Shown: positions 1 to 64,000 of the stretch, in pieces
Position numbering within the stretch: the stretch's first letter is position 1
Layout of the letters: the number at the start of each line of letters is the position of its first letter
Source: Heptranchias perlo
Lineage: Eukaryota
DNA: 64,000 bases
Direction of reading: 5' to 3'
Assembly: GCF_035084215.1 (NCBI RefSeq)
Contig: NC_090326.1
Coordinates: 137,020,001-137,084,000, forward strand
Translations under genes and position numbers: made by a program
Notes under the pieces: model-generated
What the model was told of the DNA's origin: nothing
Databases searched by the model: none
What the model saw: the letters and a program-made list of their open reading frames with translations, nothing else

Positions 1-13613: not shown

Positions 13614-13736
13614 AGTGGCAGCTGAAACAGTTGGACAGTTTACATGGATGACTGCAGGCCGACACTTGACAGCACTTTTCCACGCGACAAGAAGAGAAAG
13701 CAGGAGCTCTGGACCTGAGCTCCAATGGTAGAATGA
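13614..13736 (-). other. Candidate frame-preserving cassette exon inside the PH-splitting intron
   Basis: Long pyrimidine tract then caag|, 123 nt open reading frame to ACT|gtatgt (alternative donor gives 93 nt). Two downstream TGCATG motifs. No recognisable homology. Confidence 0.25.
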
Positions 13737-14199
13737 CTTGGTGGAAAGAAGGAAGAAAAGTGAAGTCACAAATGAAATGCACAATAAAAATAGTAGCAAC
13801 AATATTTTCTGGAGACATACAACTAAAATCTCGGACAAAATATTGCAACAAATAAAGCTTTTAATGATTTCCCAAAAAAATAGGTGATAACTAAACTAAG
13901 ACTTGCTACACATTAGTTATATTAGATACAGTACATTAATGCCATACCACATCAATGAAACTATGCAATGTCAGCTTCATACGTGAAAACAGGTCCTCTT
14001 GGATAGCTTCAATATTACCTTGGTTAAAACTGATTTTTAAAAAATTAACTAATTTACTATTGTCATATTAAAGGGAAACTCTTACTTAAATTAGTACAGT
14101 GAAGGAAAGAAAATGAGAAGCACTATTTCCAGTACCCATTAGAAAAAAAACAATTTTTCTCCTTGTGAGCAGTATATTATAGGTTTGCCACATTGTCCC

Positions 14200-15495
14200 T
14201 CAGAAGCAAAACAACCGTGTGGTTAACTGTGAAAATGAATTTGAACAACTCCAGGAGGCTGTAGACAGGTTAATAGATTCAGCAGATAGTTTTTGGATGA
14301 AACTAAATTTTGGAGAATTGTGAGGTAACACATTCTGGGAGGAAGAATAACGAGAGAAAATATACACTAGGCACAGAAGAGCAGAGAGACTTAGGGACTT
14401 CGAGAAACAAATCTTTTTTAAAAAATGGAAGAACAAGTTGTAAAAAAAAGTATGGGATCCTGGGTTTTAGAAATATGACGTAAAGTACAAAAGCAAACAG
14501 GTAATGTTAAACCTATACAAATCATTGGTTAGGCTGCAGTTAAAATATTTTGTCCAGTTTTGGGCACCCTACTTTAGGAAGGATGCCACGGTTATTGAGG
14601 GGGTACTAAAGAGATTTACTAAGGTGATAATATGGATGAGGGACCTTAGGTATTAGAATAGACTGGAGAAACTGTGACTTTTTCACTAGAATGGAATCTC
14701 TAGAATGGAGATCTGATAGAAGTTATGAGGAGTTTTGCTAAGGTAAATAAGGAACAACAATTTTCACTGGTTAATGAGCCAGTAACTAGAGAAAGGAAGA
14801 AAGAATTGCATTTATATAGCGCCTTTCATGACCTCTGGATGTCCCAAAGCATTTTACAGCCAATGAAGTACTTTTGAAGTGTAGTCACTATTGTAATGTA
14901 GGAAACGCAGCAGCCAATTTTGCGCACAGCAAGGTCCCACAAACAGCAATGAGATAAATGACCAGATAATCTGTTTTTAGTGATGTTGGTTGTGGGATAA
15001 ATATTGGCCAGGACACCGGGGAGAGCTACCCTGCTCTTCTTCGAAATAGTGCCATGGGATCTTTTACATCCACCTGAGAGGGCAGACATTTAACGTCTCA
15101 TCCAAAAGATGGCACCTCTGACAATGCAGCACTCCCTCACTACTGTAATGGAGTGTCAGCCTAGATTTTTTGCTCAAGTCCCTCAAGTGGGACTTGAATC
15201 CACAACCTTCTGAGTTGGAGGCGAGTGTGCTACCACTGAGCCACAGCTGACACAAAAAAAGGGTATAAATTTAAGATCACCAAAAGAACAATAGTTGGGA
15301 CATGGAATGCCACAGCAGAAACCGTGGTAGAGGCAGAATCCATAATACCTCTTAAAAGGGAAATACATAAAAATTTGAAAAAGAAAAAAGAAAAAGAAGA
15401 TTGTTGGGAAAGGTCAGAGGAATGGGACTAATTGGAAAGCTCTATCACAGCTCCAGTACAGGCGCGATGGGCTGAATGGCTTCTTTCTGTGCTTT
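14200..15495 (+). mobile_element. Old CR1 LINE 3' region split by a SINE
   Basis: Decayed CR1 RT tail motifs (TTTTGGGCACCCTACTTTAGGAAGGAT; GGGCTGAATGGC at the 3' end). Confidence 0.7.
14792..15252 (-). mobile_element. Full-length tRNA-derived Deu-domain SINE
   Basis: A box TGGCTCAGTGG and B-box-like GATTCAAGTCC on minus strand. Tail GGCGCTATATAAATGCAATTCTTTCTT. Homologous to 2485-2908. Confidence 0.85.
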
Positions 15496-16119
15496 AAAAA
15501 TTGGCACAAGCATTAGTGGCACTCAGTGTTGGCAGGGACTGGTATTCTTCTCAGTCCTGGATGCTGATCCTGGACCTGCTGGTAATGTAAAATTCAGTAC
15601 TGTGTGTATTTCTGTTTATTCAATCTGTAACAAACTTTTACATTGTTGATGATCCTTTCTTTTCCCATCAATTTTCACCCCTCCCCTTTTGAAGTTGTTG
15701 GTTTCTTAGCGGACAGAGGTTCATTGGTGTCAATCACCATCTGGTATGTGCCCATTACTCACGAATGAACCTTGATGGTGAGTACTGACAAGCCATTCCA
15801 TTGGGCAAGCAGTATCACAGCCAAGCCTGTTCCTGTTTGTACACAATGGCCACAAATATGCACTTCTAGCATTGCTACATAGCATCAGTGACCAAGAACC
15901 ATTCTAGTCTCTGCTATCACAACAAGAGCTACTCAGTTACTCATATACCACTTAGATCAGCTGAGTGCCATATGGCTTTGACAGGCAACATGGTGGATCT
16001 CAAACAGGCTGCAAGTGAGAGGGAAACAACAGATATCTCCCAACAGGACAAAGAGAATGAGCAATTATATGCAAGGAGTCTTACAACACCAGGTTATAGT
16101 CCAACAGCTTTATTTGAAA

Positions 16120-16156
16120 TCACAAGCTTTCGGAGCTTTCCTCCTTCGTCAGGTGA
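16120..16156 (-). ncRNA. Minimal hammerhead ribozyme motif in the left PLE terminus
   Basis: Minus strand reads TCAC-CTGACGA-A-GGAG(GAAAG)CTCC-GAAA-GC-TT-GTGA. Confidence 0.8.
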
Positions 16157-16449
16157 GTGTAGGAGGATTCCATAAAGGTACAGCATATATAGTCAGAGAA
16201 CAATGCCTGGTGATTACAGATAATCTTTCCAACTGCCCGTTATCTCACCTCGGCAGAGATATAATCAAAGTAATCAAAGGAATGGAATGGCGTTCAGACA
16301 GAGAAACATTACATACAAGACTACTGAATACACAATCGGTCAGAACACAAAGACAGAGAGAGAGATAGAGAGAGACCCAAAAGACAGAGAAAGAGAGAGA
16401 ATGACCAGTTGTATTAAAAACAGTTAACTTTTTATCGCTGGTGGGGTTA

Positions 16450-17999
16450 CATGTAGCGTGACATGAACCCAAGATCCCGGTTGAGGCCATCCTCATGGGT
16501 GCGGAACTTGGCTATCAATTTCTGCTCGACGATTTTGCGTTGTCGTGTGTCTCGAAGGCCGCCTTGGAGAACGCTTACCCGAAGATCGGAGGCTGAATGT
16601 CCTTTGACTGCTGAAGTGTTCCCCGACTGGGAGGGAACCCTCCTGTCTGGCGATTGTTGCGCGGTGTCCGTTCATCCGTTGTCGCAGTGTCTGCATGGTC
16701 TTGCCGATGTACCATGCTCTGGGGCATCCTTTCCTGCAACGTATGAGGTAGACAACGTTGGCCGAATCACAGGAGTATGAACCATGCACCTGGTGGGTGG
16801 TGTCCTCTCGTGTGATGGTGGTATCTGTGTCGATGATCTGGCATGTCTTGCAGAGGTTGCCGTGGCAGGGTTGTGTGGTGTCGTGGACGCTGTTCTCCTG
16901 AAAGCTAGGTAATTTGCTGCGATCGATGGTCTGTTTGAGGTTGGGTGGCTGTTTGAAGGCGAGTAGTGGAGACGTGGGGATGGCCTTAGCGAGGTGTTCG
17001 TCGTCATCGATGACATGTTGAAGGCTGCGAAGAACATGGCGTAGTTTCTCCGCTCTGGGGAAGTACTGGACGATGAAGGGTACTCTGTTGGTTGTGTCCC
17101 GTGTTTGTCTTCTGAGGAGGTCTATGCGATTTTTCGCTGTGGCCCGTCGGAACTGTCGATCGACGAGTCGAGCGTCATATCCCGTTCTTACGAGGGTGTC
17201 TTTCAGCGTCTGTAGGTGTCCGTCGCGTTCCTCCTCGTCTGAGCAGATCCTGTGTATTCGCAGGGCCTGTCAATAGGGGATGGCCTCTTTGACGTGGTTA
17301 GGGTGGAAGCTGGAAAAGTGGAGCATCGTGAGGTTGTCCGTGGGCTTGCGGTAAAGTGAGGTGCTGAGGTGCCTGTCTTTGATGGAGATTCGTGTGTCCA
17401 AGAATGAAACCGATTCTGAGGAGTAGTCCATGGTGAGTTTGATGGTGGGATGGAACTTGTTGATGTTAACGTGTAGTCTCTTCAGTGATTCTTCGCCGTG
17501 GGTCCATAGGAAGAAAATGTCGTCGATGTATCTGGTGTATAACGTTGGTTGGAGGTCCTGTGCAGTGAAGAAGTCGTGCTCGAACTTGTGCATGAAAATG
17601 GTGGCGTAGTGGGGTGCGAATTTGGTCCCCATGGCTGTTCCGTGTGTTTGGGTAAAGAACTGGTTATCGAAGGTGAAGACATTGTGATCCAGGATGAAGC
17701 GGATGAGTTGTAGGATGGCGTCTGGAGATTGGCTGTTGTTGGTGTTGAGTACTGAGACTGTTGCAGCGATGCTGTCATCGTGGGGGATACTGGTGTCAAG
17801 TGCCGAGACGTCCATCGTGGTGAGAAGTGTTCCTGGTTCAACTGGTCCGTGGGTGCTGAGTTTTTGTAGGAAGTCTGTAGTGTCGCGACAGAAGCTGGGG
17901 GTTCCCTATACGATGGGTTTCAGGATGCCCTCCACGTATCCAGACAGGTTCTCACACAGAGTTCCGTTGCCTGATACGATAGGACGTCCGGGTGTGTTG
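16450..17999 (-). pseudogene. PLE reverse transcriptase plus GIY-YIG endonuclease, 5'-truncated and disrupted
   Basis: RT motifs TMDVSALDTSIPH, GTAMGTKFAP, YTRYIDDIFF, FLDTRI. GIY-YIG region SCDSANVVYLIRCRKGCPRAWYIGKT. Stop at about 17270 and a frameshift in the C-terminus. Confidence 0.92.
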
Positions 18000-19388
18000 G
18001 ACACACGGACCAGTTGAACCAGGAACACTTCTCACCACGATGGACGTCTCAGCACTCGACACCAGTATCCCCCATGATGACGGCATCGCTGTAACAGCCT
18101 CAGTACTCAACACCAACAACAGCCAACCTCCAGACGCCATCCTACAACTCATCCGCTTCATCCTGGATCACAATGTCTTCACCTTCGATAACCAGTTCTT
18201 TACCCAAACACACGGAACAGCCATGGGGACCAAATTTGCACCCCAATACGCCAACATTTTCATGCACAAGTTTGAGCACGACTTCTTCACTGCACAGGAC
18301 CTCCAACCAACGCTATACACCAGATACATCGACGACATTTTCTTCCTATGGACCCACGGCGAAGAATCACTGAAGAGACTACACGATAACATCAACAAGT
18401 TCCATCCCACCATCAAACTCACCATGGACTACTCCTCAGAATCGGTTTCATTCTTGGATACATGAATCTCCATCAAAGACGGACACCTCAGCACCTCACT
18501 CTACCGCAAGCCCACGGACAACCTCACGATGCTCCACTTTTCCAGCTTCCACCCTAACCACGTCAAAGAGGCCATCCCCTATGGACAAGCCCTGCGAATA
18601 CACAGGATCTGCTCAGACGAGGAGGAACACGATGGACACCTACAGACGCTGAAAGACGCCCTCGTAAGAACGGGATATGACGCTCGACTCGTCGATCGAC
18701 AGTTCCGACGGGCCACAGCGAAAAATCGCATAGACCTCCTCAGAAGACAAACACGGGACACAACCAACAGAGTACCCTTCGTCGTCCAGTACTTCCCCGG
18801 AGCGGAGAAACTAGGCCATGTTCTTCGCAGCCTTCAACATGTCATCGATGACGACGAACACCTCACTAAGGCCATCCCCACGCCTCCACTACTCGCCTTC
18901 AAACAGCCACCCAACCTCAAACAGACCATCGTTCGCAGCAAATTACCCAGCTTTCAGGATAACAGCGACCACGAACCACACAACCCTGCCACGGCAACCT
19001 CTGCAAGACATGCCAGATCATCGACACAGACACCACCATCACACGAGAGGACACCACCCACCAGGTACATGGTTCATACTCCTGCGACTCGGCCAACGTT
19101 GTCTACTTCATACGTTGCAGGAAAGGACCAGGCAAGACCATGCAGACACTGCGACAATGGATGAACGGACACCGCTCAACAATCGCCAGACAGGAGGGTT
19201 CCCTCCCAGTTGGGGAACACTTCAGCAGTCAAGGACATTCAGCCTCCGATCTTCGGGTAAGCGTTCTCCAAGGCGGCCTTCGAGACACACGACAACGCAA
19301 AATCGTCGAGCAGAAATTGATAGCCAATTTCCGCACCCATGAGGAGGGCCTCAACCGGGATCTTGGGTTCATGTCACGCTACATGTAA
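18000..19388 (+). pseudogene. PLE reverse transcriptase plus GIY-YIG endonuclease, second arm, disrupted
   Basis: ORFs 17992-18465, 18529-19164 and 19140-19388. CGA>TGA stop at 18463 and a deletion removing the WYIG motif near 19128. Confidence 0.92.
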
Positions 19389-19665
19389 CCCCACCAACGA
19401 AAAAAGGTTATCTGTTTTTAATACAACAGGTCATTCTTTCTCTTTCTCTGCCTTTCGGGGGTCTCTCTCTCTGTCTTTGTGTTCTGACAGATTGTGTATT
19501 CAGTAGTCTTGTATGTAATGTTTCTCTGTCTGAACACCATTCCTTTGATTGCTTTGATTATATCTCTGCCGAGGTGAGATAACGGGCAGTTGGAAAGATT
19601 ATCTGTAATCACCAGGTATTGTTCTCTGACTATATATGCTGTACCTTTATGGAATCCTCCTACAC

Positions 19666-19702
19666 TCACCTGACGAAGGAGGAAAACTCCGAAAGCTTGT
19701 GA
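19666..19702 (+). ncRNA. Minimal hammerhead ribozyme motif in the right PLE terminus
   Basis: TCAC-CTGACGA-A-GGAG(GAAAA)CTCC-GAAA-GC-TT-GTGA, followed by AATAAA. Confidence 0.8.
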
Positions 19703-19972
19703 TTTCAAATAAAGCTGTTGGACTATGACCTGGTGTTGTAAGACTCCTTACATTTGTCCTCCCCAGTCCATCACCGGCATCTCCACATCACAGCAATTAT
19801 ATGGGAGAGTACCTTATATTGACAATGCTTCCCCACAATTATATGGGGGAGCACTTTATATTGAAAATACTGTCCCTCCAGTTATGTTTGTCTTTTCAAA
19901 AAAGTATATATTTCAAACACAAACTCAGTCTTTTAAGTAAACTGTTCACTATTGTGGCAAAAGTAGGTACGG

Positions 19973-20047
19973 TAGCAGAGTGGTTATGTTAACGGGCTAG
20001 TAATCCAGAGGCCTGGACTAATAATCCCGAGTCATGAGTTCAAATCC
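19973..20047 (+). promoter_or_regulatory. Internal Pol III promoter (A and B boxes) at the LINE 5' end
   Basis: TAGCAGAGTGG at 19973-19983 and GTTCAAATCC at 20038-20047. Confidence 0.7.
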
Positions 20048-21488
20048 CGCGACGGCAGCTGGCGAATTTAAATTCAATTAATTCAATAAAATCTGGAATT
20101 AAAATACTAGTATCACTAATGGTGGCCATGAAACTATCGGATTGTCGTAAAAACCCATCTGGTTCACTAATGTCCTTTAGGGAAGGAAACCTGCCGTCCT
20201 TACCAGGTCTGGCCGAAATGTGACTCCAGACCCACAGCATTGTGCTTGATTCTTAATTGTCCTCTGAAATGGCCTAGCAAGCCACTCAGTTGTACAATCT
20301 CGCTACAAAAAGTCACAATAAGAATAAAACCGGATGGACCACCCGGCATCGGACCACTCGGCACCGGACACGACAAAGGCAAACCAAGCCCAGTCGACCC
20401 TGCAAAGTCCTCCTCACTAACATCTGGGGACTTGTGCCAAAATTGGGACAGCTGTCCCACAGACTAGTCAAGCAACAGCCTGACATAGCCATACTCACAG
20501 AATCATACCTTTCAGCCAATGTCCCAGACTCTTCCATCACCATCCCTGAGGTGCAGGTACAGTGATATACAGTCAGGAGGGAGTGGCCCTGGGAGTCCTC
20601 AACATTGACTCTGGACCCCATAAAATCTCATGGCATCAGGTCAAACATGGGCAAAGAAACCTCCTGCTGATTACCACCTACCGCCCTCCCTCGGCTGATG
20701 AATCAGTCCTCCTCCATGTTGAACACCACTTGGAGGAAGCACTGAGGGTGGCAAGGGCACAGAATGTACTCTGGGTGGGGGACTTCAATGTCCACCACCA
20801 AGAGTGGCTCAGTAGCACCGCTACTGCCTGAGCTGGCCGAGTCCTAAAGGACACAGCTGCTAGACTGGGCCTGAGCGGGTGGTGAGTGAACCAACATGAG
20901 GGAAAAACTTACTTGATCTCGTCCTCACCGATCTACCTGTCACAAATGCATCTGTCCATGACAGTATTGGTAGGAGTGACCACCGCACAGTCCTCGTGGA
21001 GATATAGTCCCGTCTTCGCACTGAGGACACCATCCAACGTGTTGTGTGGCACTACCACCGTGCTAAATGGGATAGATTCAGAACAGATCTAGCAGCTCAA
21101 AACTGGGCATCCATGAGGTGCTGTGGGCCATCAGCAGCAGCAGAATTGTATTCCAGCACAATCTGTAACCTCACGGCCCGGCATATTCCTCACTCTACCA
21201 TTACCAACAAGCCAGGGGATCAACCCTGGTTCAAGGAGGAGTGTAAAAGAGCATGCCAGGAGCAGCACCAGGCGTACCGAAAAATGAGGTGCCAACCTGG
21301 TGAAGCTACAACTCAGGACTACATGCATGCTAAACAGCGGAAGCAACATGCTATAGACAGAGCTAAGCGATTCTACAACCAACGGATCAGAGCAAAGCTC
21401 TGCAGTCCTGCCACATCCGGTCGTGAATGGTGGTGGACAATTAATCAACTAACGGGAGGAGAAGGCTCTGCAAACATCCCCATCCTCA

Positions 21489-23174
21489 ATGATGGCGGAG
21501 TCCAGCACGAGTGCAAAAGACAAGGCTAAAGCGTTTGCAAACATCTTCAGCCAGAAGTGCCGAGTGGATGATACATCTTGGCCTCCTCCCGACATCCCCA
21601 CCATCACAGAAGCCAGTCTTCAGCCAATTCGATTCACACCACTTGATATCAGGAAACGGCTGAGTGCACTGGATACAGCAAAAGCTATGGGCCCCGACAA
21701 CATCCCGGCTGTAATGCTGAAGACTTGTGCTCCAGAACTAGCTGCGCCTCTAGCCAAGCTGTTCCAGTACAGCTACAACACTGGCATCTACCCGACAATG
21801 TGGAAAATTGCCCAGGTATGTCCTGTTCACAAAAAGCAGGACAAATCCAATCCGGCCAATTACCGCCCCATCAGTCTACTCTCTATCATCAGCAAAGTGA
21901 TGGAAGGTGTCGTCGACAGTGCTATCAAGCGGCGCTTACTCACCAATAACCTGCTCACTGATGCTCAGTTTGGGTTCCGCCAGGACCACTCGGCTCCAGA
22001 CCTCATTACAGCCTTGGTCCAAACATGGACAAAAGAGCTGAATTCCAGAGGTGAGGTGAGAGTGACTGCCCTTGACATCAAGGCATTTGGCAGAGTGTGG
22101 CACCAAGGAGCCCTAGTAAAATTGAAGTCAATGGGAATCAGGGGGAAAACTCTCCAGTGGCTGGAGTCATACCTAGCACAAAGGAAGATGGTAGTGGTTG
22201 TTGGAGGCCAATCATCTCAGCCCCAGGTCATTGCTGCAGGAGTTCCTCAAGGCAGTGTCCTTGGCCCAACCATCTTCAGCTGCTTCATCAATGACCTTCC
22301 CTCCATCATAAGGTCAGAAATGGGGATGTTCGCAGATGATTGCACAGTGTTCAGTTCCATTCGCAACCCCTCAGACAATGAAGCAGTCCAAGCCCGCATG
22401 CAGCAAGACTTGGACAACATCCAGGCTTGGGCTCATAAGTGGCAAGTAACATTCGCACCAGACAAGTGCCAGGCAATGACCATCTCCAACAAGAGAGAGT
22501 CGAACCACTTCCCCTTGACATTCAACGGCATTACCATCGCCGAATCCTCCACCATCAACATCCTGGGGGTCACCATTGACCAGAAACTTAATTGGACCAG
22601 CCATATAAATACTATGGCCACAAGAGCAGGTCAGAGGCTGGGTATTCTGCGGCGAGTGACTCACCTCCCGACTCCCCAAAGCCTTTCCACCATCTACAAG
22701 GCACAAGTCAGGAGTGTGATGGAATGCTCTCCACTTGCCTGGATGAGTGCAGCTCCAACAACATTCAAGAAGCTCGACACAATCCAGGACAAACCAGCCC
22801 GCTTGATTGGCACCCCATCCACCACCCTAAACATTCACTACTCCCTTCACCACCGGCGCACAGTGGCTGCAGTGTGTACCATCCACAGGATGCACAGCGG
22901 CAACTCGCCAAGGCTTCTTCGACAGCACCTCCCAAATCCGCAACCTCTACCACCTAGAAGGACAAGAGCAGCAGGTACATGGGAACAACACCACCTGCAC
23001 GTTCCCCTCCAAGTCACACACCATCCCGACTTGGAAATATATCGCCATTCCTTCATCGTCGCTGGGTCAAAATCCTGGAACTCCCTTCCTAACAGTACTG
23101 TGGGAGAACCTTCACCACACGAACTGCAGCGGTTCAAGAAGGCGGCTCATCACCACCTTCTCAAGGGCAATTAG
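21489..23174 (+). CDS. Non-LTR retrotransposon reverse transcriptase ORF (561 aa; upstream EN part frameshifted)
   Basis: KAMGPDNIP, NYRPISLLS, QFGFR, ALDIKAF, GVPQGSVLGP, FADD, LGVTID. Confidence 0.9.
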   Translation: MMAESSTSAKDKAKAFANIFSQKCRVDDTSWPPPDIPTITEASLQPIRFTPLDIRKRLSALDTAKAMGPDNIPAVMLKTCAPELAAPLAKLFQYSYNTGIYPTMWKIAQVCPVHKKQDKSNPANYRPISLLSIISKVMEGVVDSAIKRRLLTNNLLTDAQFGFRQDHSAPDLITALVQTWTKELNSRGEVRVTALDIKAFGRVWHQGALVKLKSMGIRGKTLQWLESYLAQRKMVVVVGGQSSQPQVIAAGVPQGSVLGPTIFSCFINDLPSIIRSEMGMFADDCTVFSSIRNPSDNEAVQARMQQDLDNIQAWAHKWQVTFAPDKCQAMTISNKRESNHFPLTFNGITIAESSTINILGVTIDQKLNWTSHINTMATRAGQRLGILRRVTHLPTPQSLSTIYKAQVRSVMECSPLAWMSAAPTTFKKLDTIQDKPARLIGTPSTTLNIHYSLHHRRTVAAVCTIHRMHSGNSPRLLRQHLPNPQPLPPRRTRAAGTWEQHHLHVPLQVTHHPDLEIYRHSFIVAGSKSWNSLPNSTVGEPSPHELQRFKKAAHHHLLKGN

Positions 23175-24501
23175 GGATGGGCAATAAATGCTGGCCTCGC
23201 CAGCGACGCCCACATCCCATGAACGAATAAAAAAAATCTACCTCTTAAATTCCCACAAAATTATCCTTACAATGAGAATATTTCACGGTGAAGTACATTA
23301 GTTTGTAAAAGTAAAATGGTTATATATAGTATCTCAGAGAAGATGACCTCTAATCTGAGCCCAATATTAGAAATCCAGTCCTTTCTCGATAACAAGCCTT
23401 GAAGCCTTTTTTCTCAATGTCAGGTCTTAGTAAGGCTTCTAGGAGTAAGTTGGCACGTATAACGATTCCTCAATTGAACTGTGCCTACCAATGCTTTTAA
23501 CCTCTCCCAAAAACAACAAAAGGCAAAAACCATTGTCTTTCTCTCTCTAGGTAAGATGACAACTTCTTGAATAAACTATACTGTTGAAACTATCTCTAAA
23601 ATGTTCAGCAAAATTTTGGCTTGAATATATTTAAACTATATTGACATTGGAGCTGCCAAGTTTGTGGTAATAAACACCTATATACAGGATAAATGGGGCA
23701 GGTAAAGTTATTTATGAACATGTTTGCACTGAGTAAAATCACCAGCTGTGATGCACATATAGCTATATATTATGCAGCATGATTTTATGGTGTCATTTTT
23801 CTTTTTTAAAGTTAAACAAAACAAAGCACAATATTTCAGAAATCAGTAATGAGATTATATAACGTGATACCGGTTTGATGCTTTCAGCGTGGCGTTGTGG
23901 ATGTTCAGTATACTAGCTACTAACTCATAAGCAGATAATGGGAAGAGTGATGAATTGTGCAAATTAGTAATTGTGACTGTGTTTAAAAAAAATTAAGATT
24001 CTGTTCACAAAAGTGTATAAAATTATATTGTTACACCAATTACACAACTGCTTATTATGTTTGCAGAAATGGCATTTAACAGATGAAACATGCTGTTCTT
24101 TACAGGGCCTGAATTTGCTGGAACGGGATGTTTGTTGAGAACGCCATTAATCGGAGATTTTAGGTCTCTATTTAATTGCACTATATTTGCGCAACAAATT
24201 GCTGGAAGAGTCTCAGGGTTTCCATTCAGAACACACAATTCTACTATAAGTATTAGAAAACCAAAAGTTGTATGTCTCTTTAATTGTTTTTTAAAGAATG
24301 GCTTGAGATGCAAAGGAGTTGACCGTCAGTGGGGGAATGTTAGGTGCTTTCAAGATGTGATCTTTTGTTTGCTAAAGACAGAATCCAAAAGTGAGTCATA
24401 AAGGTCTGTTGCTTTGGGAGACACCCCTTTCAGAGTGGCCAGTTGATGAATTTGACAGCTTCAGTCTCTGGAGAAAATATTCCAATGCCTGAAAAGAAGC
24501 C

Positions 24502-24784
24502 ATGATGTGGAGATGCCGGTGATGGACTGGGGTTGACAATTGTAAACAATTTTACAACACCAAGTTATAGTCCAGCAATTTTATTTTAAATTCACAAGCT
24601 TTCGGAGGCTACCTCCTTCCTCAGGTGAATGATGTGGGGGAATGTTAGGTGCTTTCAAGATGTGATCTTTCAAGATGTGATCTCCACATCGTTCACCTGA
24701 GGAAGGAGGTAGCCTCCGAAAGCTTGTGAATTTAAAATAAAATTGCTGGACTATAACTTGGTGTTGTAAAATTGTTTACAATTG
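24502..24784. mobile_element. PLE terminal hairpin with two hammerhead motifs and captured host DNA in the loop
   Basis: Tail 24503-24536, arms 24537-24637 and 24684-24784, TSD TGAAAAGAAGCC at 24490-24501 and 24783-24794. Hammerhead with CTGAGGA core at 24692-24730. Confidence 0.9.
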
Positions 24785-25189
24785 AAAAGAAGCCGGTCAG
24801 GTTGACACCTCTATCTCATACAAAGCAACCCATCAACCCACCGTTTCCTTGTTTCCCCCCTCAAGGAACGTTGGCTCATAACACACGGGAGCGTGCACAT
24901 AGTGGTGGAGGAATCCCCTTTTTGAAGGAGTTGATGCAGCATGAAGTTTACACCTTTTTTGTTATCATCTGCTTTTACACTGATGGTGTTTGTTGACTGT
25001 TGGTTATTGCACTGAATAAAAGTTCAATTGTTTATTGTTTCAATTCTCCCTGTCCTCCTTTGTGAGATCATTCCACAGAGAAATTGTTCTGGATTTCCTG
25101 GTCCACCTCCATTCCACTGAAGGAACTTCGGGGGGGGGGGGGGGGGGGGAGGGGAGGGGAGGAATATCATTGTCCAAACACCTGAGCCA

Positions 25190-25330
25190 CTAGCTGCTCT
25201 CTGGCCGCTGCCACTGTGCCTTCCTCCAGGAAGCCACGTTGTTGATGATGTGGAATAGTGTCGTCAGCCACGGCTTCAGTGGGTAGGCCTTGTCCCACAG
25301 GATCCGTCCACCTCCTTGTTCCTCCTCGAT
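25190..25330 (-). pseudogene. Short Harbinger transposase remnant next to a poly-G tract
   Basis: GGRILWDKAYPLKPWLTT resembles the GD.GYPL..WL.TP motif. Confidence 0.55.
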
Positions 25331-25339
25331 TAATGTCAA

Positions 25340-25504
25340 GATGTGGAGATGCCGGTGATGGACTGGGGTGGACAAATGTAAGGAATCTTACAACACCAGG
25401 TTATAGTCCAACAAATTTATTTTAAAATCACAAGCTTTCGGAGATTATCCCCTTCGTCAGGTCACCTGACGAAGAGGATAATCTCCGAAAGCTTGTGATT
25501 TTAA
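25340..25504. mobile_element. PLE terminus with a short fold-back of the hammerhead region
   Basis: Tail GATGTGGAGATGCCGGTGATGGACTGGGG. Inverted arms 25422-25462 and 25464-25504 around CTGACGA..GAAAGCTTGTGA. No clear TSD. Confidence 0.85.
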
Positions 25505-25696
25505 TAGTGCAGTATGATCTCTTATTTGCCACCTATTTCTAGAAAATTCACAGGTGATTGCTGCAACAGCTTTGCTGTCTGCACTGTGTTATTCAGACTG
25601 GTTTGGATGAGATTTCGAGTGACTGGACAAACTTGAGCTGCACCTGTGCCTAATTAGATAGTCTGATTATGAATGAACTTACCCAATGCTCTTGAT

Positions 25697-26010
25697 AACA
25701 ACAACTTCTATTTATGTGATGCCTTTACGATAGAAAAATGTCCCAAGGCACTTCACAGGGGCATAATCAAGAAATTAGGAAGGCTGAGACAAAACCTGGT
25801 CAAAGAGGTGGGTTTTAAGGAGACAATTCCAGAATGTGGAGCTTAAGTGGCTGAAGGCATAGCCCCAGTGGTGTGGTGCTAGAGGGTGTGGATGCAAGAG
25901 GCCAAAGACAGAGCAACGGGGACATGGATTGGTGGTTGGGTGGGGGTTCAGAGCTGGAGGATGTTACAGAGATAGGGAGAGGCGAGGCCATGAAGAGAAT
26001 TAAACAGAGG
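25697..26010 (-). mobile_element. L2-type LINE 3' end fragment
   Basis: acaacaacttctatttatgtgatgccttt..tcccaaggcacttcaca resembles the reverse complement of an L2-like tail. Confidence 0.5.
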
Positions 26011-27652
26011 CTTTGTGGGTCTTGAGTCTCCTCTGAGTAAACAGCCACCTCATTCACCAAGCACCCTATTAAATGAGCACTGGGAGGCCTCCAGGCTATT
26101 TGATCCAAAAGCACACCGCCTAAAAACTAGGCTATCAAACTTTGAGATATGCATTTTGATGCCTGTTTTTTGCCTTGCCAAACTGACCTTTGTGCATTAT
26201 GGCGACTTCATATTTTTTTCTGCTGCTTGCTACTGGTTTTCTGCAATTCAACACTCGTTAGGTGAACATCTCCAACAATTCATCCTCAACCTTGATGCGT
26301 GTGCCTGTTTTTAAGATTTGTTTTGAATGTCACTAATTCTTCTTGGTTACTGTTGCAACATTTGCTTACGCTATCTTCTGATGTTTCATAGCTTCCACAG
26401 GAATGAAGTCTGCTTCATTTGCTAGAAGGTTTCTTAACTATAGAAATATCCAAATGTTGTTACCCCACGCTTAGAGAGTGCTGGCTACACTAAACAGTAT
26501 TCATCCAGCTTCAAGTCAGGTGGAAGATAAGACGATACAGAGATTGCTTTAGGGATGAGTCTTCCAAAGATGCATTGGTTGAGTGACATTCAGTGATAAC
26601 CCCTGTGTTTGTGGAAAACATGTTTAAGTATCTGGTGCCCAAACTATCTCAAATCAACCTCAATGCAGGGCTAATTAACCTCAGGTCCTGGATTGACTGA
26701 AACTGATAGCAAGACTACGACAAAAATATCTTGGTCTTGTAGAAGTGTTACCAGTCTCATAAGTGCAGGCTTCAGTCAAAGCGGTTTTCTGTGAATTAGC
26801 TTTGATTTTAAACTTGTTTCCAGTCGGCCCTAATAATTATCAGAACAGTTCTGGTTAGCACATTCCTTATGAGGTGCTACACTGTAGAAGACCACAGGGA
26901 ATTTGTTGTGGGACCAATTTTCATTTATCTAAATAATTTTCTTGCCTGTAATGTGGGCAGCACACACATAAAGCACAGCCACAAAAACTTCTCCCACAGA
27001 ATTAGGAGTTCAGTGCCAATGCCATAGGTCTTGTGTGCGAGGCATGACGCAGCTTATCAGGATGCACATTATCTTCTAGTCTCTTCAGAATTTTAAAAAC
27101 ATTCCCAGATTATATTAAATAATGAATAAAAAAGGAATGAAAAAGTTTTTAAGAAGCACTGTGCCGAGTTTGTCCCCTTATCCAACTTGCCAGGGAACAA
27201 CTTCACCTCTATTGATACATGGTGCTACCCCAATGTGCTTCTAAAAAACCCTCAACGTGTGAATGTATAAATACCAAGTTATCAGCAAGGTACCATGCCC
27301 TAGTGATGTATACATACTGCATGACTCAATAAAATATTGATTTAAAGAAGAAAAAAAATCAAAAAAGCACCAGAACTCCAAGAATATAAATTTTCACAAA
27401 AATTGTAATATGGGTCAACTCCCATCTGACTGGAATTATAGGGGAACCACTGCCTCTCTACGTCTCAAGGAATTGAAGAGATAGACTAAGGAGGAGTGAG
27501 TGGATTAAAGGTGTCCAGTTGGAGAACCTAAAATAGTGCATAGATGAGGAACCCCATCCCCTTGGATGTTTTGGGTCTAATTCTTTGAAAAGTTTCTGAA
27601 TACCGCTCTGTTCTGTTCAGCACCAGGTGTTCCTCACCAGTCAGAAGTCACT

Positions 27653-29689
27653 GGGCTCCATTTTAGCACCCGCTATGGGTGCGTTCCTGGCGGGGTGGCT
27701 CCGAAAATCGGGGAATCCTGGAGTGGGTCGGGAGCCCGGTTCCAACCCGCCACTTCCGGGTTCCCCACAGACGCGCCGACGTGCGCGCGCAGCCCCCGCA
27801 TGTGGGACTCCCGCAGGCAATTAAAGCCGGCAGGGTGCCACTTAACAATATTTATCTTGGTATTTCAGGTCATTAACAGACCTGATTAAGGGAATATGTC
27901 AGGAGGGGTGGGATTTTAGAAACAACTGGGACTGTTTCCCATACTGGGGGAAACACTCCCAGTTGAAATGGACGTGTTGCAGCTATCAGCCTGTGGCAGC
28001 TGCAAAGGTCCATTTGACAGGTGGAGGGGTTGGGCAGGGGGGGGGGGGGGAGTGGCCTCATTGCAGGAGGCCACTCTGTCACTTGGGACAAAGTTTGGCC
28101 TCCACCACCCTCCTCCTGACAATCAAATTCACCAACTTGCACACTTACCCCGGGGTCCAGAGACATGTACCTACCTTGCGGACCCCCTCAGATGTACATC
28201 TTCCGGATGGGGGCCGCCATAACTGCAGTCATGACCTTCTCGGAGGGCGAACAGCATCACCAGCCTCGCCGGCCACGCCGTCCACCTCTGACACGTGGAG
28301 CTCCACAACACAGTGCTGTGACACATTCACCTGCACAGCAGGAGGGAGGGCAACCACAGAGAGAGATGCGTCGCAGGGGGCACTACCCTCGCCACAGGGT
28401 CCACAGACCGAGGCTCAGCTTCCTGGACCTCTCTGAGCAGCAGTGCACACGGAGGCTCAGAGTCACTCGACATGTAATCGTGGACATCTGCAGCCTCCTT
28501 CATGCCGAGCTGCTCCCGGCTGGCCCGAGCACCATCTTCTTACCTGTTGCTGTCAAAAGTCACCACTGCCCTCAACAACTTCTCCTCCGCATCCTTCCAG
28601 GGTGCCACCGGGGTCATCGCCGACGTCTCTCAGTTGTCTGCACAAAAGAGCCCTGCAAATACACCTACACCCACTCTGCAGTGACACAATGGGTGGCATC
28701 AGGTGTGGGTCTTCATTGTGATCCTCAGGAAAGGGCATTATTGCACAAATCAGACAAGATTCGCAAAGACATGGCAGTAGCGGTGCCAATATAATGTGAT
28801 GTGAGTTGGTCAGAAATCAATAGAAGTAAAAACCATGACAAACCCTCAAACACCCTTGTGCATCCCCTTCATGCTCATGACACGTTTGCCTTACGCTGCC
28901 TACTGCACATATGTGATGCATGCCCTGTGGCTGCAGCACAGGTAGTGGCAGGTTGAGTGCGGCTGACCGTGAAAGAGATGCATGAGAGGGTGAGTATGAG
29001 ATGGAGCCATGAGATTGTATGAGGATTGGGTTGAGTGGTAGTGGCAGGATGAGTACTGGCGAGGTGAGTATGTGCAGGTAAGATGAGGATGAGGTTTGAG
29101 TGGGTGTGAGGGGTGATGTGACAGAGTAGTGTTGGCAGTGCAGAAGGAGATGTGGGGTGGGGGCGGTGATGTGGCAGACGGAGTGTAAGGGAATGAGTAA
29201 GTGTACTCCCTTTGGCTGACCTACTTAGGTCATTGCAGCGCCTCCTGCACTGTATGCAGGTGGGCGATATGTTGGTGGTGCAGGTGACCTCCTCTGCCAC
29301 CTCGAGCCAGGCCTTCCTGGTGGCAGAGGCAGGCCGCTTCCTCCCGACGGCCGGGGGGGAAGATCTCTGTCCTCCCCCTCCTCCTCACCCCATCTAATGA
29401 TACCTGGAGTGAGGCATCATTAAACTGGGAGCAGCCTTCCCCCTGGGCTGCTCCATGCTATATTTTTTCCTATTTGTTGCAGCATGTGTCAGTGGAGGAC
29501 TGCCCCTTTAAATAGAGCTCCTCCAGCTGACAGACCTTACTGCGCATGCGCAGTCCGCCCGATGCGCAGCTCAGCAGTGGGGAACCCGGAAGACCAGGTA
29601 AGTGGATCCAAATTAGGCTGCGATCGCGCGCGAGGCAGACTGATTTCGCCCCCCCGCTGCGAACCCACAGCCCTGGCAATATCGAGCCC
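27653..29689. mobile_element. Non-autonomous Harbinger deletion derivative (about 2.0 kb)
   Basis: Termini GGGCTCCATTTT and AATATCGAGCCC, flanks act/att. Transposase N-terminus on + (RPRLSFLDLSEQQCTRRLR..KVTTALNNFSSASFQG). Myb fragment on - (KAWLEVAEEV..QCRRRCNDL). Confidence 0.88.
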
Positions 29690-30424
29690 ATTGTGTCAAG
29701 CCTCAGTAAGCAACAGTTTAAGTCAGTTGGCAATGCATGCTTCCTCCAGGATGATGATTTGCAACAATATTTAGAAGATACATATTGGCACCATTGCAGT
29801 TCACACCATCCTATGGTGAAGTCTTTTCTTCTTTGTTCAACTGGTGCTAATGGAAACTCCTCTGACACTGATGGTAAGTTGAGACTTGGCTTGTAAATGG
29901 ATAACACCAGTCAACTAGCTCTGATGGAATTCCTTCCAGTGAACAGGACTTTCTGCTAGCCTGATGAGTGGCATCTGTCTGTACAAAATCTTTTTTGTGT
30001 CATTTAGAGATTGAATAGTCAGAAATGGAAGAACTCGGGTATCAAGACAGGATCCCCTGACTGACCAGGTCCACCCTTGCAGTAGATACAATCTTTCAGT
30101 AACATGTTGGAAGCAATCCCTTCTGGTATGAGTGAGAGGCGCTAAAGAAATTTGTGGCCATTAAACACAATAAGATATGGTTAATTCTAACAGCATTTAA
30201 GTTTGTCCCCACCAGACATAATTTTGATAACCTCAATAAGATCTCACTGATTTTTCAAGTCTTCTTTCATTACTATAAGCTGTTCTGCTATCATTCTAAT
30301 GAATTTTCACTGTACCCTTTCCATACCTCTAATATTCTTCCTGAATGAAATGCTCCAGAACTGCATGCAGTACTTCAACTGTGCCCTAATCTCTGCTTTG
30401 TACAGATATCAGTTCCTTGCTCTT

Positions 30425-31010
30425 ATTGAAAAGCAGAGAAGTTATGTTAAACTTGTATAGAACCTTGGTTAGACCACACTTAAGAGTACTCTGCACAGCT
30501 ATGGTCTCCATATTACAAAGAGGACATAGAGGTACCGGGGTAGGTGCAAAAAATATTTAAAGGATGATACCAGATCTGAGTGGTTATAACTATCAGGAAA
30601 GACTGAACAGATTCTCTAGAAAAGAGAAGGCTGAGGGGTGACCTAATAGAGGTCTTTAACATTATGAAAGGGTTTGATAGGGTAAACGTAAAGAAGATAT
30701 TGCCACTTGTGGGGGAGTCTAAAACTAGAGGACATAAATAAGATAGTCACTAATGAATCCAATAAGGAATTCAGGAGAAAAGTCATTACCCAGAGAGTGG
30801 TTAGAATATGGAACTTGCTACCACATGGAGTAGTTGAGGCGAATAGCATAGATGCATTTAAGGGACAGCTAGATAAGTACATGAAGGAGAAAGCTATATG
30901 CTGATAGGGTTAGATGAAGTAGGGTGGGAGGAGGCTCATGTGGAGCATAATCATTGGCATGGACCAGTTGGGCTGAATGGCCTGTTTCTGTGCTGTAAAT
31001 TCTATGTAAT
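30425..31010 (+). mobile_element. CR1 LINE 3' fragment within older minus-strand CR1 remnants (about 30180-31240)
   Basis: TQRVVRIWNLLP..FKGQLDKYM and the 3' motif GGGCTGAATGGCCTG. Confidence 0.8.
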
Positions 31011-31584
31011 ATCCAATGTTGCTATGTGTAAAACCCAGACTCTCATTTGCCTTTTTATGGCCTTTTAACTTGCACTTGCACCTTTAAATGTCTATGCATC
31101 TGCATCCCTAGATCTCTGATCCTTTATTTAGCTGAGTCTTACAATTTAAGGTACACTTCCTTTCAATATTCTTTTTCCCCAAAATATAATATTTTATATT
31201 TCTCTGCGTTGAATTGCAGCTTCCACCTGTCTACATCTTTCTGCTATGTCCTGCATTCTTCCTTACAGATATAAACTCAGGGGATCCCTCTTTCAGTTTC
31301 TTTCTAGTACTAGTGCTGGTATGTTAAGTCTGAAAGTAATTGCAAAAACTCCCGAGTAGACTAGTGAAGAGAAAATAGACCACACACTTATTCATACTAG
31401 TTGACAGCAATTTTCTTCTTTAACATTTCACATTCTAGATTTTTACAGATTGATCTGAAGATGCAATTATATAAGCTGAATTTCTTCAAAACATAATGGG
31501 ACAAGGCTACATTTAAAAATATATATATATTGGTGGCATATAAGAAACGATGGTGATGTAACTGTACTGTTCATCTTTCAAAAA

Positions 31585-31755
31585 AAACTTGCATTTTTAT
31601 GTCATTAAAATGTTTCAAAACACCATGTAATGAACTATTTTAGGAATGCAGTGACTATTGTTATGTAGATAGGTGCCCTGTGCATTCTGTACCAGCAACA
31701 TCCCACAAACAGCAATGATATGAATGACTGTCAACCTGTTTTGTAATGGTACTGG
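31585..31755 (-). mobile_element. Degenerate SINE 3' fragment
   Basis: acttgcattt..cccacaaacagcaatga is shared with the SINE at 14792-15252. A similar piece lies at about 43200-43345. Confidence 0.55.
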
Positions 31756-32818
31756 TTAACTCTTGATCAATATTGATCATTTAGATTAAGTATAAGGGTA
31801 AATCTAAATGTGTAAACACATTATTTAGTAAACATCGGAACATTTTTAAAAGTGCAGGTAGACCATATACAGTTAACAGATCTGAAATAGTAAAGAATTT
31901 ACCATGTTCTTACTTATGAAAGATGTTATCAAACATTCTTTTGTATTATTTACTATTCCCACTACCGCTCTGCACCAATGCAAATAGAAAAAATATAATA
32001 AGCAAATAAAAGGAATGCTGTCAGCCCTTAAGTGCACTGTAAAAGTCACCCACCAAAATAAGTAACCCTCTGCACTGGTATGACAAAACAAAAGACCAGC
32101 ACTAGCTCAATGTCGGTACCAGTAACTTATACAATTAAAATGGTTTGATTACCTTTTATAACGTAAAGCTTGTTTCTCATCGTATTTTAAATGCTGCCTT
32201 AATCCTAATTACATATACATACAATAAATATAAGTCAACATTACTAGATTTAATATACTTGTATAAAAGACCACATAATAATGTATATTTCAGGAGTGTG
32301 AGTGAGAATGCCAGAAAATATTAATTAACTGCAATTAATTATTGCTTAACTGGCTGACCCACAGGGTACAATCCAAAGTAATGAAAACCTAATGGCATCC
32401 ACCTTTTAACAAATGGGACACTGCACCAGTAGTGGCACATTTTAAAGCTTTTTTTTTAATTTATAGATTAAAAATTGCAATTGGTTCAAGAAAAATACTT
32501 GCATGAATAACAATTATACAATGTACCAATCTGTTTATATTTATGCACCAAATGGCCTATAAGATATATCAATTTTAAAATTGGATATAGTCACCTGCAT
32601 TATTATGCTTTTGAACAATCCACGACTGAGAATGATAGGAGATCTAATGTGCTTATAATATAATACATTGCTGATGCATACTGCCATTGCTGTTATTGGG
32701 CTAATGTGATCTGAATAGTTTACAAACATTGTACTAAAATTTCTCTGAACATCATTACTACAGTAGAAGGATACAGTGTATGTACTGCAATATAAAACAC
32801 AGTAGAAACATTTATTAC

Positions 32819-32900
32819 CCAGCCACTTCCACTGCCTTGATTTTTGGCAAATAGCAGAGATGAACCTTGCAACACTGTCCAAGATGATGTCCAATTCTTC
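32819..32900 (-). CDS. ARHGAP12: ARHGAP12 PH-domain exon ((R)KNWTSSWTVLQGSSLLFAKNQGSGSGW), phase 2 to 0
   Basis: ttatag| acceptor and TGG|gtaata donor, 82 nt. Matches RKNWLSSWAVLQGSSLLFTKTQGSSTSW and joins in frame to 6789-6893. Confidence 0.95.
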
Positions 32901-34059
32901 CTATAATTAAATTTGTTAAAAGATATTCATTAAAATACACAGAATTGTCCTTACAAAATTATATTTAAATAGCATAATATATTTAAACTTGTATCAATAT
33001 TCTAAGCGCAGCTTCAAAATGAATTTCCTCATAATTAATGTACATAATACAGTCTAATTCAAAGAGTTGCAGATTTACATAGAATCAAATATAGTGAATA
33101 TCTCCAAATAGTTGCAATATTTCAATTTCCAGTATAAAGCCATTCCATCTGCCTATATAATTAAAGTTTTGCAATTACGAATATGTGATGGTGGTAGTGT
33201 CCCTTCAGTCACATTTCAGAAACAGCGGCTACTGTCCTTTTGACCAATCAAATCCCAGAACCATGTCTGTACCACTTCTGATTGATTCTTTTACTGAAGG
33301 AAACAATTATAGTTCTACCAAAAAAACATTCTGTAGCATATAATTGCTGTGACAGTTCTCAACCTCCTAGACACTACATTTCAACCTCTCCTGCACCCAT
33401 GGTCCTACCCTCCCTGGATGATACAGCCTCAGCTTCAGCAACGACAGCCACCCAAAATAATGGATCTGCGCAGCCCAGCTTGATATGTCTCGCTCCTGTT
33501 CACTGCCCAACATCCTGTTATCACTGCAGCTGCACAGACATCTCTATCCCCTTCTTTGGCTTAGGACTCTGTGTCAACCACCCTGAGTTTGTACCTCTGT
33601 CTGAATAAATTAAAATCCTCACAGGTGACTTTCTGCTAAGAGAAAATAAGTACGGTCTTTTCTAATGATTGACACCGCAAGAGGACAAGGAATTCTTTGC
33701 TCTCAGAATGATGCTGATTTAAACTGAATTATTTAGTCATTCACAATGAAGTCCTTTTATTTTGTGGACTGAACAGCAGCAACAAATAATGTCCAAGTGG
33801 TGCCAATTGGCTTTGTAGTTAAGAATTCAAGTGAATGAACATAGCTAATGGAAAAGTCCCAGAATTTTTGTGCATTTCACTCCTTTTATAGAAAATGGTA
33901 GATGACCCACAACACCTGCCCCCCTCAACTTCATTTGCATCAACAGCTCAACTTCAGCCTGTGTTTTTGTCCCATCTTCCTCCAATGCCCAGTACCCCTC
34001 CAATCCATCCCATCATATCTGCACTCGGACAACCAGCCTTCGGGGGGCGGGGGGGAAAC

Positions 34060-34580
34060 TGTAGGGCTGAAGGAATTTACAGATTTAGGGATTTAAACAT
34101 GAAGATGAGAATTTTAAATTGGCGACATTGGGGGACTGAGATCCATGTAGGTCAGCAAGAACAGGGGTGACGGAAGTGGGACTTGGTGCAGGAAAGGATA
34201 TAGGCAGCAAAGTTTTGGATGAGCTAAAGTTTACAGAGCGCGCGGAGGTTAGGAAGTCAGCCAGGAGAGCATTGAAATAGTTGAGTCTGGCGGTGACAAA
34301 GGCATGGACAAAGGTGGAGCCGGGCAATGTTACAGAAGTGGAAGTAGGTGATCTTTGTGATAAGAGAGGATTATAGGGTCAGAAGCTCAGGTGGTGGTCA
34401 AATAGTACACAGAGGTTGCGAACGGTCTGGTTCTGTTCTGTGAGAGAGATGGAATCAGTGGCGAGGGTAAGGAGTTTGTGACGAAACTGAAGATAATGGC
34501 GTCAGTCTTCCCAATGTTTGACTGGAGAAAATTGCGGCTCATCGAAGATTGGATGTCGAACAAGCAGTCTGACAACACAG
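34060..34580 (-). mobile_element. L2 LINE RT C-terminal fragment
   Basis: LSDCLFDIQSSMSRNFLQSNIGKT and FVHAFVTARLNYFNALL are L2-like motifs. Confidence 0.75.
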
Positions 34581-35254
34581 GTGATGGTTGGTAGTGGAGA
34601 ATGATGAGATCTGATGATGGATGTCTAAACGAGTTGTGCGCAGATACACTTAAGGCTATACCCCTTGGACTTGAAGGAGTGAAGAACCAGGATGGGACAA
34701 AGTAATGGTTCTACTGGGAACAAGGATGTCAAAGGTGGAGGAGTGGGAGTGGCTGAGCAGAGCGATAGCTACAGATGTATTGTGGTGAATGGAGGCCCAA
34801 AGACCAGGGAATTGAGAGTCTGAAGTGCAGTTGAAATTGACTTGGGAAGCATTTTATCCAGGGTACAAATAAAGTTTGTGTTTGTGGCCTAAATTTACAG
34901 GTTTGGCATTGTTTCAACATTTCTAATATATAAAATGAAAAAAAAATCTAGTTTATTCCAAAAATACTGTCAACTTTTGTTTCAAATGCTTGTTCAATTT
35001 CAATATGCAATATTTAGCACTAGACCAATCCAGAATTTATTCTGCAGGTGTATGCATTTTCAATAATATCCCGTTCTGAAAGTGGCAAACAGACCCTTAT
35101 TTAAAGAGTTAGAATGGAAATTGGCTCGTAACGAGTTGGAAACATATTATTTTTCAGTGGGATGTCATATTTACCATCGGAAAAGCATCTTTAGAAGGAT
35201 AAACACTAAACTATTTGAATTTTCAAACAAATTGCCCATGTCTTAAGTACTCAC

Positions 35255-35316
35255 CTGACTTTTTTGCCATTCTCAGTGATCTTTGTTACATAAAGTAACC
35301 CATATTTTTCTGAGAC
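35255..35316 (-). CDS. ARHGAP12: ARHGAP12 exon, start of PH domain (VSEKYGLLYVTKITENGKKV(R)), phase 0 to 2
   Basis: tttacag| acceptor and AG|gtgagt donor, 62 nt. Matches EKYGLLNVTKIAENGKKVR. Confidence 0.95.
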
Positions 35317-35512
35317 CTGTAAATTTAGTGAAATAAATAGAAGTTTGTTTTTTATGGCAAGACAACAATAAGGAACAGAGTTGATTAAATAATTTCTAGT
35401 TAGACCAATTCATGGCTATTCACTAGAAACAACAATCATGTAATTTCCTTCAGCTGACATTTAGCTCATTTTAATAGGCGTTGCCGTTTTTTGCTAGTGA
35501 ATGTATACGAAC

Positions 35513-35596
35513 AGTTGTTGATGGCTGTGGATACTTTGGCGACGAGGGTGGCTCATTGTTGTTGTCATGGATTAGCTTTGGACTAGTTGCAGGCTC
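35513..35596 (-). CDS. ARHGAP12: ARHGAP12 Pro/Ser-rich linker exon (EPATSPKLIHDNNNEPPSSPKYPQPSTT)
   Basis: ctttttag| acceptor and ACT|gttcgt donor, 84 nt, phase 0-0. Resembles ESPTASKPCFPENESSPSSPKHQDT. Exact donor slightly uncertain. Confidence 0.8.
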
Positions 35597-36149
35597 CTAA
35601 AAAGTCAAAAAAAAAGTGACAGTATAACTCTTAAAGAAATACAATTAGCATCAAACCAGAAATAGTCAGTCATTTAATCTTAATGAACAATGTCAAACTA
35701 ATAATTTTAAACTAAATCCAGTCACAATAAGTCAGGGTTGCTAAGTATGAATACACACAAAATTGTAATCATTGGTGTGGAAACATGCTAATATTAAAGA
35801 TGAAGCCAGGGTAGTCAACGCAAAGGACAAAAACTGTTAACTGCCAATCCTCTACAATTATTTATCAACAAGCTTCTTTCCTGCCCAGAATCATATCTCT
35901 TGTCATTCCAACAACCAGTCATATTCAAATGACCATGATAGTCTTGCTTTCAACCTCTCTCCAAAATGGTCAAGTATAAGCCAGGCGTCTTTCTTCTCTG
36001 TTCCAATTCAAAGTTGAAGTAGTCCAGGTAATGTTTCATAATACTTTTGCTACTGCCAGCCTTCTTACAGCCTAAATGGCCTGCAAATCATTTCCAAACA
36101 CACTTATACCAGCAACTTGCCGTTAATGTAATAGTGAAGCCAGTCACTG

Positions 36150-37300
36150 AATAGTGATGAGAGAAGGATTCAGGGAGATGACCAAAAGCATAGCTAAAGA
36201 AATATGGATTCTTTTGAAGGAAGGGAGAAAGGTAGCAAGGTAAAGCATTCCAAAGAGTGCTGATAAGATGAATGGCCAAATGTGGAAGTTGGGGGTGGGC
36301 TACAAAAGAGGAACAGAGAGCATGTGTTATGTAGAGGTGGAGCAGGTTTTAGAAGTCGGGAGTGAGAGGCTATGGAGGAACTTGTAGACAAGGGCAAGGA
36401 TCCACTGGGATAATCAGAGCCATTGGAGTGTGCTGAGGACTGAAATGATAAAAGAGGACTTAAAATGTGGGTTGCAGAGTTTTCGATGAATTATAGTTCA
36501 CTTAACATGGAAATCGGAGGCAGGAACACGCGAGTCTGGAAGCGACAAAGTCGTGGGTAAGGATTTCCAAGGCAGTGATGGACAATGTTGCAAAAGCGGA
36601 AATAGGCAGCGTTTACAGAGGCAAGATTGTGGGGTTTGAAGCTTAGCTTAGGGTCAAGCAGGATACTAAGGGTGCACATTGTTGGGTTCAGTATTAGCAA
36701 GCGTCTAAGGAGGGAGATGGAATCATGTGCTAGGGTGCAAAAGTTTTAGCAGGAGCTGAACAGGATAGCTTCAGCTTTGCTGATATAATGTTGGAGAAAG
36801 TTCCTCTTCCGCAATTTGATGCAGACAGGCGGTCACACAGCACAGGTGGTCATAGAATTGGGTGATGGCAGAGAGGTAAAGCTTGGGTGGTGCCAGCGTA
36901 AGTATGAAGTTGACACCATTCCTATGGATAATATGAAGCAGCAGCAAATAGACAATGAAATGAAAGGCGCCAAGGATAGATCTTGGGCACACAGAAATGA
37001 CTGTGCAGCGGTGGGAGGAGAAACCATCGCAGGCGATATGATGACTGTGTAGGAGCAGGCAGAAGTTTAACCAAATGAGGGCAGCACTGTGGAGGTAAAC
37101 CACAGAGGAGAGATAATAGAAGATGGGGTGCCCGACAACGTTGAACAAGTCAAGAAAGTAGCATACCATGATTGCAGTCAGAAAGAATGGCCGTGGTGAC
37201 TACACTGAAGTGATTCAATCAGGAAGTGGCATGGGAGCTCAGTGGTGCCAACATATTCAAGGACCTTGGAGAGGACAGTGGGCTTTTGAGTAACGCACTC
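36150..37300 (-). mobile_element. Old L2 LINE remnant
   Basis: ILLDPKLSFKPH..VNAAYFRFCNI and other decayed L2 RT motifs. Confidence 0.6.
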
Positions 37301-37444
37301 CACTGACAATGTCTGCAACCAATGTGCTGAGGAGAGGTACTTGTTTGGTAAGGAACTGGGTGGGAAGGGAATCAAGAGCGAAGGAGGCGTGTTTCATTGA
37401 AGATATGAGTTTGGTGAGGACAGTGGGGAGGGGGCTAGATGTAA

Positions 37445-38385
37445 GAGAATCAGAATATTATAGTACAGAAACAGGCTATTGGGTCTATCGAGTCTGCGTT
37501 GGTGTTTTTCTCTGTATGAGCCAACTAGTCAAACTACAGCCTAATTCCCTTTTCAAATAATGTATGAACTCTGTTTCAACAATGGTTTATGGCAAAGAAT
37601 TCTAGATTCTAGCCACCATTTTTAACCACCCATTTAATTGATTTTATGGTTATCTTACATGTGTCTGTTCGTTACTTATTCCCAACCACTGGAAACAATT
37701 GCTTATCATAACTCTTCATAATCTTTAAGACATCCAGCAGATCACCAGTTAATCTTTTCAGTTCGAGTGACATTAGTGAATGAACTTTTCCCATTGCTTC
37801 TATTTTCTACAATGGAATGCTGAAAACTGTACACAGTACTCCAACTGCAGCTTAAGTTGTTGCACACAATCAACATTACCTCTCTACATTTGTAATTTAT
37901 ATCTACTGGACACAAAACAAAGGATTTTGTTTGCCTTTTTTATGACCTTGTTACACCTTTTATGACTTGTGTATTTGTATACCGAGGTCCTGCTGCTCCT
38001 TTTAAAATGTTGCCAGTTAAGATATATTTCCTTTCCCTATTATTTCCAAAATATATCACTTCACACTTTTCTACATTTTTATATTTGTTCTTGGATGTCG
38101 GAGATGTGTGCAAGGCTGCAATTATTGCCCATTCCTAATTGGCTTGAGAAGATGGTGGTCAGTCCTCTCCTTGATCGGCTGCAGTCCTTATAGTGATGGT
38201 GCTCCCACAATGTGAATTCCAGGATTCTGACCAAGTCAGAATGGCTTGTGATTTGGAAGGGAACCTGGAGGTGATGGTACTTCCACAGCATTGCTACTCT
38301 TGTTGTTCTTGGTGGTAGAGGTCACAGGGCAAGGAGGTGCTGTTAAAGTAACCTTGGTTAGTTGCTGCAATACATCCTGCAGAGT
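37445..38385 (-). mobile_element. Decayed CR1 3' fragment abutting a 3' fragment (about 38085-38385) of the SINE-headed LINE family
   Basis: acagaaacaggctattggg CR1 tail, and ttattgcccattcctaattg matching the reverse complement of the 23170-23190 region. Confidence 0.6.
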
Positions 38386-39789
38386 GCTGACAAAATGGGG
38401 GAGGGGCTAGGGGAGTTATAAACGAAGATTGAAATCACTAAGAATGAGGAGTCACTTGTGCAGATGCTAGATGAAGTGAAGAAGTTTCTAGGGGAATTGG
38501 GAGGGTGGTAATTCAATGACTTTCAAAAAAGTGTGAGTTATAAAAGAGGACAGGTTGAGATGGGACCTCATAATGACAGCCACACTGCTGATGCAATGTC
38601 TTGCACAGGGAACGTGTAGCCAGGCTGGGAGGCCTCAGTGCGAGGGAAGAAATCACCATCTGTGAGTCAAATTTCGATCAAGCCATTTAATGCATTACTT
38701 GCAAGTTATGAAGTTAAAGGAAAATTGGATTATAAAACATTAAATTCTACTTCACAAAGTATTTTTATTTGCTTGACAACTCAAAATTCTAATAACAAGG
38801 GAATTTACTGTAACCTCATTACAATGAAGTACACAGTAAATTAATTCTACATACAATTAATCCAGTCAAATTACTTGTAAGCTATATCATAACCATATAG
38901 CTGCATTACAATAAAGAGTTAAATAGGAAGTTTTTTTTATTTTGCTGGAATTCAAAAATTACATAACTGTGCAAATTGTGGACACAAAGAAAAATACATA
39001 TATTATTTACAAAGGAGTAAATAATCCAAGAAAGAATCAACTCAACTTCAAGAAAGACCGTAAAAACTGTAAAAAAGCATGAATTAGCAATTTCAGTACA
39101 ATACATCATGCAGCACAAGCTAGTAAACAAGGATTAATTTCTACACGCTCCAGCACAATTCTAATTAGCATGCATAAGAATGGCACATATAAATGCTATG
39201 CAATGACATAATAACTCAAAACCTGCTGAAATTTCCCTACATTACTAGAACGTAGTCGGGAATTGGGGGAAAATACATTAATTCCATTCTCATACACAAA
39301 TGCTTTCAAATGCAATGTGTTCCCAATAGCAAAACAAAGTTAGCCTCAAGCACAAGGCACAGCTTAACAATCTCCTGTACACTCAGCTCATAAAACTTAT
39401 ACAATTGCTATATCGATGACATTTCTGCTTCAGAGACAGAAAAAATACCAACTTGATTGTCACTCACTATGCCAGAAATTCAAACTGAAATACTCATTGC
39501 AATATATCTGTTATTATTACTGCAATGAACTGCACTAATCAGATCTTTGTAGATTCAATCACACCAAATCATAATGAGAAATATCCAATCACAATGTAAA
39601 CACCAGATCAAGAGGTGTTGAAAGCTTATTTGTAATGAAGTGCTATTAATAAAAGGGCATTAATTTTGTTAAGACTAGCTCTAATCAAATATTATAGTTA
39701 ATACAAATTTAAGAGATACATTTGCACTTAGAAAAAGAAATAGTTTGATTGCTATTGCAGGATAATTTATATTAAAATAAAATACTAAC

Positions 39790-39873
39790 TTGATCAGAAT
39801 GCTGCGAATACAAATACGATGATGGAGCACAGAGATGTTCAGAGGAATTGCGCTTGTGCTTTTTTGAAGTGAA
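39790..39873 (-). CDS. Probable alternative ARHGAP12 exon (FTSKKHKRNSSEHLCAPSSYLYSQHSDQ)
   Basis: ttttgatttttctag| acceptor and CAA|gttagt donor, 84 nt, phase 0-0, open. HKRNSSEH resembles the ARHGAP15 motif RHRRNHSQH. Confidence 0.55.
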
Positions 39874-41277
39874 CTAGAAAAATCAAAATGTTTCTCATTG
39901 GTTACTCATATATCTTCAGTTTACTGAGACAATACTGATGTACAAATTCAGAAAGAACTTGAATCATTCTCAAATAAACTTAAATAAAGGATTGACAACT
40001 ACTCCAGTAATCGGTGAAGTCAATCACCATATAAGCATTTGTTTTTATTTTTTCCCTGCCTGATCTCATCAGTTTATAAATTTTTAAATGATTTCTAATG
40101 ATTAATTATTTAGTCCACTATTTACTAGAAAATACTCAATGTCAAAATGTCATAGGTATTTTAAAATACTTTCCTCCATAATATTAAAACCCTTTAGTGG
40201 GGAAAAAAACAGCCATTTTCTTCGATCATAACTGGAAATTATGAGAACAGATATAGAGTGGGTTACAATTATAAAACAGTACTTCAAATTTATTTACTAT
40301 TTTAATTAGAAGTATAGGGTTATTACAGAACTTTTTTTCAATTATTGTACTGTCAAATCATACCTTTATAAACCTGCTGTCTAATTCAGAATTTATCTTA
40401 CATGGGGTTATTGCAAATCTTCAAGTATAATGTATTTCTTTCCCCCAAAAATCCAAAACTGTGGGATGTGTACTGTACAGATACAGAAATATTAACATTT
40501 TTACTCGAACAATATGCAGCTCAAAGAGTGAGAAACAGTATGAATGTGTGCTTTAGCATACACTATGATTGGGTGTATATTTGAAAATTTACAATACTTA
40601 TACAAATTTCTTATTCTTAAAGTCCTAAAGTCCTGGAATTTTCAACATTGTGCTCTACATTTGTATAAAATTTAGATTCAATTAAAAATGCAGTGCAGTG
40701 TTTAAATACACTGTGACTATTTTTGTAAAGCACAAAATACATTTAAGCCATTTGAACTATTAAAAATATACAATTAAAATATACTATTAAAAAATTAGAA
40801 TAAAATTATAGCTACAAATTATATGATAAAGAAATTTTACATTTTTCACTGAAATAAATGCTTGTTTTTTTATTACTATGTAGCTATTTCAAATAGAATG
40901 TGCTTTTGTTAAATTTCCCAAATTAATTTGTTTCACCTGTGAATGTATATAGATTTGAAATATCCCAAAGCCATTTTGTTGAAGCTGAATATGGTTCATT
41001 TGTATTATGAAAAAGTACTGAAACTTGTTTGGGAATGCAACAGTTAAAATGCTTTTTATCACTTCCCCTGACAGTCGAGTGGGTAAGGGCAGATTCAATC
41101 TCAGATAGCATAGCTAAAATCAATATATGAAAAAAAAAATCACACACGTGATCCTATATCCTATCACTTTACGTACAATGTGTTGGTGCTTCATAAAATT
41201 TTAAAGACACCAACATTTTCATTAAATTTTAGTTTTTTGCCCAGCCATAATTTTGTTTTTAAGTTACACTTTCTTAC

Positions 41278-41418
41278 TGACACTGAATTTTGCAGAGATG
41301 AAGTAATATCCAATACAATCCAGTGATTTGTTTTGCCATGTTTTTGTGCTGTGGTGTTTCTATGAAATTCTGCATCACACCTGTTGTGAGACCATTTTGA
41401 ATGTATATACAGTGAAAC
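41278..41418 (-). other. Candidate 141-nt exon whose acceptor lies in a transposon TIR
   Basis: tttacag|GTT..TCA|gtaaga, 47 open codons ending KHGKTNHWIVLDITSSLQNSVS. Confidence 0.3.
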
Positions 41419-41914
41419 CTGTAAATTAGGGACACCTAAGAGACTTGCATCAGGTGTCCTTTATTTGCTGTGTCCTTATTTTCAAAATGGTCATTGTATG
41501 TACAATAAACCAGATGAGCCAAATATTGGCTGCACCTCCCTTTTTTCGCACTCACCTGGGATCGTGCCTAATTCTGGAGCCCCGCCAGCAGGATGTGATT
41601 TCTGTTTGTTGTGTTTCCCAATTCATTGCCATCCCGGGGTCCTTTTTCACTGAGGGAGGGATGTCCTGATCCTGGGATCTGCTACATTGGCAGCCTGCAC
41701 AGGGCAAGATGGCTGTTGTAGGGCCAGAGTGACAGGGAGATCCCAGCCAAAATGGGGGGAATTAATGTCCTGCAGACCCCTGTCCCTCCATGTGCTGCAG
41801 CTGCAAATGTTTGATGTGCTGAGGGGTGAGTAGGGGGCTGTTAGCAGCTTATTAGTACCTGACGTACTGGTGGAGTAGGGTGACCAACTCTGGTTGGATG
41901 CATTACTGGAGGTT

Positions 41915-42016
41915 TGATCATGTGATGTTCTGAACACGACATATGACCATGTGACGTCGGATCACATGATGTCAGATCGCACGACATCAGATCATATGAC
42001 ATCAGATCACATGACT
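41915..42016. repeat. About 15-bp tandem repeat (ATCACATGACATCAG-like), roughly 7 degenerate units
   Basis: gatcatgtgatg, gatcacatgatgtcag, atcgcacgacatcag, atcatatgacatcag, atcacatgac. Follows a hAT-like TAGGGTGACCA motif at about 41876. Confidence 0.7.
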
Positions 42017-42204
42017 TCTACAAATGTTATTGGATTTACCTTATAAAGGTTGGGTCCACTGTAGTTGAGAATCTTTATCTGTGGTTTTGCGCCAGCAGCT
42101 GTTGTGTGAGAAGTTCCAAGAACCAGGAGGCCACCCGTGAGCAGGCGAAGAGGTGAAACCCAAGGCGGGAAAGAGGGGATATGGAGGGCAGGGAAAAGAG
42201 CAAA

Positions 42205-42480
42205 CCAATCTCTCCATCTCTCTCTCCCCAGTCCCTATTCTCCAGTCTTCATCTCTTCCCCCAAGCTCCCATTCCCCACTCTCCCTCTCCCCCAGCCCCC
42301 ATTCCCCAGTCTCCATCTCTCCCCCAAGCCTCTATTCCCCAGTCTCCCTCTCTGAGTCTCCATCTCTCCCTCTCCCCCATTCCCCCGATTCTCCAGTCTC
42401 CCTCTCCCCCATTCCCTAGACTCCCTCTCCTTCAGCCCCCATTCTCCCTCTCTCCTGAGTCCCCATTCCCCCTCCCAACA
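42205..42480. repeat. Pyrimidine-rich low-complexity minisatellite
   Basis: Repeated CCCCATTCCCCAGTCTCCCTCTC-like units. Confidence 0.8.
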
Positions 42481-42937
42481 TTTCAGCCGCCCGCAATTTC
42501 AGGCCCCCCCCCCACTCATGATTTCAAGCACCCCTCCATGATTTCAGGCCACCCCAAAGATTGAGCGGTTTCTCAGTCGCTATGGATGCTGGATAAAATG
42601 CCGTTTCTTTCACCCATTGCCGCCTCGCGCTTGCTTTAAGTAGTAAATGGACTTGGTGCATTGAAGGTGCTCCATAGTTCGTAATTTGAGAGTGTCCTTG
42701 GTTTCAAGGTTCAGCTTGTATCTATTACAACGTAAGTTATATGGGACTGTCAGTAAGTGTCTGTTTTTTGCAGGTGATCGTTTGTACAGGTTTCACTATA
42801 CCTAGCATTCCATTTAGCAGAATGTAAGCAACTTCATCCACAACCAAGGTTACTCTCAGTTCTAAATAAGTTAATTTAATTCTTTAAATATTGTGTTGCA
42901 AAGAAAAGTAAGATACAAAGACAACTATTACTGAGGC

Positions 42938-43153
42938 AGAAAACGCTGGAAACACTCAGCAGGTCAGGCAGCATCTGTGAAGAGATAAAGGAGTTAACGT
43001 TTCAGGTCGATGACCTTTGAGTTCTGATGAAAGGTCATCGGCCTGAAATGTTAACTCTTTTTCTCCTTCCACAGATGCTGCCTGACCTGCTACGTATTTC
43101 CAGCATTTCCTGATTTACTTTCAGAATTCTAGCATCCGTAGTATTTTGCTTTT
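42938..43153. mobile_element. Second-family PLE terminal hairpin with a hammerhead motif (43019-43057)
   Basis: Imperfect arms 42938-43018 and 43030-43112, plus a tail. GAGTT-CTGATGA-A-AGGTC(ATC)GGCCT-GAAA-TG-TT-AACTC. Degenerate flanking duplication tattactgag/tatcactaag. Confidence 0.75.
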
Positions 43154-43984
43154 GTATCACTAAGATATTTCTGCCCAAATTACAGGACAGATGAAAAAAG
43201 AAAGATCCATTTATATAGTGCCTTATCACATCCTCCTGAGTCAGAGTGCTTCACAAACAATTAATTTTGAAGTGTAATCGCTATTGTTCTGTCAGCAAAT
43301 GCAGCAATAAACATGTACACAACAATGCTCCACAGACAGCAATGTAAGTACGTTATACAGAGCCACCATTCTGAATTAACCATCATGTATGTTCGTATCA
43401 GCAGTTTTATGTACTAACCAAAAGGAATGATAGCTTATTTAACAGGGTGCGGTTTAAGGTGCAATTTCCTACCTTTTCAAGGTCCAATTGCCCAACTCCA
43501 TAAGTGCTATGTCGCCAATTTGTCAATACTAAAGGCTCAGCTGGCTTCCGGTCCAGGCTTCTGCTTTTACTAACAACTTCTTGTTGCTTTGCTGTGATGT
43601 TGTACTAGTAATAAAAAAAAACATTATAATGCAAACAACATGCATGCCAATCTACAAAAACGAGCAAAAGCTGACCAAATAGCTTCAATAATTCTGACAC
43701 GGACAGAAAAATGTTAATTCAAAAATGGCCCTGAATATAGGCCTACGACACGTGGAAAAAATTATTATACTGAAGTTGCAGTGAGACATCAGATGGCTTT
43801 TGTAACTTAACCTTTCTCTCCTGCCGCCATTGTGTGCTCAGTGCCCAAGCAGTAGCTACGTCTGGTGGGGTGAGAGATGTCACCCTACAGCTTGAAACAG
43901 CTCTGGGACACGAGGCAGTCATGTGCAGGTGCTGCATCCATCTCCCCATAATGTGTAGCCAGCCAGTTCCAGCTTGTCCTCTCT

Positions 43985-44425
43985 ATAAGAACATAAGAAA
44001 TAGGAGCAGGAGTAGGCCATACGACCCCTCGAGCCTACTCCGCCATTCAATAAGATCATGGCTGATCTTCGACCTCAACTCCACTTTCCCGCCGAATCCC
44101 CATGTCCTTTGATTCCCTTAGAGTCCAAAAATCTATCTATCTCAGCCTTGAATATATTCAACCACTGAGCAGCCACAGCCCTCTGGGGTAGAGAATTCCA
44201 AAGATTCACAATCCTATGAGTGAAGAAATTGCTCCACATCTCAGTCCTAATTGGCTGACCCCTTATCCAGAGACCATGCCCCCTAGTTCTAGACTCTCCA
44301 CCCAGGCGAAACAGCCTCTCAGCATCTACCCTGTCAAGCCCTCTCAGAATCTTATATGTTGAATGAGATCACCTCTCATTCTTTTGAACTCGAGAGTTTA
44401 GGCCCATTCTACTCAATTCTACTCT
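43985..44425 (-). mobile_element. CR1 LINE 3' fragment
   Basis: taagaacataagaaataggagcaggagtaggcc tail, same family as 5727 and 62446. Confidence 0.85.
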
Positions 44426-45689
44426 CTGGCGCTTGCAGAGTGCTTTTGGCACTTGTGCTCAGAGATCAGCTGGAAAAAAGGACACTAGATGCATTGCCCA
44501 CCATACCCCTTCTACTGCACCTTGAAGTGGTGAGTCCTTCACTGCTAACACTTAAGGGACATGGGAGACTTCACCATCATCAGGCTTTTTTCTTTGCCTT
44601 TCATCCACTTCCATTTCCGACAGCTAAGACACAAATAACGTGTGTAGAAATCATAATGCCTCACCTCAGCTGCTGCAAAAGCGACAAAAATCCTTCCCTT
44701 AGACCCTCAAAATCTTATTAATTCATATCAACCAAACAATAATTTAACTTTGAAGTTGTAACCCTTGCCTTATCTACAGCTATGATACAAAGGAAGTCTG
44801 ATCCCGATCCTCACTTCCATCTGTCCCGCTGAGTGAGAAAGTCAAATGGAAATGGCAGTGCATTCATATTACAAAATGGGCTGCTATGGCTTATAAGCCA
44901 GCCTCTGCAGAGCGTGGGATGTTTGAATCTCCAGGTAAACATGGACAAATAGATACTGATCATGAAAAGCACTGACAGTTGGCATGTATAGTAGTATTTC
45001 ATTTTAAGGGTCATGGCCCTTCATCTAGTTTTCTCAATAGAAAATTATCTTAAAATATATGGCATTCACTGTTTACAAAATACATTTTTCTTCCCGCTAA
45101 AAAAAATCTTAAATATGGTTTTAAGCAGAGTAGAAATCATCAATTTTACAATATATCTTTTTGCTTCCGTTCTTAAATGGAAACATCAGGACACAATCAG
45201 CCTCTAGCTACAGGCTTTTTCAAAGAGCCTCATAAACTAACAGTTCAAATGCAGTATTTGAAAGCAATTTAAGAAATTCCATTCACATGAAGCAGGTGTT
45301 TATTTACACACATCTGGTTCTTCATGTGTCTGTCCTGTACTACTTCCCCTGCACAGCAGGAGCCTGGTTGTGCTGCACTTGAATTGGTGGGCAGGTAATT
45401 GGTGGTAAGCACGAGTCTCAAAATGGTGCAAAATTCAAACAGGAACAAGAATCAGAGGGAAGGGAACACAGACATGCGATGTTTGAATCCTTGCTGAGCT
45501 TCATCAACAAAAGTGGACAAGTGGACAATGGGTCTGAAAGAGTCAATGTCTACATAGACATGTATGAAACATTACTGCTTACTAAGCTGTCTGTTCGATT
45601 CCTGTAATGTACTTACTATAAGTCTTACATTCTCTAGCAATAAATTTCTGCACTATAGTAAGCTGTACATGCATTTTAAGGTCAATAGT

Positions 45690-46065
45690 GTTTGGCTTCA
45701 TAGAAGTCATTAAGTCCAAAGCATGAAGAGAGATGTGAAGTAGGATATTTTTGGAGAAAAAAATTATGAAAGGAGTTAGACTCTTAAGAGTGGAAAAAGA
45801 GATCTAGGTGCATAGGTCTTAAAAGATGGGAGTTCAGGTTAGAAAAGGCCACAAACAGGGTAAACAAAATTCTAGTTTTTATACATAAGGGCACTGGATA
45901 TAAAAGCAAGGAAGCGATCATCAATTTGAACACTACATTAGTTAGACCAGAATGGGGAGTAATGTGTGCAGTTCACATTACAGAAAGGATATTTGAGCTA
46001 TGGAAAGGATACAGCGAAGATTTACTAGAATGATATCAGGTATAAGAGATTATAATTGAAAAAAA
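45690..46065 (+). mobile_element. Old CR1 RT C-terminal remnant
   Basis: Decayed ..CAGCGAAGATTTACTAGAATGATA.. (QRRFTRMI) motif. Confidence 0.55.
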
Positions 46066-46092
46066 TCTCAGGAACAGAGAGTGTTAAGGGAG

Positions 46093-47222
46093 TACCCAGG
46101 TATTATTGGTTGGGGTGAGGAGGAGGGGGAGGACAGAGATCTTCCCCTCGGCGGGCGGGAGGAAGCGGCCTCGTCTGGTCTGTGCAATAATGCCCTTTCC
46201 TGAGGATCACAATGAAGACCCACAACTGATGCCACCCATTGTGTCACTGCAGAGTGGGTGTAGGTGTATTTGCAGGGCTCTTTTGTGCAGACAACTGAGA
46301 GACATCGGCAATGTCCCCGGTGGCACCCTGGAAGGATGCGGAGGAGAAGTTGTTGAGGGCAGTGGTGACTTTGACAGCGACAGGTAAGAAGATGGTGCTC
46401 GGGCCAGCCAGGAGCAGCTCGGCATGAAGGAGGCTGCAGAAGTCCACAACTACATGTCGAGTGACTCTGAGCCTCCGTGTGCACTGCTGCTCAGAGGTCC
46501 AGGAAGCTGGGCCTCAGTGTGTAGACCCTGTGGCGAGGGTAGTGCCTTCTGCGACGCATCTCTCTCTGCAGTTGCCCTCCCTCCTGCTGTGCAGGTGGAT
46601 GTGTCACAGCACTGTGTTGTGGGGCTCCACGTATCAGAGGTGGACGGCGTGGCCGGTGATGCTGTTCGTCCTCCGAGGAGGTCATGACTGCAGCTACGGC
46701 GGCCCCCATCCAGAAGATGTACATTTGAGGGGGTCCGCAAGGTAGATACATGTGTCTGGACACCGAGGAAGTGTGCAAGTTGGTGAATTTTATTGTTAGG
46801 AGGAGGGTGGTGGAGGCCAAACTTCGTCCAAAGTGACAAAGTGGCCTCCTACAATGAGTGAGGGTCTCCCCCCACCCCCCCCCACCTGTCAAATGGACCT
46901 TTGCAGCTGCCACACGTCCATTTGAACTGGGTGTGTTTCCCCCAGTACAGGAAACAGTCTCAGTTCATTTCGAAATCCCACCCCTCCTAAAATGTTATGT
47001 TAATCAGGTCTGTAAATGACCTGAAATACCTTAATGAGTACTTTAATGGCACCCCACCAGCTTTAATTGCTGGCGGGAGTCCCACATGCGGGGGCTGCGC
47101 GCGCTTGTCAGCGCGTCACTGGGGAACCCGGAAGTGGATGGGTTAGGGCCAGGCTCCAATCCCCGATTTTCGCAGCCCCCCCGCCGCGAACGCACCCGCT
47201 CGGGGGTGCGAAAATCGAGCCG
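46093..47222. mobile_element. Truncated non-autonomous Harbinger copy, inverted relative to 27653-29689
   Basis: Reverse complement of about 27655-28750, right end AAAATCGAGCC, with a Myb fragment joined by an internal deletion near 46170. Confidence 0.88.
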
Positions 47223-47402
47223 TATGACTGGAAGGACTGGTTTCCATTAATAACTGAGGTACATTTCACTGATCCTTATAGGTTGATGAATGATTAGCAT
47301 GGTTCTCAATTCTGCATTTCAAAATGGCTAATATTAGTTTATAATTTTTGTACATTTTAGGGAACCTACATTAAAGCTTTCTGGAGAGTTTCATAATTCC
47401 AG

Positions 47403-49120
47403 ATGAATATCTGCCTAAATTTTACAGAACTAAGAGGTGATTGGGCAGAAGTGGACTGGGCACAACTACTTGAGGAGAAATCAGTGGCAAGCCAGTGGGA
47501 GGCACTAAGAAGTGAAATTCTACGGGTACAATGCAGACAAGTCCCCTCAAAGAAAAAGGGTGGCACTGCCAAATTTAGAGCCCCCTGGTTGTCTAGAAGT
47601 ATACGGGGCAAGATAAAGCAAAAAAAGAAAGCTTATGATTGTCACAGAAAACTAAATACTGCAGAAAGCCTAGAGGAGTATAGAAAGCACAGGGATGACG
47701 TAAAAAAGGAAATAAGGAAAGCAAAGAGAGGGCATGAAAAAATATTAGTTAGTAAGATTAAAGAAAACCCAAAGATGTTTTATCAGTACATTAAGAACAA
47801 GAGGATAGCTAAGGAAAAGGTGGGACCGATCAGGGATGATAAGGGTAACTTGTGTGTAGAAGCAGAGGATGTGGTTAGGGTTTTAAATGAATATTTTGTC
47901 TACGTATTCACAAAGGAAAGGGATGATCCGGACGTAGTAGTTAAAGAGGAGAGGTGTGAAATATTGGATAAGGTAAACATAACGAGAGAGGAAGTACCAG
48001 AGGGACTGGAATCCTTGAAAGTTGATAAGTCACCAACTCCTAGGCTATTGAAGGAAGCCAGGGAGGAAATAGCGGATGCTCAGAGGATCATTTTCCAATC
48101 CTCACTAGATACAGGGGAGGTTACCGGAGGACTGGAAGACTGTACCATTGTTTAAAAAGGGTACGAGGGAAAGGCCAAACAATTATAGGCCGGTCAGTCT
48201 TAACTTGGTGGTGGGCAAACTATTAGAATCAATACTGAAAGGATAAACTGTCACATGGAAAGGCATGGTTTAATCAGGAGTAGTCAGCATGGATTTGTTC
48301 AAGGGAAGGTCATGCCTTACAAATCTGATTGAATTCTTTGAGGAAGTGACAAGGAGGATTGATGAGGGTAGTGCAGTGGATGTTGTCTACATGGATTTTA
48401 GTAAGGCATTTGACAAGGTCCCACATGGCAGACTGGTCAGAAAGATAAAAGCCCATGGGATACAGAGAAATGTGGCGAATTGGATCCAAAATTAGCTCAG
48501 TAACAGGAAACAAAGGGTAAAAGTCGATGGGTATCTTTGCGAATGGAAATCCGTTTCCAGTGGTGTGCCACAGGGCTCAGTGTTGGGGCCCTTGCTGCTT
48601 GTGGTATATATTAATGATTTGGACTTGAATGTAGGGGGCATGATTGGCAAATTTGCAGATGACACAAAAATTGGCCTTGTAGTTGATAATGAAGAGGATA
48701 GCTGTAGACTCCAAGAAGATATCAATGGGTTGGTGGAGTGGGCGGAAAAGTAGCAAATGGAGTTCAACCCGGAGAAGTGTGAGGTAATGCACTGAGGGAG
48801 GGCAAACAGTAAAAGGGAATACACAGTAAACCGGAATATTGAGAGGGTAAAGCAAATGAGAGACCTTGGAGTGCATGTGCACAGGTCCCTGAAGGTGGCA
48901 GTACAGGTAGATAAGGTTGTGAAGAAGGCACACGGAATGCTCTCCGTTATTAGCCGAGGTATAGAATACAAAATCAGGGATGTAATGATGGAACTGTATA
49001 AAACGCTGGTAAGGCCACAGCTGGAGTATTGTGCGCAGTTCTGTTCACCACATTACAGGAAGGACGTAATTGCTCCGGAGAGAGTGCAGAGAAGATTTAC
49101 AAGAATGTTGCCAGGGCTTG
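47403..49120 (+). mobile_element. CR1 LINE ORF2 fragment (frameshifted RT)
   Basis: KIKENPKMFYQYI, GRSCLTNLIEFFE, YMDFSKAFDKVPH, PQGSVLGP, KFADDTK, LVRPQLEYC. Confidence 0.92.
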
Positions 49121-49799
49121 GGTGTTCCCGCCAGCTCCGCTTGTGAACTACCCAGTGAAGCAGAAATCCGCTATCGAAAGTAGAATCATTGATGTCCACT
49201 CTCTGCTTTGAGATCCAAATTGAGTCAAACGAATATCAAAAAGGTCACAATTAAATACAGCTGTTGCTCTCAGCAAGATTCAAAAGCATCAGGCTGTGCT
49301 CTCAGAAACCTGTTTCCAGTCATCTACCTCCTTTCAGGTCAAAGCCAAGCTGTGAGAGCCTTGTTTGCAAGACCCGTAATGTGGCATATAATCACAAATA
49401 ATTAGATCTGTCTCCTTCTCATAGCCAAGTTAAGTCTTTCTGTCATCAATATGGACTTGGCAGTTAACACAAATTAAGCAGTAATATTAATCCAGAAGAT
49501 AAATGAAGGGTACTTCTGGTACCCATACAGTCAGTTTTCAGAGTGCAATAAATAAATTAAAGTGGCCACCAGCTGATCGGCTATTAACATTCAAATAAGT
49601 ATTATAAAAATATGGTGTCTTTTATGATTAGAAACATGATTCATTTCATGTTGACACACTGCAGCACTGCAAGCTAAACATACAAAAATATTTTGAATTT
49701 TTTGAGGAGCAATATCCTTAAATACACAATTTTTGTTTATCTCATCAACAACCATAGGAATCAAACAAGGTAAGAGACAGTATCAAGCTAAAAGAAACA

Positions 49800-51675
49800 A
49801 ATGCAAGGAAAAATGGAAAGGCAGCAGGCTGTGAGTGGTAGTAAAAGCAGCAACGGGATACAAAGAAAGTAACAGAGGTGCAAAAAGGGAATATAGAAAA
49901 AAAAACTTGCAAGGGATATCAAAGTTAACAGCGAAAGTTTTTAATAAATATTAAGAGCAAGAGAGTGGTTAAGGGAAATGTGGGCCCATTAAAGACAGGA
50001 GCAGACAAGACTATAATGGACAAAAAAGAAATGGTAAATTGTTAAATGAGTACATAGTATCTGTGAAGAGGACAATAACAGCAGTTCAAGGGAACCTAAA
50101 AATAAGTCAAGGGAAGGAACTTAGTGTACGTAATACAAGTTTAAAAAAATGATAATGGAGAAAATAATGGGACCTGATGGTTTCCACCCTAGGGTTTTAA
50201 AAGCAATAAGTGAGGAAATTAGAGATGCAGAAGTCATAATTTTCCAAAGCTCTCTAGATTCAGAAATTGTGCCTATGGATTAGAAAACTGAAAATGTCAC
50301 TCCATTATTTAAGAAGGGAGGGATGGAGAAACCAGGTAACTACAGACCTATCAGTTTAATATCACTTGTGCGGAAGTTACTACAATGTATCATCAGAGAC
50401 AGAGTGACTGAGTACTCTGTCAAGTATGAGCTGATCAAAGAGAGTCAGCATGGATTTGTGAAGTCATCTTGAATTCAAGTCATCTTGAATTTTTTGAGGA
50501 GGTCTGCCATGTGGATAGGGTAGTGTCTATGGATGTGGTCTATATGGACTTTTTTAAAAATTCGTTCACAGGATGTGGGCGTCGCTGGCGAGGCCAGCAT
50601 TTATTGCCCATCCCTAATTGTCCTCGAGAAGGTGGTGGTGAGCCGCCTTCTTGAACCGCTGCAGTCCGTGTGGTGACTGTTCTCCCACAGTGCTGTTAGG
50701 AAGGGAGTTCCAGGATTTTGACCCAGCGACGATGAAGGAACGGCGATATATTTCCAAGTCGGGATGGTGTGTGACTTGGAAGGGAATGTGCAGGTGGTGT
50801 TGTTCCCATGTGCCTGCTGCTCTTGTCCTTCTAGGTGGTAGAGGTCGCGGGTTTGGGAGGTGCTGTCGAAGAAGCCTTGGCGAGTTGCTGCAGTGCATCC
50901 TGTGGATGGTACACACTGCAGCCACAGTGTGCCGGTGGTGAAGGGAGTGAATGTTTAGGGTGGTGGATGGGGTGCCAATCAAGCGGGCTGCTTTATCTTG
51001 GATGGTGTCGAGCTTCTTGAGTGTTGTTGGAGCTGCACTCATCCAAGCAACTGGAGAGTATTCCATCACACTCCCGACTTGTGCCTTGTAGATGGTGGAA
51101 AGGCTTTGGGGAGTCAGGAGGTGAGTCACTCGCTGCAGAATACCCAGCCTCTGACCTGCTCTCGTAGCCACAGTATTTATGTGGCTGGTCCAGTTAAGTT
51201 TCTGGTCAATGGTGACCCCCAGGATGTTGATGGTGGGGGATTTGGCGATGGTAATGCCGTTGAATGTCAAGGGGAGGTGGTTAGACTCTCTCTTGTTGGA
51301 GATGGTCATTGCCTGGCACTTATCTGGCGCGAATGTTACTTGCCACTTATGAGCCCAAGCCTGGATGTTGTCCAGGTCTTGCAGGCATTGCACAAGAGAT
51401 CAAAAATGATGGGAATTGGAGGTAACTTTGTGACATGGGTTAGTAATTGGTTGGGAGGTAGGAGACAGAGTAGAGATAGAGGAAACATTCTCTAATTGGT
51501 GGGAAGTGAGAAATGGTGTTTCCCAGGAACTATACTGGGGCCTCAGCTTTTCACCATATATGTTAATGGGTGTGAAGAAAATGCAGGTAAATGGAGTTGA
51601 GGTACAGATCAGCCGTGATCTAATAGAACAGAACAGGTTAGAGAGGCTGAATGGCCTATCCCTGTTCCTATGTTA
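49800..51675 (+). mobile_element. Decayed CR1 LINE interrupted by an antisense LINE fragment
   Basis: GPDGFHPRVLK, NYRPISL and DVVYMDF motifs, with a CR1 tail cctgttcctatgtt. Confidence 0.8.
50551..51383 (-). mobile_element. Young 5'-truncated copy of the 19966-23236 LINE family
   Basis: ORF 50614-51393 is nearly identical to the C-terminus of 21489-23174. Confidence 0.92.
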
Positions 51676-53149
51676 AACACATCTTTGCACAACAGAGATA
51701 AAAATCCATCCTAATATTTCAAATTAAATACTGAGTAGGTAAAGAAGAATGATTTTTTTCCCTTGGAGGTGAAAGGGGTAGGAGGCTTTTAGGATGACAC
51801 CTCACTTGTTAGAGGAATGTTAGTCTTAATGAGGATTTGCTTGAACTACTATTTTCATTACTAAGAAAAATAAATGTAGAGTCCATTTTCTGCCACTGGG
51901 TGGCACTAGTATACTGAGGGCTAAGTTTCACTATTTCTTCTGCTTGGCAAAAATATTTGCCTTAGATTGAAATGACATGTAAACCTGAACTTTTGCTTTT
52001 TCTTTTAAACCAGACTAAAGAACAGTTAATAACAGAGAAAATACTTACTTTTTAATAAAGAAAGTCTGCCTCATGGTGTCATGAATAAGGAGAATGTTGG
52101 GACATAAACTCACTTCTTTGATTTCCCACAAAAGGAGTTCCTGATCTCACTATTCTAGTAATGGAAGATGAAATGCAGGATTTTCTCTGCTTTTCCTTCT
52201 TCTGAAAGTCCATCTGCATTATGTACCTTTGCCAGAACAGAAGGTCCCTAGACCTGATCCTAAGCAGTGGCCAACGATGCTCTCTATAACCGACTTCTGG
52301 GAGGTTTGCAAAAATGGTTCGGTTACTGGAAATCCAACTTTTCCTTCCTTCCTGTAGGAAGTGCATACCTATCACTAATTCCTACAGAAGTGCAGTTGAG
52401 AATGGAAATTTAACTGTACTGGGAAATCACAGGTTCTGAATGCTTCCTACACTACACCAGACTAGCACATCTGTTGACGCATCTAATCCAGTGGTATCTG
52501 GTTAATAAAGGCTGCATTCATTTTCAAACTTAGATATTGGTTAAGTATTCTTTGTTTTAAAATTGAAGTTGTTGCAATAAAAATTAAGATCTAACATGGT
52601 ATTGGCTTCTCTAAGAAATCATATTTCAGCTTAACTTGATACAATTGTTACAAATTTTACTTGATTTGTTTGTGCCTAATGTCCAAGGGAGGGTCCAAGT
52701 CAATTCAATTGTATTACACACATCTTGTGGGATTCATTCATACATGTTCGATTGGCACATTTTTTGAAAAATTGTTGTTTAAACAGGCTTGGTCCTAGTC
52801 ATTTTTTGATGGTACTTATGACCCCACCTTGATCAAATCATGAGTCTGTTGGCAACCTTCATAGAGATATATTTCTGTTCACTTTTTTTTAAAAAGAGAG
52901 TATTTATAAACATGTCTTGTTCAAATCAGTTAGACTGACTGTAACCTTCAAAAAGTGATAGGCAAAGATAGTTTCCATAGATGATGAGAAAAGAAAAAGT
53001 ATGTTATTTATATTACTTATATCATAGTATAGCACAGCCCTTGCAAATTATATATTTTTTTCCACTAAAAAAGTGGTTAGCTAAGCATAATAACGGTTGT
53101 CAATATATGATGTTTTATTGCTACTATTTGCTTGCTGTTTCTCAGTTGT

Positions 53150-53437
53150 CAGTCTTGTCTTAGAGGTAGTATTCTCGCATCTGAATCAGCAAGTTGTGGG
53201 TTCACAGACTTAAGCACATAATCTTGGCTGATACTTCAGTGCAGTACTGAGGGAATGCTGCACTACAGGAGGTGCAGTCTTTCAGATGAGAAATTAAATT
53301 GAAGCCCCCTCTGCTCTCTCAGGTGTATCTAAAAGATCCCATGGCACTATAGAAAGAAGAGCAGGGGGGAGTTCTCCAGGTGTCTTAGCCAACATTTATC
53401 CCTCAACAACATTACTAAAAACAAATTACTTGGTCAT
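53150..53437 (+). mobile_element. 5' part of a Deu-domain SINE, continued at 58934-59070
   Basis: Breaks at ..TGGTCAT| and resumes at |TTATCTCATTGCTG, contiguous in the intact copy at 14792-15252. Confidence 0.85.
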
Positions 53438-54145
53438 ACCTGGGTGATTTTAATCTACATATAGATGGGAAGAATCTGGTTGGCAAAGGTAGCCTGGAAG
53501 ATGAGTTCATAGAGTGCTTTTGGGACAGTTTCTTAAAGCAGCACATTCGACAGCCAACCAGAGAGCAAGCTATTCTAGATCTGGTAATGTGTAATGAGAC
53601 TGGATTAATTAATGAGCTCATTGTAAAGGAGCCCCTAGGTAGCAGTGATCACAATATGATTGAATTTCACATTCAGTTTGAGGGAGAGAAAAGTAAGTCT
53701 AAGGCTAGTGTTTTAAACTTAAATAAGGGCAATTATGAGGGCATGAAGACAAAACTGGCTAAAGTGAACTGGGAAATTAGGTTAAGAAATATGTCAGTAG
53801 AGATGCAATGGCAGACATTTAATGAGATATTTCATAACACTCAGCAAAGATACATTCCAGTGAGAAAGAAAGACTCTAGGGGAAGGGCGTACCATCCGTG
53901 ACTAACTAAGGAAGTTAAAGATAGTATCAAATTGAAAGAAAAAGCATACAATTCCAAGTAGATTAGTGGCAGGTCAGAAGATTGGACAGAATATAAAAAA
54001 CAGCAAAGAATGACTAAAAGAATAATAAGCAGGGAGAAATTCGAGTACGAGAGAAAGCTAGCTAGAAATATAAAAACAAATAGTAAGAGTTTCTACAGGT
54101 ATTTAAAAAGGAAAAAAGTAAAGTCAGTATTGGTCCTCTAGAGAG

Positions 54146-54738
54146 GGGCAGAAGTTATGCTGCAGCTATGCAAAACCCTGGTTAGACTGCACCTGGAGTA
54201 CTGTGAGCAGTTCTGGGCACCGCACCTGCGGAAGGACATATTGGCCTTGGAGGGAGTGCAGCGTAGATTTACTAGAATGATACCCGGACTTCAAGGGTTA
54301 AGTTACGAGGAGAGATTACACAAATTGGGGTTGTATTCTCTGGAGTTTAGAAGGTTAAGGGGTGATCTGATCGAAGTTTATAAGATATTAAGGGGAACAG
54401 ATAGGGTGGATAGAGAGAAACTATTTCCGCTGGTTGGGGATTCTAGGAGTAGGGGGCACAGTCTAAAAATTAGAGCCAGACCTTTCAGGAGTGAGATTAG
54501 AAAACATTTCTACACACAAAGGGTGGTAGAAGTTTGGAACTCTCTTCCACAAACGGCAATTGATACTAGCTCAATTGCTAAATTTAAATGTGAGATAGAT
54601 AGTTTTTTGGCAACCAAAGGTATTAAGGGATATGGGCCAAAGGCAGGTATATGGAGTTAGATCACAGATCAGCCATGATCTTATCAAATGGCGGAGCATG
54701 CACGAGAGGCTGAATGGCCTACTCCTGTTCCTATGTTC
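54146..54738 (+). mobile_element. Nested CR1 3' fragment
   Basis: ORF 54157-54660, tail CCTGTTCCTATGTTC, duplication CTAGAGAG at 54138-54145 and 54739-54746. Confidence 0.88.
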
Positions 54739-55112
54739 CTAGAGAGTGAGTCTGGAGAATAAGGAAATGGCGGATGAATTGAACAGATATTTTGCGTCCG
54801 TCTTCACTGCAGAGGATACAAATAACCTGACAGAAATAATTGTGAATCAAGAGGTGAAAGGGATGGAGGAACTTAAAACATTTACAATCACCAGGGAAAG
54901 GGTTCTGAAAAAAATATTCGAACTAAAAGCTGACAATTCTCCAGGTCCTGACGGACTTCATCCTCGGGTCTTAAAAGAAGTGGCTGCAGAGATAGTAATT
55001 GCATTGGTATTAATTTTCCAAAATTCCCGAGATTCTGGAAGTGTCCCATCAGATTGGAAAATAGCAAATGTAACTCCTCTATTCAAAAAAGGAGGGAGAC
55101 AGAAAGAAGGAA

Positions 55113-55555
55113 TCTTATAGGGAGAGGTTGGATAGACTGAGACTTTTTTCCCTGGAGCGTAGGAGGTTTAGGGGTGATCTTATAGAAGTCTATAAAATAA
55201 TGAGGGGCATAGATAAGGTAGATCGTCAAAATCTTTTCCCAAAGGTAGGGGAGTCTATAACGAGGGGGCATAGATTTAAGGTGAGAGGGGAGAGATACAA
55301 AAGGGTCCAGAGGGGCAATTTTTTCACTCAAAGGGTGGTGAGTGTCTGGAACGAGCTGCCAGAGGCAGTAGTAGAGGCGGGTACAAATTTGTCTTTTAAA
55401 AAGCATTTGGACAGTTACATGGGTAAGATGGGTATAGAGGGATATGGGCCAAGTGCAGGCAATTGGGACTAACTTAGTGGTATAAACTGGGCGACATAGA
55501 CATGTTGGGCCGAAGGGCCTGTTTCCATGTTGTAAACTTCTATGATTCTATGATT
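55113..55555 (+). mobile_element. Nested CR1 3' fragment of a different subfamily
   Basis: ORF 55128-55472 and a (TTCTATGA)n tail. Interrupts the host GNYRPVSL codons. Confidence 0.88.
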
Positions 55556-56068
55556 CTACAGGCCAGTTAGCTTAACATCTGTCATAGGGAAAATGCTAGA
55601 ATCTATTGTTAAGGAGGTTATAGCAGGGCACTTAGAAAATCTCAATGCAATCAGGCAGAGTCAACACGGCTTTGTGTAAGGGAAATCTTTTTGGACTAAT
55701 TTATTAGAGTTCTTTGAGGAAGTAACAAGCAAGGTAGATAAAGGGGATCTTGTGGATGTGGTGTACTTGGATTCCAGAAGGCTTTTGACAAGGTGCTACA
55801 TCAAAGGCTACTACACAAATAAGAGCTCATGGTGTAGGGGGGTAACGTATTAACATGGATAAAGGATTGGTTAGCTAACAGGAAACAGAGAGTAGGTATT
55901 TTCAGGTTGGCAAGATGTAACGAGTAGACTGCCACAGGCATCAGTGCTTGGGCCTAAAGTATTTACAATCTATATTAATGACTTGGATGAAGGGATCGAA
56001 TGTATGGTTGCTAAATTTGCTGATGACACAAAGGTAGGTAGGAAAGTAAGTTGTGAAGAGGACATAAA

Positions 56069-58114
56069 GGGCCTGATTTTAGCAGGCCTGTGGGTTTCCA
56101 GCGGGTTGGGTTTCGGGTGCGTGGCCTCCGCGCCCGGTGAAATTAGTGGGTTGCCCGCGCGATCGTAGCAGGCAATGCACTAATTGGAATCACTTACCTG
56201 CTCCTCCGGGCTCCGCGCTGCTGGTCTGCGCGTCGGGCGGGCTGCGCATGCGCAGTACGATCTGTCAGCTGGAGGCTCTCTACTTAAAGGGGCAGTCCTC
56301 CACTAACAGATGCTGCAACCAATGGAACAAATTACAGCATGGAGCAGCCCAGGGGGAAGGCTGCTCCCAGTTTAATGATGCCTCACCCCAGGTATCATCA
56401 GATGGGGTGAGGAGGAGGGGGAGGACAGAGATCTTCCACCCGGCGGGCGGGAGGAAGCGGCCTGCCTCTGCCACCAAGAAGGCCTGGCTCGAGGTGGCAG
56501 AGGGGGTCACCTGCACCACCAACATATCGCCCACCTGCATACAGTGCAGGAGGCGCTCCAATGACCTCAGTAGGTCAGCCACAATGAGAACACGTAGTCT
56601 TTCCCCTACACTCCGTCTGCCACAACACTGCCCCCACCCCACATCTCCTTCGGCACCGCCAACACTACTCTGTCACATCACCCCTCATACCCACTCAAAC
56701 CCCATCCTCATCTTACCTGCACCTACTCACCTCGCCAGTACTCACCCGCCACTAACACGCAACCCAATCCTCATACAATCTCATGGCTCTATCCCATACT
56801 CACCCTCTCGTGCATCTCTCTCACGGCCAGCCTCACTCAACCTGCCACCACCTGTGCTGCAGCCACAGGGTATGCATCGCATATGTGCAGTAGGCAGCGT
56901 ACGGCAAACGTGTCGTGAGCATGAAGGGGATGCACAAGGGTGTCTGAGGGTTTGCCATGGGTGTTACCTATATTGAATTTCAGAGCAACAAACATCACAC
57001 AGTATATTGGCTCCACCACTGCCATGTCTCTGCGAATCCTGTCCGTTGTGTCCAATAATGCCCGCTCCTGGGTATCACTATGAGGACCCACCACTGATGC
57101 CACCCATTGTGTTACTGCAGAGTAGGTGCAGGTGTATTTGCAGGGCTCTTCCGCGCAGACGACTGAGAGACATCGGCGGTGTACCCGGCTGCACCCTGGA
57201 AGGATGCGGAGGAGAAGTTGTGGAGGGCAGTGGTGACTTTGGCAGCGACAGGTAAGCAGATGGTGCTGGGGCCAGCCAGGAGCAGCTCGGCATGAAAGAG
57301 CCTGCAGATCTCCATGACTACATGTCGAGTGAATCTGCGCCTCCGTGTGCACTGCTGCTCAGAGAGGTCCGGGGAGCTGCGCCTCGGTCTGTGGACCCTG
57401 TGCGGAGGGTAGTGCCCTCTGCGACGCGTCTCTCTCTGCGGTAGCCCTCCCTCCTGCTGTACAGGTGGATGTGTCACAGCACTCTGTTGTGGAGCTCCAC
57501 GTGTCAGAGGTGGACGGCGTGGACTGCGAGGCTGCTGGGGCTGGTCATGCTGTTCGTCCTCCGAGGATGTCAACGCACCACCCATCTGGCAGGTGTTGGT
57601 CTGAGGGATTGTGCAGGGTAGGTAGGTGGTTCCTCGCACTGGGGCTGCGGTTTCACGTCGGTCTGTCCTCTGGCTTGGCGGGGGGTGGTGGAGGGCAGGG
57701 GTTGCCCTACGTGACGCGGTGGCCTCCTGCGTGGGTGAGGGCTCTCCCACCCGCTGTGGAGTGCACCTTGGCAGCTGCCACAGGCTGCTGGCTGGAACAC
57801 GACCGGTTGAAGGGAGACTGTTTCCCCCAGTGTGTGAAACACACTGCCTTGAACCTAAAATCCCACACTTCCTGTTTTGACAGCTGCTTCAGCTCATTTA
57901 ATGACCTCAACAAGCAAGGTAAGTACACTCAAGTGGAACCCCGCTGGCTTTAATTGCCTGCGGGATTCCCACCAGCGGGGCCTGCGCACGTAGCCCCGCA
58001 CGTCAGCGCGGCACCCGGAAGTGGCCGGGATCTCGGCGCGATCCGGTCACGTGGCTGGATATCGGGATTTTCGGGGCGCCCCCCCGCTGGAAACCCAACG
58101 CTAAAATCGAGCCC
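56069..58114. mobile_element. Non-autonomous Harbinger (about 2.05 kb), a related subfamily
   Basis: TIRs GGGCCTGATTTTAGC and GCTAAAATCGAGCCC with 3-bp TSD AAA. Myb fragment on + and transposase N-terminus on -. Confidence 0.92.
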
Positions 58115-58933
58115 AAAGAGTCTGCAAAGGGATATACATAGGTTAAGTGAGTGGGCAAAAATTTGGCAGATGGAGTATAATGTGGGAAAATGTGAACTTG
58201 TCCGCTTTGGCAGGAGGAATAGAAAAGCAGTATATTATTTAATGGAGAAAGATTGTAGAACTCTGAGGTACAGAGGGATCTGGGTGTCCTCGTACATGAA
58301 TCACAAAAAGTTAGTATGCAGGTACAGCAAGTGATTAGGAAGGCAAATGGAATGTTGTCATTTATTGTAAGGGGAATGGAATATAAAAGTAGAGATGTTT
58401 TGCTACAGTTGTACAGGGCATTGGTGAGACCACATCTAGAATACTGTGTGCAGTTTTGGTCTCCTTATTTAAGAAAGGACATAATTGCTTTAGAGGCGGT
58501 TCAGAGAAGGTTTACTCGACTGATTCCTGGGATGAGGGAGTTTATCTTATGAGGAAAGGTTGGACAAGTTGGGCCTGTATACACTGGTCTTATTGAAACA
58601 TATAAGATCTTGAGGGGACTAGAAGGGGTAGATGCTGAGAGGATGTTTTCCCTTGTGGGAGAGACTAGAACTAGGGGCCACAGTTTTAAAAAAAAATTCT
58701 CTCAGGAGGTTGTGAGTCTGTGGAACTCCCTTCTCCAGAGAGCAGTGGAGGCAGGGTCATTGAATATTTTTAAGGCTGAGTTAGATAGATTTCTGATTAA
58801 CAAGGGAGTCAAAGGTTATAGTAGGTAGACGGGAAAGTAGGGTTGAGGTCACAATCAGATCAGCCATGATGTTATCAAATGGCAGGGCAGGCTCGAGGGG
58901 CTGAATTCCTGCTCTTAATTCGTATGTTCGTAT

Positions 58934-59070
58934 TTATCTCATTGCTGTCTGTGGGACCTTGCTGTGTGCAAGTTGGCTGCCACATTTCCTACATTATAAC
59001 AGTGACTACCCTTGAAAAGTACTTCATTGGTTGTTAAACGGTTTGGGAAGTCGTAAAAAGTGCTATATCT
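58934..59070 (+). mobile_element. 3' part of the split SINE
   Basis: TTATCTCATTGCTGTCTGTGGGACCTTGCTGTGTGCAA..AAGTACTTCATTGG. Confidence 0.85.
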
Positions 59071-60580
59071 TTACACTTTAATAATTTTTTACGCAGTAAA
59101 GCATAAAAGGTCTGGTGGTGTTATTATGAACCCTTTCGAAAACAAAGAGGATCAAATGAAAGCATAGCTGAAATAAAGTTTGTTTCCTGGGAATGCTACC
59201 AATTTATCTACCTAACTGGACAAGTGAAAACACTCTGTCTGGAACATGAGGGCTGAAGTTAACAAGAGTAATCCAAACACTAAAGCAAAAATATGTATAG
59301 TGAAAAAAGTAAAGAAACCCCATAACTATAACAATTGTTTGGAACCGTTAAATTCCAATGGAAAGCATCAGGTTCTTGCTTCAAAGCATTGGTTATAGAT
59401 CGCTTCAAATTGTAGTGGCTTAAATCATTTTTAGCATGTTATATCTAATTTTTAAAAAATGTAATCTTCTTTGAAAGTCCCTCAGCAAAATGGTACTGAA
59501 CAATTCTTTCTCTAGTATGGATAATTTTGAAGTATCAAAATGTTTTCAATATCTCTGAAGAGGTGCAGACATCTTGGCTTTGATGGGTGACCTTCCACAC
59601 TTTTCACCTTGGAAACAACGAGTCTTCAAAGGGCTTCATAAATTAGGCTCTTTTTTGCTTTTGTATTCTGTCAGGCCTGGGGGCCACAGCAATAACCTGA
59701 ACCACATTCTAAATATCACTGAGGCTGATTGCACAGGAAAAGGGTATCGAAAACCAGGAAAAACCTATTGGCTGACACATCTACTAGATCAACAATATCT
59801 TTATCCACAACTGACTGACTGGGCAGCTTTGTGAGCTAAAAATGCAGCTACTCCCTAGCTTCTCTTGCACACCTTATTTCAAACAGTACAGCAACACTGG
59901 CAGAGGACTGGAAGATGGATTTCCAGGCTGTCTTCTCAAGATAATAGCATGGGGAGATTCCACAAAGAGCAAAAGAAACATCACTTTTTGGGTCAGATAG
60001 CTTCAGACCAGCATCAGAGATTTGATAACATAGTCTATTAAAAATATTAGAAAAATAAAGCACTTCATAAACTCCAATAACCATAGTGGAACAATTTTAG
60101 ACTAAAGTTTTGTAACATCATGTTGGCCATCAAAAATAAAAAGGCTTAATAAGTGGTAAAAAGTTTGAAAAATACAAGTAAAAAATGAAGAAAAACAAAA
60201 TAAAGGTATGAAACACAAAATGAAAAGGTTGCAAGAACAATAAAATAAGTAAATTATTACAATTAAAATGTAAAAAGGCTGCACCAGTGTGAGTACATCA
60301 TAAGGCCAGCTAGTGTAGGTGTCATTTGAGTTATTTTTACATAAGTTTGTTGGTACTATAAATCCAGAGTCAGGGTCCAACCTGGATCCAGAGAGTGAGG
60401 TGGAGTGGGACAACCTTCTCAAGGAAGTCTCATTCCGGGTTTACTCTGGAATCTGACTCCAGATTTGTTGTTACTGCAGTGTTTCTGTAGAAATGTTGCT
60501 ACAATATTCTGTGCAAGATTTAAAAAATAATTTTTTAAAAAACCACAGCTCCTCAGTACAGGCCTGCATTCTTCCATTAC

Positions 60581-60709
60581 TGTAAGGAATCTTACAACAC
60601 CAGGTTATAGTCCAACAGTTTTATTCAAATAAAACTGTTGGACTATAACCTGGTGTTGTAAGATTCCTTACATTTGTACACCCCAATCCATCACCGGCAT
60701 CTCCACATC
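60581..60709. mobile_element. Minimal PLE hairpin lacking the hammerhead region
   Basis: Arms 60581-60625 and 60628-60672, tail 60673-60709, TSD TTCTTCCATTAC at 60569-60580 and 60710-60721. Confidence 0.9.
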
Positions 60710-61199
60710 TTCTTCCATTACAGTAGAGCAAATGTACTGCAGTGACATATGGCAAGAAGCCCCTTGTACAGCATCCAGAACATTTGGTGTGAACAAGACA
60801 AACTGTTTACAGCTACTCCGCTCCCACTCCCATCCCTGAATTCCATCAAGCATTTGCCAAAACATAACAAAAATTCAGTGTAGGCGATATGGTTCACTGA
60901 CAGAAGGGAAAGGGATATTACTTGCACTAAATCACTGTTGTGTAGTGAACTTTTATATATTTATATACACACAAAAGTTACTAAACAATATTACAGATAC
61001 AGCGATACAATAGATGGGCAGGAACAACCGAGTAATAATTCTTTCCATTTAAAAAAAATCAAGGCACACAAAGTATAACACATATTAAAGACAAACAACC
61101 CCCACAATTCCTCTTATTTTTTGAAGATAAAATATCACAATCGAAAATTAGGAAAATGGCAACAAAACAAAGGACGACCAGAAAACAAAATTGTTTGTT

Positions 61200-62310
61200 A
61201 CATCGAGTCGACAGCACAGAAACAGGCCATTCGGCCCAACTGGTCTATGCTGATGTTCATGCTCCAGACAAGCCTCCTCCCTCCCTACTTCATCTAACCC
61301 CATCAGCGTACCCTTCTATTCCTTTCTCCCTCATGTGCTCATCATATTTGCCTCAACTACTCCTTGTGGTAGTGTGTTCCACATTCTTACCACTCTTTAG
61401 GTAAAGAAGTTTCTCCTGAATTCTCTATTGGATTTATTAGTGACTTTCTTATATTTATGACCTCAAATTTTGGACTCCCCTACAAGTGGAAACATTTTCT
61501 CGACATCTACTATATCAAAACCTTTCATTATCTTAAAGACTCTATCAGGTCAACCTTCAACCTTCTCCTTTCTAGAGAAAAGAGCCCCAGCCTGTTTAGC
61601 CTTTTCTGATAAATATGTTCTCTCAGTTCATCCTTGTGAATCTTTTTTGCACCATCTCCAATGCCTCTATATCCTTTTTATAATATGGAGACCAGAACTG
61701 TCACAGTACTCCAAGCGTGGTCTAACCAAGGTTCTACACAAGTTTAACATGACTTCTCTGCTTTTCAATTCTATCCCTCTAGAAATGAACACCAGTGCTT
61801 GGTTTGCCTTTTTAATGGTCTTATTAACCTGCTTCACTACTTTTAGTGATGTGTATCTATACCCTGAGATCCCTTTGCTCCTCTACCCCACTTAGACTCT
61901 TATTCTCCAAGCAGTACATGGCACCACCTCACACTTATCTATATTGAAATTCACGCCGATTCTGCAAGTGTTTTAATGTCTTCTTGCATTTTGACGCATT
62001 CTTCCTTTGTATTTACTACCCCCCACCCCAATTTGGTGTTGTCCGCAAATTTTGAAATTGTACTTCTGATTCCTGAGTCCAAATCGTTAATGTAAATTGT
62101 GAACTGTGATCCCAGCATCGATCCCCATGGAACACCACTTCCCACCACCCGCCAGACCGAGCAGCAACCCCAGCCCCTACTCTCTGTTCTCTGCTCCACA
62201 GCCAGCCCACCACCCACTCCGCTACCTGACTCCACATGGTCTGGCCCTAGCCATGAGTCTATAACGTGGTACCCTATCAAAGGCCCTTTGAAAATCCAAA
62301 TACACCACAA
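61200..62310 (-). mobile_element. CR1 LINE RT 3' fragment
   Basis: GVPWGSMLG..YINDLD..SKFADNTKLG and a CR1 tail acagaaacaggccattcggccc. Confidence 0.85.
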
Positions 62311-62445
62311 TTTTGGTCAAACTGGCCCATCCCCCACCTCCCTGTTTCCCCCCCTCCCCATCTCAATCGAAGAGGGCCCGGAATTTCCTGCTCTCACAAG
62401 GCAGAAGCCTTGGGAATGATGGAAATGACTCAGACACCTGTTACA

Positions 62446-62785
62446 TAACATAAGAACATAAGAAATAGAAGCAGGAGTAGGCCATACGTGCCCTCCAGCT
62501 TGCTCCGCCATTCAATAAGATCATGGCTGATGATCTACCTCAAAACCTCTTTCCCGCCCTATCCCTTGATTCCCTTAGTGTCCAAAAATTTATCAATCTC
62601 AGTCTTGAATATACTCAATGACTGAGCATCCACAGCCCTCTGGGGTAGAGAATTCCAAAGATTCACAACCCTCTGAGTGAAGAAATTTTTCCTCACTTCG
62701 GTCCTAAATGGCCGACCCCTTATCTTGATACTATGACCCTTAGTTCTAGACTCTCCAGCCAGGGGAACAGCCTCTCAGCACCTTC
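62446..62785 (-). mobile_element. CR1 3' fragment, possibly inside a small TIR element (about 62374-62897)
   Basis: cataagaacataagaaatag tail. Flanking imperfect inverted ends GGCCCGGAATTTCCT and AGGAATTTCCAGGCC. Confidence 0.75.
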
Positions 62786-64000
62786 TATTAGCCTGCTACC
62801 ACAATTTGGGATGAGGGTCAGAGACAGAGCAGAATTGGTGGACAGCCACCCAATGGCATGTCCACTAGCATAACAGTGCGCAAGGAATTTCCAGGCCAAT
62901 ATATCTAAACTCAAGTACCATCATGACTACAGTTAAACTTGTTTTGGAATCCATTTTAGGTTCAGTTAAATTTCTTTGACAGGACAATTAACCAGACAGA
63001 CATCAACTGCTGTAGTTTTACTCTGATTTAGTCAACAATTACCTGAATATCAATGTAAAGGAAAAACTGATATAACTACAGCACTCCTGAATTTTTAATT
63101 ATTAAATAAAATTCTTTTCAACATTAAAAATGTGTGTTGAGAAGTAAAATCATTAGTGTCCTTGGAAGTAACGCTTCTTTAATTGAAATCCTGTTATTAC
63201 CAAATCTTGCCATTTACACGGCGGGGCAGATTTAGCAATGATAGACGTGTAATGTACAAGATTGGCACATAGACAGTTGTTCATAAGCAATGTCAAAGTG
63301 ACTTTACAGTAACTATACATGCACAAACCTTGCATTTCCAATCTTGCCACTCTGGCCAGAACCTTCTCTGGCCAAGACCTTCAATAAGATTGAAAGTCTT
63401 ATATAGGTTAGCAATTGCAAAAGTGCTTTGTTGGGCCATATGTATAGATAGGGTGAGCCACCACAACAATCTGCCCGTGTCAGATCCAAGATGGTGCACT
63501 TGATACCAACTGCTGCAGAACAGCATTTGCAGGGACTTGAGAGCAAGACTCCAGCCATTCTTCTGGGCTACGGAAGATATTTGCAGCAGAAGATGGGTTG
63601 GAGACAATGGGAAATATATTTCAAAAATTATAGAAACAAAGTAACATTTTCTTCAACTTTTTAAAATTAGCACTGATTTGGTGAATCATTGATCGTTCAA
63701 GAAAGAATTGCACTGTATTAATAGAGTAACACAATTTTATCCCATTACAGAATGTTTTCAAAGAGTTTGATGTTTTATTTGCTATAGCTATTTAAATCAA
63801 ATGCAATACATTTCAGAAATATGTATTCACAGTCCTGTTTAAATTTTTCTTTTTAAATTGAGATGTGGCTATTCCACTTATATCCAGGACCTTCTGATGT
63901 CAATTCTACCCTTGACTTCCTTTAGCCTACCTAACTTATCAAAAATTTTCCTTTATGCATCATAATATCACTCTTCTCACTCCGGGATTCACCTCCTCTC

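Follow-up and report, generated by a model that had tools for sequence, protein, structure and literature searches.

A dead head-to-head Penelope-like element insertion in the shark Heptranchias perlo, and sister-copy counts that bear on how such units arise

Introduction

Inverted, 5'-truncated copies with a tail of 30–40 bp at one end only are typical of Penelope-like elements (PLEs) according to PMC8557442, which ascribes the tail to endonuclease resolution and calls the process behind these inverted copies and tails undefined. Inserts with inverted pLTRs and target site duplications (TSDs) of 8–10 bp are described in the available sections of PMC3846280, where head-to-head is the most frequent arrangement and is explained by self-priming on an antisense template. 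For a lizard PLE studied in vitro, both target strands are cut and extended, the tail is delimited by two adjacent start sites of reverse transcription, and a dimer is predicted; the portions of PMC11167929 at hand offer no model for inverted arms. Our search of titles and abstract openings, with the subscription literature mostly outside it, found no paper in which tail state was counted against arm length. Twin priming of L1 elements uses two primers from two target nicks and leaves an inverted join with a short overlap and one TSD; its inverted segment is copied from a stretch of the RNA that lies upstream and does not overlap.

Our study concerns a head-to-head unit of a shark PLE family. 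The locus is an ordinary dead insertion, and its value lies in being one of many sister units whose statistics can be read jointly.

Results

Layout of the unit

The window is a 64 000-nt stretch of the H. perlo genome (contig NC_090326.1), and all positions are counted within it. An earlier note, made from the letters alone, had claimed that positions 16072–19791 hold two coding arms set head to head. This was confirmed by a repeat finder, which paired the inverted blocks 16069–17854 and 18001–19753 (one stretch of 974 nt at 97 % and five more), and by a global alignment with 96.5 % identity between the arms (1690 of 1751 aligned columns, 61 substitutions), in which the right arm has five short gaps relative to the left. 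The features are as follows, with residues of the family ORF numbered as in the natural intact copy.

16060..16071, plus strand: left copy of the TSD, AGCAATTATATG, 12 bp
16072..18000, minus strand: left arm, 5'-truncated, with residues 361–890, 3' UTR and terminal repeat
17856..18000, minus strand: unpaired spacer of about 145 nt of RT-coding sequence, left arm only
17992..18006, no strand: inversion junction with a 6-bp stem and a 3-nt loop, GTGTGT-TGG-ACACAC
18001..19791, plus strand: right arm, 5'-truncated, with about residues 410–890 (about 424–890 by tblastn, which gives 361–890 for the left arm), 3' UTR, terminal repeat and tail
19751..19791, plus strand: one-sided tail, 41 nt, right arm only
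19792..19803, plus strand: right copy of the TSD, AGCAATTATATG, 12 bp

The left arm is the longer of the two and its outer end is tail-less. The asymmetric spacer of roughly 145 nt that the earlier note had described was seen in the alignment as 144 extra nt by which the left arm runs further inward, and the single 12-bp duplication that it had placed around the whole unit was also found; the tail of the right arm was absent from its description. Its head-to-head join stood, and its position of about 17999/18000 did not: we place the join at 18000/18001, because sister copies match the window through base 18000. Two of the first bases of the right arm deviate from the sister copies.

Matches to Logan contigs over 17856–20400 were swamped by sister copies, and the join rests on the assembled sequence. 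No contig among the matches listed was shown bridging the join, as would be expected if a chimeric fold-back read had been built into the contig. Such an artefact is nevertheless barely credible, as the arms differ at 61 sites and by several indels, including arm-private lesions, and the unit follows the family's tail and TSD rule, set out below. A DNA contig, possibly from the source sample, also crosses from the left flank into the element for 27 nt, short of the 31-nt bar used for bridging.

Lesions of the two arms

The arms carry the following lesions.

17270..17272, minus strand: premature TGA of the left arm, present in 0 of 87 other arms
16605, minus strand: +1 frameshift in the endonuclease domain of the left arm, present in 0 of 105 other arms
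18463..18465, plus strand: premature TGA (CGA>TGA) of the right arm
18974..18975, plus strand: -1 frameshift in the RT–EN linker of the right arm, from alignment and tblastn
19127..19131, plus strand: site of an 18-nt deletion (near 19128) in the right arm, which takes out the WYI of the YIG motif

Three of these, the left stop near 17270, the right stop at 18463 and the WYIG deletion, had been proposed as independent lesions and were all recovered; the two frameshifts are additions. The intact ORF that marks an active retrotransposon is missing, each arm being 5'-truncated with one stop and one frameshift, and the unit likely has no function. The suggestion that the two arms reconstruct an intact ancestor fails, as residues 1–360 are absent from both. 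An uninterrupted natural copy of 891 aa (L078) exists elsewhere in the genome.

Identity of the family

By its sequence motifs the element is classed as a Neptune/Nematis-type PLE with relatives in other sharks. The 891-aa ORF of L078 matched RVT_1 in Pfam (E 6e-10) and ends in a C-terminal domain of the form VYLIRC..C...WYIG; the family thus shows the trait that characterizes EN+ PLEs, one ORF in which a GIY-YIG-like endonuclease lies C-terminal to the RT. The Pfam GIY-YIG model matched neither this protein nor either arm. Many homologs carry PF01541 (GIY-YIG). Inspection of protein P0001 by eye placed the two Cys of a CCHH endonuclease motif between the GIY- and YIG-like motifs and its His downstream, within MNGH and GEH.

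The linker between RT and endonuclease holds a Zn-finger-like motif, CHGNLCKTC (CX4CxxC), in P0001 and in the frames of both arms. A linker motif of the form CX2-5CxxC marks the Neptune and Nematis clades in the definitions given in the available text of PMC8557442, and its presence therefore points to a Neptune/Nematis-type element rather than Poseidon, a call made by motif definitions rather than by a tree with named references and covering Neptune and Nematis jointly. The Penelope/Poseidon clade was ruled out, as the absence of a linker Zn finger expected there is contradicted here; Naiad/Chlamys was ruled out because an N-terminal endonuclease is expected and the endonuclease-like domain here is C-terminal. 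The nearest labelled proteins come from H. perlo itself (94–95 %), Scyliorhinus torazame (85 %) and Mustelus asterias (80 %), followed after the sharks by turtles at about 45 %.

Both termini were scanned with a pattern for a hammerhead-like core, CTGACGA-stem-GAAAGCTT, and each gave a match.

16120..16156, minus strand: hammerhead-like core, left terminus
19666..19702, plus strand: hammerhead-like core, right terminus

This predicted motif was present in both arms and in 56 of 68 anchor ends, and the 46-nt hammerhead-like fold scored z=-2.1 against shuffles. An Rfam scan of the termini returned nothing at the gathering score, and the terminal 137 and 72 nt folded no better than shuffles (z -1.1 and -0.3). 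Three sister copies (L031, L036 and L040) are tandems of the form pLTR-ORF-pLTR, and in the tandem copies the end of the tail coincides with the ATG start codon of the ORF.

Prevalence of head-to-head units

Two genome searches gave 697 candidates, all matches to one 301-nt segment, and 473 candidates, and the best 40 of each were scored. The resulting sister sample of 77 scored loci outside the window consists of top scorers and is biased toward long, similar copies, with the anchor arm of each locus selected for length. An inverted arm was found at the 5' side in 49 of the 77 and was missing in 28; both ends could be scored in 39 of these 49 loci and could not in the other 10. With its tandem copies and inverted arms, the family has the pLTRs from partial tandems and the direct or inverted terminal repeats that are traits of EN+ PLEs. 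Thirty-five loci were simple units, defined by one strand switch, a TSD and one tail, and in 4 of these 35 the paired arm was longer than that of the window unit, reaching 2.5 kb. The head-to-head layout, already described for PLEs, is the commonest form among the sampled sister copies, and the rarity implied by the earlier note was mistaken.

The window itself holds further units.

8184–8404: shorter complete unit of the same build, TSD 15
24502–24782: shorter complete unit of the same build, TSD 12
60581–60709: shorter complete unit of the same build, TSD 12
25340–25504: shorter unit with no detectable TSD

The spacers of these short stubs are near zero.

Tails, target site duplications and sister arms

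Exactly one tail was present in 38 of the 39 scorable units, two tails in one and none in zero; with its 41 nt, the tail here was counted as the one-end tail of 30–40 bp of EN+ PLEs. TSDs were found in 36 of the 38 one-tail units (two of only 8 bp), compared with 6 of 380 mismatched flank pairs used as a control for the TSD search. Their length was 12–13 bp in 28 of the 36, and 43 TSDs had a composition of 71 % A+T. A free choice of start site by independent primers would be expected to give about half mixed units, against the 38 of 39 observed (binomial p about 7e-11, calculated by hand). In 14 of the 35 simple units the tail belonged to the longer arm and in the other 21 to the shorter (p=0.31 against 50:50), and the arms differed in length by about 180 to 3290 nt, mostly by more than 1 kb. 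In the window unit the spacer belongs to the tail-less arm.

Partner arms are close relatives. Out of 27–67 candidates, the partner ranked first in 19 of 33 loci, where 0.64 would be expected, and third or better in 30 of them, and in a tree of 100 arms partners were sisters in 19 of 23 pairs, compared with 0.6 % of random pairs. The arms of the window unit are sisters in this tree (support 0.81) and the partner ranked 2 of 67 by mismatch rate, the measure used for ranking; bit score placed the unit 19th of 68, because private deletions depress the score. The family contains many subfamily haplotypes, and partner arms share a haplotype; in one young unit (L067) they are identical, with 0 of 524 sites differing. 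An origin of the window unit's arms in distinct subfamilies was considered, as the 5-nt gap near 19537 and a few other differences recur in other copies, and was rejected on the tree and the haplotype table. Arms of distinct subfamilies with separate TSDs, which the earlier note had named as evidence against its reading, were not what was found: the arms are sisters and share one TSD.

Two independent insertions, or an inversion or recombination that came afterwards, could also bring two arms head to head by chance in a family so abundant that one 301-nt segment yields 697 candidates. This is very improbable, given that one TSD lies outside both arms and none between them, that the arms are sisters, and that the same pattern recurs with a TSD in 36 of 38 one-tail units. 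The single unit with two tails (L052) has no TSD, its arms differ in haplotype (the partner ranks 13 of 49), and it looks like two events.

Stems at the junctions were slightly longer than at control places (3.39 against 3.08, p=0.03, 31 joins). Stems of at least 6 bp occurred at 2 of 31 joins, one of them that of the window unit, and at 32 of 1360 control places (p=0.17).

Age, decay and host context

The idea that the arms can date the insertion is reasonable in principle: across 1377 coding columns no private change was common to both arms, and 26 and 21 changes were arm-specific. The comparison with family-wide divergence proposed in the earlier note gave an arm–arm distance of 0.034, equal to that of the nearest sister (0.034) and within the range of 33 units, whose arm–arm mismatch ran from 0.4 to 7.6 %. 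As the window unit stands at 3.4 % against a median of 2.6 %, it is middle-aged to old within the sample. The non-CpG distance between the arms was 37/1489 (2.5 %), or about 1.25 % per arm. With a rate of 7e-10 mutations per site per generation (CI 1.4-14.1e-10), given for another shark in the part of PMC10587355 at hand, this yields a crude age of the order of 10^7 generations, the rate being that of a different species. An 1812-nt contig from another organism matches the left flank up to 16057 and then continues for about 750 nt without the first bases of the element, which hints at an empty site.

Relative to sister copies, the right arm has 35 derived substitutions and the left arm 28; most of them are C>T and G>A, and A>G is not in excess. 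Between the arms, A>G and G>A each number 9 and C>T and T>C each number 12. No host gene was recognised by Pfam above the cut-off in 150 frames (the 149 longest of the 224 non-repeat frames and one flank frame, all in the window); three weak matches fell below it, and the window may still lie within a very long intron. One presumed-RNA run left the unique left flank without cover, and another run gave no cover at 19811–19895, as did a DNA run there.

The earlier note had further proposed that a pre-mRNA would form dsRNA as a substrate for ADAR editing or siRNA production. If the locus were transcribed through, about 1.75 kb could pair at 96.5 % complementarity. That the unit works as a long hairpin within a transcript of the host is nonetheless very doubtful: no host exon was recognised in 150 of the 224 non-repeat frames, the genomic differences are symmetric (although RNA editing is invisible in DNA), the decay of both arms looks neutral, and the same layout is a by-product at many loci. 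The proposal is thus unsupported, though not refuted.

Discussion

The unit is a genuine, dead insertion of known architecture that arose in one event, as the earlier note had proposed, and the single TSD, the one-sided tail and the sister arms support this. The counts from its sister copies bear on the origin of the inverted copies and one-sided tails of PLEs, and they oppose a fold-back of fixed polarity.

The earlier note had left two routes side by side, opposed reverse-transcription products or a fold-back, and the sister-copy counts favour the former over the latter. In a fold-back, one cDNA or antisense template would snap back and copy itself, the asymmetry of the tail arising when the hairpin is resolved. 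The arms of a unit do carry one haplotype, a hairpin of 6 bp with a 3-nt loop sits at the join of the window unit, and the spacers of the window's short stubs are near zero, all as this route would have it. A copy cannot exceed its template, so the tail state of the spacer-bearing arm should be fixed; the counts of 14 and 21 show no fixed state, and fold-back is therefore disfavoured. The longer arm of the window unit is without a tail, spacers are mostly longer than 1 kb, and stems of at least 6 bp are not significantly enriched at the joins. Taken together, we consider a fold-back unlikely. The sister status of the arms is equally compatible with it.

The single tail in 38 of 39 units, the sister status of partner arms and the ratio of 14:21 argue instead that both nicked target strands probably primed reverse transcription on one source transcript. 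The endonuclease would nick the target strands 12 nt apart; one target 3' end would prime where the tail ends, and the other some 41 nt inward of that site; the two cDNAs would stop independently of each other, giving unequal truncation points; and their ends would then be joined and the gaps filled. The template may be a single RNA molecule copied two times, or a pair of RNAs from the same locus in an asymmetric dimer. Most simply, each of the two nicks would use a start site of its own, both on the same source transcript. In vitro, the lizard enzyme PAc starts on both strands at the same sites, with no strand difference in the part of PMC11167929 at hand; those data concern a Poseidon element, and the mechanism here is read from sequences alone. 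The 28 of 77 loci without an inverted arm, the hairpin at the join of the window unit, the slightly longer stems and the bias of the sample weigh against dual priming, as do the published accounts by self-priming (PMC3846280) and by endonuclease resolution of the tail (PMC8557442).

Priming from both nicks could also draw on two RNAs from different active source loci, with the arms later homogenized by gene conversion. The differing haplotypes of the L052 arms would fit this, as would the 1–4 private changes that partner arms share in many other loci, where random pairs mostly share 0. L052, however, has the two tails and missing TSD of two events, the window unit has 0 private shared changes against 47 arm-specific ones in 1377 columns, and no homogenization is evident, the arm–arm distance being that of the nearest sister. 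We regard such a two-source origin as quite improbable.

If priming on one source transcript from both nicks is correct, it can be extended tentatively, and with somewhat less than even confidence, to the proposal that PLEs integrate by obligate asymmetric dual priming, in which the two start sites of a single source RNA are occupied at the same time and the RNA is copied twice. The same 3' region would be copied once from each target nick, and the RNA would not be destroyed. Were this true, it would account together for the one-tail rule, for partners being sisters (19 of 23) and for tail state being unrelated to arm length (14:21), and would displace the published self-priming account. The shark family, whose long units number in the hundreds and which has numerous subfamily markers, would be a ready data set for dual priming, and the sister counts lead to a sharp prediction for the in vitro PLE system that already exists. 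The two arms of such a unit, which probably had the same sequence when inserted, also allow relative dating, as with LTR pairs, and these units should not be mistaken for MITEs, DNA transposons or assembly errors.

Among known systems, L1 twin priming is alike in its two nick primers, its inverted join and its single TSD, and differs in that the shark arms both copy the same 3' region and so form a palindrome. The complex insertions of EN+ PLEs, as described in the available parts of PMC8557442 and PMC3846280, share with the shark unit the head-to-head inverted 5'-truncated copy, the tail at one end, the single TSD and a hammerhead-like motif that in the shark unit is a predicted one. They have TSDs of 8–10 bp and tails of 30–40 bp, compared with 12 bp and 41 nt in the shark unit, and the inverted pLTR of Pen2a_Av (PMC3846280, as far as at hand) measures about 180 bp, whereas the shark inverted copy extends over 1.75–1.9 kb and reaches the RT. 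PAc/Poseidon_Ac of Anolis carolinensis, in the sections of PMC11167929 at hand, is similar in its two fixed end points around the tail, its A+T-rich targets and its tandem pLTR-ORF-pLTR sources. It differs in that Poseidon is without the linker Zn finger that the shark family has, and in that its start sites lie 111–118 nt inside the ORF, whereas the tail of the shark family ends at the ATG.

Short stubs and other repeats in the window

Four short head-to-head stubs in the window belong to the same group of Penelope-like elements (PLEs) as the main unit (16072-19791), and each carries a tail, the short extension at an outer end of a unit, at one end only:

8184-8404, short head-to-head PLE stub, TSD 15 bp
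24502-24782, short head-to-head PLE stub, TSD 12 bp
25340-25504, short head-to-head PLE stub, no TSD found in the flanks
60581-60709, short head-to-head PLE stub, TSD 12 bp

All four look MITE-like, yet are retroelement stubs.

The target site of the main unit sat inside a short duplication that predates the insertion. A tandem pair with a period of 42 nt and 83 % identity (19794-19876) starts in the right TSD copy, and its second unit contains CAATTATATG again.

Several other repeats were observed. A 91-bp inverted repeat (8925-9015 and 9417-9507; 99 % identity, spacing 400 nt) sits within a LINE fragment, and the best flanking repeat around it is only 7 bp. A further LINE (20840-23230), which we take to be CR1/L2-like, holds an RT frame of 573 aa (21453-23174) and has a partial copy at 50560-51382 with 94.5 % identity. 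A 1-2-kb repeat is present in three copies (27646-29616, 46170-47229 and 56180-58028; identity 74-86 %). The reading frame at 1660-2250 has a CMLHNF motif and resembles Harbinger transposases. GC skew was positive throughout 44000-56000, with a maximum of 0.30.

Larger, younger and irregular sister units

Two sister loci elsewhere in the genome hold larger units than the main unit:

L037, 2392-8108, a complete element in inverted orientation together with an arm of 2.5 kb, total length 5.7 kb, TSD 13
L072, oriented 3662-8106, arms of 2.6 and 1.8 kb, TSD 13

L067 is a very young insertion; its arms show no difference across 524 non-CpG sites, and an additional tandem copy lies downstream. L052 was the sole case of two tails among the sister units scored for tails. 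Its arms differ in haplotype, no TSD was found around the unit, and it probably represents two events. Short additional element pieces, each a third fragment and template-switch-like in appearance, were seen at the inversion join of L056, L060, L083, L090 and L098.

Single-arm insertions and the tail end point

A TSD was present in 8 of the 28 sampled loci without an inverted arm (L031, L032, L036, L040, L057, L063, L064 and L102). Four of these are tailed and four tail-less; both end points are in use in these single-arm insertions. At L036 (5017-5150), the tail terminus falls exactly on the ATG of the ORF. This differs from Poseidon_Ac, a PLE of the lizard Anolis carolinensis, for which the published account (PMC11167929) places the start sites 111-118 nt within the ORF, whereas the tail of the window's PLE family stops at the ATG.

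What the first reader, a model, noticed from the sequence alone, without database searches (positions are those of the whole stretch)
24329..24794. PLE hairpin loop contains a copy of flanking host DNA
Seen: the 37 nt at 24634-24670 (GTGGGGGAATGTTAGGTGCTTTCAAGATGTGATCTTT) exactly repeat host sequence 24329-24365, about 140 bp outside the insertion. A further re-copy of CAAGATGTGATCT follows, and entry is through GTGG microhomology with the arm. Inference: the hairpin centre was joined by iterative templated synthesis on local DNA, during integration or after a cruciform break. This shows this centre was made at this locus rather than inherited.
Basis: partly seen in the sequence, partly recalled or inferred. 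Interest (0 to 1): 0.7.

Follow-up and report, generated by a model that had tools for sequence, protein, structure and literature searches.

The report
Host-DNA patch in Penelope hairpin junction
Where two back-to-back pieces of a jumping gene meet, a short stretch of neighbouring chromosome DNA was copied in, partly twice; this is an unusually readable example of a known kind of DNA-repair scar, and it shows that the join was made on the spot.

Summary
24634-24670 equals flank 24329-24365 (37/37), 24667-24683 re-copies 24347-24363, and all three joints carry 4-nt microhomology. The hairpin is a standard head-to-head Penelope-like insertion: minimal hammerheads, a 33-nt tail on the long arm only, and a 12-nt target-site duplication. 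It is 1 of 6 such hairpins in the window and the only one whose centre copies its flank. So this centre was made here (about 0.95). Most likely two cDNAs, primed from the two target nicks, were joined by host microhomology-mediated synthesis during integration (0.6). Rivals are a later palindrome centre break (0.22), synthesis by the element's own RT (0.1) and an artefact (0.04). Flank-templated junction DNA is published for L1, ZfL2-2 and R2; my searches found no Penelope report. The donor is farther, and the tracts longer, than in canonical Pol theta insertions. A PLE-independent 91-nt local copy at 9417-9507 shows that such long-range copying also happens here outside a PLE. No reads or whole genome were examined.

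The parts
24329..24365 (+). Flank donor of tract 1; unique in the window; begins GTGG, ends CTTT
   Evidence: 37/37 identity with 24634-24670; BLAST of 24250-24500 finds no other copy in the window
24347..24363 (+). Part of the donor copied a second time (tract 2)
   Evidence: 17/17 with 24667-24683
24490..24501 (+). Target-site duplication, left copy (12 nt)
   Evidence: longest common stretch of the two ends
24502..24637 (-). Long arm: one 127-nt pLTR-plus-tail unit (24504-24630) and 7 nt of the next unit; element sense is the minus strand
   Evidence: 124/126 identical to the sister long arm
24504..24536 (-). 33-nt 'tail', present on the long arm only
   Evidence: the short arm starts at unit position 34; a 30-40-nt tail is described in PMC8557442 and PMC11167929
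24591..24629 (-). Minimal hammerhead motif of the long arm
   Evidence: core regex and fold; no Rfam hit at gathering threshold
24634..24637 (+). GTGG microhomology, long arm / donor start
24634..24670 (+). Templated tract 1, direct orientation (33 new nt)
24667..24683 (+). Templated tract 2 (13 new nt), entered through CTTT microhomology
24680..24683 (+). ATCT microhomology, donor 24360-24363 / short arm
   Evidence: the short arm follows the element terminus for 11 nt, down to 24680
24680..24784 (+). Short inverted arm: unit positions 34-127 plus 11 nt of the next unit
   Evidence: 100/101 complementary to the long arm
24692..24730 (+). Minimal hammerhead motif of the short arm
24783..24794 (+). 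Target-site duplication, right copy; its first 2 nt are shared with the short arm (priming microhomology)

Best explanation
A locally templated insertion, made by host microhomology-mediated end joining (Pol theta-type) while a Penelope-like element was integrating. (1) Inferred: the PLE endonuclease made staggered nicks about 12 nt apart, and both 3' ends primed reverse transcription at the element's two internal start sites. This gave a long cDNA with tail and a short cDNA without, both running a few bases past the junction of a tandem 127-nt template. (2) Shown: the two cDNA ends have the same sequence and are not complementary, so joining them needs microhomology; in 3 sister hairpins the centre is a near-perfect palindrome. 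(3) Inferred: here the direct join failed. The short-arm end (AGAT-3', bottom strand) annealed at the first ATCT on the exposed top strand of the left flank (24360-63) and extended 13 nt. It then slipped back through CTTT, extended 33 nt to 24329, and so gained a new end complementary to the long arm's GTGG-3', which closed the joint. (4) Shown: the product is a 46-nt spacer made of flank DNA, inherited since and with no evident function. The spacer should make the palindrome less prone to cruciform extrusion (general principle).
For: Exact tracts and three 4-nt microhomologies; the parse rebuilds the allele base for base. An intact 12-nt TSD and 2-nt microhomology at the short-arm start match L1 twin-primed inserts. 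Short arms start at unit position 31-38 in 4 of 5 hairpins of this family, and the same 4 have 12-15-nt TSDs. The anole PLE cleaves and extends both strands in vitro and has two RT start sites that bracket the tail (PMC11167929). The short arm reaches 11 nt into the next unit and the long arm 7 nt, so the short arm is not a fold-back copy of the long arm as it now stands. The sister, 25k and 60k centres are palindromic to within 0-1 nt, too tight for an intramolecular fold-back loop (my knowledge: 3 nt or more; one search says 4-6). Direct-repeat templated insertions are ascribed to one resected end priming on the other, in several rounds, and a 2-bp AT microhomology often fails into such insertions (PMC7165422); AT is the self-complementary end available here. 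24360 is the only ATCT on the top strand from 23900 to 24640, while GTGG also occurs nearer, at 24435 and 24507; this is weak support, as the chance of no ATCT in 270 nt is 0.27. Flank-derived junction DNA arises during integration of ZfL2-2, L1 and R2.
Against: In PMC7165422 templates lie typically within 30 bp of the break and primary tracts are rarely over 10 bp; here the donor is 125-161 nt from the nick, up to 305 nt from the arm tip, and the tracts are 13 and 33 nt. The inverted 91-nt local copy at 9417-9507 (donor about 400 nt away, inside an old LINE) shows long-range copying outside a PLE, so a later repair event would be enough. The left-primed order rebuilds the allele equally well. 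The base 5' of ATCT is G, which is also what a pre-formed perfect palindrome would carry; this slightly favours a prior join. Divergence gives no timing: loop 0 differences in 50 non-redundant nt (95% upper bound 5.8%), arms 1 in 101. This is a single event, with no reads and no genome-wide survey.
Confidence: 0.6

Rival explanations
1. Later centre break. The element first inserted as a near-perfect palindrome with arms of about 105 nt. It was later cut at its centre (cruciform or replication hairpin) and was repaired by the same templated end joining after resection of at least 305 nt.
For: Spacer-less palindromes are break-prone, and spacers lower that risk (PMC7999016 passages). Three near-perfect PLE palindromes in the window show that the substrate forms. 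The 9417-9507 copy shows long-range templated repair apart from PLEs. The G before ATCT would extend the microhomology to 5 nt under a prior perfect join. The long arm lacks 4 nt that the short arm has.
Against: It needs about twice as much resection, through duplex arm. The sister hairpin (93-nt arms, 100% complementary) persists without such a scar. Almost nothing was lost from either arm: both still pass the unit junction where the sister's arms end.
Confidence: 0.22
2. The element's own telomerase-related RT jumped from RNA onto single-stranded flank DNA, copied it, realigned through 4 nt (like repeat-addition translocation) and copied again, without a host polymerase.
For: PLE RTs are sister to telomerase RTs (PMC8557442). 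Template jumps and host-DNA capture were proposed for rotifer Penelopes (PMC3846280). L1 ORF2p is discussed as able to use DNA templates, and R2 cDNA ends prime on nearby target DNA. The large PLE in the window has a 6-bp fold-back at its own inversion joint (17992-18006).
Against: Every feature is also the textbook signature of host theta-type joining. The non-PLE event at 9417-9507 has 5-nt and 3-4-nt microhomologies and a distant donor. I saw no data on DNA-templated jumping by a PLE RT in the parts of PMC11167929 that I read.
Confidence: 0.1
3. Library or assembly artefact: a polymerase template switch or a mis-join at a strong hairpin created the loop.
For: The arms fold at about -123 kcal/mol as single-stranded DNA; PLE inverted structures trouble assemblies (PMC8557442). 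No reads were examined.
Against: The TSD is intact, the arm geometry matches the sister copy, and the window has no N. Other hairpins, including 1.8-kb arms, are resolved with arm-specific differences. Three clean microhomology joints are not what a graph mis-join produces (inference).
Confidence: 0.04
4. The loop was inherited from a source element, and its match to the flank is coincidence or shared repeat content.
For: The donor shares the 6-mer GATGTG with the element terminus. It could not be tested genome-wide, as no genome is held.
Against: Chance is about 3e-14. The donor region has no other copy in the window. The loop is absent from 5 of 5 other hairpin centres.
Confidence: 0.01

Closest known systems
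Direct-repeat templated insertions (TINS) of polymerase theta-mediated end joining (PMC7165422; passages)
   Same: Inserted DNA is a direct copy of the flank; several rounds of synthesis; short microhomologies at each switch; a new microhomology is created for the final join.
   Different: Donor 125-305 nt away (typically within 30 bp, defined as within 50 bp); tracts of 13 and 33 nt (primary tracts rarely over 10 bp); the break ends are retroelement cDNAs; POLQ dependence untested.
L1 twin-primed 5' inversions and L1 insertions with templated genomic pieces (PMC11702581; passages and part of the Fig. S10 legend)
   Same: TSD preserved; microhomology at the second primer; an internal inversion joint closed by end joining; three insertions reported with sequence templated near the integration site.
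   Different: L1 arms copy adjacent, nearly non-overlapping parts of one RNA; here both arms copy the same unit. In what I saw the authors ascribe the templated pieces to processing of the reciprocal end, not to the internal inversion joint.
5' extra nucleotides of the zebrafish LINE ZfL2-2 (PMC4245944; passages) and R2 'snap-back' junctions (PMC11371274; passages)
   Same: Junction DNA is copied from the flank or from nearby target DNA to make a synapsis during integration.
   Different: There it sits at the element/host 5' joint; here it sits between two element arms, inside an intact TSD.
Head-to-head Penelope insertion unit, e.g. Pen2a_Av, with tail and minimal hammerhead (PMC3846280, PMC8557442, PMC4209133, passages; PMC11167929, parts 1-2 of 4)
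   Same: Inverted shorter pLTR, 30-40-nt tail at one end, TSD, palindromic centre, min-HHR.
   Different: The centre is a flank-derived spacer rather than a palindrome. PMC3846280 reads palindromic centres as self-priming; the unequal arm ends here fit two joined cDNAs better.

Membership tests
PLE-derived head-to-head insertion (truncated or non-autonomous) | pLTR with a minimal hammerhead motif | tested here: met
   CUGANGA-stem II-GAAA core closed by stem I in both arms; no Rfam hit at gathering; cleavage not tested
PLE-derived head-to-head insertion (truncated or non-autonomous) | inverted shorter copy, 30-40-nt tail on one end only | tested here: met
   short arm starts at unit position 34; 33-nt tail
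PLE-derived head-to-head insertion (truncated or non-autonomous) | target-site duplication | tested here: met
   12 nt, 24490-24501 / 24783-24794
PLE-derived head-to-head insertion (truncated or non-autonomous) | terminus homologous to an RT plus C-terminal GIY-YIG element | tested here: met
   85% over 129 nt to the end of the 16069-19790 element, which has RVT_1 above cut-off and a weak GIY-YIG hit (E 4e-4, 21 bits, under the 22.6 cut-off). The focal insertion itself has no ORF.
Neptune clade of PLEs | extra Zn-finger-like motif between RT and EN, and phylogenetic placement | tested here: inconclusive
   a Cys cluster precedes the GIY-YIG in the large element, fitting the description; no tree was built
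Canonical Pol theta templated insertion (TINS) | 5 bp or more copied from the flank as a direct or inverted repeat | tested here: met
   33 and 13 new nt, direct
Canonical Pol theta templated insertion (TINS) | microhomology at the switches, iterative rounds | tested here: met
   GTGG, CTTT, ATCT; two tracts
Canonical Pol theta templated insertion (TINS) | template within 50 bp of the break | tested here: not met
   125-161 nt from the TSD, 270-305 nt from the long-arm tip (definition). Filed as 'works like', not as a canonical member.
Canonical Pol theta templated insertion (TINS) | dependence on POLQ | not testable with these tools
   needs a knockout assay
L1-type twin priming | preserved TSD and microhomology at the second primer | tested here: met
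   12-nt TSD; 2 nt shared at 24783-24784
L1-type twin priming | the two cDNAs copy adjacent, nearly non-overlapping template segments | tested here: not met
   both arms copy the same 101 nt; compatible only with a tandem or circular template, or two RNAs
Palindrome centre-break scar | an earlier allele with an unbroken palindromic centre | not testable with these tools
   no genome held, no population or read data examined

The most novel reading that the evidence does not exclude
The telomerase-related reverse transcriptase of this Penelope-like element itself finishes integration. After two target-primed cDNAs are made on a tandem 127-nt RNA, it jumps onto resected host DNA more than 100 nt away, copies it, realigns through 4 nt and copies again, a DNA-templated echo of telomerase repeat addition. 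The palindromic centres of PLE insertions would then in general be joints between two cDNAs, not self-primed fold-backs.
Probability: 0.1. Interest if true: 0.7.

Novelty: new member of a known kind. Interest (0 to 1): 0.33.

Why it matters
How Penelope-like elements form their inverted ends is still open: the papers I read call these steps undefined or not yet validated. This locus records an intermediate. Two cDNA ends of unequal length had to be bridged, and flank DNA at least 161 nt from the nick was available as template. With the near-perfect palindromic centres of three sister copies, it suggests a test that any long-read assembly rich in these hairpins allows: classify the centres and map their donors. 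As a single event it is a repair scar of a known class, with no function implied.

Tried and rejected
No whole genome is held, so no genome-wide survey was possible. A family motif gave 0 matches in metagenome contigs. The RT protein gave 95 pattern hits there, 0 of them confirmed by tblastn. Rfam at gathering threshold gave 0 matches in the window, so the hammerheads rest on motif and fold only. Pure intramolecular snap-back as the origin of the short arm was rejected: the arm carries 4 more element-derived bases (ATCT) than the long arm could template; chance about 0.005, unless the long arm was trimmed later. Later slippage as the origin of the 15-nt re-copy is disfavoured about 10:1 (2-nt versus 4-nt microhomology), not excluded. 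A donor in the right flank was rejected: best match 10 nt at 25336, partly the element terminus. Dating by divergence has no power. Passages of 10.1101/2024.08.27.596794 and PMC13526784 gave nothing on flank-templated inversion joints. Searches for a printed PLE case. The single hit uses the phrase for RNA-templated products. The library lacks most subscription papers; I saw the listings and the passages named, and no supplements other than parts of PMC11702581's. Earlier-findings look-ups were empty, and 50 gave no PLE case.

Full report
OBSERVATION. The 37 nt at 24634-24670 are identical to 24329-24365, and the match stops on both sides. A second tract follows: 24667-24683 equals 24347-24363 over 17 nt. 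The 46 nt between the two arms therefore consist of 33 + 13 new bases, and the parse rebuilds the allele base for base. Each of the three switches has a 4-nt microhomology: GTGG, CTTT and ATCT. The expected chance count for the 29-nt core is about 3e-14. Of 400 random 46-mers, 393 matched their surroundings for at most 13 nt; the 7 others lie in inverted repeats. The loop's 12-mers occur nowhere else in the 64 kb except the donor.

THE HOST ELEMENT. The insertion runs from 24502 to 24784 between 12-nt target-site duplications. The long arm is one 127-nt unit plus 7 nt of the next unit. The short, inverted arm starts at unit position 34 and runs 11 nt into the next unit. The arms are 100/101 complementary; the one difference is a C-to-T change at a CpG. 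Both arms carry a minimal hammerhead motif of the kind described for PLE pseudo-LTRs (PMC4209133, passages). The arm is 85% identical to the end of a 3.7-kb element at 16069-19790 that encodes an RT and a weak GIY-YIG match below the Pfam cut-off. An inverted shorter copy and a 30-40-nt tail on one end are the standard PLE layout (PMC3846280 and PMC8557442, passages). In vitro, the anole PLE cleaves and extends both target strands and starts RT at two sites that bracket the tail (PMC11167929, parts 1-2 of 4). That the sequence looks like a cartilaginous-fish genome is my recall and comes from no call.

LOCAL SURVEY. The window has six hammerhead hairpins: the focal one, a sister at 8182-8409 (124/126 identical), 25337-25504, 60581-60711, the large element, and an older second family at 42937-43112. 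Among the five of the focal family, four have 12-15-nt TSDs and short arms that start at unit position 31-38; the 25k copy has neither. Testing each centre against 1 kb of flank on both sides and strands gave 37 nt for the focal copy and at most 8 nt for the other five. So 1 of 6 centres is flank-templated. Three centres (sister, 25k, 60k) are palindromic to within 0-1 nt. The large element has a twin-priming-like joint, with 146 nt present on one side only and a 6-bp fold-back with a 3-nt loop at 17992-18006; two later mutations could also explain that fold-back. Both focal arms share two variants that both sister arms lack, so the two arms of a hairpin come from one template variant or were homogenised.

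MECHANISM. Two cDNAs primed from opposite nicks end in the same sequence and cannot simply anneal. Centres with 0-1-nt asymmetry fit two ends pairing through 2-5 self-complementary bases better than a fold-back, which needs a loop (inference). In the focal copy the short arm has 4 more element-derived bases than the long arm (chance about 0.005), so it is not a copy of the long arm as it now stands. A direct-orientation copy of the left flank is what arises when the right-hand 3' end primes on the exposed top strand of the left side (model in PMC7165422, passages). In that order the short-arm end anneals at 24360-63, extends 13 nt, slips back through CTTT, extends 33 nt, and then pairs with the long arm's terminal GTGG. 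Position 24360 is the only ATCT on the top strand from 23900 to the tip, whereas GTGG has two nearer sites; this favours the right-primed order only about 3-4 to 1. The re-copy was probably made on the donor in the same event, because the donor offers 4 nt of microhomology and a finished single-copy loop only 2. Shown: tracts, microhomologies, TSD, arm geometry. Inferred: two nicks, order of synthesis, enzyme, timing.

AGAINST, AND WHAT STAYS OPEN. Canonical Pol theta insertions use templates typically within 30 bp, and their primary tracts are rarely over 10 bp. This event exceeds both, so I call it theta-like and not a canonical member. During integration the arm may still be an RNA-DNA hybrid and unavailable, which would make the flank the nearest usable template (inference). 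But the window holds a second long-range copy with no PLE involved: 9417-9507 is a 90/91 inverted copy of 8925-9015, inserted cleanly (83 nt net, microhomology at both ends) into an old LINE when aligned with a homologous copy at 21730-21890. Repair outside PLE integration can thus reach that far here. This weakens both the distance argument for integration and the case for the element's RT. A later centre break stays possible (0.22): spacer-less palindromes are fragile (PMC7999016, passages), and the G before ATCT would suit a prior perfect join. Against it, both arms still pass the point where the sister's arms end, and the sister palindrome survives intact. Divergence cannot date the loop. 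No reads were examined and no genome is held, so an artefact (0.04), polymorphism and genome-wide uniqueness of the loop are untested. Scans of metagenome contigs for further copies were empty.

COMPARISON WITH WHAT IS KNOWN. Flank-derived junction DNA is published for integration of other retroelements: a large fraction of ZfL2-2 5' extra nucleotides (PMC4245944, passages), three de novo L1-mediated insertions (PMC11702581, passages and part of the Fig. S10 legend) and R2 snap-back on nearby rDNA (PMC11371274, passages). What differs here is the place, the internal joint between two PLE arms inside an intact TSD, and the element class. Searches found no printed PLE case; the library is incomplete, and supplements other than parts of PMC11702581's were not seen. 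Earlier AI notes from other genomes describe the same hairpin class as known; they are leads only.

VERDICT. Real, locally made and mechanistically legible, but one example of a known class of scar: new member of a known kind, interest 0.33. The boldest reading not excluded is that the PLE's telomerase-related RT did the DNA-templated copying and realignment itself (probability 0.1, interest 0.7).

Noticed in passing
window 9417-9507 (donor 8925-9015): A 91-nt inverted copy (90/91) of DNA about 400 nt upstream, inserted cleanly into an old LINE copy with 5-nt and 3-4-nt microhomologies; a second long-range local templated insertion, with no PLE involved.
   Followed up: yes
window 8169-8419: Sister hairpin of the same subfamily: 15-nt TSD, short arm starting at the same unit position 34, palindromic centre with one extra A.
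   Followed up: yes
window 24504-24637, 24680-24690, 8278-8286: In this subfamily the tail end abuts the next hammerhead directly, giving a 127-nt unit, and the arms stop 3-11 nt past that junction. This hints at a non-autonomous tandem or circular RNA template; the related large element has ORF-end sequence there instead.
   Followed up: partly
window 16060-19803: A 3.7-kb head-to-head PLE with 1.8-kb arms (95% identical), 12-nt TSD, broken RT and GIY-YIG frames, a Cys cluster before the endonuclease, 146 nt present on one side only and a 6-bp fold-back at the joint.
   Followed up: partly
window 25337-25504 and 60569-60721: Two more hairpins of the related subfamily, with centres palindromic around one unpaired base; the 25k copy has no TSD and a 42-nt short arm, the 60k copy has a 12-nt TSD and its centre upstream of the hammerhead.
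   Followed up: partly
window 42937-43112 and 12810-12904: An older second hammerhead-bearing family: one 83% hairpin with an 11-nt centre that does not match its flanks, and one solo copy.
   Followed up: partly
window 21453-23174: A 573-codon open frame with a strong RVT_1 match (E 2e-35), a non-PLE LINE-type RT; older relatives at 8844-9700 and about 11100-11540.
   Followed up: no
window 25129-25150: A long G run next to the hairpin region, which could be error-prone in sequencing.
   Followed up: no
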